Assembly: GCA_963770895.1 (NCBI GenBank)
Contig: CAVYRF010000002.1
Coordinates: 192,001 to 256,000 of the forward strand
DNA from: an uncultured Acidobacteriota bacterium
GTDB taxonomy: Bacteria; Acidobacteriota; Thermoanaerobaculia; Multivoradales; UBA5704
Direction: 5' to 3'
Length of the DNA stretch: 64,000 nt
A model generated the notes under the pieces. It was given only the letters and a program-made list of their open reading frames with translations. It made no database searches and was not told where the DNA came from. Shown here piece after piece: positions 1-64,000 of this stretch (its first letter is position 1; each line of letters begins with the position of its first letter). The translations under genes and the position numbers were made by a program.

Positions 1-2
1 GC

Positions 3-545
3 CGGATCGGCGATGGCCTCCGAGCCTTCGCCGCGGCCGCAGAACCCGTCTGGATCACCTTGCGCCAACTCGCGGCAGGCGATCTGACGTTCCCCGCCGG
101 GATCCGGGTCCGGGTGTGCGAGAACCCGGTGGTGGTCGCAGCGGCCGCAGACCTCGGGGCCGCCAGAAGCGGGCCCCTGGTCTGCCTGAATGGCTTCCCC
201 AATCAGGCGAGCAGCATGCTCCTGGGGCTGCTCGCGCGGCAGGGAGCCGAGATCTGGTATCACGGCGACTTCGATTGGGCCGGCTTGCGCATCGCCAACC
301 ACCTGCGGCAGACGGTGCCCTTTCATCCATGGCGCTTCACCGCGCCGGCCTATCGACAGGCCGTGGCGGCACTCGCCCCCGGCGCCGAGCGGCTGGCTCT
401 GGGCGATGCGCCCACCGAGGCCGCATGGGACGATGCTCTGGGCGCCGCCATGCGCGACGCCGGCATTTCGATCGAAGAGGAAGCGGTGCTCGGCGACCTG
501 ATGACGGATCTGCAGGCAGCTCAGCCGGCCGGGTCCTGGCGGTAG
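3..545 (+). CDS. TIGR02679/DUF2399 family protein, C-terminal part (Toprim-like; JetD-like subunit of type II Wadjet); 5' end lies outside the window
   Basis: Frame is open from position 3 (RIGDGLRAFAAAAEPVWITLRQL...). Motifs VCENPVVV, PLVCLNGFP, YHGDFDWAGLRIAN, PWRF and EEEAVL match DUF2399. Confidence 0.8.
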   Translation, partial: RIGDGLRAFAAAAEPVWITLRQLAAGDLTFPAGIRVRVCENPVVVAAAADLGAARSGPLVCLNGFPNQASSMLLGLLARQGAEIWYHGDFDWAGLRIANHLRQTVPFHPWRFTAPAYRQAVAALAPGAERLALGDAPTEAAWDDALGAAMRDAGISIEEEAVLGDLMTDLQAAQPAGSWR

Positions 546-1360
546 AAGGCGCGCAGGACCTCGTAGAGCTCTGGGTGCCTGCGCTGGAGGTTGGCCCCCT
601 GTTCGAAAAACGCCTCGGTCACCACGGCGAAGAACTCGGCAGGGTTGGTGGCGCCGTAGGCATCGATGTCGCTCGGCCTCTGCTCGGCGACGCGGTCGAG
701 CAGATCCTGGTACTCGGCGCCCAGGGCGTGCGCCCAGGCCGAGTAGAGGGCGCGCGTGCCGAGGTCGGGCGCACCGTTGAGGGCACCGTCCTCGGCGTCG
801 AGCTGGTGGGCGAACTCGTGCAGCACCACGTTGTGACCGTCGTGCATGTTCGACGCGCCGCTCTTGACGGCGTCCCACGCCAGCACCACGGCGCCGCGGA
901 CCCACGATTCGCCGAGCCGCCCTTGATCGCCCACCACCTCCAGGCCACCGAGATTCTGGCGCACATCCTTGACGATGTAGGCGCTCGGATAGACCAGGAT
1001 CGAAGAGAGGTCGGGGTAGTAGTCGGTCTCCCGATGCAGCAGCAGCACGCAGGCTTGCGCGGCGATGGTGAGCTTGATTTCCTGGGTGACATGCAGGCCG
1101 CCGCAGCCCTCGAACCGTTTCTCGGCCAGGAAAACCTGAATGTGTCCTTCGAGCTCGCGCCGGTCCTCCTCGGACAGGGTGGCGGCGTAAGCAACGTTGC
1201 GCAACACCATGGCGCGCTGGGCGGCCGACAGCGGCTGTGCGCGGAGCTTGGCCCGGCGCTTTTTCTTGAAGAGAAAGTCGAGCAAGCCGTCGATTTTATC
1301 AGGAACCACCGGCCGGCGCGCCCTGAAACCGGAGACCGCGATCGTTGGTAGTAGAGGCAT
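521..1360 (-). CDS. Zinc-dependent peptidase, M90/MtfA family
   Basis: FLAEKRFEGCGGL, IAAQAC, ILVYPSAY, GESW, NVVLHEFAHQLD (HExxH) and YGATNPAEFFAV..EAFFE. Start is uncertain (ATG 1360 or TTG about 1285). Confidence 0.9.
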   Translation of the reverse strand: MPLLPTIAVSGFRARRPVVPDKIDGLLDFLFKKKRRAKLRAQPLSAAQRAMVLRNVAYAATLSEEDRRELEGHIQVFLAEKRFEGCGGLHVTQEIKLTIAAQACVLLLHRETDYYPDLSSILVYPSAYIVKDVRQNLGGLEVVGDQGRLGESWVRGAVVLAWDAVKSGASNMHDGHNVVLHEFAHQLDAEDGALNGAPDLGTRALYSAWAHALGAEYQDLLDRVAEQRPSDIDAYGATNPAEFFAVVTEAFFEQGANLQRRHPELYEVLRAFYRQDPAG

Positions 1361-1410
1361 CGGGCACCGCTGCCCGGATGGCGACGACGTGGCGGCGCGG
1401 AGGTGAGGCG

Positions 1411-3879
1411 ATGGGAAAGCGGCTCCAGGTGGCGATGGCACGGCTGGGCGGTTGGCTCACCGGCGGCGAGCTGCTGCAGGATCTACGCTTCACCCGCCGC
1501 ACGCTGCGGCGCGATGCCAGCTTCACCGTGTTCGCGCTGCTCACCGTCGGGCTCGGCATCGGCGCCAGCGCCACCATCTTCAGCGTGGTCAACGCCCTGC
1601 TCCTGCGGCCGCTGCCGTTCCGCGACCCCGGCCGCCTGGCGTGGGTCGCCAACGGCGGTACGGAGGGTCCGTCGAGCGTCACCATCCAGGTGGGCCATTT
1701 TCTCGATCTCGCGGCGCAAACCCGGTCGTTTTCGGAGCTGGCCGCCTACTACGCGTTCTATGGCGACGGCGATAGCAAGCTGACCGGCGCCGGCGAGCCC
1801 GAACGCCTGACTGCGGTGCCCGTGACGACCAATTTCTTTGCCCTCCTGGGGGTCCCACCACGGCTGGGACGGCTTTTCGCCAACGGTGAGGAGCAGGCGC
1901 GCTGGAACGCGCCGCAGGTGGCGATTCTTTCCTTCCGCCTGTGGCAACGGCGCTTCGCCGCCGACCCCGCCATCGTCGGCCAGCGGCTGGTGCTCAACGG
2001 CGGGCCGGTCACCGTCGTCGGGGTGCTGCCGGAATCGTTCGACTTCGGCGCCGTCTTCACCCCCGGCAGGCAGGTGGATCTTTTCATCCCGATGCCGCTG
2101 ACCGCGCAGACCGACCGCCAGGGCAACTCGCTTTCGCTCCTGGGCCGCCTGCGGCCCGGTGTCGCGGTCGACCAGGCGCAGGCGGAGCTGACCATCCTGG
2201 CCCGGCAGATCTCAAACCGCCATCCGGAACGCAACGAGGTGGCGCCGCGGGTGAGCGCGCTCGACCGCCACGTCAGCGGCTCCTTCCGGCCGGCGCTCGC
2301 CGTGCTCGCCGGCGCCGTCGGCGCGGTGATGCTGATCGTCTGCGCCAACCTGGCGAACCTGCTGCTGGCGCGCGCCGCGGCGCGCCAGAAGGAGATGGCG
2401 ATCCGCACCGCGCTGGGGGCGGCCCAGGGCAGGTTGGTGCGCCAGATGCTGACCGAAAGCCTGGTCCTGTCGTGCGGCGGCGGCGCGCTCGGCCTGCTGC
2501 TTGCCGTCGCCGGCACGCGCTCGCTGGCACATCTCGACGCCTTCCGCATTCCGCTGCTGGCGAGCGCCCACGTCGACGCCGCCACCGCCGCCTTTGCCGT
2601 CGTGGTGGCCGTCCTGGCCGGCCTGGTCTTCGGCCTGGTGCCGGCCTTCCAGGCCCTGGCGGCGGCGCCCCACGACGCCCTCAAGGAGAGCCATCGCGGC
2701 TCCAGCCAGGGTGCCCGCCAAGCCTGGATCCGCCAGGCCCTGGTGGTCGCCGAGGTGGCGTTCGCGTCGGTGCTGCTGGTGGGCACCGGCCTGCTGGTGC
2801 GCAGCTTCCTGCGGGTGCTCGACGTCCAGCTCGGCTACCAGCCGGCCAAGGCGCTGGCGCTGCGCATCGACGTCGGCGCCCGCAGCCTCACCCAGGCGCA
2901 GCGCAACGCCCACTACGACGAGGCCCTGCGACGCGCCAGGTCCGTCGCCGGCGTCGAAGCGGCGGCGCTGACCGACGTGCTGCCGCTGGGCGGCGACCGC
3001 AGCTGGGGCGTCGCCGCCGCCGGCCAGGTCTATCCGGACGGCAGGACCCCCTCCGCCTACGTGCGCATCGTCTCCGACGGCTACCTGCGGACCGCCGGCA
3101 TCCCGCTGCGCGCCGGGCGCGACCTCTCGCCCCGCGACACGCCGGCAAGCGAGCGCGTCATGCTGGTCAACGAGACGCTGGCGCGCACCCTCTGGCCCGG
3201 CGAAAACCCCATCGGCAGGATGGTGACCCAGGACGGCGGCTGTCGCGTCGTCGGCGTCGTCGGCGACGTTCGCCACAGCGCCCTCGAACAGACCGCCGGC
3301 GCCGAGATGTACCTGCCGCTGCGCCAGACCAACGACTACTCCCGCCTCGACCTGGTCGTCCGCTCCGCCCTCTCGCCCGTCGCCGCGGCGGCCGCCCTGC
3401 GCCGCGAGCTGCTGCCGATCGAGCCCAATCTCCCCGCCCAGGAGGCGCGCCCTCTCCAGCGCCTGGTCGACCAGGCGATCTCGCCGCGCCGCTTCCTGGT
3501 TTTCCTGCTCGGCGGATTTTCCGCCTTCGCCCTCGTCCTCGCCGCGCTCGGCATCTACGCCGTGATCTCCTACGCCGTCACCCAGCGCACCCAGGAGCTC
3601 GGCATCCGCGTCGCCCTGGGCGCCCAGCGCGCCGGCTTGCAGCTCCGCATCCTCTGCGAAACCCTCGCCCTCGCCGGCCTCGGCATGCTCCTCGGCACCT
3701 TCGCCTCCTGGAGCCTGGCCCGCACCCTGCGCGGCCTCCTCTTCGGCGTCACCGCCGCCGACCCGGCGACCTTCGGCGCCACCCTGGCCCTCCTCACCGT
3801 GGTCGCCGCCCTCGCCGGCTACCTCCCTGCCCGTCGCGCCTCCCGCATCGATCCCATCCTGGCCCTGCGCGGCGATTGA
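1411..3879 (+). CDS. ADOP-family (MacB/FtsX-like) duplicated ABC-type permease
   Basis: QDLRF..R.LRR...FT, LGIGA.ATIFSVVNALLLRPLP, LIVCANLANLLLAR..RQKEMAIR.ALGA, QRTQELGIRVALGA, PARRASRIDPILALR. Confidence 0.92.
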   Translation: MGKRLQVAMARLGGWLTGGELLQDLRFTRRTLRRDASFTVFALLTVGLGIGASATIFSVVNALLLRPLPFRDPGRLAWVANGGTEGPSSVTIQVGHFLDLAAQTRSFSELAAYYAFYGDGDSKLTGAGEPERLTAVPVTTNFFALLGVPPRLGRLFANGEEQARWNAPQVAILSFRLWQRRFAADPAIVGQRLVLNGGPVTVVGVLPESFDFGAVFTPGRQVDLFIPMPLTAQTDRQGNSLSLLGRLRPGVAVDQAQAELTILARQISNRHPERNEVAPRVSALDRHVSGSFRPALAVLAGAVGAVMLIVCANLANLLLARAAARQKEMAIRTALGAAQGRLVRQMLTESLVLSCGGGALGLLLAVAGTRSLAHLDAFRIPLLASAHVDAATAAFAVVVAVLAGLVFGLVPAFQALAAAPHDALKESHRGSSQGARQAWIRQALVVAEVAFASVLLVGTGLLVRSFLRVLDVQLGYQPAKALALRIDVGARSLTQAQRNAHYDEALRRARSVAGVEAAALTDVLPLGGDRSWGVAAAGQVYPDGRTPSAYVRIVSDGYLRTAGIPLRAGRDLSPRDTPASERVMLVNETLARTLWPGENPIGRMVTQDGGCRVVGVVGDVRHSALEQTAGAEMYLPLRQTNDYSRLDLVVRSALSPVAAAAALRRELLPIEPNLPAQEARPLQRLVDQAISPRRFLVFLLGGFSAFALVLAALGIYAVISYAVTQRTQELGIRVALGAQRAGLQLRILCETLALAGLGMLLGTFASWSLARTLRGLLFGVTAADPATFGATLALLTVVAALAGYLPARRASRIDPILALRGD

Positions 3880-3964
3880 ACCGCCGCCGCCTTGGCGCGG
3901 CCCCGGAGCGGGTCTCCGTCGACCATGCGGTCGAGTGCTAAGATGTTGAAAATTGATTCCTCCG

Positions 3965-6900
3965 ATGCTCTCCACCTTGCGGCGGTCGCCTCCGCGGCCT
4001 GGGCGCGGCACACGACGGATCTGCGGCGCTTTCCTGGCGGCGCTGGCGTGCTGTGGGTCTGCCTGCGGCGCCGGCGCCGGGCGCGGCGGGGCCGCGAGCA
4101 GGGTGCACGTAGTGGTGGCGGGAGAGAATTTCGAGCGCTCGCCGCGTGCCGGCCAAAGCGACGAATACGAGCTGCGCCTCCGGGCGGGCCAGTTCGTCCA
4201 CGTCGTCGTCGACCAGCTCGGTATCGACGTCCTGTTGCGGCTCTATGCGCCGGCGGGCAGGCAGCTGACCGAGGTGGACAGCCCCACCGGCACCACCGGC
4301 CCGGAGCGGGTCGCCGTGGTGGCTCCGGTGGCGGGCCGCTACCGCTTGCAGGTCTCGGCGACGTCCGCCAAGCCGGGCGGGCGCTACGCGTTCCACGTCG
4401 TCGCATGGCGGGACGCGACGCCCGCGGATCGCCTGGAGGTGGCGGCGGAAAGGGCCTTCGATCGCGGTGAAGGGCTGCGCCGGGCGACGCTTCTGCGCGA
4501 CGCCCTGCCGCGCTACCAGCAGGCCCTGGTGGCCTGGACGTCGCTGGGCAACGTGGCCGGGGAGGCGCTGGCGCTGAATGGGCTGGGCGAGATGCACCAA
4601 CGGATGGGCGAGATGCACCACCGGCTGGATGAGCTCGATGCCGCGGTGGCGCTCTACCGCCAGGCGCTCAGGACGTTGGCGCCCACCGGCGACATCAGGT
4701 CCCAGGCGGGGATCTGCAACCGGATGGGCAGGGCGCTGCTGGACCTGTTTCGCTTCGACGAGGCGCTCGCCGCACACCGCCGTGCCCTGGCGCTCTTCCG
4801 CCAGCTCACCGATCGCAAGGGCATCGCCACGGCGCTCAACAACGAGGGCAACGTCTACCTCTGGCTGGGCAAAAACCAATCGGCCCTGGACGCCTTCGAC
4901 GCGGCGCTGCCGCTGTGGGACCGCCGCACCGAGACGCACGAGCGGATGCTCACCCTGATCAACATGGGCAACGTGCTGACCGCCGAAGAGCAGCTCGACG
5001 AAGCGGCGGCGGTCTATCGGGAGGCGATCGCAGAAGCGATCGCAGAAGCCGGCCGCCTGCACGATCCAGCCGCCCTGGCAAAGGTCCTTTCGCGCGAGGG
5101 CTTTCGCCTATACGCCGCTGGGCAGCCCGCCCTCGCCATCGACCGCCTGCGGCAGGCGATCGACCTGCATCGCCAGCTGCACGACCCGGTGGGCTACGTC
5201 GACGATCTGCTCAATCTGGGCGTCGCCTACCTCAAGCAAGGAGACCTCCGCCACGCCGGCGATGCCCTGTCGCAGGCCCGCCAGCTCTACCGGCAGGCGG
5301 GCAATCGCCACGGCGAGGCGATGGCGCTGCTGGACCTGGGACGCCTGGCGTACACCGCCGGCGATTTCCCGCGCGCCCTCGCACTGTACACCGCGGCCAG
5401 GCAGCTCTTCGTCGCCGTGCGCGGGCGCCAGGGCGAGGTGTCGGCGATCTATGGCTGCGCGTCCACGCTCCTCCGGCTCGGGCGGCCGGCGGAGGCCCGC
5501 GACCAGATCGCCCTGGCGGTCGACGGGCTGGAAAACCTGCGCGGCGAAACGGCGAGCCGGTCGCTGCGTCAGTCGTACTTCGCCTCGCGGCAGAACTATT
5601 GGGACCTGTACGTTCAGACACTGATGCTCCTGGACGCCAGGCATCCCGGCGGCGGCTACGCGGCGCAGGCTTTCGCAATCAGCGAGCGCCGCCGGTCGCG
5701 CAGCCTGCTGGACCTTCTGGGCCAGGCCGCGGCGGCTGCCCCCGCCGGCGGCGAGCGCGGCGCAGCCGCCGAGGAGAACGAGCTGCAGCAGCAATTGGAC
5801 GCCATCGACCGTCACCGGCTGCTGTTGATGGACCGCCAGGGGAGCGCCGCCGCGGTTGCCGCTCTCGATCGATTGCAGCAGCAAAAGGTCATCCAGCTCG
5901 ACCGGGCGCGGGCGCGCCAGGCAAGCCAGGACGATCTGACGGCGGCGCCGTCCCCTGCCGCGGCGCTTTCGCTGACCGCGGTACAGGCGCTGCTCGGCCG
6001 CGACGACATGCTGCTCGAATACGCCCTGGGCGAGCCCACCAGCTACCTCTGGGCGGTGACGCACAGCTCCTGCAAGAGTTTCCGTCTGACCGGCCGCGCT
6101 GCGATCGAAGCCGCCGCCCGCGCCGCGACCGACCTCCTGCGGCGCACCAGTGTCAAGGCCCAGACGGCGCAGGAGCAAGCTGCTCGCCAGCTGAGCTCCC
6201 TGGTGTTGGCGCCGGCCGCCGCCGAGCTGGGGCAGGCGCGGCGCCTCCTGATCGTTGCCGACGGCGATCTGCTGCTGGTGCCGTTTGCGGCCCTGCCGGA
6301 CCCCGCGGCGCCGCCATCCGAGACGTCGCCGCTCGTGGTGCGGCACGAGATCGTCACCCCGCCCTCGGCCACGGTCCTGGCCGCGCTGCGCCGCCGGTCG
6401 CGCCAACAACCCACGCCGCCAGCCGGCGTCGCGGTCTTTGCCGATCCCGTGTTTCGGTCCGACGACCCCCGCCTGGCGCCGGCGGCCCTGCCGGCGGGCG
6501 CGGCGCCGGGGCCATCCCTGCCGCCGGCGGAACCGCCGGGTCTCGGCCTGCTGCTGCGCGACTTCCACCTCGCCGGTCTCGCGCGCCTGCCCGCCACCGC
6601 CGGCGAGGCAGCGGCGATCGCCCAGGTCGCGCCATCGGGCACGGTCGTCGCGATGGGTTTCGCGGCAAGCCGCGAGCGCGTCCTGGACGGGTCGCTGCGC
6701 CGGTTTCGCTACCTCCACTTCGCCACCCACAGCCTGGTGGACGCGCTGCACCCGGACCTTTCGGGAATCGTGCTCTCGCTGCGCGACCAGCGCGGCCAGC
6801 CACAGGACGGGATCCTGCGTCTCTACGAGATCTACGACCTCGATCTGCCGGCGCGGCTGGTGGTGCTGAGCGGCTGCGAGACCGGTCTCGGGCAGCCGGT

Positions 6901-7168
6901 CGCCGGCGAAGGCCTGGTCGGCCTCAGCTGGGGCTTCCTGCACGCAGGGGCGCAGGGCGTGGTGGTGAGCCTCTGGAACGTCCAGGACGACAGCACGGCC
7001 GAGCTCATGCGCCGCTTCTACACCGCGCTGTTCGCCGGGCACGCCTCCGCGCCGGCGGCGCTGCGCCAGGCGCAGCTGTCGATGCTCGCGAGCACCGGCT
7101 GGCGCGCCCCCTATCACTGGGCCGGGTTTGTCTTCACCGGCGATTGGGAAGCCGCCGGGAAGCCTTGA
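3965..7168 (+). CDS. PPC-like domain + TPR repeats + CHAT (caspase-like, clan CD) protease; catalytic His and Cys present
   Basis: N-terminal hydrophobic stretch; LRAGQFVHVVVDQLGIDV..L domain; TPR repeats; CHAT motifs RLLIVADG.L..VPFAAL, YLHFATHS, VVLSGCETG, VVVSLWNV.D, PYHWAGF. Confidence 0.88.
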   Translation: MLSTLRRSPPRPGRGTRRICGAFLAALACCGSACGAGAGRGGAASRVHVVVAGENFERSPRAGQSDEYELRLRAGQFVHVVVDQLGIDVLLRLYAPAGRQLTEVDSPTGTTGPERVAVVAPVAGRYRLQVSATSAKPGGRYAFHVVAWRDATPADRLEVAAERAFDRGEGLRRATLLRDALPRYQQALVAWTSLGNVAGEALALNGLGEMHQRMGEMHHRLDELDAAVALYRQALRTLAPTGDIRSQAGICNRMGRALLDLFRFDEALAAHRRALALFRQLTDRKGIATALNNEGNVYLWLGKNQSALDAFDAALPLWDRRTETHERMLTLINMGNVLTAEEQLDEAAAVYREAIAEAIAEAGRLHDPAALAKVLSREGFRLYAAGQPALAIDRLRQAIDLHRQLHDPVGYVDDLLNLGVAYLKQGDLRHAGDALSQARQLYRQAGNRHGEAMALLDLGRLAYTAGDFPRALALYTAARQLFVAVRGRQGEVSAIYGCASTLLRLGRPAEARDQIALAVDGLENLRGETASRSLRQSYFASRQNYWDLYVQTLMLLDARHPGGGYAAQAFAISERRRSRSLLDLLGQAAAAAPAGGERGAAAEENELQQQLDAIDRHRLLLMDRQGSAAAVAALDRLQQQKVIQLDRARARQASQDDLTAAPSPAAALSLTAVQALLGRDDMLLEYALGEPTSYLWAVTHSSCKSFRLTGRAAIEAAARAATDLLRRTSVKAQTAQEQAARQLSSLVLAPAAAELGQARRLLIVADGDLLLVPFAALPDPAAPPSETSPLVVRHEIVTPPSATVLAALRRRSRQQPTPPAGVAVFADPVFRSDDPRLAPAALPAGAAPGPSLPPAEPPGLGLLLRDFHLAGLARLPATAGEAAAIAQVAPSGTVVAMGFAASRERVLDGSLRRFRYLHFATHSLVDALHPDLSGIVLSLRDQRGQPQDGILRLYEIYDLDLPARLVVLSGCETGLGQPVAGEGLVGLSWGFLHAGAQGVVVSLWNVQDDSTAELMRRFYTALFAGHASAPAALRQAQLSMLASTGWRAPYHWAGFVFTGDWEAAGKP

Positions 7169-7257
7169 CCAAGCCCGGCGAGCTGGTCGCGCCGCCATTC
7201 TCGCGTACTACAGGGGGGCATGAAATCAATGTAGTTTGACGAGGAGGAGACTTCTTC

Positions 7258-9525
7258 ATGATCGAACCTTCGCGCCAGCTGGTGCTCGGCGTCCCGGTCG
7301 AAGGCCGTCTGGAAGGCAAGAACGCGGACGTCTTCGATGTCCACCTCGAAACGGGTCAGTTCGTCCACCTGGTCGCCGAGCAGCTCGGCCTGGACGTCAA
7401 GCTGCGCCTGTTCAACCCCGGCCATCAGCTGTTGACGGAGGTGGATAGTCCGATCGGCAGCCGAGGCGCCGAAGAAGTGACGCTGGTCGCGGCGGCGAGC
7501 GGGCTCTACCGGGTGGAGGTGAGCGCGGGCGACGCCAAGCCGGGCGGCGGCACGTATCGCCTGCGGATCGAATCCCTGCGCGCCGCCACCGAGGCCGACC
7601 GCAGGACGGCGACGGCGGAGCACATGTTCAACTCCGCCGAGGTGCTGCGCCGCGGGGGCCAGACGCAGCAGGCCCTGCTGGACTACCGCCTCGCCTGCCG
7701 TGAATGGGAGGCATTGGGCGATCGGCCGCGCCAGGCGACCTGCCACTATCGGATGGGCTGGATGGAGCACGCCCTGGAGAAGCCACCCCATCTCGAGGAG
7801 GCCGACAGACACTTCCAGGCGGCCCTCGATCTGCTGGGCGAAACCGATCCGTCGCTCCAGGCGACGATCTGGAACCGCCGCGGCAGGGTCCTGCTGGCGC
7901 TCGGCCGGGTGGATCCGGCCCGCGCCGCGCACGAGCGTGCGCTCGCGCTGTTCCGCAACCTCGGGGACCGCGACGGCGAGGCCGAGGCGCTGCAAAATCT
8001 CGGCATGGTCGAAAGCCGCGGCGACGCTGCCCTTGCCAAGCAGCACTTCGTGAGCGCGGTCGCGTTGTGGCAGCAGCTGGGCAACATCAAGGAAGAGAAA
8101 TACACCCGGAGCAGCCTGGCGAGACTCCCGCGGCACACCGGCATGCCGGCGGCGCCGTCGTCCGCGGCGCTGCCGGGCAGCGGTGCACCGCTGGCGGTCC
8201 AGGACGTCGCGGAGCGCCACGACGCGGCCTTCGCTCCCATCCTGGACGCCGGCACCCTGGTGCTGCGCTACGAGCTGGGCGACGAGCACGGCACCCTGTG
8301 GACTGCGACAGCCGCCGGTCCGCTGGGCCAACACCCGCTGCCCGGGCGCGCCGCGGTCGAGGCGGTGGCCAGCCGGCTGTTCGCGGCGGTGCAACAGGAC
8401 GGCGCGCAGGCCCAAGCGGAATGGCAAGCCGCCGCCACCGATCTCAGCCGTATGTTGCTCGCACCGGCGGCGGCCCACTTGATGGAGCGCCGTCTGGTGG
8501 TGGTAGTGGACGGTTGGCTTGAGCGCGTGCCGTTCGCCCTGCTGCCGGAACCGCGGCCGGCGGCCGGCGAGCCGGCCCAGGAGGCCGCGCAGCCGCTGCT
8601 CGAGCGCCACGAGATCGTCTACCTGGCGGCGGCGACCGCGGCGGCCGTGCTCGACGGGCCATCGCGACGCCAGGGCGGGTTGAGGGAGCCTGGGCCGGCG
8701 GTGGTGGGCGCTCCGGTGCTGCGCGCCGACGATCCCAGACTGGCCGGCACCGCTGCCGGCGGCACCGCGGGCCGCCCAGAGCTGCCGGCGGACCTTGTCG
8801 CGGCGCTTGCCGGCGTCGGCCTGGAGGAGCTGCCGGCGCTGCCATTCAGCCTGGCCGAGGCGGAGGCGATCGTCGAGCTCATGCCGCAGCTCGCACCGGT
8901 CCACGCCCTGGGCCTGGACGCCAACCTGGACCTCCTGCGGGGCACCGCGCTGCGCGGTTTCCGCATCTTGCACCTGGCGGTCCTGGCCGTCCTGGCGAAG
9001 GCAGGGTCGGGCCTGGTCGTGTCCTGCTTCGATGCCAGCGGCAGGCCACGCCCCGGCTTTCTGCGCCTCGCGGACCTGGCCCGCCTGAACCTTCCGGCGG
9101 ATCTGCTGGTGGTGACCGGATCGCGGCTGTCCGGGGAAGCCGGCGTGGGCGGCCTCGAGCTGGTGGGCGCGGCAATGCAGGCCGGCGCGGCCAAGGTCGT
9201 GACGTCCCTGTGGAGCGTCGAGGACCAGAGCGCCGTCGAGCTGATGAAGCACTTCTACAAGGGGTTGCGGCAAGGCGCCCTGGAACCGGCGGCGCTGCGG
9301 CAGGCACAGCTTGCCGTGGCCGCGGATGCGCGGTGGCACGCCCCCCGCCATTGGGCCGGATTCCTGTTTTCGGGCGACTGGCGCCAGGGCCGCCGGGGGC
9401 ACCGGCCTGGCGGCGGCACCATCGAAGCCGACGACAAGGGCGGCACCGGCAGCTCGGGGCCGCAGGGCAACGACATGCCTCCTCCCGACGAGGACGTCAG
9501 CTATGACGAAGGGAGCGGGCAATGA
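7258..9525 (+). CDS. Paralogous PPC-TPR-CHAT protein with a degenerate active site (probable pseudoprotease)
   Basis: GAGGAGGAG RBS upstream. Same architecture as the upstream gene with fewer TPRs. HFATH becomes HLAVL and LSGCETG becomes VTGSRLSG, while VVTSLWSVED and PRHWAGF are kept. Confidence 0.82.
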   Translation: MIEPSRQLVLGVPVEGRLEGKNADVFDVHLETGQFVHLVAEQLGLDVKLRLFNPGHQLLTEVDSPIGSRGAEEVTLVAAASGLYRVEVSAGDAKPGGGTYRLRIESLRAATEADRRTATAEHMFNSAEVLRRGGQTQQALLDYRLACREWEALGDRPRQATCHYRMGWMEHALEKPPHLEEADRHFQAALDLLGETDPSLQATIWNRRGRVLLALGRVDPARAAHERALALFRNLGDRDGEAEALQNLGMVESRGDAALAKQHFVSAVALWQQLGNIKEEKYTRSSLARLPRHTGMPAAPSSAALPGSGAPLAVQDVAERHDAAFAPILDAGTLVLRYELGDEHGTLWTATAAGPLGQHPLPGRAAVEAVASRLFAAVQQDGAQAQAEWQAAATDLSRMLLAPAAAHLMERRLVVVVDGWLERVPFALLPEPRPAAGEPAQEAAQPLLERHEIVYLAAATAAAVLDGPSRRQGGLREPGPAVVGAPVLRADDPRLAGTAAGGTAGRPELPADLVAALAGVGLEELPALPFSLAEAEAIVELMPQLAPVHALGLDANLDLLRGTALRGFRILHLAVLAVLAKAGSGLVVSCFDASGRPRPGFLRLADLARLNLPADLLVVTGSRLSGEAGVGGLELVGAAMQAGAAKVVTSLWSVEDQSAVELMKHFYKGLRQGALEPAALRQAQLAVAADARWHAPRHWAGFLFSGDWRQGRRGHRPGGGTIEADDKGGTGSSGPQGNDMPPPDEDVSYDEGSGQ

Positions 9526-10955
9526 GCGATGCGGTGTATTTCAACGGTCTGGACGGGGACTCGGGCAGCTATCTGCTGGATCCCAGGACCGATGCGGAGA
9601 TCGCAACCGCTCTGCTCGCGCAGCGGCGGGAGCGGCGGCTCCCGGAGGAGTCGGAAAGCTTTCGCGGCCCGATCCTGGGTGTGGACGCGCAGAACCTCGA
9701 GCAGGCAGGTTGGGGGTTGGTGATGCCCGAGGATGTCGGCGACGGGCCCGCCGCGGAGCATTGGCGTGCCGTGCGCCGCGCGCTCGAGCCGCTTTGCGAG
9801 TTGCGCGCCCGCGAGGCCGGCCCGCTGTACCGCGACAGCCTGACCCAGCCGCGGCCCCTGTTCTATCGCCCGAAGGAGAGCGCGGAAGATTTCCTCTACC
9901 GCTATTGCGCAAGGCCCGAAGATCCGGTGGACCCTGCGGAGGTGCCCTACTATCTGCTCCTGGTCGGCGACCCGGAGACGATCCCCTTCGAGTTCCAGTT
10001 CGATCTCGACGTTCAATACGCGGTGGGGAGGATCTGCTTCGACCGCCCGCAAGACTACGCGGCCTACGCGACCGCAGTGGTGAACGCCGCCGGAGGCGAG
10101 GTGCAGCGGCAGCGCGAGGTGGCGATCTTCGCCGTCGAAAGGGACCCCACCACCTGCCTCACCGCGAACAGTCTGGCGCGGCCCCTGGCGGAAAACCTTG
10201 CCGCCGTGCGAGACGGCTGGCGGCTCCATACGCGCTTCGGTCCGGATGCCGACCGGGCCCAGCTCGCCGCCCTGATGCAGGCGGCGGAGCGGCGCCCCGC
10301 CCTGCTGTTCACCGCCAGCCACGGCGTGGGGTTTCGCGGCCAGTCCGAGCCACGGCAGAAGCTGCGAGAGGAGATGCAGGGGGCGCTGGTCTGCCAGGAC
10401 TGGGAGGGGCCCGGAACGCCGCTCGTGCGGCAGCATTACCTTGGGGCGCCGGATCTCGAAGACGCTCACGTGGACGGACTGATCGCGATGTTCTTCGCCT
10501 GCTACAGCGCTGGCACGCCGCAGTTCGACAGCTTCGAGACCGACGACCAGCGTCAGCCGCTGCAGATCGCCGCCCGGCCATTTGTCTCGCGGCTGGTGCA
10601 GCGCATGCTCAGCCATCCGAACGGCGCGGCGCTGGCGGTCATCGGGCACGTCGATCGCGCCTGGACCCATTCGTTCGGCGACGGCGCCTTCGAACGGTCC
10701 AGGATCGCGGTGTTCAACGACCTGGTCCAGGGCCTCCTGCAGGGCCTCCGGGTGGGATATGCAATGGAGCCGTTCGCATTCCGCTACGCGGCGCTGGGCA
10801 ACAAGATGTCGAACATCTGGGAGTCGCTGGGGACCTACGGTTCCCCCTTCACCCTGGACGACATCGGCAGCGCCTGGCGAAACCGCAACGATGCGCGCAA
10901 CTTCGTGCTCTTCGGCGACCCCGCCGTGCGGCTCGCCGTCGGCGAGTGGGGGTGA
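9522..10955 (+). CDS. Peptidase C25 (gingipain-like, clan CD) domain protein, no signal peptide
   Basis: ATGA overlap with the previous gene. PYYLLLVGDPETIPF, YAVGRI, LLFTASHG (His), FFACYSAG (Cys), AVIGHVDRAW, FVLFGDPAVRL. Confidence 0.75.
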   Translation: MSDAVYFNGLDGDSGSYLLDPRTDAEIATALLAQRRERRLPEESESFRGPILGVDAQNLEQAGWGLVMPEDVGDGPAAEHWRAVRRALEPLCELRAREAGPLYRDSLTQPRPLFYRPKESAEDFLYRYCARPEDPVDPAEVPYYLLLVGDPETIPFEFQFDLDVQYAVGRICFDRPQDYAAYATAVVNAAGGEVQRQREVAIFAVERDPTTCLTANSLARPLAENLAAVRDGWRLHTRFGPDADRAQLAALMQAAERRPALLFTASHGVGFRGQSEPRQKLREEMQGALVCQDWEGPGTPLVRQHYLGAPDLEDAHVDGLIAMFFACYSAGTPQFDSFETDDQRQPLQIAARPFVSRLVQRMLSHPNGAALAVIGHVDRAWTHSFGDGAFERSRIAVFNDLVQGLLQGLRVGYAMEPFAFRYAALGNKMSNIWESLGTYGSPFTLDDIGSAWRNRNDARNFVLFGDPAVRLAVGEWG

Positions 10956-11101
10956 ACCGCCGGCTGGGCGCGCCGCTCGGCACGCCGGCGGCCCGCGTGT
11001 CCCGGCGACGTGGGCGGGGGGCACTGGAAAAGGAAAGGATCTTCGGTTGGGTGCTCGGCTCCGATCTCGGGGATACGAGCAAGGTCGAGGAGGAGGAAGC
11101 C

Positions 11102-11296
11102 ATGAAGAAGCATGCGCAGAGCTCCAAGGGACGCATCCTGGGACGGCGGCTGGCGCGCGAGCTGCCGAATCAGGAGCTCGGCCGCGCCGCCGGCAGCAGC
11201 GCAATCGGAGTGTGGACGTACACGCTGCTCTATCCGTCCGATCCCGGCGGCCCGAGCTGGGACAGCAGCGGCGGCGGTGGGACGATCCTGGTCTGA
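11102..11296 (+). CDS. Graspetide (ATP-grasp RiPP) precursor peptide, 64 aa
   Basis: GAGGAGGAGG RBS. MKKHAQSSKGRILGRRLARELPNQELGRAAGS-SAIGVWTYTLLYPSDPGGPSWDSSGGGGTILV, with an ELxxxELxxxxG leader and a TxxYPSD core. Lies directly upstream of an ATP-grasp gene. Confidence 0.78.
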   Translation: MKKHAQSSKGRILGRRLARELPNQELGRAAGSSAIGVWTYTLLYPSDPGGPSWDSSGGGGTILV

Positions 11297-11401
11297 GGCG
11301 CCCACACCCCGACACCATCGGCCCCGGCCGGCAGCCGCCGGCCGGGTGCTCTGCATGATGCGCCCTGGCCCCTTCCCGTCGAGCGCTTTCCCCCTCCCGC
11401 C

Positions 11402-12550
11402 ATGCCCAGATACCTGATCGCGACCGAGCCGCGCGACCTGCACGCGGTCGAGGTGGCGATGGCGCTCGAGGAGCGCGGCGCCCAGGTTGCGCTCTGGATG
11501 GGGGCCGACTTCCCCACGCGGCTCGCGGGGTCGATCGAGGTGCGGGACGGGCGGACGTCGTGGGAGCTGCGCGCGGCGGGCCAGGCTGCGGTCACGCCGC
11601 CGTTCGACGGCGTGTGGATGCGGCGGCCGACGGCGCCGCGGCTGCCGGAGGGCCTGCACCCGGCGGACGTGGCGGTGGCCGAGCGCGAGACGCGCGAGCA
11701 CGTTGCCGGGCTCTACTGGCTGGCGGCGCCGGAGGCGTTCTGGGTCAACCCTCTCGCCAGCCGCGGGCGCGCCGAAGCCAAGGCGGTGCAGCTCGCCCTG
11801 GCGGCGCGCCTCGGCTTCCGCGTGCCGCCGACGCTGCTGTCGAACGACCCGGCGCGCATCCGCGCCTTCCTGGCCGAGCACCGCGGGAGCGCGATCTACA
11901 AGGCCTACTACCCCGCCGGCTGGGAGGGCGCCGCGACCACGGCAGTCCTGGGCACCGCGGAGGTCGCGTCCGAGGACCTGCCCGACGACGAGATCCTGCG
12001 CGCCACGCCCGGGATCTTCCAGGCGCGCGTCGACAAGGCCTACGAGCTGCGGGTGACGGTCTTCGGCGGCTTCCTTGCCGCGGCACGCCTCGACTCACAG
12101 GCGGTCGAGGAGGCGCGCCTCGACTCGCGCGCCGGCGGCCCGCGGCTGCCGATCCGGCCAGCCGAGCTGCCGCCGGCGCTCGCGCGGCGCTGCTTCGACC
12201 TGCTCGAACAGCTCGGCATCGTTTTCGGCTGCTTCGATTTCGCCGTCACCCCGGCAGGCGAGCCGGTGTTCTTCGAGGTCAATCCGGCCGGGCAGTTCCT
12301 CTGGGTCGAAGAGGCCTGCCCCGACATCCCGCTGCTGGCGCCCTTCGTCGACTTCCTGCTCGCCCGGCGCCGCGACTTCCAGTGGAGCCCCCATCCCGGC
12401 GCCATCCGCCACGCCGACCTGGTCGGCGCCGCGCTCCGCCGCACCCAGGAGCTGGCCGCCCGCCACGTCGAGCCGCCGCCCCCCTTCGTCCACCCCGAGG
12501 CGGACGCCGGAGAGGGCGAGGGAAAGCGTGACGGAGAGGGATTACGGTAA
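11402..12550 (+). CDS. MvdC/MvdD-like ATP-grasp RiPP macrocyclase
   Basis: DLHA..V..AL, VWMRRP..P, FWVNP, K.VQL.LA..LGF.VPPTLLSNDP, PGIFQ..VDKAYELRVTV.G, LGIVFGCFDF.VTP.GE.VFFEVNPAGQFLWVE. Confidence 0.9.
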   Translation: MPRYLIATEPRDLHAVEVAMALEERGAQVALWMGADFPTRLAGSIEVRDGRTSWELRAAGQAAVTPPFDGVWMRRPTAPRLPEGLHPADVAVAERETREHVAGLYWLAAPEAFWVNPLASRGRAEAKAVQLALAARLGFRVPPTLLSNDPARIRAFLAEHRGSAIYKAYYPAGWEGAATTAVLGTAEVASEDLPDDEILRATPGIFQARVDKAYELRVTVFGGFLAAARLDSQAVEEARLDSRAGGPRLPIRPAELPPALARRCFDLLEQLGIVFGCFDFAVTPAGEPVFFEVNPAGQFLWVEEACPDIPLLAPFVDFLLARRRDFQWSPHPGAIRHADLVGAALRRTQELAARHVEPPPPFVHPEADAGEGEGKRDGEGLR

Positions 12551-12560
12551 GGTACAGGCC

Positions 12561-12803
12561 ATGAGCGACCCCCACACACCGCCGCCAACGCCGCCGCCCG
12601 CCGGCGACGGAACCCACGCCCAGCCGCCGGCGCCCGAGTCCGTCTCTCACCTCCAGGACCGCATGCGCAGCATCGCCGCCCGCCTGCGCGACGCCGCCCA
12701 GGACCTGGGCGCCGAAGTCATGGTCGACATCCCCAGCCGCCTGGGCGATCACTCGGGCCTGCTGATCGCCCTCGCCAACGAGCTCGAGCAGCTGGTGAAG
12801 TAA
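12561..12803 (+). CDS. Small hypothetical protein (80 aa; Pro-rich N-terminus, helical C-terminus)
   Basis: ATG 10 nt after the ATP-grasp stop, with AAGG upstream. Third codon positions look coding-like. No family recognised. Confidence 0.55.
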   Translation: MSDPHTPPPTPPPAGDGTHAQPPAPESVSHLQDRMRSIAARLRDAAQDLGAEVMVDIPSRLGDHSGLLIALANELEQLVK

Positions 12804-12931
12804 CCCGCCGCGCCGCCTTGAGCGCAGGCTCCGCCACACCGGCTGCGGTCGGCGAGCGCCGGCCGATGGCTTGACCGCGCAAGGCAGTTGCACAGCACCG
12901 GGCTGATTGGAACGGGCCGTCGAGGGTCGGC

Positions 12932-13531
12932 ATGCATTTCGTGGCCAGCGCCGCTGGGCACGCGGAGATGATCTGGGCCACCTTCGAGCACGTCGCCAAC
13001 GCGCCCGACGTCACCTATTCGTACAACTCGACCAGCGGCGCCAAGACCGTCACCCAGAACACCGCGGGCACCTGGCTGTTTGCTGCCAGCGGCTCCACCG
13101 GCCCCTGGAACCAGGTGCACATGAGGGCCAACGGCAGCACTATCAACGTCATGGAGAACACGCCGAGCGACACGCTGCGCATGAATCCCTGGGGATCCTC
13201 GCCCAACCAACCGCCCAATCCCCTGGCGACCGCCGCGGCATCCAACACCGACATCATTTCGATCAACCAGAGCGTGCTCACCCAGCTCACGGTGGGCGAC
13301 GTGCGGGCCAACTACGTGATGCGCGGCTCGACCTGGACCGAATTCGGTCCCCCCGACCTCCCCTTCCCCAGCGGCATCGAAGTCGGCACCAGCCAGCTGG
13401 CCAACACCACCATGGAAACCTATCAACAGGGCACGGGCACCTTCAGCAAGAGCGTCAACTGCTTCTTCTGCCACAACACCAACACCACCGCCGTCAGCCA
13501 CGTCTTCTCCGACATCAAGCCGCTGTTCTGA
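12932..13531 (+). pseudogene. 5'-truncated remnant of a secreted cytochrome c-like protein (C-terminal CxxCH)
   Basis: GMHFV..., IWATFEHV.NAP, QLANTTMETY and NCFFCH. It begins mid-domain with no signal peptide or RBS. Confidence 0.55.
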
Positions 13532-13606
13532 TTCCGAGCTGGAACCCGACGCCTTCGCCGTCTTTCCCATCCCCTCCCCACCGCCGGCCGCCGGCGCCGC
13601 CGCGAC

Positions 13607-16129
13607 CTACCGGCGGTCCGGCGCCGGCGGCGGGAAGGACGGTGGGGCGTCGCCGGCGGCGCTGCCCCAGGCGACGTCGGGAGCATCCGCCAGGTCGAAG
13701 TCCAGGCGGCCGCCGCGCGCGATGAACGACTCCGGCAGCCACGGACGGCTGGAGGCGGTGCCGTCCACCCGCAGCCGGCGCACGTACGGCGCGCCGGCGC
13801 CTGTACCGGCACGCGGCGCGTCCAGCGTCAGCACCGGGCCGCTGGCGCGGCGCACGACGACGTGCGGGAACAGCGGGCTCGCGAGCAGCAGCTCGGCCCG
13901 GCCGGGGATGCCGGGGTACATTCCCATGGCGGACCAGACGTACCACGACGACATCTCGCCCAGGTCGTCGTTGCCGGGGATGCCGTAGGGAAGGTCGCTC
14001 CACAGCTGGTCGAGCACCTGGCGCACCGTCTCCTGCGTGCGGTAGGGCTTGCCCGAGTACAGGTAGATCCAGGGGGCGCCGATCGACGGCTCGTTGTCCA
14101 TTTCGGCGTGCGTGCCGCCCAGGCCGGTGAGCGCCCATGCGCCGCCATCGCCGCTGTTGCCGCCATTGCCGGCATTGACGCCATTGCCGGCACCGGCGCC
14201 ATCGGCGCGATGGAAGAAGGCGTCCAACCGCCGGTTCGCCTGCGCGTTGCCGCCCATGGCGTCGATCAGGCCGCGCAGATCGAACGGCACCATCCAGGTG
14301 TACTGCGCGCTGCTGCCCTCCGCGAAGCCGTCGTCGGCCGCCGGATCGAAAGCGGGCCAGGTGCCATCGGGCAGGCGATCCTGGATGTAACCGCCGGCCG
14401 GAGTGGCGCCGGGGTTCCACACGTTGCGCCAGTAGCCGGAGCGCGCGGCGAAGCGCGCGGCCACCGCCCGGTCGCCGACGCGCAGGGCGAGCTGCGCCAG
14501 GCTGAAGTCGGCGATGGCGTCTTCCAGCGTCTCGCCGGCGCCGCCCCAGGCGTTGGCGCCGGCCGGGATGTAGTGCAGGGCCAGCCAGCGGTCGAGCGCC
14601 GGGCGCTGGCCAGGGCATTCCACCGGGCAGCCGGCGGCAGCACCGTCGTGCGCCGTGGGCACCAGCGCGGCGCGCGCCAGCGAGGCGAATGCCGCCGCGA
14701 CGTCGAAATGCGTGCCGCCGAAGGCGACGATGCCGGCGAGGGCGGCGGGCGACGGGTCGCCCTCCATGACGTGGGTGGCGCCCGAGTTGTGGGTCCAGCG
14801 ATCCCACTCGCCGCCGTTCTGGTCGGCCTGATTGAGCAGCGACTGCGCGATGTCGGAGGCGATCTCCGGCTCGAGCAGGGTCACCAGCTGGAGCTGCGAG
14901 CGGTAGACGTCCCAGCCGGAAAAATTGGCGTATTGGGCGCGCTGCCGGCCGCCGACCGTGTGCACCTGGCCGTCGAAGCCGCGGTATTGGCCGCCGGCGT
15001 CGCTCGCCAGGTTGGGATGCAGCAGCGCATGGTAGAGCGCCGTGTAGAAGGTCACCCGCTGCCGGCGGGTGCCGCCGCCGACCTGGATGCGGCGCAGCGC
15101 GCGGTCCCACTGCTCGCGCCCGCGGCCCGCCACGTCCTCGAAACGTGTACCGGCCGGGTTCTCGCTCGCCAGATTGGCCGCGGCATTGGCCGTGCTGACG
15201 TAGGAGATGCCGACCCGCACGCCGACGGTGGCGCCGGCTCCGTCCCGGAAGCTCACCCAGGCGCCCGACCCCTTGCCCACGACGGGGTAGCCGTCCCCGC
15301 CGTACCCGGTGCCGCCGCGCGCCGCCGTGGCCCCCGGCTCCAGGTGTTGGTCTTCCCACGTGCCAAAGCCGGCGAAGGCGCGGTCGAAAACCGCCACAAA
15401 GTACAGCGTGTAGTAGCTGCGGCGGTCCGCCGCGTCCAGGTAACCGCAGAAGTTGCCGCTGGTCACCGCGCCGCTGACCGTGCGCGCCGCCGCGTCGATC
15501 GCGACCTGTGCGTCGCTGCTGCCCACTTCCGAGTCCGACACACGGATCAACAGGTTGGCCGCGCCGCCGGCGGGAAACGAAAAGCGCGCCGCGCCGGTGC
15601 GCGCCGTCGCCGCCAGCTGAACGCCGATGCCGGACGCCAGGACCACCCGGTAGAGGTCCGGCGCCGCCGTTTCGTTGACATGCGAAAACCCGTCGGCGTA
15701 CACCGCGTCGGTGCCGTCGGCCGCCGGGGAGGAGCGGATCTCCCCGCCGTACGGCATGAACGGCACGTCGCCCGAGGCGCCGCGGCAGCCCGTGCCCGAA
15801 AGGTGCGTCAGGCTGAACCCGCGCACCCGCCGCGCATCGTAGGCATAGCCGCCGGGCGCCGCGACCCGCGTGGCATTGCCGCGCGTCGTCTCGGGGCTCC
15901 ACTGCACCATGCCGAACGGCACCACCGCACCGGGAAACGTGTTGCCGCCGTTGGCGCTGCCGATCCGCGGATCGACGTCCGCAACCGGATCCTCCGCGGC
16001 CGGAGCCTCCGCGGCCGGATCGCCCCCGCCACCCCGATTCGCCGAGCAGCCGCCCAGCGCCAGCGCGACCAACCACCAGACCAGCAACCCCCGTCGGATC
16101 GACTGCGGCAGAATCGCCCCCTCTTGCAT
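13607..16129 (-). CDS. GH92 family alpha-1,2-mannosidase (lipoprotein-like signal)
   Basis: LALGGC lipobox; GNTFPGAVVPFGMVQWSPET, GFSLTHLSGTGC, FYTALYH, FSGWDVYR, FAEGSSAQYTW, NEPS, PGNDDLGEMSSWYVWSAMG. Confidence 0.93.
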   Translation of the reverse strand: MQEGAILPQSIRRGLLVWWLVALALGGCSANRGGGGDPAAEAPAAEDPVADVDPRIGSANGGNTFPGAVVPFGMVQWSPETTRGNATRVAAPGGYAYDARRVRGFSLTHLSGTGCRGASGDVPFMPYGGEIRSSPAADGTDAVYADGFSHVNETAAPDLYRVVLASGIGVQLAATARTGAARFSFPAGGAANLLIRVSDSEVGSSDAQVAIDAAARTVSGAVTSGNFCGYLDAADRRSYYTLYFVAVFDRAFAGFGTWEDQHLEPGATAARGGTGYGGDGYPVVGKGSGAWVSFRDGAGATVGVRVGISYVSTANAAANLASENPAGTRFEDVAGRGREQWDRALRRIQVGGGTRRQRVTFYTALYHALLHPNLASDAGGQYRGFDGQVHTVGGRQRAQYANFSGWDVYRSQLQLVTLLEPEIASDIAQSLLNQADQNGGEWDRWTHNSGATHVMEGDPSPAALAGIVAFGGTHFDVAAAFASLARAALVPTAHDGAAAGCPVECPGQRPALDRWLALHYIPAGANAWGGAGETLEDAIADFSLAQLALRVGDRAVAARFAARSGYWRNVWNPGATPAGGYIQDRLPDGTWPAFDPAADDGFAEGSSAQYTWMVPFDLRGLIDAMGGNAQANRRLDAFFHRADGAGAGNGVNAGNGGNSGDGGAWALTGLGGTHAEMDNEPSIGAPWIYLYSGKPYRTQETVRQVLDQLWSDLPYGIPGNDDLGEMSSWYVWSAMGMYPGIPGRAELLLASPLFPHVVVRRASGPVLTLDAPRAGTGAGAPYVRRLRVDGTASSRPWLPESFIARGGRLDFDLADAPDVAWGSAAGDAPPSFPPPAPDRR

Positions 16130-16270
16130 GGAGACCGCGTCGCTTGCCATCTACCCAGAAGGCCGCACGCACGCAGCAGACCCCCTGCTTTCGCCAGTAT
16201 ATCCACGCGCTTGCCCCGAGCTCTGGTCGGCGCGCCGCCGGCCGACGGCGACGGCGCACCGGCCGTGACT

Positions 16271-16486
16271 TCAATCGGTACAGCAGACCCAGCAGCCGTT
16301 GGGCTGGCGGCAGTACGGGCCGTTGCAATGCGGCAGGATGCAGACCAGTGCGGTCGTGCCGACGTTGCGGACCGACAAGGCGGCAGAATGGCCGGCGGTC
16401 GCTGCCGCCAGAGCCGGATGGGCAAGCGGCAATCCGGCGATGATCGAGATGAGCAGAACGGCGAGCAGGCAGATGAGCTTACGCAT
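16271..16486 (-). CDS. Small secreted Cys-rich peptide (71 aa)
   Basis: AAGGAG RBS. Signal peptide MRKLICLLAVLLISIIAGLPLAHPALA; C-terminus CILPHCNGPYCRQPNGCWVCCTD (6 Cys). Confidence 0.7.
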   Translation of the reverse strand: MRKLICLLAVLLISIIAGLPLAHPALAAATAGHSAALSVRNVGTTALVCILPHCNGPYCRQPNGCWVCCTD

Positions 16487-16736
16487 GGAGCGCTCCTTTC
16501 CCCAGAGGGAAGTCGAGCGCCGCTCCGCTCGCTCGGTGCGGTCATGCGCCTCGCGGCGGCGCGGCACTACCATCAAGAGTGGTGCCGCTGACGGTCCGCC
16601 GCGGCCCCGGCGACACGCGCCAGAACGAATCGTGCTCGCAAGCTCCTTCCCGTCGCCGGTCCCCGCTGCGCAAGATTGGAACCTCGGCGCACCGATCCTC
16701 GTAGGTGCCTTGGATACCTGACCAGGAGGGAAAACC

Positions 16737-17366
16737 ATGGACCGTCGCAGCTTTCTCAAGCATGTGGCCCGCGCCACCGCCGTGGCCGGGACAGCCGCCG
16801 GTTGGCCGGCGGCGAACACCGCGGCGGCGGTCCGTGCCGCGGCCGCCGGCGGCTTGCCGCCCAATGCGCAGAGCGGGCCGGCGCCGGCGATCGCGCCGGA
16901 CGCCGGTTCGTCTGCCGCCGCTCCTGCTCCGTCCGGCACCCTGACGCTGGTCGGCGCCGGGGACTGCATCCTCAGCCGCCGCGTGCGCGACGTGAAGGAC
17001 CCGGACTTTGTCTTCTTGCAGGGCGAAACCAGCCGCTACGCCCCGGCCGAGGACTACGCCGGAGTCGGCCTGGACATCCACACCGCCGATCCCGCCGCGA
17101 TCCTGCGCCGCATCGGTTTCGCCAAGCAGCGCCGATTCTGGCAGAGCGTCCTGCCCCGCCTCACCTTCGATCGCGATCGCCTCGCCTCCGTCGAGCTCTT
17201 CCCGCTCACCCTGGGCTTCGAAAACCCGCCCTACCAGCGCGGCACGCCGCGCCTCGCCCGCGGCCCCGAAGCCGCCGCCATCCTGGGCACCCTCGCCGCC
17301 CTCTCCGCGCCCTACGGCACAGTCATCGACATCCAGGAAGGAGTGGGCCGGGTGCGTCTTCCCTAA
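16737..17366 (+). pseudogene. Tat-exported CapA/PGA_cap-like protein with an apparent in-frame internal deletion
   Basis: AGGAGG RBS and Tat motif DRRSFLK. The N-terminal TLVGAGDCI joins directly to the C-terminal region F.QxET...FWQSV...ELFPLTLG...RGTPRLA...IL..L..LS.PYGT. The central metallophosphoesterase motifs (NLE, ANNH, H.H, GHGPH) are absent. Confidence 0.6.
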
Positions 17367-17505
17367 ACCCTACGGACCCCTGTTTTCGTGCCTGGCGGGT
17401 TGCGCGGCGCCGCCTGCTCCGTGATTCTGAACATACGTTCACGGACGCCGGGGAAGCACGTCTGGCGGCGCGCGCAGCGCCGCCAGACGCGGGGGAAAGG
17501 GCGGG

Positions 17506-19218
17506 TTACTGGTTGTTCTGGTATTGGGTCTGGAAGTAGGTGCCGGTGGGCTGGATCTGGTTTTGCTGGTTGTAAAGGCCGAACTGGTTGTCGTCGATCA
17601 GGACCCATTCGAAGGTGGCGGCGACGCCGTCGGCGAGGGCCGTGGGCAGCAGGCCGCTCAACCAGGTCTGGATCGAGGAGTTGGCGAACTGTGCTTCACT
17701 GAAGCCGATCTCCCCCAGGACGATGCGGCTGGTGGCGGACTGGGCGGCGATGGTACCCAGGTCCTGGGTGAGAGTCTGTTCGCAGGTTGTAAGCGAGCTG
17801 GTGGTGCAGGTGTTGATGCTTTCGTAGGAGGAGTAGGACACGGCGTCGGGATGCAGGCCCGGCAGGACGTTGTACAGCACGCTTTGGTAACCGGCGCTTT
17901 GCAGCGCGCGCACGATGTTGATTTCGGCGGTGTGGTACACGGCGACGCCGGCGATGCCTTCCGTTGCGGCTTGCGAGCGGGCGGCGGCGATGCCGCCCTG
18001 GCGGGCGCTCAGCCAATCGGCCAGACCCTGCATGCCGGTGTCAGGGTTGGGGACGTTGGGGTAGAGGGTGGTGTAGTTGGAGTTGCACCAGCTGGTGACG
18101 CTGGCATCGGTCGCATAGCCGTAGGCGTTCGAGCAGTAGACGGCGTTGTCGCCTTCCCAATGCGAGATGTAAAAGGTCTTTCCTGAATCGTGGTAGGTCC
18201 GGTAGAGGTAGAGCGCCAGGTTTTCGAACTCGGCGGACGTGGCCGCCGAAAACGCCGTGGTCGCGCCGTTGGATACGTAGAGCGTCGGGTCGACGTAGAT
18301 CCGGCCGCTCACGCATTGGCTGTTCAGGTCAAAGGCGCTGATCGCGTAAACCTGGACGTTGGGGTTGGATAGCGCTTGCTGGGCGTCGGCCGAGCTGATC
18401 ATCTGCAGCAGCGTCTGCGGCTGGCTGCAGTTGGGAACCAGGGATATCTTGAGCGCGCGGCCGCCCAGGCCGGTCACCATGGCGGCGCCGGACGCCAGGT
18501 ACCCCGTCCCCCGCGAATCGTAGACTCCCACCGACTGCAGGTATTGCGACACCGCATCCGCTCGCACCTGGAAGGTCACCGTGGCGGTGAAACCGCCGAT
18601 GCTTGCCGTTTTGGTCCAGGTGCCGGCGTTGCCGGCGGACCAGGCGCCGCCGCTGGCGCTCCAGTTGCCGTTGCCGTCGGTCGCCTGCCCATAGTCGGCG
18701 TTGTTCTCACCGGTCGAGGCGCCGTTCAAGGTGCTCGACCACAGGATCTCGGTGTTGGGCGGACCGCCCTTGATGGAATAGGTCGGCGCCTGGCCGGCCA
18801 CGTAGACCGGGCGGTCCAGGGTCAGCCGTTCGACGACCGTGAACGATACCGACAGCTGCGTGCCGGCGATCGAAGCCTGCTTGGTCCAGCTGCCCACGTC
18901 GCCCGCCGGCCAGGCGCCCGCCAATGCGTTCCAATTGCCGTTGGCGTCGGTGGCCTGACCGTAGTCGGCATCGACCTCGCCGGTGGAAACGCCATTTTTC
19001 CAGCTGGACCACAGGATCTCCGCATTGGCGGGTGCGCCGGTGATCTGGTAGACGGTGCTCTCTCCGATCATCGGGCTGCTGCGGTCGACGGTGAGCGTCG
19101 CCGCCGCGGCGCCGATTGCAAAAACTGCGGGGAGGACAAAACCGAACGCCAGGCATTGGCGCGCCGGTCCGTGCGAGCCGTTGGAGTTGATGCCGTGGGA
19201 TGTCGTCTCTCTATCCAT
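17506..19218 (-). CDS. Secreted protein: two tandem ~90-aa beta-rich repeats plus a putative TIM-barrel hydrolase domain
   Basis: Signal peptide. Repeat 'LT.DR..(Y).I.G.P.N.EILWSS..NG.STGE..ADYGQATD.NGNW.A..GAW.AG..G.WTK.ASI.G' occurs twice. C-terminal domain has SHWEGDN and RIVLGEIGFSE. Confidence 0.75.
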   Translation of the reverse strand: MDRETTSHGINSNGSHGPARQCLAFGFVLPAVFAIGAAAATLTVDRSSPMIGESTVYQITGAPANAEILWSSWKNGVSTGEVDADYGQATDANGNWNALAGAWPAGDVGSWTKQASIAGTQLSVSFTVVERLTLDRPVYVAGQAPTYSIKGGPPNTEILWSSTLNGASTGENNADYGQATDGNGNWSASGGAWSAGNAGTWTKTASIGGFTATVTFQVRADAVSQYLQSVGVYDSRGTGYLASGAAMVTGLGGRALKISLVPNCSQPQTLLQMISSADAQQALSNPNVQVYAISAFDLNSQCVSGRIYVDPTLYVSNGATTAFSAATSAEFENLALYLYRTYHDSGKTFYISHWEGDNAVYCSNAYGYATDASVTSWCNSNYTTLYPNVPNPDTGMQGLADWLSARQGGIAAARSQAATEGIAGVAVYHTAEINIVRALQSAGYQSVLYNVLPGLHPDAVSYSSYESINTCTTSSLTTCEQTLTQDLGTIAAQSATSRIVLGEIGFSEAQFANSSIQTWLSGLLPTALADGVAATFEWVLIDDNQFGLYNQQNQIQPTGTYFQTQYQNNQ

Positions 19219-19390
19219 ACGCCGTTCCCTTCTGCAAGCGCGGCTTGGCCGCCTGCCACCTGGACCAGGCCGCGGTGGACAAGAATGCGCCGCAAGACGG
19301 CGCCGCTCCGGCAGCCGTCTCCGGCCGCCCGAAAGGCGTGCAATCCCCCTACCAACCTGCTTGCTTGCGGATGTAGTAGGGGAGGCGACA

Positions 19391-19433
19391 CCTGTTGACA
19401 GTCTACAGGTTGCTCCTGTAGGGTACCTACATG
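19391..19433 (+). promoter_or_regulatory. Twin palindromic PadR operators overlapping a sigma70-like promoter of a probably leaderless padR
   Basis: CCTGTTGACAGTCTACAGG (19391-19409) and CCTGTAGGGTACCTACATG (19415-19433). TTGACA at 19395-19400, TG-TAGGGT at 19417-19424, ATG at 19431, no RBS. Confidence 0.65.
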
Positions 19434-19778
19434 AGCGACGAAACCGATGCAATCCAGGACAGGTCGGAGCTGTTGCAGGGGACGCTCGACCTGATGGTGC
19501 TGCGGACCCTGGCGCTCGCGCCGATGCACGGCTACGGCATCGCGCAGCGCATCCAGCAGATCTCGCGCGACGTGCTGCGCGTCAACCAGGGCTCGCTGTA
19601 TCCGGCGCTGCTGCGCCTGGAGCAGCAGGGCTGGATCTCGTCGGCCTGGGGCACTTCGGAAAACAACCGGCGGGCGCGCTTCTACTCGCTGACGCGGGTC
19701 GGACGGCGCCAGCTGGCGGTTGAAACCGAGCGTTGGGAACGGTTTTCCCAAGCCATAGGCCGGCTGCTCGAAGCGTGA
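19431..19778 (+). CDS. PadR family transcriptional regulator (acidobacterial type)
   Basis: LLQGTLDLMVLRTL, MHGYGIAQRI, VNQGSLYPALLRLEQQGWI, SENNRRARFYSLT..GRRQL. Confidence 0.95.
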   Translation: MSDETDAIQDRSELLQGTLDLMVLRTLALAPMHGYGIAQRIQQISRDVLRVNQGSLYPALLRLEQQGWISSAWGTSENNRRARFYSLTRVGRRQLAVETERWERFSQAIGRLLEA

Positions 19779-22672
19779 TGCGCACCGTGCGATGCTGGTT
19801 GATGCGCGGCGCCGGCTTGTTGCGCCGGCGCCAGCTGGACGCTCGTCTGGACGAGGAGCTGGGCTTCCACCTGGAGATGCAGACGCGCGACAACCTGTCG
19901 CGCGGCATGAGCCCGGCGGCGGCGCGGCGCGCGGCCCGGCTCAGCCTGGCGCCTGGCGGCTCGTGCGAAGCGGTGCGCGAACAGTTCCGGGCGCAGCGCG
20001 GCGTGCCGATGGTGGAGACGCTGGTACAGGACCTGCGCTACGCCCTGCGCATGCTGCGGCAGAGCCCGGGCTTCACCTGCGTGGCGCTGCTGTCGCTGGC
20101 ATTCGGCATCGGCATCAATTGCGCCATCTTCAGCGTCGTCGACGCCCTGCTGCTCAAGCAGCTGCCGGTGCGCGACGCCGGCACGCTGCTGTTTCTCAAC
20201 CGGCGGGCGCCCTCCGGCGAGCTGCCGGCGCTGTTCTCCTACCCCGCGTTCCAGCACCTCGCCGAGGCGCGCTCGGTCGCCACGGACATGGTGGCCGTGA
20301 CCGGCGATTTTCGCGCCGTGGTGCACAGCGCGGCCGAGAGCGGCGACTCCCGGCCGGCCATTGCCGCCAGCGGCCTCAGCAGCGCCGGCGGCGCCACAGC
20401 CATGCCCGCTGGCGCCGACGCCGGCGCCGATTTGCCCACTTCCTCCGACACCGCCGCGGCGCCGGCGTCAAACGCCACCGGCGAGCTGGTTTCGGGCAAC
20501 TTCTGGAGCGCCCTTGGCGCCGGCACCGCGGCGGGCCGCACGTTTACCGCCGCCGAAGACACGGTGCCGGGCGCCCACCCGGTGGCGGTGCTCAGCTACG
20601 GCTACTGGCAGCGCGCTTTCGGCCGCGATCCGCGCGTCGTCGGCAGGGTGCTGCGGATCAACGGCGCGGCGGTCACCGTGGTGGGCGTCGCGGCGCGCGG
20701 CTTTGCCGGCGTCTATGCGGATTGGCAGCCCGACCTGTTTCTGCCGCTCACCCTGCGTGACGTGCTCAAGTACCGGGGCGACACCTATACCGACGGCCCG
20801 GCGGACCCCCACGCGCCGGTCTGGAACCAGATCAACTACCACTGGCTGCAGCTGATCGTCCGCCGCCGGCCGGCGACCGATGTGCGCCAGGTCGGCGCCC
20901 TGCTCAACCTGCTGTTCGAGCGCGACAAGCAGAGCCAGGCGGCGACCCGCACGGACGCCCAGGACCGCAGGGAAACGCTGGGCCAGACGATCGTGCTGCA
21001 ACCGGCGGCGCGCGGCCTGGCGATGACGCGCGAGCAGCTGGGGCAGCCGCTGCTGATCCTGATGTCGGTGGCCAGTGTGGTGCTGCTGATCGCCTGCGTC
21101 AACGTGGCCAACCTGCTGCTGGCGCGCGCCGACCGGCGGCGCAAGGAGATGGCGGTGCGGCTGGGCATCGGCGCCGGCCGCGGCCGCCTGGTGCGCCAGC
21201 TGCTGACCGAGAGCCTGGTGCTGTCCGGCCTTGGCGGCGCGCTGGGACTCCTGCTTGCCTCGCAGGGCAGCCGCCTGCTCATCGGCCTGATGCAGAACAG
21301 CTCGCCGCCGCTGGCGCTGGACGTGGCGCCGGACGGCCGCAAGCTGGCCTTCGCCGGCGTCGCGGCGCTGTTGACGGCGGTGGTGTTCGGCCTGGCGCCG
21401 GCGCTGCAGGCGACCCGCGTGGACCTGGCCGCGGCGCTCAAGGACGGCGCCAAGGCGCTGACCGGCAACGCCCGGCGCCGCGCTCGCCGCTGGCTGCCGC
21501 CGCTCGGATCGCTCCTGGTCGCGGCGCAGGTCGCGCTGTCGCTGTTGCTGCTGATCGGCGCCGGCCTGTTCGTGCGCAGCCTGCAGAACTTGACGGCGGT
21601 CGCCCCCGGATTCGCCAGCGACCAGCTGATCCAGGCCTACATCGATCCGCACCTGCTCGACTACGACGCCGCCCACCGCAGCGCGCTCTACGATCGCCTG
21701 CGCGAGCGGGTGGCGGCGATGCCGGGGGTGCGCTCGGCCAGCCTGTCGCTCAACCCGCTGTTCAGCAACATCCAGCGCACCAGCAACGTTTCCACCCCCA
21801 GCTCCCCCGCCGAACAGGGCGCCGACGAGGACACCGAGTCGCAGACCGTCACCGCGGACTACTTCGCCACCGTCGGCATGCAGCTGCTCGCCGGCCGCGG
21901 CTTCGCGCCGCAGGACCGGCCGGACTCGCCGAAGGTGGCGGTGGTCAACCAGGCTTTCGCCCGCCGCTTCCTGGGCGGCGCCGCGGTGGGCCAGCGTTTC
22001 GGCCTGGGCGGCCGCCGCCACAGCCGCGACTACGAAGTGATCGGGCTGGTCAAGGACGCCAAGTACCACTCCCTGGCGGAAGGGGCGCACCCGTTGGTCT
22101 GGTTCGCATTTTCCCAGAACCCGGAGGACGTGCTGCGCGACCTGGAAGTGCGGGCGCAGGCCGGCGCCGCCATCGCGGTGGCAGGGCAGCTGCGCCGCGT
22201 CATCGCCACGACCAGCCCCGACCTTGCCGTCTTCGGCATCGCCACCATGACCGACCGGCTGTCGCACTCGCTTGCCCGCGAGCGGGCGGTGGCGCGCCTC
22301 ACCGGCTTTTTCGGCCTGCTGGCGCTGCTGCTCGCCGCGGTCGGCCTGTACGGCGTGATGTCCTACAGCGTCGCCCGGCGCACCAGCGAAATCGGCCTGC
22401 GCATGGCGCTGGGCGCACCGCGCGCCCAGGTGCTGGGGCTGGTGCTGCGGCAGACGGCGCAGCTGATCGCCATCGGCGTCGCCGCCGGGCTGGCGGCGGC
22501 GCTGGCGGCCACGCGCGTCGCCGCCAGCCAGCTGTTCGGGGTGACCGCCCACGATCCGGCAACCATCGCCACCGCCACCGTGGTGATGGCGACCGTGGCG
22601 CTCGCCGCCGGCTTCCTGCCCGCCCGGCGCGCCGCCGACACCGATCCGATGGTGGCATTGCGCCGCGACTGA
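19778..22672 (+). CDS. ADOP-family duplicated permease with N-terminal 'permease prefix' domain
   Basis: TGATG overlap with padR. LDEELGFHLEM, QDLRYALRMLRQSPGFT, LIACVNVANLLLAR, RRTSEIGLRMALGA, PARRAA..DPMVALR. Carries an Ala/Gly/Ser-rich insert at about 20330-20470. Confidence 0.93.
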   Translation: MRTVRCWLMRGAGLLRRRQLDARLDEELGFHLEMQTRDNLSRGMSPAAARRAARLSLAPGGSCEAVREQFRAQRGVPMVETLVQDLRYALRMLRQSPGFTCVALLSLAFGIGINCAIFSVVDALLLKQLPVRDAGTLLFLNRRAPSGELPALFSYPAFQHLAEARSVATDMVAVTGDFRAVVHSAAESGDSRPAIAASGLSSAGGATAMPAGADAGADLPTSSDTAAAPASNATGELVSGNFWSALGAGTAAGRTFTAAEDTVPGAHPVAVLSYGYWQRAFGRDPRVVGRVLRINGAAVTVVGVAARGFAGVYADWQPDLFLPLTLRDVLKYRGDTYTDGPADPHAPVWNQINYHWLQLIVRRRPATDVRQVGALLNLLFERDKQSQAATRTDAQDRRETLGQTIVLQPAARGLAMTREQLGQPLLILMSVASVVLLIACVNVANLLLARADRRRKEMAVRLGIGAGRGRLVRQLLTESLVLSGLGGALGLLLASQGSRLLIGLMQNSSPPLALDVAPDGRKLAFAGVAALLTAVVFGLAPALQATRVDLAAALKDGAKALTGNARRRARRWLPPLGSLLVAAQVALSLLLLIGAGLFVRSLQNLTAVAPGFASDQLIQAYIDPHLLDYDAAHRSALYDRLRERVAAMPGVRSASLSLNPLFSNIQRTSNVSTPSSPAEQGADEDTESQTVTADYFATVGMQLLAGRGFAPQDRPDSPKVAVVNQAFARRFLGGAAVGQRFGLGGRRHSRDYEVIGLVKDAKYHSLAEGAHPLVWFAFSQNPEDVLRDLEVRAQAGAAIAVAGQLRRVIATTSPDLAVFGIATMTDRLSHSLARERAVARLTGFFGLLALLLAAVGLYGVMSYSVARRTSEIGLRMALGAPRAQVLGLVLRQTAQLIAIGVAAGLAAALAATRVAASQLFGVTAHDPATIATATVVMATVALAAGFLPARRAADTDPMVALRRD

Positions 22673-22758
22673 CGCACTGTCGCCCGGGCGGGCGCGCCCC
22701 GGCCGGCACGGCACCGGCGGTTCGATGGACACCGGAGGGACCGGCAGCCCCTCTGAGG

Positions 22759-22796
22759 CGGCGGCGATCGCCTCTATCGCGAGACGATCGCCGCCG
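22759..22796. terminator. GC-rich hairpin between convergent genes (possible bidirectional terminator)
   Basis: CGGCGGCGATCG ... CGATCGCCGCCG, a 12-bp inverted repeat; no clear U-tract. Confidence 0.45.
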
Positions 22797-22840
22797 GGGA
22801 GCTGAAACCAGTCGGTCCGCCTGCGGCAGCGGCGAGCGCC

Positions 22841-25800
22841 CTAAGCGCCAGCGGCGCCGGCGCCGCCGGCGTTGCTGGACCGGCCGCCGCGCCGGGCGAG
22901 CATCGCGACTCCGGCGCCGGCCAGCAGAAGGCACAGCAGCAGCAGGCCGATGGTGCCCAGCGTCGGGACTTCGGCCAGCGGGTCGACCTGGAAGGTGGTG
23001 GGGCCGCCGCCGTTGCCGTTGGCGGTGTCGGCGGTGGATTCGTTGGTGCCGTTGCCGTCGGCGTCGAAATGGATGACGCCCTGGTTGGAGATGGTGGTGC
23101 CCGCGGTGCCGCCAGCGACGGTGGCGTGGATGGTGATCGTGACCGTGCCGCCGTTGGCCGCGAGCGAGCCGTTCCAGCTGACGCTGTTGGTGGCGGTGTC
23201 GGCGACCGCGGTGCCGCTGGTGGCGGAAGCGCTGGTCAGCACCAGCGTCGACGGCAGGACGTCGTCGAATTCGTCGCCTGGATTGTCCTGCTGAACAGAG
23301 GTGCCGTTGTTGGTCAGCACGATCGTGTAGGTGACGGCGCCGTGCTCCTGGAACGTGCCGGCGACCGTCTTGACGCCCGAGACGGAGGAGGGCGAAAGCA
23401 CCTGCACGGTGGCACCGGCGCTGTTGTTGGCGTTGTTGGGGTCGGCGGTGGTGGACCCGGCGGTGCCGTTGTTGGTCAGCGGGCCGGCGATCGACGGCGC
23501 GTTGACGGTGAGTGCCAGGGTCTCGGTCGCTCCCTTGGCCATGCTGCCCAGGTTCCACATGCCGGTGGCGGCGTTGAACACGCCCGCCGAAGCGGTCGAG
23601 CTGGTGGGGGTCAGCGAGGGGTAGCTGGGGAACGCCTCGTGCACGTTGACGCTGTAGGATGGGTCGTCGCCGTTGTTGGTCAGCGTCAGCGTATAGGTCA
23701 CCGCGCCGCCGGCGACGACCGTCAGGCTGCTGGCCACCATGCTGAGCGCGACGTCGGCCGAGCGCGGCGCCGTCACGTCGACCTGCGACTGGTTGTTGGC
23801 GGGGTTGGGATCGAGCACGCTCGATTGGGCGATCTGTGCCGTGTTGACGATCGGATCGGTGGTGGCCACGGTGGCGACGATATGGAGCGTGGCGCTCGCC
23901 GACACGCCGAGCGCGCCCACCGTCCACTGGCCGGTCGCGGAGCTATAGGCGCCGCCGCCGTCGTCGCTCACGTAGGTCAAGCCGGCCGGCAGCGCGTCGC
24001 CGACCACAATACCGGTGGCGGCGCTCGGCCCGGCGTTGGATACGGTCAGGGTGAAGGTCGCGTTCTGCCCCAGGGTGGGGCTGGCGGGCGACATCGACTT
24101 GACGATGGACAGGTCCGCCGACGCGGTGCCCTGCAGAGGGATCACCTGCGCCGCCGTGCCGGCGGCGTTGTGGTGGTGCAGCAGCAGCGCGCCCAGCGAA
24201 CCGTTGGTCGTCATGTTGGCGGTGTTCCAGGTCACCGGGATCGCGCCGCCGGCCAGGTCCTCCAGCAGCGAGGCGCCGCCAAAGTTGAGCCCCTGCGCGC
24301 TGGCGCCGTACGCCCACTTGAAGGGGCCGGCCACCTGGTCGACCGAGCCGTCGAAGCAGAGCGGATCGTACATGCGGCAGGTCTGCACCGACCAGGTGAA
24401 CGGGGTGGTACCCGAGGTGAGCCCGAGCGCCGCCGGTGACGCCGCCAGGATCATGACGTTGTTGTCGAACAGCCGCGAATCGATCGAAGAAGGGGCCAGC
24501 CGGTTGACGAAGGTGCCGATCGAAACGCCGCTGGTGCTGGTGTTGAAGATGCCGGTGATGGGCGTGTCCTGGCCGGTGGCGCTTCCTGTGCCGAACAGGT
24601 TGAGCGCCATGTTGCCCGGGTCCGAGTTGAACAGCACGCGGGTGCCGTTGACGATGACGTTGAAGGCGACGTCGGAAGGGGTAGCCCAGGGACCCCAGGT
24701 CGACACGCCGAACAGCAACAGGTTGTGTGTGCTGTCGTAGGCGACGCCGGCATACTGGATGTTGAAGTAGCCCGGCAGGCTGGCATTTTGCGGATGCACT
24801 ACCTGCAGCTCGAAGGGCGACACCAGCGACACTTCATCCGTCGGGAAGCTCCCCGTGCAGGCCGGCCCGGCGCTCAGCGTCCCGGTGCACACGGCGGTGC
24901 CGGACAGCGGGATCGTGGTCGAGCCCGTGGGGGCGCCGCCGGTGGCGATCACCATCTGGCCCGCCATCGTCGAGGTCGGCCGCGCCGCGGCGTAGACCGG
25001 CAGCCGCATCACCGTCTTGCCCGCCTGACCGAAGGTGATGTACGCCCCGGCCTCGTTGAGAAATTCCCGCGACAGGCTGCCCAGCGAGGTGAGCGGCGCG
25101 GGCGCCGCCTGCACCGGGGCGATGGTCCCCGGCAGCACGTGGGTCATCTGCGACGACGTGCCGCTCATCTGGACGTCGAAGGTGGTCGATTGACCCGCCG
25201 GGACGGTGACGCTGGTGCCGCCAGGCAGCGAAAAGACGACGCCCGCCGCGGGGTCGGTGGGATCGATGCCCAGGTTGAACGTCTGGTCGGTCGCGCCGTG
25301 ATTGACCAGCCGCACCGTCTTGACCTGCGTCGTGGTGCCGACGATCTGGTCGCCGAACGACAGGCTGACCGAGCCGATTCCCAGGTCGTCGAAGCTGGTG
25401 ACCGTGGCCGTCGCCGACACCGCGTCGTCGACCCGTCCGGCGCCGACGCGCCCCAGGCCCATGCGGCCGCCGGAGCCGCCGGAGCTGAAGGTGACGTCGT
25501 GCACGGCGCCGTTCATCAACAGCGCCTTGATCTCTTCGACCGACCAGTCGGGATGCAGCTGGCGCAGCAGCGCCGCCGAGCCGGCGACGTGCGGCGTCGC
25601 CATCGAGGTGCCGGACAGCACCAGCAACTGGCCGCCGGCGTCGAAGCCGGTCGCGGTCGGCGTGATGCAGCCGCCGCCGGTCATGCAGGTCATGCCGGTC
25701 TGGGTGGACGGGATCGATTCGCCGGGCGCCGTGATGTCGGGCTTGAGGAAGATCGGCGGCGTGGCGTTGCGCGGGCCGCGCGACGAAAAGGTGGCGATGC

Positions 25801-27445
25801 TGTCGGCGGCGCTGACGCTGCCCAGGGTGGCGTTGACCCCCGGCAGGTTCGCCTTGATCGTGGCGCCATCGTTGTACGAGATGAGCACCGCGGGAATGGT
25901 GATGTTGGGCTGCGTGGCGTCGCCACCCATGGTGAGCAGCGTCGGGTCGCCCGGCACGTTGTTGACCACGATGACGCCGATGGCGCCGGCGGCCTGCGCC
26001 GTCGCCGCCTTGGTCTGGAACGAGCACGTGCCGCGATCGACCAGGGCGATGTTGCCAGCGACCGCCGCGGCGTTGGTCAGGGCGCTGCAGCCCTGGCCGG
26101 CGACGCCACTGCCGGCGGCCACGTACACCACCGACCCGGTCTGGCCCGAAGGGTTGGGCGCGCCGTTGCCGAAGGCGTCGGGAGCCGCCGAATAGGGACC
26201 GGCGATACCCGCCGGCGCGTTCACGGTCAGCACCGCACCCGGCACCCCCGGATCGGCGCTCGCCGCCACCGCAATGGTGCGCGTCGAGCTGCCCGGGCTG
26301 CCGTGGATGAAGTACGTGTCGCCGGCGTTGCCCGCCGCGGCGACCACGATCACTCCCGCCAGGGCGGCGTTCTCGGACGCCATCGCGGAGGTGTCCGAAA
26401 TGCCGCCGTAAGTCGAGCCGAGCGACATGTTGATGACGTCAAGGTGGTCGGAGAAGTCGTCGTCGCCGTTGGGGTCGATCGCCCAATCGATCGCCTGCGG
26501 GGTCAGGCTGGTGCTCCCCTGGCAGCCGAAAATGCGCAGCGAATAGAGCAGCGCCTGGGGCGCCGCGCCGGGGCCGATGCGCAGCGAAGAGAACGGCGTC
26601 GACGGGCCATAGGGGCCGGTGTAGGGGGTGCCGTCGGCGTTGACGCCGAAACCCGCCGCCGTGCCGGCGACGTGCGAGCCGTGGCCGTAGCAGTCGGTGG
26701 GGTTGGGGTCCGGCACCGGAGTATTGCCGCCGGTGTAGGCATCGCCGGCGAAATCGGTGCCGCCCACCACCTTGGCGGTCGGGAAGAGGCCCGGATGGAT
26801 GGTGACGCGGTCGTTGGCCTGGTAGTCGGCGAGCAGCCCCGAGCCGCCGAACATCGGGTGCTGATAGTCGATGCCGGTGTCGATGATGCCGATGGTGATG
26901 CCGGCGCCGGTGATGTTGCCGGGCAGTCCCAGCGTATTGGCCCACAGCTGCGGGGCGTTGATGAAGGGGACGCTGGTCGCGTTGAGCGGCACTTCCGGCG
27001 TCAGCAGGTGCACCGCCTTGACGCCGGGGAGCCGTTGGATGGCCGCGATCTGGTCGGCGTCCACGAACAGCGCGATGGCGTTGAGCGCGCGGTGGATGCG
27101 ATAGATCTCCCGGCCGTGGAACGGCGCCGCGGTCAGGCGGGCGGCCAGGCTGGCCTGCGCCGCGACGATCGGCGGCGTCTGTGCGTGCACGGCCGCGACC
27201 GCGTTCTGACGCGCCTGCTCGCGCGACACGGTGCGGTCGGCCAGCGCCGCCGCCCAGACCACCGCGGCAGGCGGATCGACCAGCTCGACCAGGACCTGCC
27301 GCTGTTCGGCGCGGGCGGCCGGAGGCGCGATCTTGATTTCACCGATCGACGGCAGACCCTGCGCCACGATCGGCGCAGCGGCCGCGACCAGCGTCAGAGC
27401 GGCGACATGAAAACGGCGACCAACGAAGCGAGCAATTGCTTGCAT
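22841..27445 (-). CDS. S8 subtilisin-like serine protease with PA domain, DUF11-type repeats and an IPTL-CTERM-like sorting signal
   Basis: Triad motifs IIDTGIDY, HGSHVAG and SGTSMATPHVAG; PA motif IALVDRGTCSF; ADLSIVK..TFTLTVSNAGP..DPNPANN repeats; C-terminus EVPTLGTIGLLLLCLLLAGAGVAMLARR. Confidence 0.92.
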   Translation of the reverse strand: MQAIARFVGRRFHVAALTLVAAAAPIVAQGLPSIGEIKIAPPAARAEQRQVLVELVDPPAAVVWAAALADRTVSREQARQNAVAAVHAQTPPIVAAQASLAARLTAAPFHGREIYRIHRALNAIALFVDADQIAAIQRLPGVKAVHLLTPEVPLNATSVPFINAPQLWANTLGLPGNITGAGITIGIIDTGIDYQHPMFGGSGLLADYQANDRVTIHPGLFPTAKVVGGTDFAGDAYTGGNTPVPDPNPTDCYGHGSHVAGTAAGFGVNADGTPYTGPYGPSTPFSSLRIGPGAAPQALLYSLRIFGCQGSTSLTPQAIDWAIDPNGDDDFSDHLDVINMSLGSTYGGISDTSAMASENAALAGVIVVAAAGNAGDTYFIHGSPGSSTRTIAVAASADPGVPGAVLTVNAPAGIAGPYSAAPDAFGNGAPNPSGQTGSVVYVAAGSGVAGQGCSALTNAAAVAGNIALVDRGTCSFQTKAATAQAAGAIGVIVVNNVPGDPTLLTMGGDATQPNITIPAVLISYNDGATIKANLPGVNATLGSVSAADSIATFSSRGPRNATPPIFLKPDITAPGESIPSTQTGMTCMTGGGCITPTATGFDAGGQLLVLSGTSMATPHVAGSAALLRQLHPDWSVEEIKALLMNGAVHDVTFSSGGSGGRMGLGRVGAGRVDDAVSATATVTSFDDLGIGSVSLSFGDQIVGTTTQVKTVRLVNHGATDQTFNLGIDPTDPAAGVVFSLPGGTSVTVPAGQSTTFDVQMSGTSSQMTHVLPGTIAPVQAAPAPLTSLGSLSREFLNEAGAYITFGQAGKTVMRLPVYAAARPTSTMAGQMVIATGGAPTGSTTIPLSGTAVCTGTLSAGPACTGSFPTDEVSLVSPFELQVVHPQNASLPGYFNIQYAGVAYDSTHNLLLFGVSTWGPWATPSDVAFNVIVNGTRVLFNSDPGNMALNLFGTGSATGQDTPITGIFNTSTSGVSIGTFVNRLAPSSIDSRLFDNNVMILAASPAALGLTSGTTPFTWSVQTCRMYDPLCFDGSVDQVAGPFKWAYGASAQGLNFGGASLLEDLAGGAIPVTWNTANMTTNGSLGALLLHHHNAAGTAAQVIPLQGTASADLSIVKSMSPASPTLGQNATFTLTVSNAGPSAATGIVVGDALPAGLTYVSDDGGGAYSSATGQWTVGALGVSASATLHIVATVATTDPIVNTAQIAQSSVLDPNPANNQSQVDVTAPRSADVALSMVASSLTVVAGGAVTYTLTLTNNGDDPSYSVNVHEAFPSYPSLTPTSSTASAGVFNAATGMWNLGSMAKGATETLALTVNAPSIAGPLTNNGTAGSTTADPNNANNSAGATVQVLSPSSVSGVKTVAGTFQEHGAVTYTIVLTNNGTSVQQDNPGDEFDDVLPSTLVLTSASATSGTAVADTATNSVSWNGSLAANGGTVTITIHATVAGGTAGTTISNQGVIHFDADGNGTNESTADTANGNGGGPTTFQVDPLAEVPTLGTIGLLLLCLLLAGAGVAMLARRGGRSSNAGGAGAAGA

Positions 27446-27709
27446 CTTTCCCCCTGACAGACGGGCGCAAGGCAGGGAGGCTGCCATCGAGAGCCACCAC
27501 CGGTGAAGCAACTACCGTGCGGCCCCTGATCCCGTGAGTCCCTGCACTCTGATGCCGTCCGCCGAGCATGTCAAGCGTGCCGGGTGCCCTCCATCCTGGC
27601 GACGCACCGTGCTGTAACGCCGGCACACCGCGCCGCGCCCATGGGAAGACGGTTTAACATCACCAGATCGAAACTGCATTCGACCGTGAGGTCAAAGGAG
27701 GCTCTCGCA

Positions 27710-28681
27710 ATGTTGCAACCGCTGCGCGCGCTTGTCCGCTTAACATTCGCCGTCGTGCTGCTGCTGGCCACCGTCCTGGCGGCGCCGCCGCCCGCGGCCG
27801 CCGGCGATCAGACGGCCGGTGCCAATTCCGCCGGCACCCACAACCTGCTGCTCAATCCCGACTTCGACAGCAGCCTTGCCGATTGGACGACGATCGGCAG
27901 CGTGGTCTTTGTCAGCAACATGGATGCAGGCGGCAATGCCTCCTCGGGCTCCGCCGGCTTGCAGGAAAAGCCGGGACAGTCGGCGGACCTGGTGCAGTGC
28001 GTGGACCTGCCGATCTTCTGGCGCAGCGTGAACCTGTCCCTGTCCTGGTATTCGCTGGCCCATACCACCAACGGCGCCAGCTTCGCCCAGGTGCAGTATT
28101 ACGCCTCGCCGGGCTGCTCAGGCCAGATTCTGTCGCAGACGAAGCAACCGACCGATTTCACCAACTCCAACTGGAACCAGTTTTCGCAGCTCGGCGTGGC
28201 GCCGCCCGCCCTGGCGCAGAGCGCCAGCGTGGCCTTCGGCGCCTTGAACGGCGATCCGACGACGCAGGCGACGGCGGTCGTGGATACGACGTTTTTCGGC
28301 TACACGATCACCGCCGGCGTCTGCGGCCAGGACCCCACCCTGCTGTGCGCCGACGACAATCGCTTCCAGATCAAGGCGAAGTTCAGCCAGGCGTGCAGCT
28401 CCGGCAACGGCGACAGCGCCGCCGGCGTCCAGGACACCGCCGCGGGCGGGTTCCTGTGGTGCTTCGATCCGGGCAATCCCGAGATCTTCGCCAAGGTGCT
28501 GGACGCCTGCACCCCGGCAACCGGCAATACCTATTGGGTTTTCCTGTCCGGCCTGACCAACGTCGGCGTCACCATCACCGTGACCGACACCAAGACCGGC
28601 AAGTTCAAGACCTACAGCAATCCCTCGGGCACCAACTTCCAGCCGATCTTCGACACCGCCGGCCTGGCCGTCTGTCCCTGA
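27710..28681 (+). CDS. Secreted protein: CBM-like N-terminal domain plus Cys-containing C-terminal domain
   Basis: AAGGAGG RBS; signal peptide; NLLLNPDFD; C-terminal LC..NRF.I..FLWCFDPGNPEIFAKVLDAC..YWVFLSGLTNV..TVTDT.TG..Y.N..F.PI.DT...CP. Confidence 0.8.
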   Translation: MLQPLRALVRLTFAVVLLLATVLAAPPPAAAGDQTAGANSAGTHNLLLNPDFDSSLADWTTIGSVVFVSNMDAGGNASSGSAGLQEKPGQSADLVQCVDLPIFWRSVNLSLSWYSLAHTTNGASFAQVQYYASPGCSGQILSQTKQPTDFTNSNWNQFSQLGVAPPALAQSASVAFGALNGDPTTQATAVVDTTFFGYTITAGVCGQDPTLLCADDNRFQIKAKFSQACSSGNGDSAAGVQDTAAGGFLWCFDPGNPEIFAKVLDACTPATGNTYWVFLSGLTNVGVTITVTDTKTGKFKTYSNPSGTNFQPIFDTAGLAVCP

Positions 28682-28707
28682 ACGACGCCCTGCCGCCTGC
28701 CGCAAAG

Positions 28708-28740
28708 CGCTGCCTCGGACCGCACCGGCCCGAGGCAGCG
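28708..28740. terminator. Hairpin between convergent genes
   Basis: CGCTGCCTCGG ... CCGAGGCAGCG, an 11-bp inverted repeat. Confidence 0.5.
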
Positions 28741-28754
28741 TCCACCGCGCGCGA

Positions 28755-29348
28755 TCAGAAGTGCCAGACGACGCCGACGTTGCCGCCGGGACCGCCCAGC
28801 TGCAGGTCGGTATGAGTGAAGTTGAGGTTGCCGACGTCCGGCCCGGTCACCGTGCCGCGCACGCGCCGATATTGGAATTCGACGACCAGTCCGAACTGGC
28901 GATTGAAGTTGATGTCGGTGCCGGCGACGCCGTACCAGCCCCACTCGTTGCCGGCATGGCCGAAGGTGTCCTCGTTGACCTGATGGATCAGGTAGTAACC
29001 CGCGCCGCCGCCGATAAAGGGAGCGATCGGCGTGAATTCCTCGCCGTTGTGATCGAATTTATAGACCAGGCCCGCCTCCAGCGGCACAAAGTTCAGCTTC
29101 GGCTTGTTGTTGGCGCAAAACGGCGGACAACCGCCGTTGTTGGCCTGCTGGTAGGTGATGTCGCTGAAGTAGGTGCCGCGCAGCTCGAAAAAACCGAAGC
29201 GGAACTTGGCCCCGCCGCCCCAGGTGTTGTCGGCGTCCTGCGGCTTCTCATAGGAGCCAAAGATGCTGAAGTCGCTGGTCATCGCCGCCAGCGGGCTCGC
29301 CAGCAGCAGCAGCACCGCGCCGGCGCGCACGATCGATTTTGCATTCAC
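28755..29348 (-). CDS. Outer-membrane beta-barrel protein (OmpW/OmpA-like 8-stranded barrel)
   Basis: GTG start with GGAGG upstream; signal peptide; alternating aromatic strands, PFIGGGAGYY, GWYGVAG; terminal VVWHF. Confidence 0.8.
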   Translation of the reverse strand: MNAKSIVRAGAVLLLLASPLAAMTSDFSIFGSYEKPQDADNTWGGGAKFRFGFFELRGTYFSDITYQQANNGGCPPFCANNKPKLNFVPLEAGLVYKFDHNGEEFTPIAPFIGGGAGYYLIHQVNEDTFGHAGNEWGWYGVAGTDINFNRQFGLVVEFQYRRVRGTVTGPDVGNLNFTHTDLQLGGPGGNVGVVWHF

Positions 29349-29774
29349 GTCCTGACCCTCCTTACCCTTACCTGGTTGTAACCGGTCTCGTTGCGAACCC
29401 ATCCCGCCGGCACGCCGGTCGCGCAGCGGCGAGCACCGCTCGAACGCCGCCGGCGCGCCGCTTCCGGCCACGCCGCAGCCCCAAGCCGCGAGCCGGCCAA
29501 CTGCAACAAGCGTTCCAAGCATCACGGAGATGCTCGGCGATTTTTCGCAGCGGGGGTTCGGGATTTTCAGGTTGCGCGGCCGCGGCCGGATAGCGCGAGT
29601 GGCGCCGGCGTGGCAGCCGGCACGCGACCGGAATCGACGAACGGGTTGATCCAGGTGGGCCGCCGCCAGGGTGGTGGCGGTGACCGCCGCCAGCCGGCCG
29701 CCGGCCCGCAGCGTCACCTGATACGTGGTGGGAGACCGGCGGGGCGGCGTGGACCGCCGGCCCCGCGCAGCGGG

Positions 29775-29912
29775 TCAGGGCATGGCCGTCTGTCCGGGGT
29801 TGTCCACGTGCTGCTTGAGCTGCACCGGCGGCTGGCCGTCGGTTCCGTCGCCCCCTTGCGCCAGGCTGAGGGCAGCCTTGGGAAGCCGGCGAGCATTGAG
29901 CAGTTTCCGCAT
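29775..29912 (-). CDS. Orphan double-glycine leader peptide (putative RiPP or signalling precursor, 45 aa)
   Basis: AAGGAGG RBS. MRKLLNARRLPKAALSLAQGG-DGTDGQPPVQLKQHVDNPGQTAMP. Confidence 0.55.
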   Translation of the reverse strand: MRKLLNARRLPKAALSLAQGGDGTDGQPPVQLKQHVDNPGQTAMP

Positions 29913-30066
29913 TGCATCCTCCTTGGGGCGGTTGACGATGGAGTCCGCCCAAGAGGGATAGTGCGCAACGCCGGCGATCGAGCGCCGCGGCGGCGGCCCC
30001 GTCCCTCCCCGCCTGCCTGCGCCGTGGCGCGCGGCGGCGATATTTGCGATACCGTAGCGCCAAGAC

Positions 30067-31335
30067 ATGTCCCTGCGTGAGATCGCCAGGCGGCTGGTGG
30101 CGGTGGCGCTTGCCGCCGTCGATCCCGAACGGCTTGTCCGCGAAGCGCTGGCGGCGCGCCCCGAGGCGTGGGCGGGAATCCTCGCCCTGGGCAAGGCGGC
30201 GCCCGCCATGGCGCGGGGCGCCGGCGCCGCGCTCGCGCCGGGCAGCAGGGGGCGGCGCCTGCTGGTGCGCACCCATACCACTCCGGCCCTCTTCGACCCC
30301 GCCTGGGAGCAGCTGTCCGGCGGCCATCCGCTGCCCGACCGCATGAGCCTTGCCGCGGGCCGCAGGGCGCTCGACTGGCTGAGCGGCCTGCCGGCGGACG
30401 CGCCGCTGCTCGCCCTGGTGTCGGGCGGCTCTTCGGCCTGCATCGAAGCGCCGGCGGGCAACCTGGCGCTGGAGCAGCTGATCGCCACGCAGCGCACGCT
30501 GCTGGGATCAGGCCAGCCGATCCACGCCTTCAACGCGGTGCGCAAGCACCTGTCGCTGTTCAAAGGGGGCGGCGCCCTCCGCGCCTGCCGCGGGCCGGTG
30601 GTGGCGCTGCTGCTGTCGGACGTGCCGGGCGACGACCCGGCGACGATCGGCTCGGGGCCCTTCGCCGCCGATCCCACCACCTTTGCCCTGGCGCTCGCCG
30701 CCGTGGCTGGGCTGGCGGTGCCCGAACCGGTGCGCCAGCGCCTGGCTGCCGGCGCCCGCGGCGATCTGCCCGAAACCCTCAAGCCGGGCGACCCGCTGCT
30801 GGCGCGGCTTGACCAGATCGTGCTGGCCAGCGCCGCCACCGCGGCAGCCGCGGCAGCCGCCGAAGCCCGCCGCGCCGGCTTCGCCGCGGCCACCGGCACG
30901 CTGTCGGGCGAAGCCGCGATGGCGGGACGGATCCTGGTCGAGCGCGGCCGCGCGCTGCCCGGTCCGCGCGCCGCCCTGGTCCTGGGCGGCGAGACCACCG
31001 TAACGCTGGGCCCGGCGCCCGGCAGGGGCGGGCGCAACCTGGAGCTGGCGCTGGCGGCGGCGCGCGCCCTCGCCGGCGCCCAGGGCGAGGTGGTGCTGAC
31101 CCTGGCCACCGACGGCGAGGACGGCCCGACGCGCTGTGCCGGCGCGCTGGTGGACGGCGCCAGCTGGACCGCCATCGAACGCGCCGGCCTGGATCCCGCC
31201 GCCGCCCTGGCCGGCCACGACTCGCACACCGCCCTGGCCGCCCTGGCCGGCGCCCTGCTCGAAACCGGCACCACCGGCACCAACACCGGCGACCTGGCGA
31301 TCTATCTGCGCGGGCAAGCCGCCGCCGCGCCATAG
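30067..31335 (+). CDS. Glycerate 2-kinase / TtuD-like (DUF4147 + MOFRL)
   Basis: ALGKAAPAMA, GGHPLPD, LVSGGSSA, NAVRKHLS..KGG, LSDVPGDD..IGSGP, GGETTV, GGRN.E, TDGEDG, TGTTGTNTGDL. Confidence 0.92.
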   Translation: MSLREIARRLVAVALAAVDPERLVREALAARPEAWAGILALGKAAPAMARGAGAALAPGSRGRRLLVRTHTTPALFDPAWEQLSGGHPLPDRMSLAAGRRALDWLSGLPADAPLLALVSGGSSACIEAPAGNLALEQLIATQRTLLGSGQPIHAFNAVRKHLSLFKGGGALRACRGPVVALLLSDVPGDDPATIGSGPFAADPTTFALALAAVAGLAVPEPVRQRLAAGARGDLPETLKPGDPLLARLDQIVLASAATAAAAAAAEARRAGFAAATGTLSGEAAMAGRILVERGRALPGPRAALVLGGETTVTLGPAPGRGGRNLELALAAARALAGAQGEVVLTLATDGEDGPTRCAGALVDGASWTAIERAGLDPAAALAGHDSHTALAALAGALLETGTTGTNTGDLAIYLRGQAAAAP

Positions 31336-31535
31336 ACACCACCCCGAAGAGGGCGGTCAAGGCCGCGCAACCACCGCATCCTTCCCAGACGCTCCGCTAG
31401 GCGCTCCCCCGCCCTGCGGGATCACCGCGGCGCCGGTCCACACAGAGGAGCCAGCCTTCCTCGCTGGCCAGCTTGCGGGTCGCCCTCGGCGGCCACCGTT
31501 CGCGCCCAACACCGGTGCGCAGCACCCAGCCAAGC

Positions 31536-31582
31536 ACTAGATTGCAATCTAGTTGGACTATATTGTGTCTTCTGTGTATGCT
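31536..31582 (+). promoter_or_regulatory. Perfect 18-bp palindromic operator next to a sigma70-like promoter
   Basis: ACTAGATTGCAATCTAGT (31536-31553), followed by TGGACT-N17-TATGCT (31554-31582) in an AT-rich patch. Confidence 0.55.
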
Positions 31583-31786
31583 AAGGACAATTACGATGGT
31601 GTTACAGCGACGCGATACGCCAATTTGATCCGCGAATTGTCTTTGCGGCCAGGCGGCTTCGTTAATTCCGCTTGCCCGGCCCGGTCCAGGCAGCTGCACC
31701 CTGGCCCGCGCTGACCGCCGGCGGAACAGCCACCCATCGCATGCCGCCGCCGTCAAGCGGCGGCAAAACCTAGGAGGAGGTTGCCG

Positions 31787-33013
31787 ATGAACAAGACTGT
31801 CCGTATCGGCCTGGTGTCCGCTTCCCTCTTGGCATCCCTCGTCGGGCTCGCACCGACCCTCGCCGCCGCCGACGACCAGATGCGGCCGGCGGATCCTTCC
31901 CTGGTCCAAACCCCTGAGGCCCAGGACCAGACCCTGGCGGCCGACGAGCAAGCCGCTCCGGCCGACGATGCGATCGCCGGCGACGACCAGGCCCCCACGG
32001 CCGCAGAGAAGCGGGGGCACCGGCCGCCGCCTCCACCGCCGAGCCTTGCCACCTTCACCGGCGTCGTCGCGGTCGGCCGCACGCGGTACACCTACACCAT
32101 GGTTGGAACCAACCCGGAGCTGCGGCGCGCCCAAAACGTGGTCGTGCCGGTGGTGATCGTCCCCCTGCGGCTGGAGTTCCAGGACGGAACGGTGCTCGAC
32201 CCCACCGCGCCCGACACCTGCCTGGGGGGCCGCGTGCCGGTGGACGTCACCCTGCAGTCGCCGCTTTTCCAGGACTACGACTACGGCGAAGGCCCCAGGC
32301 AGTTTGTCGAGCAGATCCGGCGGATGGAGTTCTGGCAGTTCACCGGCCCGCACAAGCTCAATCCCGGCTACAGCGTGCGGCTGGGGACGCCCACCATCCT
32401 GCCGACGCAGACGCTGACCCTTTCGTCAGCCAGCTTCACCGAGGCCATGACCTGCCGCACCACCGGCGACCCCGAGACGATGGGCCACATCGATTTCAAT
32501 GACTTCAACAACTTCCTGGAGTCTCAGCTGGAGCCGCAGTTCCCGAAGTGGGGCATCAACGCCGGCACCTTCGTGGTCCTCCACCTGCCTTTCGCCGACT
32601 TCTACGCAGACGGCACCGAGGTCGCATATTCCTTCCACGCCTATTTCAACACCCCGCAAGGCAAGATCACCTACGCGGCGGCGCAGCTCGGCCTGGCTCT
32701 GCCGGGAGACGTGGTGAACATCGGGCCCATGTCGCACGAGTTCGCCGAATGGCTCGACGACCCCTACATCGACAACGCGACGCCGCCCTATGGCAACATC
32801 GGCCAGGTGACGGGATGCCAAGCGATCCTTGAAGTCGCTGACCCGCTGACCGGCACCTTCCTGCCGCTCATCAAGATGCCCAACGGCATCTCCTATCAAC
32901 CCCAGGAGACCGCCTTCTTCTCCTGGTTCTTCAACCAGGTACCATCCCTGGGATTCAACGGCTGGTACTCCACCAACGGCACCTTCAGGAAGCCCGCAGC
33001 GCCCTGCCACTGA
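31787..33013 (+). CDS. Secreted protein with HExxE motif (Phi-1/EXORDIUM-like or zincin-like)
   Basis: AGGAGGAGG RBS; signal peptide; YTMVGTNP, SHEFAEWLDDPY, CQ.ILEVADPL, Y.PQE.AFFSWF. Confidence 0.78.
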   Translation: MNKTVRIGLVSASLLASLVGLAPTLAAADDQMRPADPSLVQTPEAQDQTLAADEQAAPADDAIAGDDQAPTAAEKRGHRPPPPPPSLATFTGVVAVGRTRYTYTMVGTNPELRRAQNVVVPVVIVPLRLEFQDGTVLDPTAPDTCLGGRVPVDVTLQSPLFQDYDYGEGPRQFVEQIRRMEFWQFTGPHKLNPGYSVRLGTPTILPTQTLTLSSASFTEAMTCRTTGDPETMGHIDFNDFNNFLESQLEPQFPKWGINAGTFVVLHLPFADFYADGTEVAYSFHAYFNTPQGKITYAAAQLGLALPGDVVNIGPMSHEFAEWLDDPYIDNATPPYGNIGQVTGCQAILEVADPLTGTFLPLIKMPNGISYQPQETAFFSWFFNQVPSLGFNGWYSTNGTFRKPAAPCH

Positions 33014-33025
33014 TCCACCTGGCAA

Positions 33026-33057
33026 CCCTCTTCCGGGGCCACCGTCCCGGAAGAGGG
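33026..33057 (+). terminator. Hairpin downstream of the secreted-protein gene
   Basis: CCCTCTTCCGGG ... CCCGGAAGAGGG, 12 nt after the stop codon. Confidence 0.55.
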
Positions 33058-33188
33058 GTAGCACCCCCAGCACCCACACCGCCGGCCTGGCGATCGACCC
33101 CGAGCGGGCAAGCCGCCGCCGCGCCATATTCTGGGATAGCCTGTAAACTAGTCAGGCCGACGCTTCGGGCGAGGAGGGATATTTGAAC

Positions 33189-33626
33189 ATGAACGTGCAG
33201 GGACAAATCAAAGAGTACATTGCTAGTCAAGCTGAACCAAGACGCAGCGACATGCAAGAGTTGCACCGAATGATTCTGGAAATAGTGCCAGCATGTAGAT
33301 TATGGTTCCTGGATGGCAAAAACGACGAGGGTAAAACCGTTTCCAATCCTAATATAGGATATGGACTTCGCACCATAAAATACGCTGACGGCAAAGCCAG
33401 AGAGTTTTACCAGATCGGTATCAGTGCCAACAAAACTGGCATCTCTGTCTATATCCTTGGTATCGATGACAAGACATACTTGGTCAAAACGTATGGAAAA
33501 GAAATAGGCAAGGCGAGCGTGACCGGGTATTGCATCAGGTTCAAAACGTTAAGGGATATAAACATGGCGACGCTTGAAGCGGCAATACGATACGGGTTGG
33601 CGCAAGAGTCCCCGCCGGCGGGTTAG
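33189..33626 (+). CDS. DUF1801 domain protein (low-GC gene)
   Basis: GAGGAGG RBS. KEYIASQ.EP.RSDMQELH..I, NPNIGYG, EFYQIGISANKTGISVYI, GKASVTGYCI.FK.L.DIN. Visibly AT-rich codons. Confidence 0.85.
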   Translation: MNVQGQIKEYIASQAEPRRSDMQELHRMILEIVPACRLWFLDGKNDEGKTVSNPNIGYGLRTIKYADGKAREFYQIGISANKTGISVYILGIDDKTYLVKTYGKEIGKASVTGYCIRFKTLRDINMATLEAAIRYGLAQESPPAG

Positions 33627-33649
33627 GCGCCCCAGCCAAGGGGCGGGGG

Positions 33650-33680
33650 GAGCTGCGAGACACGAAGGCTCTCGCAGCTC
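33650..33680. terminator. Hairpin after the DUF1801 gene
   Basis: GAGCTGCGAGA-N9-TCTCGCAGCTC, a perfect 11-bp inverted repeat. Confidence 0.5.
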
Positions 33681-33709
33681 TTGGGGTCAAAACGGCCTCT
33701 CTGGGCGTG

Positions 33710-33873
33710 CCTGGCCGGCGCGGGCCCGGCGATTACGGACAGGTGTTGCCCACCAGGCAGAGGTTGCCGATGAACAAGACTATCCGTATCGGCCTGGTGT
33801 CCGCGAGGGGTTGCACTCCCGGCACCCACACCGGCGACCCGGCGACTCGATCTGTGCGGGCAAGCCGCCGCCG
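33710..33873. repeat. Mosaic of local duplications
   Basis: 33710-33763 resembles 36341-36394; 33761-33804 matches 31778-31821 with 1 mismatch; 33805-33873 resembles 33053-33121. Confidence 0.85.
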
Positions 33874-33898
33874 GGGCACAGGCGCTATGATGGAGCGC

Positions 33899-33955
33899 GG
33901 CGGTGGAGTCCGCCATCAACCGCCACGTCCCTCCCGAGCGGCCGATGCCTCCTAC
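33899..33955 (+). ncRNA. Fluoride (crcB) riboswitch
   Basis: GGCGGTGGAGTCCGCC-ATCAACCGC...GCGGCCGATGCCTCCTAC follows the crcB consensus GGCGATGGAGTTCGCC..AAC..GCT.ATGACTCCTAC. TATGAT -10 at 33886-33891. The downstream gene is DUF190, a family that commonly neighbours crcB. Confidence 0.8.
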
Positions 33956-33979
33956 TTAGAGGCCAAAAAGGAGGCTTCC

Positions 33980-35224
33980 ATGAGGATTCTCGGTCCCGCA
34001 AAGCGCCTCATCATCTACATCGGCGAAAGTGATCGCTGGCACGGTCAGCCGCTCCACATCGCCCTGCTCGAAGCGCTGCGGCGCGACGGTATGGCCGGCG
34101 CGACGGTGCTGCACGGCACTGCCGGCTTCGGCGCCCACTCCCGCCTTCACACCTCGACGATCCTGCGCCTGTCCCAGGACCTGCCGCTGGTGATCCACGT
34201 CGTGGACACAGCCGAGCGCATCGATCACGCCCTGGCGCTGGTCGCGCCGATGGTCCGCGAAGGCCTGGTCACCGTCGAAGACGTCCAGGTCGTCAAGTAC
34301 ACCCACCGCTACCTGGCCCCCTTGCCGACCGACCGCCCGGTGCGCGACTTCATGTCCGCGCCGCTGGTGGTCACCACGGCGCAGGCGTCCATCCTGGAAG
34401 CCTGGGACCTGATGGTGCAACACGGTCTCAAGACGCTGCCGGTGGTCGACGAGCAGCACCGGCCGGTCGGCATGCTGAGCGACGGCGACCTCATGGAACG
34501 CACCGGCCTGGTGCAGCGGCTAGCCATTGCCGAGCGGCTGGACGCGGCGACCCTCGCCGCTTGGCGGCAGGCCCTGGCGGACAAGGAAACGCGTGTCGGC
34601 CAGGTGATGACCTCCCCCGCCGAAACCGTGCCGGCGGACGGCGCGCTCGGCCGTGCCGCCGCCCTGATGAGCCGCGGCGGCCGCAAGCGCCTGCCGGTGG
34701 TCGATGGCGACGGCGCGGCGATCGGCATGCTGAGCCGCTTCGACGTCCTCGCCGCCGTCGCCCCGGCCAGCAAGGGCCAGCGCGAACAACCCCCGCGCGG
34801 CGCCCTGCGCACCGTGGGCGAAGTGATGAATCACCACCTCCCCGCCGTCGCCGAGGACGCCGACCTGACGGAGGTCGTCGAAACCATGCTGGCCGGCGAC
34901 TTCAAGCGGGTCATCGTGGTGGACGCCGAACAGCGGCCGGTCGGGCTCATCAGCGACGGTGACCTGGTCGCCAGGGTGCGGCCCGACACCCGCCCCCGCC
35001 TGCTGCGCGCGCTGGCGCGCCTGGACAAGACGCCCAGGGGAGCCACCACCGCTCGCGAGCTGATGTCGCCGGGCGTCCTCACCGTGCCGCCCGACATGGC
35101 GGTAGGCGAAGCCGTCCAGCGCGCTCTCGCCGATCGCCGCAAGCGCCTGGTCATCGTCGACCCTGCCGGCCGCGCCATCGGTATCCTGGACCGCCAGGAC
35201 CTGCTGCGCGCCATCGCCGGCTGA
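33980..35224 (+). CDS. DUF190 (PII-like) domain fused to four CBS domains
   Basis: AAGGAGG RBS. KRLIIYIGESDRWHGQPL, AGATVL.G.AGFGAHS..HT..ILRLS.DLPLVI, then four CBS repeats (VRDFMS, VGQVMT, VGEVMN, ARELMS). Confidence 0.9.
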   Translation: MRILGPAKRLIIYIGESDRWHGQPLHIALLEALRRDGMAGATVLHGTAGFGAHSRLHTSTILRLSQDLPLVIHVVDTAERIDHALALVAPMVREGLVTVEDVQVVKYTHRYLAPLPTDRPVRDFMSAPLVVTTAQASILEAWDLMVQHGLKTLPVVDEQHRPVGMLSDGDLMERTGLVQRLAIAERLDAATLAAWRQALADKETRVGQVMTSPAETVPADGALGRAAALMSRGGRKRLPVVDGDGAAIGMLSRFDVLAAVAPASKGQREQPPRGALRTVGEVMNHHLPAVAEDADLTEVVETMLAGDFKRVIVVDAEQRPVGLISDGDLVARVRPDTRPRLLRALARLDKTPRGATTARELMSPGVLTVPPDMAVGEAVQRALADRRKRLVIVDPAGRAIGILDRQDLLRAIAG

Positions 35225-35329
35225 GGTGTGCGGCACGCCTTCGCGGGCCGGGTTCAGACCGCGGGTCGTCGCCGGCGCGCGGGCGGGCCAGGTCCTACTC
35301 GGCGCCCTCCAGCAGGGAACGCTTTGAGC

Positions 35330-35727
35330 ACCAGCAGCAGCGGGACCGAGCGCTGCGCCAGGTCGCCGAGCAGGCGCAGCTCCTCGCCCGAGATCGGCGG
35401 CTCGGCGCCGGCATCGATCTGCGGCACGAACGCCAGGGTGGCCGCGGTGTTCTCGTCGAAGGTGGAGCCCAGGCCGGGAGTGTCGACGCAGCAGAGGCCC
35501 GCGGCAAGGAGAGCGTGGGGCAAAAAGACTTCGGCGGCGCGCACGCCGCGCCGGTTGTCCGGGTTGCGCTCCTCCGTCACGTAGGCCGCCAGATCGGCGA
35601 TCTCGATCGGCGTCCAACCCTCGGCCAGCAGCACGCGCGCTACGCGGCGTTCGCCGTGGCGCAGCACCGTCACCACCGAGGTGACCGGCACGACTCTCAC
35701 CGGCAGAACGGTCGCCTGGAAAAGGGC
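35330..35727 (-). pseudogene. Bacterial dynamin-like GTPase fragment
   Basis: VLPV.VVPVTSVVTVLR.G, YVTEERNPDNRRGV, VDTPGLGSTF..NT.AT..FVP.IDA. No start codon, no P-loop and no C-terminal region. Confidence 0.75.
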
Positions 35728-35758
35728 GCAGAGGTACTGGTCGTAGCCCTGTATCTGA
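35728..35758. repeat. 31-bp exact copy of 36388-36418 (internal part of the Cys-rich gene)
   Basis: GCAGAGGTACTGGTCGTAGCCCTGTATCTGA occurs at both positions. Confidence 0.9.
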
Positions 35759-35917
35759 GGGTTGCAACGGCGACCTGCGTCTGACGGGTAGTAAACGCCG
35801 GAGTCACACAAAAGTCGATCTGTTATGTCAACTTGCCACATAATCTAAGACATTGATATGGTGCTCCTGCGCTCGGGAATGCCCTGAGACACGGGCACAA
35901 TTTTAGGAGGAAAACTG

Positions 35918-36085
35918 ATGCGGACAAGGATCGCCAAGAAGAAGCTATGCCTCACCTGTGAGACGGTGCGCTACCTCGACCAGAACGACCTGGAGCGAGT
36001 GGCGGGCGGCAACGTATCGGACATGACCCATTGCGCCGCCAGCATCTGCATCGGCGTCTGCAACACCAATCTCACCTGCCCATAG
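35918..36085 (+). CDS. Lanthipeptide-like precursor peptide (55 aa; not in the ORF track)
   Basis: AGGAGG RBS. MRTRIAKKKLCLTCETVRYLDQNDLERVAGG-NVSDMTHCAASICIGVCNTNLTCP: KKLxLxxETVRxL leader, GG motif, Ser/Thr/Cys-rich core. Confidence 0.78.
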   Translation: MRTRIAKKKLCLTCETVRYLDQNDLERVAGGNVSDMTHCAASICIGVCNTNLTCP

Positions 36086-36363
36086 GCCAGGTTCCGCCCG
36101 CCGGTGCTACGAGGAAAGCCTGCTGGCGGGCGGCCGGTCGAGCCTGCCGGGGAAACGTTGCTGCCAGCGGTTTCGATTCCCTACTTGATTTGTTTCTTCC
36201 GTACGGGCCACAACCAGCAGCCGGCCATGAGCCGATACGCCGAAAGTGAGGAGGCGATGTTGAAAGCTCCTACGTCGGCCAGGTATTGGGTCGGGTGTAT
36301 TCCACCCGTGCCACCGGCAGCGCGCCGCCGGCGACGATCACCCGGCCGACGCGGGGCCGGCGA

Positions 36364-36693
36364 TTACGGACAGGTGTTGCCCACCAGGCAGAGGTACTGG
36401 TCGTAGCCCTGTATCTGAAAGGTGGTGCCCACCTGGGTGCACTGCTGGGTAATCGTCTGCGTGGTGTCGCAGGTGTCGTCGGTGCCGCAGGCAGTCTCCT
36501 GGCGCAGAAGCTTGACGCTGAGGTTGCTCTGCGCCGCGGTGCAGGTCGAACCGGTGCCGGTCTCGGTCGGTGTCTGGTGCACGGGCGCGCTGCACGAGCA
36601 TGTGGCCGCGGCCGGCGGCGGCACCGCGAAGTGAACGGCAAGGGCGAGGGCGAAGAGTGCGGCGATAAGCCTCACGGTAGACCAGCGAATCAT
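36364..36693 (-). CDS. Secreted Cys/Thr-rich small protein (109 aa, 8 Cys)
   Basis: AAGGA upstream; signal peptide ending PAAA; mature TCSC...TGTGSTC...CGTDDTC...C...YLCLVGNTCP. Confidence 0.72.
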   Translation of the reverse strand: MIRWSTVRLIAALFALALAVHFAVPPPAAATCSCSAPVHQTPTETGTGSTCTAAQSNLSVKLLRQETACGTDDTCDTTQTITQQCTQVGTTFQIQGYDQYLCLVGNTCP

Positions 36694-36999
36694 GACGGGA
36701 TCCTTCCCGAAGGACGCCAGCTCGCATCGGCCCGTCCACTGGCCGGCCGCCCATGCGGTGCGAGAGTTCCTTCGCTTTCTCCTAACTACATGAGTGCTCG
36801 CCGGGCCGCAGTGGTCGCCCGCAGAGCCCGCGCCGGCCATGGGAACTGTCGCCCGTGCGCGGGAAGGGAGCTGGACGCGGCGTGTAACGAAGGGGACGGC
36901 CGTGGCGCCTCACTTGGTTGCTTCCTGGATGCCGGGGAGCGGCGCCCGATCGGCCCCAATGGAGGGGTATGGCACATGGGCGACCTTGAGGAGATGACA

Positions 37000-37140
37000 A
37001 TGAAGAAGCTTGCCCTGAAGCTCAATCGTGAAGTCGTTCGCCAGCTGACGCCCAAGGAAACCCGCGAGGCCGCGGCCGGCTATATCTACCGGTTCAGCGG
37101 CGCCAGCTGCGAGTGCACGCAGATCTGCACGTTCAACTAG
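37000..37140 (+). CDS. Second lanthipeptide-like precursor peptide (46 aa)
   Basis: GAGGAG RBS. MKKLALKLNREVVRQLTPKETREAAAG-YIYRFSGASCECTQICTFN. Confidence 0.72.
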   Translation: MKKLALKLNREVVRQLTPKETREAAAGYIYRFSGASCECTQICTFN

Positions 37141-37246
37141 CACCAGCCGCGATCGCTGCGCCGGCATCTGCCGGCGCAGCATAGTCCTGCTGCTGCGTCA
37201 GCCCCGCCACAGCTGGTTGGGCAGGCCCCGTCGCTTTGCGGAGAGG

Positions 37247-38926
37247 TCAGTTTCCAGCGCTGCCCGCGTGCCCTCTTGGCGGCGCAGGCCTGCCGGGCGG
37301 TGCCGGCAGCTCGGCGAAATAGGCGTCCGGCACACCGTTCCTGCCGTCGGGCCAGACGGCGAAGGCGCGGTTGCCGGCGGCGGTGATGCCGATGAAGTCG
37401 CCGAAGTTGCCGAATTGGGTGCCTTCCTTGTCAAAGGCGACCTTGCACCAGTTGCTGGTTTGGGAGGTGACGCGGACCGGCGCGCCGAAGGTTGCCCCGC
37501 CGTCGGTCGATTGCACCCAATAGACGTCGACCAGGGAGCTGACCCCGCCCTTGCGGGGGCCACCGTCGGTGAGCGGTTCCGTGCAGTCGATGCCGTCAGG
37601 GCCGGCATGCACCGGTTTTTCCTGGCTCTCCATGTACACGACGTCGACCGTGCCGCTTTCGCGGACGGCCACCGAGGGCCAGAAGCGCTTGACGCCGGTC
37701 GGCGGCTCCGGCGGCGCCAGCGGCTGCGGCGCGCTCCAGGTGGCGCCGCGATCGTCGGAGTACAGGAGGTAGGCTTGCGTCGACACCACGCGCTGCTCGG
37801 TGTACGGCGACGCGACCTCGCGCGCCGCGGCGGCATAGGTGACGTAGATGCGCCCGTTGCCGCCGACGGCCAGGCGCGGCCCGTCGTTGATGACGTACTT
37901 GCTGTAGCCGACCGGCGGGTCCTCGCGCATCGAGTTGATCTTGACCAGGTCCTGCGGCGCGCTGAAGGTGCTGCCGCCGTCGAGCGAGCGCGCGAAGCGG
38001 ACGCTCAGCGTGCGATTGGTCTTGACCGGGAAATAGGGATCGATGACCTTGGGGCCGAACTGCCAGGCCACGTAGATCTCGCCGTGCGGTCCCAGGCCGC
38101 CGGTCGATTGCACCTGGTAGGTGCCGTCGCTGCCGCAGCGGGGGTCTCTGGGGTTGACCGTATCGAGGGTGTCGTCGGGGCCGACGATCACCGGCCCTTC
38201 CCACGTCCTGCCTTCGTCGGCGCTGCGCAGCATCTCGATCTGGCCCGACGAGGTGCCCGGCTGGTTGCAGACGCCGCGCAGGTTGCTGAGCGTCACGTAG
38301 ACCTTGCCGCTGCCATCCTTGGCCGCAAAGAGGCTGGGGCTGCGCAGCAGGTCCTGCGCTCGGTGCGGCGAGAAGGGATGCTGATCGCTCCAGCTGAACA
38401 CGCCGTCCTTGAAGCGCCCGCGGTAGAACACCAGCCCGACCTGGCCCGAGCCGCCCGGCGTGGTGTCCGTGGCGGTCGCCGCCGTCGAGCGGGCCCGGCT
38501 GACCAGGAAAAACGTCTGGTTGTCGACGCCACCGCGGTCGAGCCAGGGGTGGCCCGAGGTCATTACGCTGCCGGGCAGGAAGGGCGGTCCGGCGTCGGTC
38601 CAGGTGCGCCCGCCGTCTGCCGAGGTGCCGACCGCCGAGATGCCCGGCGCTTGCGGCGGCGTGCAGGCGGCGCCGAACGGCTTGCCGCAGGTTCCCTGCA
38701 GGGTTTCCCAGGCGGCGACCAGCAGCGTTCCCGTCGGGTCGGCGGCGATCGCCTCCCCCGGCCGGCCGAGCCGTCCGTTGGGCATCGCTGCCTGCGATGC
38801 GTTCATGCGTCGATTGGCGATCGCCGGCGCCGGCGATCCGGCCTGCACGACCGTGATCGCCAGCAGGGTGTAGCCCGCCCAGCCGGCGAAAATCCTTTTC
38901 ATCGTTACAGGCTTGTCGTTAGTCAT
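37247..38926 (-). CDS. Secreted BNR/Asp-box (sialidase-like beta-propeller) protein
   Basis: Five Asp-boxes (SADGGRTW, SADEGRTW, SLDGGSTF, SDDRGATW, STDGGATF); C-terminal FGDFIGI..AVWPDGR. Confidence 0.85.
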   Translation of the reverse strand: MTNDKPVTMKRIFAGWAGYTLLAITVVQAGSPAPAIANRRMNASQAAMPNGRLGRPGEAIAADPTGTLLVAAWETLQGTCGKPFGAACTPPQAPGISAVGTSADGGRTWTDAGPPFLPGSVMTSGHPWLDRGGVDNQTFFLVSRARSTAATATDTTPGGSGQVGLVFYRGRFKDGVFSWSDQHPFSPHRAQDLLRSPSLFAAKDGSGKVYVTLSNLRGVCNQPGTSSGQIEMLRSADEGRTWEGPVIVGPDDTLDTVNPRDPRCGSDGTYQVQSTGGLGPHGEIYVAWQFGPKVIDPYFPVKTNRTLSVRFARSLDGGSTFSAPQDLVKINSMREDPPVGYSKYVINDGPRLAVGGNGRIYVTYAAAAREVASPYTEQRVVSTQAYLLYSDDRGATWSAPQPLAPPEPPTGVKRFWPSVAVRESGTVDVVYMESQEKPVHAGPDGIDCTEPLTDGGPRKGGVSSLVDVYWVQSTDGGATFGAPVRVTSQTSNWCKVAFDKEGTQFGNFGDFIGITAAGNRAFAVWPDGRNGVPDAYFAELPAPPGRPAPPRGHAGSAGN

Positions 38927-39131
38927 GAATCGCCCCTCGGCGGCCGCTGCGCGCTTGTGTAAAATTCGGTCGCGAGTATAGTTTGACAAGCTTGTCTTGA
39001 GAAGAAGTGTGCGCCGCCGCTCCTGCGCCGCGCGTCCCTGCAATCCACGAAAAACGGTGGAAGCTCGTCGCTCGCCACCCTGAGGTCTACTGCATGGAGC
39101 CCGAGGCAAAGACGGGACGGCCACAAGCGTG

Positions 39132-41279
39132 ATGAATTCCACCCCACCGAGACAACGCGCCGGCACTGCCGCGCTGCAGCTGCGCCAGGCGGTCCGCGGG
39201 GGCTCGTTTGCCAATGTCGCGGCGCTGGCCCTTGGCATGGCCTTGTTGCTGCTCATCCTGCTTTTCCTGCGGGCCGAGCTGAGCTACGACCGGATGCATG
39301 AGAACGCCGATCGCATCGCTCGCGTGACCGCGGGCTTCAAGCTGCGCGGCGAGCCGATGCGGTACGGGGCTTTGACGCCCCTGATCCTGGCGGAGACGCT
39401 CAAGCGGGAATGGCCGGAAGTCGCCGAGGCCGGCCGCATCATGCCCTACCTCGAAGGCACCGCCGCGGGCAAGGTGGCCGTTCGGCTGGGGCGCGACAAA
39501 CAGTCCTACGAATATTTCTCCTGGGCCGACCCCAGCATCTTGCGGATCTTCACCTTTCCCTTCGTCGCGGGCGATCCACGGACGGCCCTCGCCCTTCCGA
39601 ACACGGTGATCCTCAGCGAATCGGTCGCGCGCAGCATCTTCGGCGCCGCACCGGCGGTCGGCCGGACGCTGCAAATCGACAGCGGCTTCACCGACGAATC
39701 CTACAGGGTCACGGGAGTGTTCAAGGACCTCCCCTTCAACTCTCATTTCCACGTCCACATCCTGGCTTCCTTCTCAAGCCTCGATCACGTCAAGGACCCG
39801 CGCATCATCCGCGACGATTTTTGGGTGACCGATACCTATACCTACGTCCTGCTCGCCAAGGGCGTGCCTGCCGAACGGGTGCGCGCCAAGCTTCCGGCCT
39901 TCATCGCCAAGCACTACGAGAAGGTCGAGGGCACCGAGGCGACGCTCTACGTGCAGAGCCTGGGCGACATTCACCTGGGATCGCACCAGCTCTTCGAGTT
40001 CGAGGCCAACGGCGACCGCAGGAACGTCCAGATCCTGGCGGGCGCCGCGGCCGCCGCCCTGCTCCTGCTGTGTCTCAACTTCATGACCCTGTCGACCGCG
40101 CGCTACGCCGGCGGGGCGCCGCCGGGCGCCCTCACGCCCGCCCTGGGAACCGACCGGCGGCAGCTGTGGAAGCGGCTCTTCGGCCGCTCCCTGATCCTGG
40201 CCGGCATCGCGCTGTGCCTGGCCCTGGCCCTGGTCAAGCTGACCCTGCCGGCGCTCGATGCGCTGGTCGGCCTGCCGGTCGCGCTGCCACTCGGTCCCGC
40301 CGCCTGGGACTGCGGCATCGCGCTCGCCCTGGTCGTGGTCCCCAGCCTGCTCGCGGCCGGGTATGCGACCGCCCGCCTCTCGGCCGCGAGCCCGCCCGCG
40401 AACGGCACCGGCGCGGCGGCTTCGCGCGGCAGGGTCTTGCGCCAGGTGGTGGCCGGCTTGCAGGTCGCCATCGGCGTGGCGCTGCTGGTCGCCGCCGGCA
40501 TGGTGCACCACAACCTGTATGTCATGCACACGGTCGATCTCGGTTTCGACATGGAGCATGTGATCGTCGTGCCCATCCGGGACGTCGCACTGCGCGACCG
40601 TTACGCCGACCTGAAAACCGCGATGGAGCGCAATCCGGACGTGCTCGGCACCACCTTTTCGTCCATCGTGCTGGGCCAGCAGCCGCCGGTCGTCGGCAGC
40701 TGGCTGAAGGGCGTGAAGAGCATGAAGGAGCTGGACACACTGGTGGCCGACACCGACTTCGTCAAGGTGCTCCGCCTCCGCGTCCTGGCCGGGCGCGCGT
40801 TTTCGCCGCAAGTGGCGAGCGATCCAAAGGCGGGGTTCATCATCAACGAAGCCACCATGCGGCTGTGGGGTCTGCAGTCGCCACAGGAGTGCCTGGGCAG
40901 GATCTTGCTGTGGAACTCGCAGAAGAAAGGGACCGTCGTGGGCGTCGTGCGCGACTTTCACTATCAGCCGCCCCCGCTCGCCGTCGAGCCGCTGGTGCTG
41001 CACATCCGGCCGCTCGCTTTCCGCTACATGTACATCCGGATCGCGCCGCAGCACACGGCGGCGACCCTGCAAGCCCTGGGCGACACCTGGCGCGGCATGG
41101 TGTCGGACAAACCCTTCGAGTTTTCCTTCCTGGCCGACGACTACAACCGCGCCTACCACGGCGAGGAGACGCTGGGCCGCCTGCTCGGCCTGGCTGCCGT
41201 GATCGTCCTGGTCATCGCCGGCCTTGCCGGCCTTGCCCTCTGCGGCCGGCGCGGCTTCAGTCGATCCGCAGCGCGGTGA
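39132..41279 (+). CDS. MacB/FtsX-type permease, degenerate and C-terminally truncated
   Basis: ELSYDR.H.NADRI.R, ADPSI..IFTFPF..GD..TAL..PN.V.LSES, L.DIHL.S, DLGFD.E.V, VVGVV.DFH, PFEF.FL. Lacks the final RTKEIGIRK.LGA segment and the last transmembrane helices; overlaps the convergent gene. Confidence 0.75.
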   Translation: MNSTPPRQRAGTAALQLRQAVRGGSFANVAALALGMALLLLILLFLRAELSYDRMHENADRIARVTAGFKLRGEPMRYGALTPLILAETLKREWPEVAEAGRIMPYLEGTAAGKVAVRLGRDKQSYEYFSWADPSILRIFTFPFVAGDPRTALALPNTVILSESVARSIFGAAPAVGRTLQIDSGFTDESYRVTGVFKDLPFNSHFHVHILASFSSLDHVKDPRIIRDDFWVTDTYTYVLLAKGVPAERVRAKLPAFIAKHYEKVEGTEATLYVQSLGDIHLGSHQLFEFEANGDRRNVQILAGAAAAALLLLCLNFMTLSTARYAGGAPPGALTPALGTDRRQLWKRLFGRSLILAGIALCLALALVKLTLPALDALVGLPVALPLGPAAWDCGIALALVVVPSLLAAGYATARLSAASPPANGTGAAASRGRVLRQVVAGLQVAIGVALLVAAGMVHHNLYVMHTVDLGFDMEHVIVVPIRDVALRDRYADLKTAMERNPDVLGTTFSSIVLGQQPPVVGSWLKGVKSMKELDTLVADTDFVKVLRLRVLAGRAFSPQVASDPKAGFIINEATMRLWGLQSPQECLGRILLWNSQKKGTVVGVVRDFHYQPPPLAVEPLVLHIRPLAFRYMYIRIAPQHTAATLQALGDTWRGMVSDKPFEFSFLADDYNRAYHGEETLGRLLGLAAVIVLVIAGLAGLALCGRRGFSRSAAR

Positions 41280-43734
41280 CCGGCTGGATGCGCGTCGCCT
41301 TCCTGCCGGGAAGCCAGGTCGCGACGAGCACGGTCAGGATGAGGCCCAGGGAGACGCCCACGAAGGTGAGCGGATCGATCGCCGAAACCCCGTACAGCAG
41401 CGACGCCATGACGCGCGTCATGGCGAAGGCCGCGACGATGCCGCACAGCACGCCGGCGCCCGCCAAGCGGCCGGCTTCCAGCACCACCATGCGCAGGACG
41501 CTGCCGCGCTCGGCGCCGAGCGCCATGCGGATACCCAGCTCGCGCGTCCTCTGGGAGATGGAGTACGAGGTGACGCCGTAGATGCCGATGATCGCGAGCA
41601 CCAGGGCCAGGCCGGCGAAGAGGCCGAGCAGCATGACGCTGAAGCGGGGTTTGTCCACCGAGGCGGCGACCATCTGATCGAGGGTGCGGATGCGCGAAAC
41701 CGGCTGGCTTGGGTCCACCTCGTGCACGGCGGCGCGCACTTCCGGGATCACGGACAGGGGGTCGCCCGCGGTGTGCATGACGATGCGCATCAGGAAGCCG
41801 ACCAGAACGGGGGTCTGCGACGGCACCATGTACATTTGCGATTGCAGGTCGCCCAGCAGGCCTGCCTCGCGAACGCTGCCCACCACTCCGACGATGGTGT
41901 AGTGATAGGCGGCCTTCTTGCCCAGCAGGAGACGCTTGCCGATGGGATCTTCGCCCGCCAGGTAGGTGCGGGCCATGGTTTCGTCGATCAGCGCCACCTT
42001 CTGCGAGTCCGCCGTGTCGGAGGCGGTGAAGAACCTGCCGCGCAGCAGCGGGATCCCCATCATCTCGAAGTAGCCGGGAGCCGCCGAGCGCTGCAGCGCC
42101 TGCTGGCCGACGGCCTGGTCCGGCACCGCGGTCTTCGGTGCCTCTCCTTCGATGGTGAAGCCTCGGAATCCCCCATCGCCGTCCATCGGCAGGTCGGAGG
42201 TGACGGCGGCGGCGGTGATGCCGGGCAGCACCCGCAGCTTGTCCACGACGCGCTGGAGAAACGGCAGCCGCTGCGCCATCGGATAGCGGTCCGTCGGCAT
42301 GGCGAACTCGATGGTGAGCAGGTGCGCGGGGCGGAAGCCGGGGTTGACGTCCAGCAGGTGGATGAAGCTGCGCATCAGCAGGCCGGCGCCGATCAGCAGC
42401 AGCGTCGCCAACGCGACCTCCGCCGCCACCAGGACGTTGCGCATGCGGTGGCTTGCCGCCGTGCCGGCGCCGGCGCGCGTGCCCTCGCGCAGCGATCCGG
42501 CCAGGTCCTGGCGAGTCAGCTGCAGAGCGGGAGCCAGGCCGGCCAGCAAGCTTGCCACGAGGCAGAGAGCGGCGGTGAAGACGATCGCCCGGGCGTTCAG
42601 CGAGAAGCCGCCGACGACCGCCAGGCCGACTGGAATGGAGGCTGAAAAGGTGCGCAGGGCGACCTCGGCGAAGACGACGCCGAGCGCTCCGCCCAGGAGC
42701 GCCAGCAGCCCGCTTTCGGTCAGCAGCTGGGAGATCAGCTGGCCGCGGCTTGCCCCCATCGCCATGCGCACGGCGATCTCCTTCTGGCGCGACGCGGCGC
42801 GGGCAAGCAGCAGGTTGGCGACGTTGGCGCAGGCGATCAGCAGCACCAATCCGACCGCCGCCCAGAGCACGATGAGCGCGGTGCGCAGGTGGCCCCGCAT
42901 CTGCTCGAGCAAGGGCTGGAGGCTGACGGTCCAGCCGCCGTCCGTCTTGGGGTAGAGAGCGGCCAGCTGCGCGCAGTGGGCCTTGAGCTCCGCCTCCGCC
43001 GCCGCCATCGTCACGCCCGGACGCAGGCGCCCGATCACCACGTCGTAACGGGTGTCGCGGTCCTGCCTGGCATCGGCGGTGAGCGAAGTCGGCGCCCAGA
43101 CGTCGGTCTCCGGCGTGAAGCCATACGGGCCGGGGATCTCGAAGCCGCCGAGCGGGAAGGTGAAGCGCGGCGGCATCACCCCCACCACGGTGTAGGGATT
43201 GCCGCCCAGGTTGATGACCCGGCCGATGACGCCGCGATCGCTGCCGAAGCGGTGCTGCCAGAGCGCGTACGAAAGCACCGCCGTGTTGGGCTTGCCGAAG
43301 TTGTCGTCGCCGGGATCGATGGTGCGGCCCAGGGCGGCGGACGCGCCGAGCACGCTGAAGAAGCCGCCGGTGACGCGGGTGACGCCGAGCTCCACGGGCT
43401 CACCCTGGCCGGTCAGGGCCTGGCGGTCGGACTGCATCATGCCCAGGCGTTCGAAAGAGCGGCTGTCCTGCTGAAAGTCATAGAACAGGGCGTCGGAGGC
43501 CGGCCCCTTCACCCCCAGGCCTTCGGTGCCCGGCAACGTCGAATTGGCAGCCCAGACGATCACCAGCCGGGCAGGATCGCGGAACGGCGGCGGGGTAATC
43601 AGGGTCGCGTCGACGATGCTGAAAATCGCCGAGTTGGCGCCGACGCCCAGGGCCAAGGTGAGAATGGCGGCGAATGCAAGTTCCTGCCGCAGGTTGCGAA
43701 CGGCGAGACGCAGGTTATGGACAAATTGGCTCAT
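41257..43734 (-). CDS. ADOP-family duplicated permease
   Basis: LTLALGVGANSAIFSIV, LLIACANVANLLLARA..RQKEIAVR.A.GA, QRTRELGIRMALGA, LPGRKATRIQP..ALR. Confidence 0.93.
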   Translation of the reverse strand: MSQFVHNLRLAVRNLRQELAFAAILTLALGVGANSAIFSIVDATLITPPPFRDPARLVIVWAANSTLPGTEGLGVKGPASDALFYDFQQDSRSFERLGMMQSDRQALTGQGEPVELGVTRVTGGFFSVLGASAALGRTIDPGDDNFGKPNTAVLSYALWQHRFGSDRGVIGRVINLGGNPYTVVGVMPPRFTFPLGGFEIPGPYGFTPETDVWAPTSLTADARQDRDTRYDVVIGRLRPGVTMAAAEAELKAHCAQLAALYPKTDGGWTVSLQPLLEQMRGHLRTALIVLWAAVGLVLLIACANVANLLLARAASRQKEIAVRMAMGASRGQLISQLLTESGLLALLGGALGVVFAEVALRTFSASIPVGLAVVGGFSLNARAIVFTAALCLVASLLAGLAPALQLTRQDLAGSLREGTRAGAGTAASHRMRNVLVAAEVALATLLLIGAGLLMRSFIHLLDVNPGFRPAHLLTIEFAMPTDRYPMAQRLPFLQRVVDKLRVLPGITAAAVTSDLPMDGDGGFRGFTIEGEAPKTAVPDQAVGQQALQRSAAPGYFEMMGIPLLRGRFFTASDTADSQKVALIDETMARTYLAGEDPIGKRLLLGKKAAYHYTIVGVVGSVREAGLLGDLQSQMYMVPSQTPVLVGFLMRIVMHTAGDPLSVIPEVRAAVHEVDPSQPVSRIRTLDQMVAASVDKPRFSVMLLGLFAGLALVLAIIGIYGVTSYSISQRTRELGIRMALGAERGSVLRMVVLEAGRLAGAGVLCGIVAAFAMTRVMASLLYGVSAIDPLTFVGVSLGLILTVLVATWLPGRKATRIQPVTALRID

Positions 43735-43920
43735 GGCTTCGGGCCGCGTGGCAGCCGCTATCCTCCGATGTCCTCCGGCAATCCTGGGACTGGATTTGAT
43801 CACCTGAAAACTGCCGCAGGCTATCATGATACATCGCTCTGTGAAGGCCGCAGGACATTGAATTCAGGGGTCTTTGTGGGATAGTATTTGCACTCTCAAT
43901 CGCCAAGGAGAACCCTGCTC

Positions 43921-45246
43921 TTGGAACCCTTCGATACGCTCGAATCCGAGGTCCGTTCGTACTGCCGGCTGTTCCCGTCCGTGTTCGAGCGGGCCGTCGG
44001 CTCCCACCTTTTCGACGAATCCGGAAAGGATTATATCGACTTCTTCAGCGGTGCGGGAACGCTCAATTACGGACATAACAACCCGGTTCTCAAAGAACAC
44101 CTTATTGACTACATTCGCCGCGACGGCATCGCCCATGCGCTCGACATGGCGACGACCGCCAAGCGGGCGCTGCTCGATCGGTTCCAGCGGGTGATCCTCG
44201 AGCCGCGGGGGTTGCGCTACAAGGTCCAGTTCCCCGGTCCCACCGGAACCAACGCCGTCGAGGCCGCGCTGAAGCTGGCGCGCAAGGTGACGGGCCGCAC
44301 GCACGTGCTCTATTTCAACAACGCCTATCACGGGTTGACGCTGGGGGCGCTGGCCGTCACCGGCAGCACCTCGAAACGCCGGGCCGCAGGCGTACCGCTG
44401 CCGAACACCACCCCGCTGCCCTTCGACGGCGACCTGGGAGAGCAGGATACGGTCGAGTACCTGCGGGGCCTGCTGGAAAACCCGTCGAGCGGCATCGATC
44501 TCCCCGCCGCGGTCATCGTCGAGACCGTGCAGGCGGAGGGCGGTGTCCGCGCAGCCGGCTTCGACTGGCTGCAGCGGCTCGCCGCGCTCCTGCAGCGGCA
44601 CGGCATCCTGCTGATCGTGGACGACATCCAGGTGGGGTGCGGGCGCACCGGCACGTTCTTCAGCTTCGAGCCCGCCGGCGTGGTTCCTGACATCGTCTGC
44701 CTGTCCAAATCCATCAGCGGCTTCGGCCTCCCCATGGCCCTTGTCCTGCTGCGTCCCGAGCTGGACGTCTGGAAGCCGGGGGAGCACACCGGGACGTTTC
44801 GCGGCAACAACCTGGCGTTCGTCACGGCCGCGGCGGCCCTCGACTACTGGCAGGACGACTCCTTCAGCCGCGACGTCCTCCGCAAGGCGGGCCTCCTGCG
44901 CCGCCGGTTGGAGGAGATCACCGCGCGCCACTCCGACATCTGCGGGCCGGTGCGCGGCAGGGGCCTCATCCAGGGCCTGGCCCTGGAGGTCGACGGGCTC
45001 GGCACCCAGGTGGCCAGGGGCGCTTTCCAACGCGGGCTGATCATGGAACCGGTGGGCCCCAGGGACGAGGTCCTGAAAATCCTGCCGCCTCTGGTCATCG
45101 AGGATGCCGAGCTGCTGCAGGGGCTGGACATCCTCGCGGAAGCCCTGGCTGAGGCCGTCGAGGCAATCGAAGCCGCCGAGTCGGCCGGCGGCAGCTTGGT
45201 GGAGCGGGGAGCGCGGCAGGCGATCTCGCCCCCGGCCGGCCCTTAG
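43921..45246 (+). CDS. ectB: Diaminobutyrate--2-oxoglutarate transaminase (EctB/Dat-like, class III PLP)
   Basis: TTG start after AAGGAG. ESEVRSYCR.FP, IDFFSGAGTLNYGHN, QFPGPTGTNAVEAALKLARK, IVETVQAEGG, DDIQVGCGRTG.FFSFE, LSKSISG, PGEHTGTFRGNN. Confidence 0.93.
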   Translation: MEPFDTLESEVRSYCRLFPSVFERAVGSHLFDESGKDYIDFFSGAGTLNYGHNNPVLKEHLIDYIRRDGIAHALDMATTAKRALLDRFQRVILEPRGLRYKVQFPGPTGTNAVEAALKLARKVTGRTHVLYFNNAYHGLTLGALAVTGSTSKRRAAGVPLPNTTPLPFDGDLGEQDTVEYLRGLLENPSSGIDLPAAVIVETVQAEGGVRAAGFDWLQRLAALLQRHGILLIVDDIQVGCGRTGTFFSFEPAGVVPDIVCLSKSISGFGLPMALVLLRPELDVWKPGEHTGTFRGNNLAFVTAAAALDYWQDDSFSRDVLRKAGLLRRRLEEITARHSDICGPVRGRGLIQGLALEVDGLGTQVARGAFQRGLIMEPVGPRDEVLKILPPLVIEDAELLQGLDILAEALAEAVEAIEAAESAGGSLVERGARQAISPPAGP

Positions 45247-45253
45247 CCCCACC

Positions 45254-48200
45254 TCAAGGTCCGCCCTCGACGGCGGCCAGAGCCCTAGCCATGTGCTCCG
45301 CCAGTTCGTCGAGGGCCGGCTCCCGCAGCAGGGAGGCATGGTCCGTATTCACCAGCAGGTGCGTTTCGACCGCGCCGGCAAGCTCGTCCCAGCCGCCGAC
45401 CAGGTCCAGGGTACCCGCAGCCATCAGGCCGCCGTCGGCCCGGAACAGAACCAGCCGGCCGCCACAGGGGCGCGGCAGGTAGCTCTCCACAGTGGTCATG
45501 GTGCGGCAGTAGAGATTGAAACGCTCGCGCATCCATGACATTCCGACCTCCGCGGTCAGCACCCCCTCGGCTCGCGCCAGCGCGAGCAAACGGTCGAGCC
45601 CGGCCTCCAGGTCCAGCCCTTCCAGCATCTGGCGGATCGACGCCTGCTGCTCCGGGGCAGGATGCGCCAGGCGCGAGAAACCGAGCAGGAGCTCGCTGTC
45701 GCCGACTCTGCGGATGCACCCGTCCGGAGGCCGCGGTGGGTCGAACATCGTCACCAGCGCCGTACCGCCCATGCTCTCGATCTGCCGCGCCATCTCGAAG
45801 GCCGTGATGGCGCCGGCCGACCAGCCGCCCAACAGCCAGGGTCCCTCGGCCTGGACCGCGCGCACCGTCGCCAGATATTGCGCTGCCAGATCCTCCATCG
45901 AGGGCGGCGGGCCGACGCCCTCGTCGAGCGCCTGCAGGCCGTAGACCGGACGCTTCGCCCCGAGCTTTTTGGCCAGCGGTATGTAGGAAAAGACGTTTCC
46001 TCCCACCGGCGGAGCCAGGAACAGCGGCCTTTCCGCGCCTCCCGGATGCAGACGCACCAGCGGCGCGATGCGCTGCACCTTGCGGCCCTGGATGATTGCC
46101 GCCAGCTGCCCCACCGTCGGCGCCTCGAACAGCGCCGAGATCGGCATCGCGACCCCGAGCACGTGCTGGATGCGCCCCATCACCCGCACCGCCAGCAGCG
46201 AGTGGCCGCCCAGGTCGAAGAAGTTGCTGTTCGCTCCGACCCGTTCGACAGCGAACTGCTCGGCCCAGAGGTCGGCGAGGAACTCTTCGACCGGCGTCCG
46301 CGGCGCCACGAAGCCCTCCGCGGCGCCCGGCTGCCCGGGGGCCGGCAGGGCCTTCCGGTCCACCTTGCCGGTGGGCGTGAGCGGCAGGGCGTCGAGAGTC
46401 ACGAAGGCCGTGGGCACCATCGCGTCCGGCAGCCGCTCGCGCAACGACCGGCGCAGCGTGTCGGCCGCGACGTCCCCCACCAGGTAGGCCACCAGCCGCT
46501 TGTCGCCCGGCCGATCCTCGCGCACGGTCACGACCGCCGCGCGCACTCCCTCCAGCCCGGCCAGCGCCACTTCGATCTCGCCCAGCTCGATGCGGACGCC
46601 GCGGATCTTGACCTGGTGGTCGGTGCGGCCCAGATATTCGACCGCGCCGTCCGGCCGCCGCCGCGCCAGGTCGCCGGTGCGGTAGACCCGCCCACCGGGC
46701 TCGCCCCCCGTGGGGTCGGGCAGGAAGCGCTCGGCCGTGAGGTCGGGGCGATCGACGTAGCCGCGCGCCAGGTTGACGCCGCCGATGAACAGCTCGCCGG
46801 GAACGCCGACCGGCAACGGCGACAGGCCCCGGTCCAGCAGGTGGATCTGGGTGTTGGCAATCGGCCTGCCGATCGGGATGCCGCCGCGCTCCTCCCCTTC
46901 GCCGCAGATCCACCAGGTGACGTCGACCGCGGCCTCGGTGGGGCCGTAGAGGTTGTGCAGGCGGACGTGACCGAAGCGGGCGGCGAAACGCCGCGCCAGC
47001 TCGGGCGACAGGGCCTCACCGCTGCACACCACGTCACGCAGGGTGCGGCACTCCTCCACGCCGGGCTCCTCAAGGAACAGCTGCAGCATCGAGGGCACGA
47101 AATGGAGCACCGTGATGCCCTGGCCGATCACCAGGCTCTTCAAGTAGGCGTTGTCGCGGTGGCCGCCGGGGCGGACCATCACCAGGCGGGCGCCGGTCAT
47201 CAGCGGCCAGAACAGCTCCCAGACCGAAACGTCGAAGCTGAACGGAGTCTTTTGCGCCACCCGGTCGCCGGCGCCCAGGTGCAGGGCGTCCTGCATCCAG
47301 AGCAGGCGGTTGACGATGGCGCGGTGCGAGATCATCGCCCCCTTCGGCCGGCCGGTGGAACCCGAGGTATAGAGCACGTAGGCCGGGCAGTCGGCGGCGA
47401 CGGCCGCACCCGGGCGCAGTTCGCCGGCGACGTCGCCGGCCGGCGGCCCGCCAGGCTCCAGCAGCAGGAGGCGATCCCCTGCGCCCGCCAGGTCGCCGGA
47501 CAGCCGGCCGGCGAGGTCGCGGCGGGTCACGACCCATTGCAGGCGGGCGTCCCGCTCCTGGAAGGCCAGGCGATCGGCCGGGTGATCGGGATCGAGGGGA
47601 ACGTAGGCGGCGCCCGCCTTGAGCACGCCGAGCAGAGCCACCATCAGCTCACAGGAGCGCTCCAGGAAAACGCCGACCCGGCTCTCCGCACCGCACCCGC
47701 GGGCGCGGAGCTGGTGGGCCAGGCGATCAGCCCGCTGGTCCAGCTCGCGATAGCTCAGCTCCTCGCCCTCGAATTCCACCGCCACGGCCAGGGGCGTGCG
47801 CAAGACCTGCTCTTCGATCCAGGCGTGGAGCGGCTTGTCGAGGGGGTACGCGACGGCGGTCTCGTTCCAGGCGCGCAGCTCCGCCGCCTCCGCGGCGGTG
47901 AGCAGGTCCACCTCGTGGACCCGGCGCTCCGGCTCCCCGGCCATGCCGGCCAGCAGCCTCTCCAAGTGCCCGGCCAGGCGGTCGATCGTCGCGGCGTCGA
48001 ACAGGTCGGCGGCGTAGTCGAGCCGGCCGGTCAACGTCCCGTCGTGCTCGCCGAGGCTGAGCGTGAGATCGAATCTGGCCATCGTCTCGGCGCCGCCCAA
48101 TCGCTGCACGCGCAGGTCGCGGATCTGCAGGCTTTCGGCCGGAGCGTTCTGCAGCACGAACATCACCTGGAACAGGGGCGCGTGCGCCAGGCTCCGCCGC

Positions 48201-51200
48201 GGCGAAAGCTCCTCGACCAGCTTTTCGAACGGCACGTCCTGGTGGCGGGAGGCCGCCAGCGCCGTCTTCCGCACCCGCCGCAGCAGCTCACGGAACGACG
48301 GACCGCCCGGCCTATCTCCCGATAGGTCGGCGCGCAGCACGAGCGTATTGACGAAGAACCCGATGAGGTCCTCGACCTCCACCCGGTTGCGTCCGGCGGT
48401 GGGCGAGCCCACGGCCAGGTCGTCCTGTCCGCTGGTGCGCGCCAGCAGGGTCTGGAAGCCGGCCAGGAGCACCATGAACAGGGTCGCGCCCTCGCTCCGG
48501 GCCAAAGCTTCCAGCTGCCGGGTGAGCCCGGCCGGCAGCCGCACCGGCCTGGCACCGCCACGGAAGCTCTGCCGCGCCGGCCGCGGCCGGTCGGTCGGCA
48601 GGTTGAGCAGCGTCGGCAACCCTGCAAGCTCGTGGCGCCAGAAGGCGACCTCCCGCTCCAGGGTCTCGCCGTGTAGCCAGGAGCGCTGCCAGAGCGCGAA
48701 ATCCGAATATTGCACCGGCAGCTCGGGCAGGGGGGACGGCTCGCCCGCGGCAAACGCCGCATACAGGGCGGTGACCTCGCGCACCAGGATTCCCAGCGAC
48801 CAGCCGTCGCTCGCGATGTGGTGCAAGGTCAGCGCGACGGCGTGGTCGCCGGCGGCAAGCCGCAGCAGCGAGCCGCGCAGTAACGGGCCGCGCGCCAGGT
48901 CGAACGGCCGGCCGGCCTCCTGCCGGGCCAGGGTGAGAGCCAATGCCTCGCGCTCCCGCCGCGGCAGGGCGGACAGGTCCACGACCGGCAGCAGGAAGGG
49001 CTGCGCCGGATGCACCACCTGCACGGGCGATTCGTCCGGCGCGGCGAACACCGTGCGCAGTGCCTCGTGGCGGCGCACGATCTCGCCGAGAGTCGCCGCC
49101 AGCACCCGCGGGTCGAGCGGCCCGGCGATCCGCAGGGCCACCGGCAGGTTGTAGAGCGCGCTCCCCGGTTCGAGCTGATCGAGGAACCAGAGGCGCTGCT
49201 GGGCGAACGACAGCGGCCGCGGCTCGCCGCTGCGCCCGCCCCGCGCGATGGCCGCCGGCGGCGCCGGTGGCGGCAGTGCCGGCCGGTCGTAGCCGAGACG
49301 TACGGCCATCTCCCAGGTCGCCACGCCGAGCGAGCCTTCCCGCGCCTCCTCCCGGAAGCGCTCGGCGACTCCCGCCTCGACGCCCTTGTACTGGAGGAAC
49401 TTGACGTCGCCGAGCATTTTTCCCTCAGCATGGATGCCGTCGGTCATCCGCGCCCGTCCCTCCCGGTAGGGATCGATCATGGCGGGATGCAGCTCCACCC
49501 CCAGGGCGGCGCAAAATCGCCGCAGCTCGGCTTCGGGGTGGCGCACCAGGTCTTCGAAACCGACCCGCAGCTGGCGCTCCGCCGGCACGCCGGCCAGGTG
49601 CTCCAGGATGTTTTCGTGGCTCGCCAGCCAGATCAGCTCGGCCAGCTCCGCCCGCTCGAACTGGTGCGGATGGCGGAAGAAAAGCTCGTCCAACTTGACC
49701 TCCTCGAACGAGCGGATCGAGGCGTAGGGGTGGCGGAGCAGGTGGATATAGAAAGGTTTCTCAAACGCCTCCTCGGCCCGCCGCAGCACGGCCAGGTCCA
49801 AAGCGTAGGTGGTCGTCTTGTCGACCAGGGTGCGGCCGCCCAGCCACGCCTGCAGCTGGCGGTAGAACTGCTGCGTCGTCCAGCCCGCGGCGACGGTGGC
49901 GCCGATCGTCTGCCGAGCCTCCTCGACGCTGCATTGGCGCGCCTCCATGACGGCGCGAATCGCCCCTTCCAGCCAGAAGCTGTCGCGGCCGGGGAACGCG
50001 GCTTGGCGTTCGGCCATGGTGTTGAACGACAGCAGCTCGAGCTCCGGCGGCGCGAACAGCCGCGGATGGCCGCCCAACATGACGCGCAGCAGCGTCGAGC
50101 CGGCGCGCGGCGGCGACAGGATGAAGATCGCCGGCGGGTTCTTCGCCGCCGCCAGGTGCGGCCAGGGCGGCAGGGGTGCTATCACCGAGCGGAAGGCGGC
50201 CGACCGCTCCCGGTCGACGCGGCCGGCCGCGCGGCCGCGCGATGGCGGCTCCTGGGCCGCCTCGGCGCCGAGCGAAGCGGCGCCCCACAGGCGGACGACG
50301 GCCTCCCGCTGCTCGCACGCCAGATAGGCCGCCATCTTCGCCACCGTGGGAGCGTCGAACAGGACGACGACGTGGACGACCCCGCCGATCTCCCGTTGCA
50401 GCCGGTTCATCAGGATCGCCCCGGTGATCGAGTTGCCGCCCAGGTCGAAGAAGGAGTCGTGGATGCCGACGCTCGGGACCGCCAGCGCCTGGCGCCAGAG
50501 GCCGGCCAGGTACTCTTCGAGCGGCGTCCGCGGCGCGGCAGGCTCCGTGCCGGCGGCGAGCGCCAGCTCGGGATCGGGCAGCGCCCGGCGATCGACCTTG
50601 CCGTTCGCCGTCCGCGGGAAGGCCGCGATGGGCGCCAGGACCGCCGGGATCATGTAGCTCGGCAGGCGGTCCTGGAGGTGGCGCCGCAGGCTGGCGACCA
50701 GGTCCGGGTCCGGCGCGCCGGGCGCGGTCACCCAGGCGACCATGCGTAGTGCGGTCCCCGTGCCGCGCAGGTCCACCACGGCCTCCTGCACCGCCGGGTG
50801 CGCGGCCAGGGCCACCTCGATCTCCCCCAGCTCGATGCGGAAGCCCCGCACCTTGACCTGGTGATCGATGCGGCCCAGGAACTCGAGCGCGCCCTCCGCC
50901 CGCCAGCGCCCCAGGTCGCCGGTCCGGTAGAGCCGCGCGCCCGCGGCGGCGCCCGCGAACGCAGCAGGCACGAACGCCAGGGCGGTGCGCGCCGGGTCGG
51001 CGAGGTAGCCGCGCCCCACCCCTGCGCCCCCGACGCACAGCTCGCCCGGCACGCCGATCGGCTGCGGCTGGAGGTCCCGGTCGACGACGTAAAGCTGCAT
51101 GTTGGCCACCGCCCGGCCGATCGCCGGGCGCCAGGCCGCCGCGGCCGGCGCCTCCCGCACCAGGCCGATGCTGACGTCGTCGGAGCACTCCGTGGGACCG

Positions 51201-54200
51201 TAGGCGTTGAGCAGCGGGATGCCGGGATGGCGGCCGAACCAGCGCCGGCAGAGCTCCGGCGGTAGCGCCTCGCCGGTGGGGATCAGCCAGCGCAGGTGCG
51301 ACAGGTCGGGGTCGCTCTCGGCTCCCCCGTCGATCATCTCCAGCATCGCCGTGAGCAGCGAGGGGACCAGCTCCAGGACCGTCACCCGGTCGCGCGCCAC
51401 CGCGGCGACGAGCGCCGCCGGGTCGTGGGCGATGGCGTCGGGATAGATGGCGACGCGCCCTCCCGACGCCAGGGCCGACAGCATCTGCCAGACGGAGATG
51501 TCGGAGCTCTGGGAAGAGTTCTGCGCCACCGTGTCGGCGCTGGTGAGGCCCAGCACCGCAATGGTGATGAGGGTGTGGTTGGCCAGACCCCGGTGAGGCA
51601 CCATCGCGCCCTTGGGCAGCCCGGTCGAACCGGAGGTGTAGATGACGTAGGCCAGGTGGTCGAGCCCGGCGCGCACCGGCTGCGGCGCCGCCTCCCCCTC
51701 CAACCGCTCCAGGTCCTCCAGCGCCAGGATCTCCGGCAGCGGCGACGCGGGCGCCGCCGCGAGCAGCGCCGGGCCCAGCCCGGCGCCGGACAGGAGCAGG
51801 CGGGCGCCGCTCTGGCGCAGCACCCCCAGGGCGCGTGCGGCTGGCTGTTGAGGGTCCAGGGGGAGATAGGCGGCGCCGGCCTCCAGCACCGCCAGCACCG
51901 CGGTCAGGAACGGCAGGCCGCGCGGGGCCAGGATCGGCACCACCGATTCGGGGCCCACGCCGCGGCCGACCAGCGCCGCCGCCCAGCGGCGCGAGCGGCT
52001 CAGCAGCTCGCCGTAGGTCAGGCGCTCGTCGCCGCAGACGGCAGCCACCGCCGTAGGCGTCCTCGCCGCCTGCGCCGCGAACAGGTCCTGCAGGCAGAGG
52101 GCCGCCGCGGCATCGCCGGTTTGCGAGTCGTTCCACTCGCAGAGGGTCTGGTGCCTCTCGGCCGCGCCGAGCAGCGGCAGCTCGGAAAGCCGCCTCCCCG
52201 GGTCGGCCAGCGCCGCCGCCAGCAGCGTCGCGAAGCCGCCGCGCAGACGGGCGATGCGCGTGTCGTCGTAGAGATCGCTGTTGTAGCGGAACCGGCAGGA
52301 CAGTTGGCCCGCGACCTCGGTGGCGTTGAGCACCAGGTCGAACTTGGCGGTGGCGGCGCCGGACTCGATCGGCCGGAAGCGCAGGCCGGGCAGCTCCAGC
52401 GGCTCCATGGGGGCGTTCTGCAGCACGAAAAGGACCTGGAAGATCGGCGAATGGCTGAGGTCGCGCTCCGGTGACAGCTCCTCCACCAGCTTCTCGAACG
52501 GCACCTCCTGGTGGGCGTAGGCGCCCAGGGTGACCTCCCGGATCCGCCCCACCAGCTCGCCGAAGGTGGGGTCGCCCGACAGGTCGGCGCGCAGCGCCAG
52601 GGTGTTGAGGAACAGGCCGATCAGCGGCTCGGTCTCGGCGCGGGTGCGGCCGGCGATGGGCGAGCCGACGACGACGTCGTTCTGGCCGCTCAAGCGGGCG
52701 AGCAGGGCGGCGAAGGCGCCGAGCAGGATCATGAACGGCGTCGCGCCGCTCTCCCCCGCCAGGGCCGCGGCACCGCCCAGCGGCAGCTGCTGGAGCTGCG
52801 ACCGGCCGCGAAAGCGCTGCACGGCCGGGCGCGGCCGGTCGGCAGGCAGCGCCAGGAACGGCGGCGCTCCCGCGAGCCTCGCGCGCCACCAGCCGAGCTG
52901 CTCCGTCAGCGTTTGGCCCTGGAGCCGTTGCCGTTGCCAGACGGCGAAATCCGCATACTGCACCGCCAGCTCCGGCAGGGGGGAGGGCCGGCCGGCGGCA
53001 AACGCGGCATAGAGCGCCGCGACCTCGCGCGCCAGAATGCCCATCGACCAGCCGTCGCTGGCGATGTGGTGCACGGCGAGCGCCACGACGTGCTCGCGCT
53101 CCGCCAGGCGCAGCAGGACGCCGCGCAGCAGGCCGGCCGACCGCGATGGCCGGCCGGCACTCGCCGTAGCTCGCGGGCCTGCGGCCAGGTCGAACGGGCG
53201 GCCGGCCTCCTGCGCCGCGAGCGCGGCGGCCAGCGGCTCGCGCTGCGTCGCCGGCAGTCCCGCCAGGTCCACCACCGGCAGCGCAAACGGCGCCGCCGGC
53301 TGGATCACCTGCACCGGCGCGCTCTCCCGCACGGCGAAGACCGTCCGCAACGCCTCGTGGCGGCGCACGATCTCGCCCAGGCAGCGAGCCATCACCGCCG
53401 CCGCCAGCGGCCCCTCGATGCGCAGCAGGATCGGAATGTTGTAGAGCGCGCTGCCCGGTTCCATCTGGTCCAGGAACCACAACCGCTGCTGCGAAAACGA
53501 CAACGGCAGGGGCTGCTCCCGCGGCACCGGCAGGACCGGCGGCGCGGGCGCCGTCGCGCCGGTCCGCTGCGCCGCTTCGACGCGCGCCGCAAGATCCGCC
53601 AACCGCGGCGCCTCGAACAGCGCGCGCACCGGCAGCTCGACACCCAGGACGCTGCGCAGGCGGGACATCACCTGGGTCGCCAGCAGCGAGTGGCCCCCCA
53701 GCTCGAAGAAGTTGTCGGCGGCGGAGGCCCCCCGTTCCAGGCCAAGCAGGTCGCCCCAGATGGCGGCCAGAATCTCTTCGACCGCCGTGCCCGGAGCCAC
53801 CGCAGCGCCCACCGGCTCGGCACGCAGCGCCTCCGGAGCGGGGAGCGCGGCACGGTCCACCTTGCCGTGCACGGTCAGCGGCAGGCGGTCCAGCAGCACC
53901 ACCGCCGAGGGGACCATGTACTCCGGCAGCTCGCCCTGCAGAAAGCGGCGCAGCTCGGGCACCAGGCGCCGCGCCACCTTGTGGCGCAGCGGATCGTTGG
54001 CGTAGACGTGCGCCGGCAGGCCCGTGCGCTGCCCCGGCGGCGCGGGAACGGGTGCCGGCATCGGGACGCCACCAGCGCCGTCGCCGGCGCCGCGCCGGCG
54101 CAGCACCGTGGCAAAACGATGCGGGTTCTGGGGATCCCAGGTCAGGCCGACCGCATAGCCCAACCGCTCGCCGAGCTGCGCCAGCTCCTCGGGGTCGATC

Positions 54201-57200
54201 CCGCTGATCGCAGGGAGCTCAGCCATCGCAGCCAGAGGAGCCATCGCAGGCATCGGAGCCAGCGCCGGCAGCGGCGCCAGCGCCGGCAGCGGCGCCGCGC
54301 GTTGCGCGATCGCCTGCCGCAGCTCCCCCACCGTCCCGGCGTCCTGGTCGAGACCCGCCAGCAGCGCCGCCGCCGCCGCTGCGGTCGCCAGCCGCCGGTT
54401 GGGGATCGCGGTCAAGGCCAGCGCCTGCGGGCGCTCCGCGCCCAATCGCTCGGCCAGGCCGGCAAACGACAGACCCTGCTGCTGCCAATCGAGCCAGTCG
54501 AGGCCGCCTTCCGGCTGCCGCGGCGCCGTGCCGACGTGCAGCACCGCGTCATAGCGGAATCGGCTCAGCTCGTTGTGATGGCGCCCGCGCTTGAGCAGGA
54601 TCTCGACCTGCCGGATCTGCGGCAGGCGCCGCGCCAGGGCAAAGAGGAAGCCGGGATCGATCAGCAGCTCCTCCTCGGTTGCCAGGCGCCGCAGAATGCG
54701 CCGCCGCAGCTCCGCGACCGGCAGATCCGCCGCGGCGCGGTGCAGCTCGACCGAGGTCTGGAACGATTCGCCGAGCGCCAGGCTGCGCAGGTCGCCGAGG
54801 AAGACCCGGCCGCCGGGGGCCACGCTGGCGACCGCCCCCTCCAGGGCGCGGGTGAGATAGTCGATGCCGGGAAAATATTGCGCCACGGAGTTGAGCACCA
54901 CCGTGTCGAAGTCTCCCGGCGACACGCCGCTCCAGTCGTCGGCCTCCCGGCAGGCCAGGGACACCGCCGGCAGACCGCCCATCCGCTCGATCTGCCGGCG
55001 GATCCCCGCCAGCGCCACCGGCGAAAAGTCGGTGCCCTGGTACAGCTCGGCATGGGGAGCCACCCGGAACAGCACCAGACCGGTGCCGCAGCCGACTTCG
55101 AGGATGCGGCGCCCACCCAGGGCGGCCACCCGCGCCACCGTGTGGTCCAGCCACTCGCGCATCTCCTCGGCCGGGATCGGCTCGCCGGTGTAGCTGCTGT
55201 TCCACCCGACGACGTTGAAGGTGGCGTTTTCGATCTCCGGCACCCGCCCGTAGGTCTCGTCGTAGAGGGTCTGCCAGGCGGTGACGTGGTCCGCGTCGGC
55301 GGCGGCCGCAAAGGCGGCCACCTGCCGCGGAGGAGCGATCTCCCCGCTCTCACCGATCGCCGGCAGCTCCGGCAGCTCCGCCAGCTCGGCCAGCTCCGCG
55401 GCCGTACGGCGCACCACGTACGCCACCAGGCGCTTGCCCGACGGGTCTTCCTGCACCACGGCCACCGCGTCGCGCACCTCCGGGTGGCGGCCCAAGGAGC
55501 TTTCCACCTCGCCCAGCTCGATGCGGAAGCCGCGGACCTTGACCTGGTGGTCCAGGCGGCCGAGAAACTCCAGGTTGCCGCCGGCCAGGCGCCGCACGCG
55601 ATCGCCGCTGCGGTAGAACCGCTCACCGCCGCGCACGACATACTTTTCCGCGGTCAGCTCGCCGCGGCCCAGGTAGCCGCGGGTGACGCCCCTGCCGCCG
55701 ATCCACAGCTCGCCCGGCACGCCGATGGGCAGCAGCTCCCCGTCGGCGCCGCGGACGTCCAGCACCGCGCCGGCGAGGGGCCGGCCGAGCAGCGGCCAGG
55801 CCGGCTCGGGAGGCGGCGGCACCGGGTGCGCGGTGCACAGGATGGTGCCTTCGGTCGGCCCGTAGAGCACCCAGATCCGGGCGTCCGGGAAGGTCTCCCG
55901 CATGTCGGCCAGCAGCTCGGCGGGCACCGCGTCGCCGCCGACGAACACCGCCCGCAGCTTCCCGCCGGGCGGGGTGACGCCCGATGCCGCAGCCCCCGCC
56001 GCCAAACGGCGGCGGACCGCATCGACGACCTGCCGCATCAACGCCGGCACGGCGTGCAGGCAGGTCAGCTCCGCGAGGCGATCGACCAGGTGCTCCACGT
56101 CGAGCGCCGGCCGCACCGGGAAGAGCACTGCCGTGCCGCCGCAGAGGAGCGGCGAAAACAGCTCGAACAGGAAGATGTCGAAGGCCGGGCTCGCCAGGCA
56201 CGGCATGCGGTCGTCCGCGGCAAAACCGAACCGGTCCCGCGTGGCGGCGAGAGTGGCCGCCAGCATGCCATGCTCGACCTGCACCGCCTTGGGCCGGCCG
56301 GTCGTGCCGGAGGTGTAGATCAGGTAGGCAAGGCTGTCCGCGGCCGGCAGGTCGAGCGGCGCGCCGCCGTCCGCCGCGTCTTCTTCCCCTGCCCCTTCCT
56401 CTTCCAGCAGGACGGTTCTGCCGCCGTACGGCGGCAGGATCGGCAGCAGGTGCTGCTGGACGACCAGCAGCGGCACCGCCGCGTCCTCCAGCAGAAAGGC
56501 GAGGCGCCCCTGGGGATGGGTGGGGTCCAGCGAGAGCCAGGCGCCGCCGGATTTGAGGATGGCGAGCGCCCCGACCACCAGGTCCAGGGTGCGCTCGACG
56601 CACAGTCCCACCGCCACGCCCGGTCCGGCTCCCAGCGCGCGCAGGCGCCGGGCCAGGCGCTCCGACCGCCGGTCGAGCGCGGCGTAGGTGAGGCTCTCCG
56701 CCTCCCCGCCGGCAGCCGCGGCGAAAGCCACGGCCAGGGCCTGCGGCGCGCGGCGCGCCTGCGCCGCGAAAAGCTCGATCACACCAGGCGCCGCCGGCAC
56801 GAACGTGTCGTTCCACTCGGCCCGCAGCTGGTGGCGCTCGCCGTCCGACAGCCACGGCAGGTCCCGCAGACGCCGGCCGGGATCCGCCGCGCCCGCCGCG
56901 AGGAGCGCCGTCAGGTGGCCGCCCATGCGCAGGATCGTGGCGGCATCGAAGAGATCCGCGGCGAAATCGAGCTGGGCGCCCAGCTCCCCGCCGGCTTCCG
57001 TGAAGGTCAGCCCCAACTCGAACTTCGCCGTCGCCGTCTCCCGCAGCGAGGCGGTGATCGCGAGACCCGCGATGTCGATCCTGGCGACCGGGAAGTTCTG
57101 CAGCGCGAACATCACCTGGAAGAGCGGCGTGTGCGCCAGACTCCTTTCCGGGGCCAGCTCCTCGACCAGCCTTTCGAACGGCACGTCCTGGTGCATGTAG

Positions 57201-60200
57201 GCGGCGAGAGCCGTCTCGCGCACCCGGCCCAGCAGCTCGCGGAACGACGCGTCCGCCGCCAGGCCGCCGCGCAGCACCAGGGTGTTGACGAAGAACCCGA
57301 TCAGGCCTTCGGTCTCCACCCGGTTGCGTCCCGCGACCGGCGAGCCGACCGCGAAGTCGTCCTGGCCGCTGGCGCGCCCCAGCAGGGCCTGGAAGCCGGC
57401 CAGCAGCACCATGAAGACCGTCGCTCCCTCGCGCCGGGCCAGAGCCTCGATCTGCCGCGCCAACCCGGCCGGCAGCGGCACCGGCCGCGAGCCGCCGCGG
57501 AAGCTCTGCACCGCGGGACGCGCACGGTCGGTGGGCAGCTCCAAGACCGGCGGCAGACCGGCGAGCTGCCGGCGCCAGAAGGCGATCTCCTCCGCCAGCA
57601 CATCGCCCGTCAGCCAGGAACGCTGCCAGGCGGCGAAATCCGCGTACTGCACCGTCAGCTCCGGCAACGGCGACGGCCGGCCCGCGGCAAACGCCGCATA
57701 GAGCGTCGTGACCTCGCGCACCAGGATGCCCAGCGACCAGCCGTCGCTCGCGATGTGATGCATGGCGAGCGCCGCCACATGATCGCTCGCCGAAAGCCGC
57801 AGCAACACGCCGCGCAGCAGGCCGGCCGACCGCGGTGGCCGGCCGGCACTCGCCGTATCTCGGGGGTCGCGCGCCAGGTCGAACGGGCGGCCGGCCTGGT
57901 CTCTCACCAGGGCCAGCATCGACGCCTCGCGCGCGCTCTCCGGCAACCCCGAAAGGTCGACCAGCGGCAGCGCGAACGGCGCCGCCGGCTGGATCACCTG
58001 CACCGGCGACCCCTCGTGCGCGGCGAAGACCGTGCGCAGCGCCTCGTGGCGGCGCACGGTTTCGCCCAGGCAACGGGCCAGCACCGCGCGCCCCAGCGGC
58101 CCGGCGATGCGCAGCGCGATGGGGATGTTGTAGAGCGGGCTGCCCGGTTCGAGCTGATCGATGAACCACAGGCGCTGCTGGGCGAACGACAGCGGCAGCG
58201 GCCCTTGCCGCGGGACCTGGGTGATCGGCGCGAGCGGCGGCGCGGGCGCCGTGGCGCCGCTGCGGCGCATCGCCTCGACGCGGATGGCGAGGTCTGCCAG
58301 CCGCGGGGCGATGAACAGGTCGCGCAGCGGCATCTCGATGCCGAAGGCACCGCGCAGCCGCGACGTCACCCGCGTGGCCAGCAGGGAGTGCCCCCCCAGG
58401 GCGAAGAAGTCGTCGGTGGCGCCGACTCTTTCGCGACCGAGCAGCTCCGCCCAGATGCCGGCCAGGACCTCTTCGACCGGCGTCCGCGGCGCCACGTAGC
58501 CTTCCTGGGGGCCCTGCCAGTCCGGTGCCGGCAGCGCCTTCCTGTCCACCTTGCGGTTGGGCGTCAGCGGCAGCTCGGCAAGCAGCGTGAAGGTCGCCGG
58601 CACCATGGAATCCGGCAGCCGCTGGCGCAGGAAGGCGCGCAGGTCCTCGATCGCCAGGCTGACCCCGGGCGCCGGCACCACGTAAGCCGCCAGGAACAGC
58701 TCCGCGCCCTGATCCTGGCGCGCCTGGCGCGTGACGACGACCGCCTCGCGGACGCCCGGAAAGCCGCCCAGCACCGATTCGATCTCCCCCAGCTCGATGC
58801 GGAAGCCCCTGATCTTGACCTGCGTGTCGGCGCGGCCGGCGAACACCGCCTCGCCGTTGGGCAGGTAGCGCCCCAGGTCGCCGGTGCGGTAGAGATCGGC
58901 CACGAAGCGCTCCGCGGTGAGCTGCGGATCCCCCAGGTAGCCCTTGGCGATGTGCGGGCTGCGCACCGCGACCTCGCCCAGCTCGCCGATGCCGGCGAGT
59001 TCACCGGCCGCGGTGAGCACCAGCAGCTGCACGTCCGGAATGCCGCGGCCGAGCGGCAGCACCTCGCGCGGCTCGCTGTCCCCGGCCACGTGGTAGCCCA
59101 CGGCGCGTTGCGTTTCCGTCGAGCCGTAGTAGTTGACGCAGGTCACGTTCGGCGCCAGCGAGCGCAGCCGCGCCACGTCGCGGCGGGTGAGGACGTCGCC
59201 CACCAGGAACGCGTGACGCAGCGACGGGACCTCGACGCGCAGCGCGTCCGGCGCCGCGGTCGTCAGCATCTGTCCCAGGGCGGGCGTGAGATGGGTGATC
59301 GTCACCTGCTCGCGGCGCATCCAGGCGGCGAGCCGGCCGGGCTCGTCCATCGTTTGCGGATCGGGGATCACCACCGCGGCCCCCAGTTGCAGCGGGGTGA
59401 AGACGTCGCGGTGCAGCGGATCGTGCGCCAGGCCCGACAGCAGACTGAAGCGGTCGGCGGCCGACAGCTCGAAGCGGTGGCGGAGCCAGGGGATGAAGTG
59501 CGACAGCGAGCCGTGGCGGCCGACGACGCCCTTGGGCACGCCCGTCGAGCCGGAGGTGAACGCCACGTAGGCGGTGTCGTCAGGCCCCACCTCGACGGCG
59601 GCAGGAGCCGCGGCCAGGTTGGCCAGGTCGGCCAGGCCGGTCAGGAAGCGGGCGCCGTCGGCCCGCGCCGGCAGCGTCAGGCGGCAGGCGCAGCCCGACG
59701 CGTCGAGCGCGCCGTCGATCTCCGCCGGCACCGGGCCGGCCGCCGCGACCCGCAGCCAGGCGGCCGGACGCGCAATCGCGAGCATCTGCGCCTGGCGCGG
59801 CGCCGGGTAGCGCGGATCGAGCATCAGGAAGGCGGCGCCCGCCCGGAGCGCACCCAGGACGCCCCAGACGAGCGGCGCGCTGCGGTGCGCCCAGAAGGCC
59901 ACCGCGTCGCCGCGCCGCACGCCCCGCGCCTGGAGGAACGCCGCCAGCCGGTCGGCCCGCTCGTCCAGCTCGCCATAGGTCCAGGCCTCCGCCGGGTCGG
60001 CCACGGCGAGCGCCGCGGGATCGCGGCGGGCATGGCGGGCGAAGACCTGGTGGACCGCCCCTTCCCAGGCGGCCGACAGCGCCGCTGCCGGATCGGGCAG
60101 GATGGCACGCGCCGCGGCGGTGACCAGCGACAGGCGCTCCACCGGCTCCTCCGGCCGCTCCAGCGCCTGCTCCAGGAAAAGCGGCAGCTGCGCCAGCAGG

Positions 60201-63200
60201 TCCTCCATCCGGGCGGCGTCGAACAGGTCGGCGTTGTAGACCAGGTCGACCTGCACCCCGCCGTCGTCGGCGCCCAGGTAGAACGTCATGTCGAGCTTCG
60301 ACAGGGGGGCCGCCGGCGCCGTCCCCGCCACCTCCATCTCCAGGCCCGGCAGACGCATCCCGGCGGTCGGCACGTTGACCAGGTTGACCATGACCTGAAA
60401 GAGCGCCGTCCGCGACAGGTCGCGCTGCAACGGCAGCGCGGCCAGCACCGCCTCCAGGGGGACGTCCTGGTGCGAATACGCCCCCAGGGTGACCTCCCGC
60501 ACCTGCTCCACCAGGCCGCGGAAGCCGGGCTGGCCGCCGAAGCCGGTGCGCAGGACCAGGGTGTTGAGGAAGCAGCCGATCAGCCCCTCGGTCTCCACGG
60601 CGCGGCGGCCGGCCACCGGCGCGCCCACCAGGATGTCGTCCTGGCCGCTGTGCCGGTGCAGCAGGGTCTGGATCGCGGCGAGCAGCGTCATGAAGAGGGT
60701 CGCGCCGTGGGAGCGGCCGAACCGGGTCAGCCGCCCGCCCAGCTCAGGGGGGAGAGTCCGCGCGGCGCCGCCGCCGCGATAGGTCTGCACCGGCGGACGC
60801 GGCCGGTCGATGGGCAGGTCGAGCGGCGCGAGCTCGCCGCGCAGCAGGTGCAGCCACCAGGCAAGCTCCGTCTGCCGCGTCGCCGCGACCACCTGGCGTT
60901 GCCAGACCGCAAAGTCGGCATACTGCACCGGGAGCTTGCCCAGCCCGGAAGGACGGCGCTCCGAAAACGCACCGTACAGCTCGCCGATCTCGCGCACCAG
61001 CAGGTGCAGCGACCAGCCGTCGCAGATCACGTGGTGCAGCACCAGCAGCAGGTGGTGGCGATCGGGTGCGAGCCGCAGCAGCGCCGCGTCGAACAGCGGC
61101 CCGCGCGCCAGGTCGAAGCGGTGCGCCGCGTGGTCCGCGGCCAGCCGCTCGGCCGCGGCGCGGCGCCCGGCCTCCGGCAGCGCGGCCAGGTCGACCACCG
61201 GCAGCCTGGCCGCGAGCCGCGCCAGGACGTGCTGGCGGGGCTCGCCGTCCACCACCTGGAAGACCGTGCGCAGCACCTCGTGGCGCGCCACCAGGCCCTG
61301 CAACGCCGCGGCGAGCGCGGCCACGTCCAGGCGGCCGGCGAGCCCGACCGCGCTGGGCATGTTGAAGGTGGGCTCACCCGGATCGACGCTGTCGAGGAAC
61401 CACAGGCGTTCCTGGGCGAAGGAGAGCGGCAGCGGCCCCTGCCGCGGCACCGCGACCAGGGGCGGGGCCGCCGTGCTGGCACCGCCGCGCCGCGCCGCCT
61501 CGACCACCGTCGCCAGCTCCGCCACGGTCGGCCGCTCGAACAGTGCCCGCAGCGGCAGCTCGACCCCGAAGGCGCTGCGCAGACGCGACGCCACCCGCGT
61601 CGCCAGCAGCGAATGGCCGCCCAGCTCGAAGAAGTTGCCGTCCACCCCCACCCGTTCCAGGCCCAGCACCTCGGCCCAGATGCCGGCCAGGACCTCCTCG
61701 ACCGGCGTGCGCGGCGCCACGTGGCTCCCTTGGGCGGCCTGCGGCTCGGGCGCCGGCAGCGCCTTGCGGTCCAGCTTGCCGTTGGCCGTCAGCGGCAGCT
61801 CCGGCAGCACCACGATGGCGGACGGCACCATGTGGTCCGGCAGCTTCTCCTGCAGCGACCGGCGCAGCCCCTCGGCGCCGGCGTCGCCGACGACGTACGC
61901 CACCAGCCGCCGGTCGGAGCGCTCCTCGCGCACCACCACCACCGCCTCGCGGACGCCGGGCAAGGTCAGCAGCAGGGCCTCGATCTCGCCGGGCTCGACG
62001 CGGAAACCCCGGATCTTGACCTGGTCGTCGAAACGGCCCAGGAACTCCAGGTCGCCGCTGGCGAGGGTCCGCACCTTGTCGCCGGTCCGGTAGAGCCGCG
62101 CCCCCGGCTGACGGCCGCACGGGTCCGGCACGAACCGCTGGGCCGTCAGGTCGGGCCGCCCCAGGTAGCCGCGCGCCAGGCAGGCGCCGCCCAGGTGGAG
62201 ATCCCCCAGGACGCCGATCGGCGCCGGCACCAGGCCGGGCTCCAGGACGTAGGCCGTGCTGTTGCCGATCGGCCGGCCGATCGACGGATAGACCGCCCAC
62301 GCCGCCGGGTCGGGGGGCATGGTGAAAGCGGTCGCCACGTGCGTCTCGGACGGGCCGTAGTGGTTGTGGAAGGCGCACCCCGGCAGGCGCTCCAGCAAGG
62401 CAGCCATCGCCCGGTTGGTCTGCAGCCGCTCGCCGGTCGTGGTGAGCTCGCGCAACGGTGGCAGATCCTCACGGCCGGCAAAGATCTCCGCCACCTGTTG
62501 CAGCACGACCACCGGCAGGATCGCCTTTTCGATCCGCTGCAGCACAAGCAGCCCGGCCAGCGCCCCCAGGTCGCGGCGCAGCTCCTGCGGCACCACCACC
62601 AGGGTGCCGCCGGAGCCCCAGCAGGCGAACATCTCGTGGAAGCTGGCGTCGAAGGAGAGCGAGGCGTATTGCAGGGTCCGCGCTCCCCCCACGAGAGTCG
62701 CCAGGTGCCAGTCGATCAGGTTGCGCAGCGCCCCCTGGGAGAGGGCCACGCCCTTGGGACGGCCGGTGGAGCCCGAGGTGTAGATCACGTAGCCCAGGTT
62801 CTCGGCCGCGGGCTCGCTGCCATCGCGACGATCGCCGGCGTCCAGCGGGTCCTGCGGGTCCTGCCCGTCCTGGCCGCCTTCCGCTTCTTCGACGTCGATC
62901 AGGACAAGCCGCGCGCTGCCGGCCGGCAGCCGCTGGCGCAGGGGCTCCTGGGTGAGCAGCACCGGCGCGCCGGTGTCGGCGAGCATGAACGCCAAACGCT
63001 CCGCCGGGTGCTCCGCATCGAGCGGCACGTAGGCGCCCCCGGCCTGGAGGATGCCCAGCACGCCCAGGATCATGTCCAGGGAGCGCTCGACCAGCAGGCC
63101 CACCTGGACGTCCGGGCCGACGCCCTCCCGGCGCAGGCGCCGGGCCAGGCGGCTCGCGCGGGCGTTGAGCGCGGCGTAGCTCAGCGCCTGGTTGCCGAAG

Positions 63201-64000
63201 ACCACGGCAACGGCCTCCGGCGTCCGCCGCGCCTGGCTTGCGAACAGCTCGTGCACGCAGGCAGAGGACGCCGGGCCCGACGCGGTGTCGTTCCATTCGA
63301 CCAGGATCTGTCCGCGTTCCTCCGGGCTCAAAAGCGGCAACAGCGCGAAGGCCCGCTCGGGACTGCCGGCCGCCGCCGCCAGCAACCGCTCGAAATGCCC
63401 CGCCAGCCGGTCCATGGTCGCGGCGTCGAACAGGTCGGTGGCGTACTCGAGCGCACCGGCCAGCTCGCCCGCGTGCTCTTCGAGGGTGAGCGTCAAGTCG
63501 AACTTCGCCGTCGTCGCCCGCACCGCCACCGGCCGCAGGCGCAGGTCCTGGATCGCGAGCCTGCCGACCGGAGCGTTCTGCAGCACCAGCATCACCTGGA
63601 ACAGCGGGGTGTGGGTGAGGCTTCTCTCCGGGGCCAGCTCCTCGACCAGCTTTTCGAACGGCACGTCCTGGTGCATGTAGGCCGCCAGCGACGTCTCGCG
63701 CGCCCGGCCCAGCAGCTCCTGGAAGGAGGGCAGGTTGCCGCTCAGGTCGCCGCGCAGCACCAGGGTGTTGACGAAGAATCCGATCAGTCCTTCGATCTCC
63801 ACCCGATTGCGGCCGGCGATGGGGGAACCCACCGCCAGGTCGTGCTGCCCGCTGGTGCGCGCCAGCAGCGCCTGGAAAGCGGCGAGCAGCACCATGAAGA
63901 GCGTCGCTCCCTCGCGCCGGGCAAGGGCCTCCGCCTGCCGGGTGACCCCAGCGGCCAGCCGCACCGGCCGCACGGCGCCGCGGAAGCTCTGCACCGCCGG
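45254..64000 (-). CDS. Terminal multimodular NRPS (5' end outside the window): C-A-T-C-A-T-C-A(NMT)-T-C-A-T-ST-C-A-T-TE
   Basis: Five A domains (Y/FTSG.TG.PK; YG(P/S)(T/S)E), five T domains (GGHSLL four times, GGNSI once), C domains with HHIASDG or HHVICDG, an N-methyltransferase ([18 protein letters not shown]), a sulfotransferase ([14 protein letters not shown]) and a TE (GWSAG). Frame is open to 64000. Confidence 0.97.
   Translation of the reverse strand, partial: [6248 protein letters not shown]
49280..50140 (-). other. Sulfotransferase domain inside the NRPS (approximate limits)
   Basis: [30 protein letters not shown] (5'-PAPS loop), [22 protein letters not shown] (3'-phosphate motif), [16 protein letters not shown]. 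Confidence 0.88.
54000..55300 (-). other. N-methyltransferase interrupting A domain 3 (approximate limits)
   Basis: [49 protein letters not shown], YANDP. Confidence 0.9.

What the first reader, a model, noticed from the sequence alone, without database searches (positions are those of the whole stretch)
11102..12550. Graspetide with a Lys-less microviridin-like core (TLLYPSD) and a non-microviridin leader
Seen: the core contains T-L-L-Y-P-S-D, which is the microviridin TxKYPSD motif with K replaced by L. An extra Thr (TYT) precedes it and PGGPSWDSS follows. The leader lacks PFFARFL and instead reads RILGRRLARELxxxELxxxxG, like a double-glycine leader. Only one ATP-grasp gene is present. Established: microviridins need Lys for the lactam and use MvdD for Thr/Ser-Asp/Glu esters; the YPSD ring contributes to serine-protease inhibition. 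Inference: an ester-only graspetide (Thr-Asp, perhaps a second ester to the WD Asp) of a new or poorly described subgroup. The precursor is not a standalone entry in the ORF track.
Basis: partly seen in the sequence, partly recalled or inferred. Interest (0 to 1): 0.75.

Follow-up and report, generated by a model that had tools for sequence, protein, structure and literature searches.

The report
Two-gene ester-crosslinked peptide (graspetide) cluster
A small gene and the ATP-grasp enzyme gene next to it should make a ring-closed peptide that looks like a protease inhibitor; close relatives are already listed in a published catalogue, but no member has been tested.

Summary
Bases 11102..11296 encode a 64-residue peptide with the leader RILGRRLARELPNQEL and the core TYTLLYPSDPGGPSWD. 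An MvdD-like ATP-grasp ligase gene follows at 11402..12550.

The peptide is a real, conserved gene. It has 36 homologues, and the leader segment plus T39, T41, Y44, P45 and D47 never vary.

The core has no Lys and only two acidic residues, D47 and D54. It can therefore carry at most two esters and no lactam.

The family is not new to the literature. The orthologous locus L001 (enzyme 76% identical, same core) is listed as graspetide group 8 in the RODEO dataset of Carter et al. 2026. I found no characterised group 8 member.

The leader is of the double-glycine type. It also follows the PFFARFL pattern (hydrophobic, hydrophobic, small, Arg, x, Leu). A complex model places it on the enzyme site that aligns with the leader-binding residues of MdnC.

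The Ser of YPSD is dispensable: 10 of 37 relatives have Ala or Pro there.

My reading is a bicyclic lactone, T41–D47 inside T39–D54, acting as a protease inhibitor with Leu at P1. The ring pattern and the activity are inferred. It is a new member of a known but uncharacterised kind.

The parts
11087..11099 (+). Purine-rich ribosome-binding stretch GAGGAGGAGGAAG, ending 2 nt before the precursor ATG
   Evidence: Read from the sequence. L001 has AGAAGGAGGAAAG at the same place.
11102..11296 (+). Graspetide precursor gene, 64 aa plus stop
   Evidence: Translation. 36 homologues. Alignment A1. GC3 is 0.85. Purifying selection against L001.
11132..11179 (+). Leader recognition segment R11-L26 (RILGRRLARELPNQEL)
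   Evidence: R11-G14, R15, R16, A18-E20 and L26 are invariant in 37 sequences. In the complex model, residues 10-23 and 26 touch the enzyme.
11192..11197 (+). Putative double-glycine-type cleavage site G31-S32 (inferred)
   Evidence: G31 is nearly invariant. Relatives read GG, GS, GA, GQ or GT here. With G31-S32 as positions -2/-1, L26, E25 and L21 fall at -7, -8 and -12; the consensus for these positions is recalled, not tested.
11216..11263 (+). Core ring region T39-D54 (TYTLLYPSDPGGPSWD). Donors are T39 and T41; the only acceptors are D47 and D54
   Evidence: T39, T41, Y44, P45 and D47 are invariant and D54 nearly so. 27 of 28 YPSD-type relatives have Asp at +7.
11264..11293 (+). C-terminal tail SSGGGGTILV: a Gly-rich stretch plus a short hydrophobic end, of unknown role
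   Evidence: The pattern is conserved across the family in alignment A1.
11402..12550 (+). Graspetide synthetase (MvdD-like ATP-grasp ligase), 382 aa
   Evidence: PF21068, E 2.7e-8. TIGR04187 213 bits, MvdC 164 bits, MvdD 157 bits, all below their cut-offs. PDB matches MdnB 3.6e-39 and MdnC 2.4e-33. 236 homologues.

Best explanation
This is a minimal two-gene graspetide cluster of the group 8 kind, from a Thermoanaerobaculia-like (Acidobacteriota) genome.

Proposed steps:
1. The 64-aa precursor is translated.
2. Its invariant leader segment (R11-L21) docks on the central-domain hairpin of the single ATP-grasp ligase (residues about 166-204). This site aligns with the place where MdnC binds the PFFARFL helix.
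3. The enzyme uses ATP to activate the side-chain carboxylates of the only two acidic core residues, D47 and D54. It closes them onto Thr hydroxyls, giving two omega-ester macrolactones (-36 Da) and no lactam.
4. The most likely pattern is T41-D47, the same i to i+6 T-x-x-Y-P-x-D ring as the large lactone of microviridin and marinostatin. It would be nested inside T39-D54.
5. The leader is then cut at a double-glycine-type site (after G31-S32) by a peptidase that is not encoded next to the pair.
6. The product is probably a substrate-mimic serine-protease inhibitor with Leu42 at P1.

Shown here: the genes, their conservation and adjacency, the family placement, and the limits set by composition. 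Modelled: leader docking. Inferred: the ring pattern, the cleavage site and the activity.
For: Enzyme:
- MvdD pre-ATP-grasp domain.
- Full-length matches to ribosomal-peptide maturase models and to the MdnB, AMdnB, MdnC and CdnC structures.
- K167, K212, E215, R217, D279, E292 and N294 are invariant in 37 relatives.

Precursor:
- 36 homologues with an invariant leader segment and invariant T39, T41, Y44, P45 and D47; D54 is nearly invariant.
- 14 synonymous-only codon differences against 18 amino-acid changes versus L001, with no amino-acid change in R11-N23 or W38-P51.

Adjacency:
- In L001 the precursor lies 18 nt upstream of the ligase.
- P0135 and P0010 carry consecutive locus tags.
- 5 of 36 precursor hits share a contig length with a listed ligase hit.

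Family placement:
- L001's precursor, at contig coordinates 10743-10548, is row 4655 (HEX3530015.1) of the Carter et al. 2026 dataset, labelled group 8.
- All 4 rows with LLYPSD in the held part of that file are labelled group 8.

Composition and wider family:
- There is no Lys after K9, and the only acidic residues after E25 are D47 and D54.
- 71 of 97 short relatives carry the pattern [TSC]-x-[TSN]-x-x-x-P-x-[DE] that I searched for. Of these, 69 have a further acidic residue downstream (first one at +2 in 20, +5 in 17, +7 in 12), and 0 have Lys at the microviridin Lys position.

Leader docking:
- Complex model score 0.74, best of 3 controls 0.19. That mark was reached by 116 of 157 solved complexes and 2 of 215 mismatched pairs. 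Runs agree in at least 52% of contacts; partner pLDDT is at least 46.
- The confident interface is precursor residues 10-23 and 26 against enzyme residues 166-204.
- Enzyme V182, E191, D192 and D195 align with MdnC V182, E191, D192 and N195. The review PMC7823629 names these as the leader contacts (passages).

P1 logic:
- The same review places microviridin residue 5, next to the ring Thr, in the S1 pocket. Leu there favours elastase and subtilisin.
Against: - No chemistry was measured.
- The core is not placed with confidence in the complex model (partner pLDDT 46-48), so the ring pattern rests on conservation and analogy only.
- One relative has Asn at the T41 position (P0192) and one clade has Cys at the T39 position (P0162). 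Neither Thr is therefore strictly universal.
- The complex model may score high because like complexes are already solved; the review describes the MdnC-leader contacts from the crystal structure 5IG9.
- No C39 peptidase or peptidase-containing transporter was found among the 32 ORF translations scanned in the 64 kb. The paper reports that group 8 clusters often have an NHLM-type transporter.
- The ligase scores below the curated cut-offs of all NCBIfam maturase models.
- The group 8 label is by proxy, through a 76%-identical orthologue. The window's own peptide is not among the rows held.
Confidence: 0.7

Rival explanations
1. Same cluster and same two esters, but crossed instead of nested: T39-D47 and T41-D54. 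This would give an interlocked topology rather than ring-in-ring.
For: Both Thr and both Asp are conserved, and conservation alone cannot tell the pairings apart. P0192 has Asn at the T41 position yet keeps T39 and both Asp residues. This shows that T39 can serve as the only Thr donor.
Against: The T41-D47 spacing and the Y-P at -3/-2 are exactly those of the TxKxPSD ring of microviridins (review passages). The symmetric T-x-T...D-x-D form, in which the first downstream acidic residue is at +2 (20 of 71 relatives), fits a hairpin stem with nested links, as described for fuscimiditide (passages).
Confidence: 0.2
2. Only one ester (T41-D47) is made. D54 and T39 are conserved for folding, target binding or enzyme recognition, not for cross-linking.
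For: The distance from D47 to the next acidic residue varies from +1 to +7 (mostly +2, +3, +5 or +7), which is unusual for a fixed ring. 2 of 71 relatives have no downstream acidic residue.
Against: 69 of 71 keep a downstream acidic residue. 27 of 28 YPSD-type peptides keep Asp exactly at +7 after an invariant-looking P-x-W. One of the 2 exceptions (P0137) has a divergent tail.
Confidence: 0.12
3. It is a true microviridin/marinostatin (group 1) cluster that has lost MdnB and the Lys.
For: The T-x-x-Y-P-S-D core is present. The closest solved structures are MdnB and MdnC. The review says marinostatin lacks the amide bond and that absence of MdnB is normal in such clusters.
Against: The ligase scores 164 and 157 bits against MvdC and MvdD, whose cut-offs are 425 and 475. 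It scores higher (213 bits) against TIGR04187. There is no PFFARFL; the review says marinostatin keeps that motif. The orthologue is labelled group 8, while true group 1 precursors from Thermoanaerobaculia in the same dataset keep PFFARFL and TxKYPSD. Ser is replaced by Ala or Pro in 10 of 37 relatives.
Confidence: 0.05
4. The peptide works with the neighbouring caspase-fold (clan assignment recalled) peptidase genes: two PPC-TPR-CHAT proteins and a C25 peptidase directly upstream. It would be either their substrate (leader removal) or their dedicated inhibitor.
For: All lie on the same strand. The C25 gene ends 146 nt before the precursor, and the CHAT gene overlaps the C25 gene by 4 nt. The C25 assignment is supported by Pfam (27.3 bits, cut-off 23) and by the Atlas (score 0.99, 25 of 30 hits). 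No other leader peptidase is nearby.
Against: The only informative related locus, L001, has the precursor-ligase pair but none of these genes within 6 kb. Its neighbours are a SpoIIE/7TM sensor phosphatase and a kinase-WD40 protein. The paper's text does not mention CHAT or C25 among proteins co-occurring with group 8.
Confidence: 0.1

Closest known systems
Graspetide group 8 (Lee et al. 2020 numbering as used by Carter et al. 2026, PMC13097080; the Legionella-type precursors are cluster 75 of Makarova et al. 2022)
   Same: The leader follows R-[IV]-L-[GA]-R-x-L-A-x-E-L..E-L..G-G/S, there is a single ATP-grasp ligase, and the precursor lies directly upstream. The orthologous locus L001 and three other LLYPSD peptides are listed as group 8.
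   Different: The Legionella and Myxococcota cores in the same group have no T-x-T-x-x-Y-P-x-D motif. No NHLM-type transporter was found in this window, although the paper says group 8 often has one. I found no characterised member: four phrases for 'group 8 graspetide' matched 0 papers, and 'graspetide' together with 'YPPD' matched none.
Microviridins (graspetide group 1)
   Same: The ring motif is Thr, x, x, Tyr, Pro, Ser, Asp with Thr-to-Asp spacing i to i+6. The enzyme is an MvdD-like ATP-grasp. The leader pattern is hydrophobic, hydrophobic, small, Arg, x, Leu, and the enzyme keeps the acidic pair E191/D192.
   Different: There is no Lys (0 of 71 relatives), so no lactam. There is one ligase instead of MdnB plus MdnC. 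No E/D pair follows PSD. There is no literal PFFARFL. The enzyme scores below the MvdC and MvdD cut-offs.
Marinostatin (bicyclic, ester-only relative of microviridin)
   Same: Ester-only and Lys-less, with the core motif TMRYPSD. Its precursor, as listed in the dataset, also has an E-L...A-G-G stretch and a C-terminal extension.
   Different: Marinostatin keeps PFFAxLL and is listed as group 1. Its second ester uses the Ser of PSD and an Asp two residues later (recalled from Kanaori et al. 2005, not read here). In this peptide +2 is Gly, and the Ser is dispensable in relatives.
Stem-loop graspetides with nested esters (fuscimiditide; also plesiocin, from recall)
   Same: The predicted topology is ring-in-ring, made from two donors followed by two acceptors. 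Fuscimiditide has two nested cross-links made by one tolerant ligase (passages).
   Different: The enzyme branch differs: the PsnB structure matches only at E 2.2e-7. There is no methyltransferase and no aspartimide. The inner ring here is the microviridin-type Y-P loop.

Membership tests
Graspetide cluster (ATP-grasp-modified ribosomal peptide) | Ligase with the MvdD-type pre-ATP-grasp domain and an ATP-grasp core | tested here: met
   PF21068 scores 34.4 bits against a cut-off of 27. Full-length alignments to MdnB, MdnC and CdnC. The E292-x-N294 pair and K167 are invariant in 37 relatives; reading these as ATP- and metal-binding residues is from general knowledge of ATP-grasp enzymes.
Graspetide cluster (ATP-grasp-modified ribosomal peptide) | Small precursor gene next to the ligase, with Ser/Thr/Lys donors ahead of Asp/Glu acceptors | tested here: met
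   The precursor ends 105 nt before the ligase start. T39 and T41 precede D47 and D54. L001 has the same arrangement.
Graspetide cluster (ATP-grasp-modified ribosomal peptide) | Side-chain ester or amide cross-links are actually formed | not testable with these tools
   This needs co-expression and mass spectrometry.
Graspetide group 8 | The ligase falls in the group 8 cluster of the published sequence-similarity network | tested here: inconclusive
   Met only by proxy. The 76%-identical orthologue in L001 is listed as group 8. The window's own protein is not among the rows held, and the file is cut as stored.
Graspetide group 8 | Leader with the conserved R-[IV]-L-x-R-x-L-A-x-E-L helix and a double-glycine-type end | tested here: met
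   Alignment A1. The same pattern appears in the group 8 rows from Legionella, Myxococcota and Thermoanaerobaculia.
Graspetide group 8 | Frequent NHLM-type (peptidase-containing) transporter in the cluster | tested here: not met
   None among the 32 ORF translations scanned in the window, and none in L001. The paper calls this co-occurrence high, not obligatory.
Microviridin (group 1) | TxKxPSD core with the lactam Lys | tested here: not met
   Leu stands at the Lys position. Lys is there in 0 of 71 relatives.
Microviridin (group 1) | PFFARFL leader motif | tested here: not met
   The leader reads RILGRRL. Only the pattern is shared.
Microviridin (group 1) | Two paralogous ligases (MdnC/MvdD for esters, MdnB/MvdC for the amide) | tested here: not met
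   There is one ligase in 64 kb. It scores 157 and 164 bits against cut-offs of 475 and 425.
Marinostatin-type | Second ester from the Ser of PSD to an acidic residue two positions after the Asp (connectivity recalled) | tested here: not met
   Position +2 is Gly49. Ser46 is Ala or Pro in 10 of 37 relatives.

The most novel reading that the evidence does not exclude
This clade pairs a group 8 ligase and a double-glycine leader with the protease-binding lactone loop T-x-x-Y-P-x-D of microviridin and marinostatin. It then locks that loop inside a second, outer Thr39-Asp54 lactone of variable size. No characterised graspetide that I know of or met in my reading has this ring-in-ring topology. The YP loop would then be either an old module shared by groups 1 and 8 or a case of convergence on the same inhibitor geometry. 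The peptide might also act on the three caspase-fold peptidase genes just upstream rather than on serine proteases.
Probability: 0.25. Interest if true: 0.55.

Novelty: new member of a known kind. Interest (0 to 1): 0.35.

Why it matters
Group 8 is a large graspetide group, predicted across several phyla, for which I found no solved product. This two-gene pair has a short core with exactly two possible acceptors, so it would be a simple system for settling the group's ring chemistry.

If the T-x-x-Y-P-x-D ring forms as in microviridin, the canonical inhibitor loop is not tied to the PFFARFL leader or the MdnB/MdnC machinery. That bears on how graspetide cores and leaders are exchanged in evolution, and on engineering protease inhibitors with a single ligase.

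It does not open a new class. The family is already in a public catalogue.

Tried and rejected
1. The 80-aa ORF at 12561..12803 as a partner protein. It starts 10 nt after the ligase stop and has a coding-like GC3 of 0.91. It is a real conserved small protein with 40 homologues. However, it is absent from L001 and L002. Also, 0 of its 40 homologues share a contig length with any of the 120 listed ligase hits, whereas 5 of 36 precursor hits do. Contig length is a crude proxy. Rejected as a conserved partner.

2. C25 and CHAT genes as part of the cluster. They are not found in L001. Kept only as a low-probability rival.

3. Attenuator hairpin between the precursor and the ligase (11324..11345). 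The region folds no better than shuffled sequence (z -0.93; 36 of 200 shuffles fold as well), and L001 has only an 18-nt gap there. No terminator-like or promoter-like site was found in the intergenic regions.

4. Rfam on 9000..14000: no match.

5. PADLOC: only TPR matches on the CHAT proteins, nothing for the ligase or the small ORFs.

6. Makarova et al. 2022 supplements: 0 matches for four motifs of this family. It is not among their listed precursors by literal motif.

7. The genome scan returned only 2 related loci, one of them cut inside the ligase gene. Context statistics were therefore not possible.

8. PDB search with the C25-like protein: no match at E<=1.

9. The core part of the complex model was too uncertain to read a ring pattern from it.
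Full report
**What is there**

Bases 11102..11296 on the + strand encode a 64-residue peptide:

MKKHAQSSKGRILGRRLARELPNQELGRAAGSSAIGVWTYTLLYPSDPGGPSWDSSGGGGTILV

In the mechanical ORF list the peptide is hidden at the end of a spurious 661-aa ORF, 9311..11296, because the frame stays open upstream in this DNA of 71% G+C.

The ATG at 11102 is preceded by GAGGAGGAGGAAG at 11087..11099, and most homologues start at the same MKK. Third-position G+C is 0.85 for the peptide and 0.93 for the next gene, which is coding-like.

That next gene, 11402..12550, encodes a 382-aa ATP-grasp protein.
- It carries the MvdD pre-ATP-grasp domain (PF21068, E 2.7e-8).
- It matches the NCBIfam ribosomal-peptide maturase models over its full length: TIGR04187 213 bits, MvdC 164 bits, MvdD 157 bits. 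All are below the curated cut-offs of 350, 425 and 475.
- The closest solved structures are MdnB (5ig8, 3.6e-39), AMdnB, MdnC (5ig9, 2.4e-33) and CdnC. PsnB is far (2.2e-7).

There is one ligase and one precursor in the window. tblastn with both proteins finds only themselves, and none of the 32 ORF translations scanned with Pfam holds another ATP-grasp domain.

**Is it more than chance?**

Yes. The peptide has 36 homologues of 55-87 residues. In the 37-sequence alignment these positions behave as follows:
- Invariant: K2, R11, I12, L13, G14, R15, R16, A18, R19, E20, L26, T39, T41, Y44, P45, D47.
- At least 90% conserved: L17, G31, G36, P51, D54.

Against the orthologue in locus L001, 63 codons align: 31 identical, 14 synonymous-only and 18 amino-acid-changing. 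None of the amino-acid changes falls in R11-N23 or W38-P51. That is purifying selection on the peptide.

The ligase has 236 homologues at E<=0.001 among the 8000 candidates scored. The named ones are Thermoanaerobaculia or Acidobacteriota MAG proteins.

Evidence that the two genes travel together:
- In L001 (ligase 76% identical) the precursor sits 18 nt upstream of the ligase.
- P0135 and P0010 carry consecutive locus tags, VH988_12180 and VH988_12185.
- 5 of 36 precursor hits share a contig length with a listed ligase hit. In those five pairs, the three ligases at 75-78% identity go with YPSD-type cores and the two at 57-60% go with the YP[AP]D-GPYxD type.
- L002 is cut inside the ligase gene and says nothing about the upstream side.

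**The wider family**

A profile of the 37 peptides was searched against 1.84 billion representatives. It found 64 proteins at E<=0.001.

I pooled these with the first set and dropped two long repeat proteins (P0171, 301 aa; P0211, 591 aa). That left 97 short sequences.

Of the 97, 71 carry [TSC]-x-[TSN]-x-x-x-P-x-[DE], a pattern I imposed for the count. The other 26 share only the leader and have other cores.

Within the 71:
- The position that is Lys in microviridin is L 28, T 15, R 11, S 8, I 5, V 2, A 1, G 1. It is never Lys.
- The residue before the Asp is P 30, S 28, A 12, G 1.
- Tyr is at -3 in 59.

So YPSD is one variant of a broader Y-P-x-D motif, and its Ser is not needed. 10 of the 37 closest relatives have Ala or Pro there.

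69 of the 71 have a further acidic residue downstream. The first one lies at +2 in 20, +3 in 15, +5 in 17 and +7 in 12. Among the 28 YPSD-type peptides, 27 have Asp at +7, the 'WD' Asp.

Three core types emerge:
- T-x-T-L-L-Y-P-S-D-P-G-x-P-x-W-D (this window)
- S-T-W-T-x-x-Y-P-[AP]-D-G-P-Y-x-D
- T-x-T-L-R-Y-P-P-D-x-D

**What the composition forces**

After the leader there is no Lys, and the only acidic residues are D47 and D54. The product can therefore hold at most two side-chain esters and no lactam.

The donors that are conserved and lie ahead of the acceptors are T39 and T41.

**How it most likely works**

*Leader recognition.* The invariant stretch is also the part that the complex model places on the enzyme.
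- Score 0.74, best of 3 controls 0.19. That mark was reached by 116 of 157 solved complexes and 2 of 215 mismatched pairs.
- The runs agree in at least 52% of contacts, and partner pLDDT is at least 46.
- The confident interface is precursor residues 10-23 and 26 against enzyme residues 166-204.
- In the alignment to MdnC, the enzyme's V182, E191, D192 and D195 stand opposite MdnC V182, E191, D192 and N195. The review PMC7823629 (passages) names these as the contacts of the PFFARFL leader, with its Arg bound by the acidic pair.
- Read side by side, P-F-F-A-R-F-L and R-I-L-G-R-R-L share the pattern hydrophobic, hydrophobic, small, Arg, x, Leu.

The leader is therefore better called a divergent counterpart of the microviridin recognition helix than something foreign to it. 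Because a like complex has been solved, the high score shows likeness, not binding.

*Ring closure.* This step is inferred. T41-D47 has the spacing and the Tyr-Pro of the large lactone of microviridins, TxKxPSD. T39 and D54 are left for a second, outer ring.

The symmetric T-x-T...D-x-D relatives fit a hairpin stem with nested links. Fuscimiditide is a stem-loop with two nested esters made by one tolerant ligase (PMC12291112, passages).

The crossed pairing and a single-ring product are not excluded. One relative has Asn for T41 and one clade has Cys for T39.

*Leader removal.* This step is inferred. G31 is nearly invariant, and relatives read GG, GS, GA, GQ or GT there. With G31-S32 as positions -2/-1, L26, E25 and L21 fall at -7, -8 and -12. 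From memory, that is the double-glycine leader pattern.
- Carter et al. state that group 8 clusters often hold an NHLM-type transporter (section read).
- None is in this window or in L001, so the peptidase must be encoded elsewhere or be another enzyme.

*Activity.* This step is inferred. In microviridins the residue after the ring Thr sits in the S1 pocket, and Leu there favours elastase and subtilisin. Here that residue is Leu42.

**Surroundings**

Upstream on the same strand:
- a MacB/FtsX-type permease, 1345..3879
- two PPC-TPR-CHAT proteins, 3953..7168 and 7258..9525
- a C25-family peptidase, 9522..10955 (Pfam 27.3 bits; Atlas score 0.99, 25 of 30 hits)

Downstream:
- an 80-aa ORF, 12561..12803
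- a 199-aa ORF with no family
- a GH92 glycosidase on the other strand

None of the CHAT, C25, 80-aa or 199-aa proteins is encoded in L001. There the pair lies between a SpoIIE/7TM sensor phosphatase and a kinase-WD40 protein.

The 80-aa protein belongs to a family of 40 that shows no link to the ligase by the contig-length proxy: 0 of 40, against 5 of 36 for the precursor.

The conserved unit is therefore the two-gene pair. One informative locus is a thin basis for this. The metagenome contigs were closed, so the neighbourhoods of the other homologues stayed unchecked.

**Comparison with what is known**

*Carter et al. 2026* (PMC13097080). I read the abstract and sections 5 and 7, and searched supplementary file 2, which is cut as stored.
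- The file lists this peptide family as graspetide group 8 from Thermoanaerobaculia. There are 4 rows with LLYPSD, all labelled group 8.
- Row 4655 (HEX3530015.1) has L001's peptide at contig coordinates 10743-10548. These are L001's own coordinates once converted.
- The same group holds the YPPD, YPAD and DPPD types, and also Legionella and Myxococcota peptides with the same leader but unrelated cores.
- In the same file, true group 1 precursors from Thermoanaerobaculia keep PFFARFL and TxKYPSD. Marinostatin's precursor (TMRYPSD, PFFAxLL, then an E-L..A-G-G stretch) is group 1.
- The window's own peptide is not among the rows held.

*Makarova et al. 2022* (PMC8939145). I read the abstract and section 5, looked at passages, and searched the supplements. 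They have no literal match to four motifs of this family. They list the Legionella peptides as cluster 75, assigned to group 8 of Lee et al., with a GG motif.

*Characterised members.* I found no paper that characterises a group 8 member. Four phrases for 'group 8 graspetide' matched 0 papers. 'Graspetide' together with 'YPPD' matched none.

*Not seen.* Lee et al. 2020 and Ramesh et al. 2021 are not in the library, and the SI document of Carter et al. is not held. What they say about group 8 is unseen.

**Verdict**

It is not a microviridin: no Lys, one ligase, scores below the MvdC and MvdD cut-offs, no literal PFFARFL. It is not marinostatin-like in its second ring either.

It belongs, by proxy of a 76%-identical orthologue, to the catalogued but uncharacterised group 8. 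Its interest lies in carrying the microviridin-type T-x-x-Y-P-x-D loop on a group 8 leader and enzyme, with a probable outer second lactone. It is a new member of a known kind, of moderate interest, and it offers a clean and simple experiment.

Noticed in passing
window 45254..63994 (-), runs off the window end: A very large non-ribosomal peptide synthetase reading frame, more than 6200 aa. It has condensation, adenylation, carrier and thioesterase domains plus an embedded sulfotransferase domain (PF13469) and a methyltransferase domain. A class-III aminotransferase gene lies next to it at 43888..45246.
   Followed up: partly
window 12561..12803 (+): An 80-aa ORF starts 10 nt after the ligase stop. 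It has a Pro-rich N-terminus and a conserved C-terminal half, GC3 0.91, and no Pfam, NCBIfam or PADLOC match. It has 40 homologues, one of them labelled Caulobacteraceae. It is not linked to the ligase elsewhere.
   Followed up: yes
window 11264..11293; alignment A1: The precursor family keeps a C-terminal tail after the last Asp: a Gly-rich run, then Pro or Thr, Ile or Val, and one or two more residues (PIYT, PIVT, TILV). Its role is unknown. The marinostatin precursor listed in the dataset also has a C-terminal extension beyond its core motif.
   Followed up: no
P0162 and rows of PMC13097080 supplementary file 2: A sister clade reads C-W-T-L-T-D-P-P-D-G-P-Y-x-D, with Cys where this peptide has T39 and Asp where it has Tyr44 (13 rows with DPPDGPY). 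If position -8 is a donor, that clade would need a thioester or a different pairing.
   Followed up: no
P0171 (301 aa, from the representative search): A multi-core protein with 7 repeats of T-x-x-Y-P-S-D-D-G-G-E-I, including TMRYPSD and one TLLYPSD. Only the core part of the profile matched it (positions 40-54). It looks like a group 1, chryseoviridin-like multi-core precursor, which shows that TLLYPSD also occurs outside group 8.
   Followed up: partly
window 3953..10955 (+): Three consecutive peptidase genes that I take to share the caspase-like fold (clan assignment recalled, not tested). Two are paralogous PPC-TPR-CHAT proteins (38-44% identical in parts), and the third is a C25-family peptidase whose start overlaps the second CHAT gene by 4 nt. 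They follow a MacB/FtsX-type permease gene. Three further MacB-type permease genes lie elsewhere in the window.
   Followed up: partly
window 11324..11345 (+): A 9-bp G+C hairpin, CCGGCCGGC-AGCC-GCCGGCCGG, lies between the precursor and the ligase. The region folds no better than shuffled sequence, and the hairpin is absent from L001.
   Followed up: yes
window 22841..27511 (-): A 1556-aa secreted-type subtilase (S8 with PA and DUF11 domains) lies 10 kb from the cluster. I mention it only because a Leu-P1 inhibitor could target subtilases. No link is shown.
   Followed up: no
window 12932..13531 (+): A 199-aa ORF with no family in Pfam, NCBIfam or PADLOC. Its first-position G+C is unusually low (0.48) while GC3 is 0.91. 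It is Asn-, Thr- and Ser-rich and is absent from L001 and L002.
   Followed up: no

Follow-up and report, generated by a model that had tools for sequence, protein, structure and literature searches.

Sulfotransferase (ST) domains of the CurM family act on carrier-tethered substrates and are positioned just after the carrier. In CurM (curacin A; structure 4GBM) and in OLS of Synechococcus PCC 7002 (4GOX), they occur in the polyketide synthase order ACP-ST-TE and sulfonate a beta-hydroxyl, which becomes the leaving group for decarboxylative alkene formation. The PAPS-binding loops and the catalytic roles of a Glu and a Lys residue were reportedly assigned in a study of the CurM ST. Embedded STs in the order carrier-ST-C are also known from nonribosomal peptide synthetases (NRPSs), namely OciA (cyanopeptolin/oscillapeptin) and AerB (suomilide, varlaxin). 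In these initiation modules glycerate is loaded via FkbH, its primary hydroxyl is the acceptor, and the products keep the sulfate. We know of no CurM-family ST that sulfonates nitrogen. Sulfamates are rare among natural products, and N-sulfonation is the defining trait of the monobactam antibiotics. In the sulfazecin pathway, SulN sulfonates PCP-bound Dap in trans according to the available text of PMC11298585; the original prediction for the locus analysed here had drawn this comparison with a carrier-bound, N-sulfonated diamino acid, and it is apt.

Here we describe an ST domain in an NRPS elongation module, a design that uncultured Acidobacteriota encode in hundreds of proteins. In the literature searched, neither a study of an ST inside an NRPS elongation module nor a paper on an Acidobacteriota nonribosomal sulfotransferase was found. 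The window, i.e. the whole stretch of DNA analysed, comprises 64,000 nt. Around the ST, Pfam gave the domain order C-A-T-ST-C-A-T-TE (Table 1), with the ST in mid-line between a PP-binding and a Condensation domain, as had been read from the letters. In the whole-genome view, the gene is a minus-strand ORF (G000:C2:237254-270265; probable start codon ATG at C2:270145) that encodes nine modules in about 10,960 aa. The original prediction rightly placed the ST after a diamino-type module; its numbering of the preceding A domain as A4 had to be replaced by A8, in module 8 of 9. Different from OciA and AerB, the host of this ST is an elongation module with an amino-acid A domain, a C domain before the A domain, and a predicted residue that has only amines as side-chain nucleophiles.

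Table 1. Features of the NRPS locus, with positions counted in the window
Feature	Position	Strand	Evidence or remark
MacB/FtsX-type permease	41257..43863	-	
EctB/Dat-type diaminobutyrate--2-oxoglutarate transaminase	43885..45246	+	TIGR02407; convergent with the NRPS gene
3′ 18.7 kb of the single NRPS gene, 6248 aa in the window	45254..64000	-	gene cut by the window
Condensation domain, module 8 (HHIASDG)	52166..53518	-	Pfam and motif
A8, code DIWEITADDK; diamino-acid 'mode 3' type, predicted substrate L-2,4-diaminobutyrate	50516..52033	-	alignment, PDB match, PMC12042044 (available text)
A8 motifs SDISVWQ; VLELVP; LIPTGE; NAYGPTECSDD	51485-51505; 51362-51379; 51269-51286; 51176-51208	-	
Carrier T8, motif GGNSI (Ser codon 50429-50431)	50291..50503	-	form typical before ST domains
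CurM/OLS-family PAPS sulfotransferase (ST) domain	49280..50155	-	Pfam, homology, motifs
ST motifs SPPRAGST (loop); PPELELL; VDKTTTY; RHPYASIRS	50093-50116; 50030-50050; 49805-49825; 49709-49735	-	
Condensation domain, module 9 (HHIASDG), directly after the ST	47876..49228	-	Pfam and motif
A9, code DVWHVSLVDK	46286..47818	-	code variable among orthologues
Carrier T9 (GGHSL) and thioesterase (GWSAG, Ser nucleophile)	45257..46273	-	Pfam and motif

The ST matched Sulfotransfer_3 (PF13469) with 95.3 bits against a cut-off of 27, and its homology to the STs of OLS (E 1.4e-56) and CurM (E 1.6e-53) extends over the full length of about 290 residues. Its SPPRAGST, PPE(L)ELL, VDK and RHPYASIRS motifs align with the corresponding motifs of 4GBM and 4GOX, and the P-loop-like PRxGST, the Glu of PPE, the Lys of VDK and RHPxxxxxS are all kept. 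It is a CurM-family domain with conserved motifs, sited mid-line. The surroundings differ from those of CurM and OLS in that the ST follows a diamino acid in the NRPS order A-T-ST-C; the domain calls gave no KS, AT or KR for a CurM/OLS-type off-loading unit at the ST, and the TE comes one module later.

Two motifs deviate from the solved STs, which read PPELHLL and VDKSP where the domain studied here has PPELELL and VDKTT. PPELHLL in CurM, as given in the original prediction, was confirmed and extends to OLS; here a second Glu takes the place of the His two positions behind the conserved Glu. The suggestion that this exchange marks a different acceptor did not survive the survey, in which 118 of 120 NRPS-type STs have PPELELL regardless of the upstream residue. 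PPELELL is a clade-wide trait and was rejected as a Dab-acceptor signature. Nostoc loci with the layout FkbM-type MT ... T-ST-C also share it, at 53-56% identity to the query ST. Likewise, the GGNSI carrier, taken for atypical in the original prediction, is the normal partner of NRPS STs, and GGHSL occurred in 0 of 306 carriers paired with such STs. An inactive relic or mere structural spacer is hardly credible. Nothing positive speaks for it apart from the replaced His, and that same Glu is near-universal in the clade, the conserved motifs are all present, and the ST is among the best-conserved parts of the protein. In the orthologous loci L005-L007, identity amounts to 82-86% for the ST and 85-89% for T8, compared with only 53-82% for the C, A and TE domains around them. 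No other domains are as well conserved in these orthologues, which we read as selection.

The code DIWEITADDK of the A domain preceding the ST was re-extracted by alignment, with which the PDB alignment to PvdL agrees, and the motifs quoted for A8 and T8 (there GGNSITG) were all found on the minus strand. Among solved structures, the pocket stretch matched best the last A domain of PvdL (DIWELTADD, 132 bits; pyoverdine chromophore precursor; 9LCQ, 9UP2), which we take to load L-Dab, followed by SulM-A3 (9N1U, 92 bits). In this PDB alignment nine of ten code positions are identical to PvdL, with Thr and not Asn at position 6. No paper with the code string DIWELTADDK was found in the literature searched. 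SulM-A3 (DVWEMNADD) activates L-Dap, the side-chain amine of which is held by two Asp residues, and diamino-acid A domains with Asp at code positions 8 and 9 are termed 'mode 3' (PMC12042044, available text). A8 has Asp at both positions. It is of the PvdL-Dab/SulM-Dap pocket type, its specificity being predicted from the code.

The transaminase encoded beside the NRPS scored 620 bits on TIGR02407 (cut-off 552) and is the only gene of this genome above the cut-off; the same gene follows directly after the TE in L007. Ectoine synthase was searched without a match in this genome, and the control genomes were equally without a match. Dedicated Dab supply is common to this locus and the PvdL system, pyoverdine clusters carrying the Dab transaminase PvdH; in PvdL, however, there is no ST, and the Dab ends up cyclised in the chromophore. 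It appears very unlikely that A8 activates another residue, such as Dap, a hydroxylated diamino acid or homoserine, and that the ST acts on the respective group. The same pocket type does take L-Dap in SulM, and SulA3 mutants show modest Ser and Thr activity (PMC12042044, available text), but the near-identity to the PvdL pocket and the adjoining EctB-grade gene point to Dab, and neither hydroxylase nor Dap-synthesis genes were seen among the 20 neighbouring ORFs scanned.

In the mechanism that we propose, A8 would load L-2,4-diaminobutyrate, provided by the adjacent EctB-type transaminase, onto module 8 of the nine-module NRPS. The built-in ST would then sulfonate the gamma-amine with PAPS on T8, probably already as peptidyl-Dab, and the module-9 C domain would take over the N-sulfo (sulfamate) peptide before the thioesterase releases it. 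Such PAPS-dependent N-sulfonation of carrier-bound Dab is, judged from the sequence, quite possible, if somewhat short of probable. We infer both the sulfate acceptor atom and the retention of the sulfo group in the product. The Dab module constitutes a clean test case because the amine is the only side-chain nucleophile of this residue. PAPS could be supplied with the help of an APS kinase encoded in the genome 2.8 Mb from the NRPS; PAPS genes were absent among the 20 scanned ORFs. If true, in-cis N-sulfonation during chain assembly would add new chemistry to the CurM ST family and supply peptide engineering with a portable tailoring unit.

The sulfazecin system shares the diamino pocket type (DVWEMNADD in SulM module 3 vs DIWEITADD), and its PAPS-dependent sulfonation of a carrier-bound peptide yields a sulfamate; the counterpart reaction here is predicted. 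SulN is a separate enzyme, whereas the ST is present in cis. Sulfazecin incorporates 2,3-Dap, which SulG and SulH produce, whereas the supply gene here encodes an EctB-type Dab transaminase. Moreover, a Cys thioesterase comes next in sulfazecin synthesis and closes the beta-lactam, while here a C domain follows and the terminal TE uses Ser.

The orthologues also bear on which module the ST serves. The Dab-type A8 code is kept in the query and in all five orthologous sequences (L005-L007, P0176 and P0204). Of the three loci extending to A9, which is presumably of Ser type in the query, two have another code there (DPWQFGLID in L005, DPSDIGLIT in L006). With A8 constant beside this variation, we rejected action of the ST on the downstream Ser9.

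A search for the T-ST-C order in other NRPSs found it to be common: 291 NRPS proteins, most of them from Acidobacteriota metagenome-assembled genomes, carry 331 ST domains of this kind, and a C domain comes next in 82 of 197 ST domains. Codes for Thr, Ser, Tyr-like or mode-3 diamino residues were found in 176 of 224 A domains with a following ST, compared with 90 of 432 without, counts which, as throughout this survey, overstate independence since the proteins are interrelated and were chosen by likeness to the query. As far as codes can tell, the placement of STs in the surveys follows the residue loaded by the same module, and this enrichment suggests that residue as the acceptor. Two observations speak against N-sulfonation of Dab: ten mode-3 A domains of the surveyed set lack an ST, and the closest ST outside the orthologues for which the partner is known (P0010, 68% identity) sits behind an A domain of Ser type.

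What is new is the replacement of Pro by Thr at the second position past the conserved Lys (Lys+2), NRPS-embedded STs in loading modules as such having been described before. This residue is Pro in 179 of 192 STs and Thr in the query (VDKTTTY). Thr at Lys+2 is found in three separate clades of a tree of 326 domains and also in L076, and the change arose at least three times. The elongation modules that have it all carry diamino-type A domains (seven of mode 3 plus L076); it is seen in 0/74 cases beside Thr and 0/22 beside Tyr-like modules. Conversely, Pro is retained in three of ten STs beside mode-3 A domains (P0063, P0140 and P0145). A clade of 16 loading modules carries the VDK-x-Thr variant as well.

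This retained Pro in three Dab-coupled STs would fit O-sulfation of a hydroxyl elsewhere on the T8-bound chain, with the position after a Dab module being incidental. A candidate acceptor exists, as module 1 has the Thr-type code DFWNIGMVHK and the chain on T8 thus includes Thr1. In P0140, however, the sole A domain ahead of the Dab-ST module has the code DAFFLGVTF; if this code stands for a hydrophobic residue, as we assume, that part of the chain lacks a hydroxyl. The characterised relatives all act on hydroxyls, i.e. CurM and OLS (PMC3903477, available text) as well as OciA and AerB in their glycerate-loading modules. The far more frequent placement of STs after hydroxyl-bearing or diamino modules than after others and the invariant Dab-type A domain of the orthologues argue against O-sulfation, which we consider unlikely.

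N-sulfonation of Dab might have a wider base. The VDK-x-Thr variant could define a carrier-dependent N-sulfotransferase subtype that makes sulfamates, on the side chains of Dab or other diamino residues in elongation modules (this locus, P0018 and L076), and might act on the free amine of the first residue in the 16-member loading-module clade, as an in-cis counterpart of the SulN step. We consider this generalisation possible but doubtful; if true, N-sulfonated peptides would be expected as a hidden class in Acidobacteriota.

The sulfo group might also be cryptic or transient, protecting the gamma-amine of Dab from self-lactamisation on the thioester or steering a later cyclisation, and be lost by release, leaving a final product without sulfamate. 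This is rather unlikely. Sulfamates leave poorly, the sulfate added by the known embedded NRPS STs stays in the product, a C domain and not a TE comes next after the ST, and the scanned neighbours showed neither a sulfatase nor a sulfamidase. On the other side stand the relative P0018, in which a TE directly follows a Dab-type A-T-ST, the description of CurM-family STs as 'activating' enzymes with the sulfate as leaving group (PMC3903477, available text), and the sulfamate nitrogen of sulfazecin, which becomes the ring-forming nucleophile (PMC11298585, available text). The window also encodes a MacB/FtsX-type permease, a candidate exporter that may transport the product.

The right end of the window is a single minus-strand ORF (45254-64000, 5' end open), in which Pfam detected repeating Condensation, AMP-binding and PP-binding domains, a terminal thioesterase (TE) and a single Sulfotransfer_3 domain (PF13469; 95.3 bits, cut-off 27). 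In the genome (G000, 8.16 Mb in 3 contigs), this NRPS ORF extends to C2:270265 and encodes nine adenylation (A) domains, which places the domain numbered A4 in the original prediction in the eighth of nine modules. All motif strings quoted there were found in the ORF. The motif map of the last two modules, ...C-A-T-ST-C-A-T-TE, also agrees with the mid-line position described for the sulfotransferase domain (ST); the layout is not unique, since T-ST-C recurs in other NRPSs.

Domains of modules 8 and 9 and their identity to the orthologous loci L005-L007
Domain	Window position	Strand	Description	Identity
C8	52166-53518	-	condensation domain, module 8	53-80%
A8	50516-52033	-	adenylation domain, module 8	71-82%
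T8	50291-50503	-	carrier domain, module 8	85-89%
ST	49280-50155	-	sulfotransferase domain, module 8	82-86%
C9	47876-49228	-	condensation domain, module 9	68-75%
A9				54-74%
TE				59-65%

In a PDB comparison, about 290 residues of the ST aligned with the olefin-synthase (OLS) ST 4GOX (E 1.4e-56) and with the CurM ST 4GBM (E 1.6e-53); tyrosylprotein sulfotransferases, which ranked next among the non-carrier matches, reached just E 3e-4. Four motifs are conserved in the alignments with 4GOX and 4GBM (PRxGST loop, PPE Glu, VDK Lys and RHPxxxxxS), and we take them to function in PAPS binding and catalysis as in the CurM ST structure. An APS kinase is encoded elsewhere in the genome, hence PAPS can be made. 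The same domain order, C-A(D[IV]WEITADD)-T(GGNSI)-ST-C-A-T-TE, was found in L005-L007, which come from MAGs carrying the labels Holophagales and Thermoanaerobaculia, and by the identities in the table the constraint on the ST is no weaker than that on the core domains. These conserved motifs and this constraint speak against a dead ST domain, one rival explanation. The last A code varies across the loci (DPWQFGLID, DPSDIGLIT, DVWHVSLVD) while the Dab-type (2,4-diaminobutyrate) A8 is constant, and the residue of module 9 is therefore disfavoured as sulfate acceptor.

The ten pocket positions of A8 align as DIWEITADDK. The pocket stretch alone had its best PDB match in the last A domain of PvdL (E 1.3e-37, 132 bits), where the aligned segments FDISVWQ, TVLESVPSL, WMLPTGEA and NAYGPAECSDDV yield the PvdL code DIWELTADD; this last module presumably loads L-Dab. 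The second-best match was 9N1U (92 bits). PMC12042044 assigns this entry family to the N-terminal portion of SulM-A3. The same paper gives the SulA3 code as Asp-Val-Trp-Glu-Met-Asn-Ala-Asp-Asp and states that replacing Asn by Thr at position 6 allows a larger substrate to fit. Together, the pocket matches and these code positions predict that A8 takes a short diamino acid and, like PvdL, belongs to the Thr-6 kind. Just past the NRPS stop lies a diaminobutyrate--2-oxoglutarate transaminase gene (43885-45246, +; TIGR02407 620 bits, cut-off 552; NF006733 639 bits, cut-off 438), the sole gene of the genome above the TIGR02407 cut-off (runner-up 199 bits), and no ectoine genes were found among the ORFs beside it. 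An EctB-type gene with 78% identity lies immediately behind the TE in L007 as well. The code of module 2, DVGEVSSID, resembles DVGEISSIDK, which PMC12042044 quotes as the Dab code of polymyxin, so that the transaminase may supply both modules 2 and 8. The PvdL match and the supply gene speak against another rival explanation, the loading of a different substrate by A8.

The residues served by such STs were compared in a census of A codes, restricted to A domains with the canonical TSGxTGxPK motif. An ST came after 224 A domains, of which 74 were Thr-type, 70 Ser-type, 22 Tyr-like and 10 mode-3 (diamino-acid pockets with Asp at code positions 8 and 9), the remainder being DGxFxGE (18), DLWHLTLVE (6), DLKNVGSDV (3) and other codes (21). 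The 432 A domains without ST in the same proteins comprised 31 Thr, 41 Ser, 8 Tyr-like, 10 mode-3 and 342 other codes; for 124 further A domains the sequence ended and they stayed unclassed. The four side-chain classes thus make up 176/224 with and 90/432 without ST, an odds ratio of 13.9 that is uncorrected for relatedness and comes from proteins picked by likeness to the query. By this pattern, the ST serves the side chain loaded by the module in which it sits, and in the case of Dab the side chain offers only the amine as acceptor. The pattern speaks against a rival explanation, O-sulfonation of another residue, e.g. Thr1. No hydroxylase, sulfatase or Dap (2,3-diamino counterpart) gene was detected among the 20 neighbouring ORFs scanned.

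On these sequence grounds, PAPS-dependent N-sulfonation of the carrier-bound Dab gamma-amine is the best-supported reading, and the original prediction of Dab N-sulfonation is still the leading one. The ST would convert the gamma-amine of Dab on the carrier to a sulfamate, which C9 would then hand on. The alpha-amine is probably excluded as target before condensation, since C8 needs it as nucleophile.

The PDB alignments bear out that the ST has PPELELL where CurM and OLS have PPELHLL. This motif had been considered a possible sign of a different acceptor and the atypical GGNSI carrier had likewise been singled out, but both mark the whole NRPS-type ST unit and not the Dab case: PPELELL is present in 118/120 homologues, and GGHSL occurs in 0/306 carriers preceding an ST (GGNSI 120, GGDSI 62, GGSSI 36) versus 454/560 other carriers. 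A different position, two residues after the VDK Lys (Lys+2), is Pro in 179/192 STs, CurM and OLS (VDKSP) being like most NRPS STs in this respect, and Thr in 10/192. In a larger set, Thr accompanied 7/10 mode-3, 6/6 DLWHLTLVE, 6/70 Ser-type and 3 DIWHVGL[IV]E domains, and never Thr-type (0/74), Tyr-like (0/22) or DGxFxGE (0/18) domains. Among elongation modules, the Thr form was confined to those whose A domain is predicted to take a diamino acid, and Pro is retained in loading modules that have canonical Thr or Ser codes. Against the association with diamino acids, Pro is also present in three mode-3-coupled STs (P0063, P0140, P0145) and in P0010, the closest non-orthologous ST with known partner, which follows a Ser-type domain. 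A tree built with FastTree from 326 ST domains (five shorter than 240 aa dropped beforehand) contained three separate all-Thr groups, namely P0018 alone, a six-member clade that includes the query (support 0.996) and a clade of 16 loading-module STs (support 0.949). The node uniting the three groups subtends 145 leaves, 121 of which have Pro. The change from Pro to Thr thus appears to track diamino-acid modules, which we treat as a lead because numbers are small and lineages few.

The 16-member loading clade (A-T-ST-C, A codes D[LIV]WH.[STG]L[VI]E) comes from other metagenomes, with the entries P0004-P0006, P0023, P0130, P0142-P0148, P0154, P0167, P0175, P0182 and P0212. A distant ST with VDKTTTN in locus L076 follows an A domain with the code DAEDIGTIV; Glu at code position 3 is termed 'mode 1' for diamino acids in PMC12042044. 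In the metagenome protein P0018 (1546 aa), a Dab-type A domain (DIWEMTADD), a carrier and an ST (VDKTTTY) are followed at once by a Ser thioesterase (GWSVG). This A-T-ST-TE order recalls the monobactam end-game, in cis but with 2,4-Dab, and an N-sulfo-gamma-lactam is a conceivable product.

A search for the ST domain in proteins longer than the domain itself scored 7998 candidates, of which 1061 matched at E <= 1e-10. Among the 120 matches listed, almost every protein bears NRPS domains, and most are from MAGs named Thermoanaerobaculia, Pyrinomonadaceae or Acidobacteriota. With the A8-T8-ST stretch as second query, 912 large proteins were retrieved. Altogether 331 ST domains were located in 291 of 315 pooled proteins and locus ORFs; in the first pool, the ST was followed by a C domain (82), a TE (45), the sequence end within 200 aa (43) or an unclear region (27). 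In an even sample of the phylum just 5/401 genomes had a match at E <= 1e-40, and in the window's own family all three genomes had such matches (3, 3 and 6 copies). From these counts, mid-line T-ST-C is a design that recurs, mainly in certain lineages, and the layout itself is not unique to this locus. The locus stands out by its diamino-acid partner module, by a dedicated Dab transaminase, and by an ST substitution seen repeatedly with modules of this type.

Two further NRPSs of the same genome (G000:C2:5430463-5442699, +; G000:C1:1807556-1830364, +) carry an embedded ST behind a Ser-type A domain, one mid-line (T-ST-C) and one near the C-terminus. Stand-alone single-module C-A-T-ST-TE proteins of about 1700 aa were found in Pyrinomonadaceae MAGs (L010, L013, L014, L019, L031 and 13 metagenome proteins); the pocket of this group, DG[LF][FY]xGE[IV][WY], is confined to ST-bearing modules in the set. 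L045 and related Saprospiraceae loci show the ST in a third context, with an NRPS carrier before it and a PKS ketosynthase after it (A-T-ST-KS-AT).

In the literature searched, descriptions of NRPS-embedded STs were found just for loading modules. In OciA of the cyanopeptolin synthetase (PMC2533009) and in AerB of suomilide and varlaxin (review PMC10143770), glycerate loaded by FkbH receives a sulfate that is retained; this retention speaks against a transient sulfo group, a further rival explanation. Nostoc loci from our searches show the OciA/AerB layout (FkbM-type MT, carrier, ST, C) and share PPELELL with the query ST. A precedent for N-sulfonation of a carrier-bound diamino acid is SulN, which acts in trans on Dap of a PCP-bound tripeptide before a Cys-TE closes the beta-lactam (PMC11298585). 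In contrast, the ST here is in cis, a C domain comes next, the TE has Ser (GWSAG) and the supply gene encodes a predicted 2,4-Dab transaminase; by these features, the locus is not a monobactam line.

In the remaining assembly line, module 7 (53867-56182, -; code DIFHFGLIL) has a methyltransferase inserted between motifs A8 and A10 of its A domain, and the module ahead of the Dab module in L005 has this code too. Module 6 (58556-59557, -) has the unusual pocket DPRHFVYRAK, with a HDPLHRD stretch replacing the usual FDxS motif; we assume that such codes resemble those of aminoadipate-reductase-like A domains. Epimerisation domains are absent from the whole NRPS (window 45254-64000 plus the adjoining stretch L001), and C domains 2 to 9 start with LSF[AS]Q[QE]RLWF, presumably the motif of D-donor or dual E/C condensation domains. 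The first C domain has GHQLVTEGWS instead of HHxxxDG. Upstream of the NRPS start, a 768-aa ORF (L002:141-2444, -; G000:C2:270141-272444) consists of a C and an internally gapped A domain without carrier; the stop of this ORF and the start codon region of the NRPS overlap. This ORF and the altered first C domain look like what is left of an initiation module that was lost or rearranged.

Adjoining the cluster are a LanM-like class II lanthipeptide synthetase gene (L002:2814-6200, -; G000:C2:272814-276200; DUF4135 and LANC_like, 1129 aa) and then an M19 dipeptidase gene. Window positions 3950-12547 (+) encode two TPR-CHAT proteins together with a C25-like peptidase and, in a further ORF, an MvdD-type pre-ATP-grasp domain; these may constitute a system of graspetide-like or protease type that has no connection with the NRPS. 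Four MacB/FtsX-type permease genes are located in the 64-kb window (1327-3876, 19724-22669, 39084-41276 (+) and 41260-43863 (-)).
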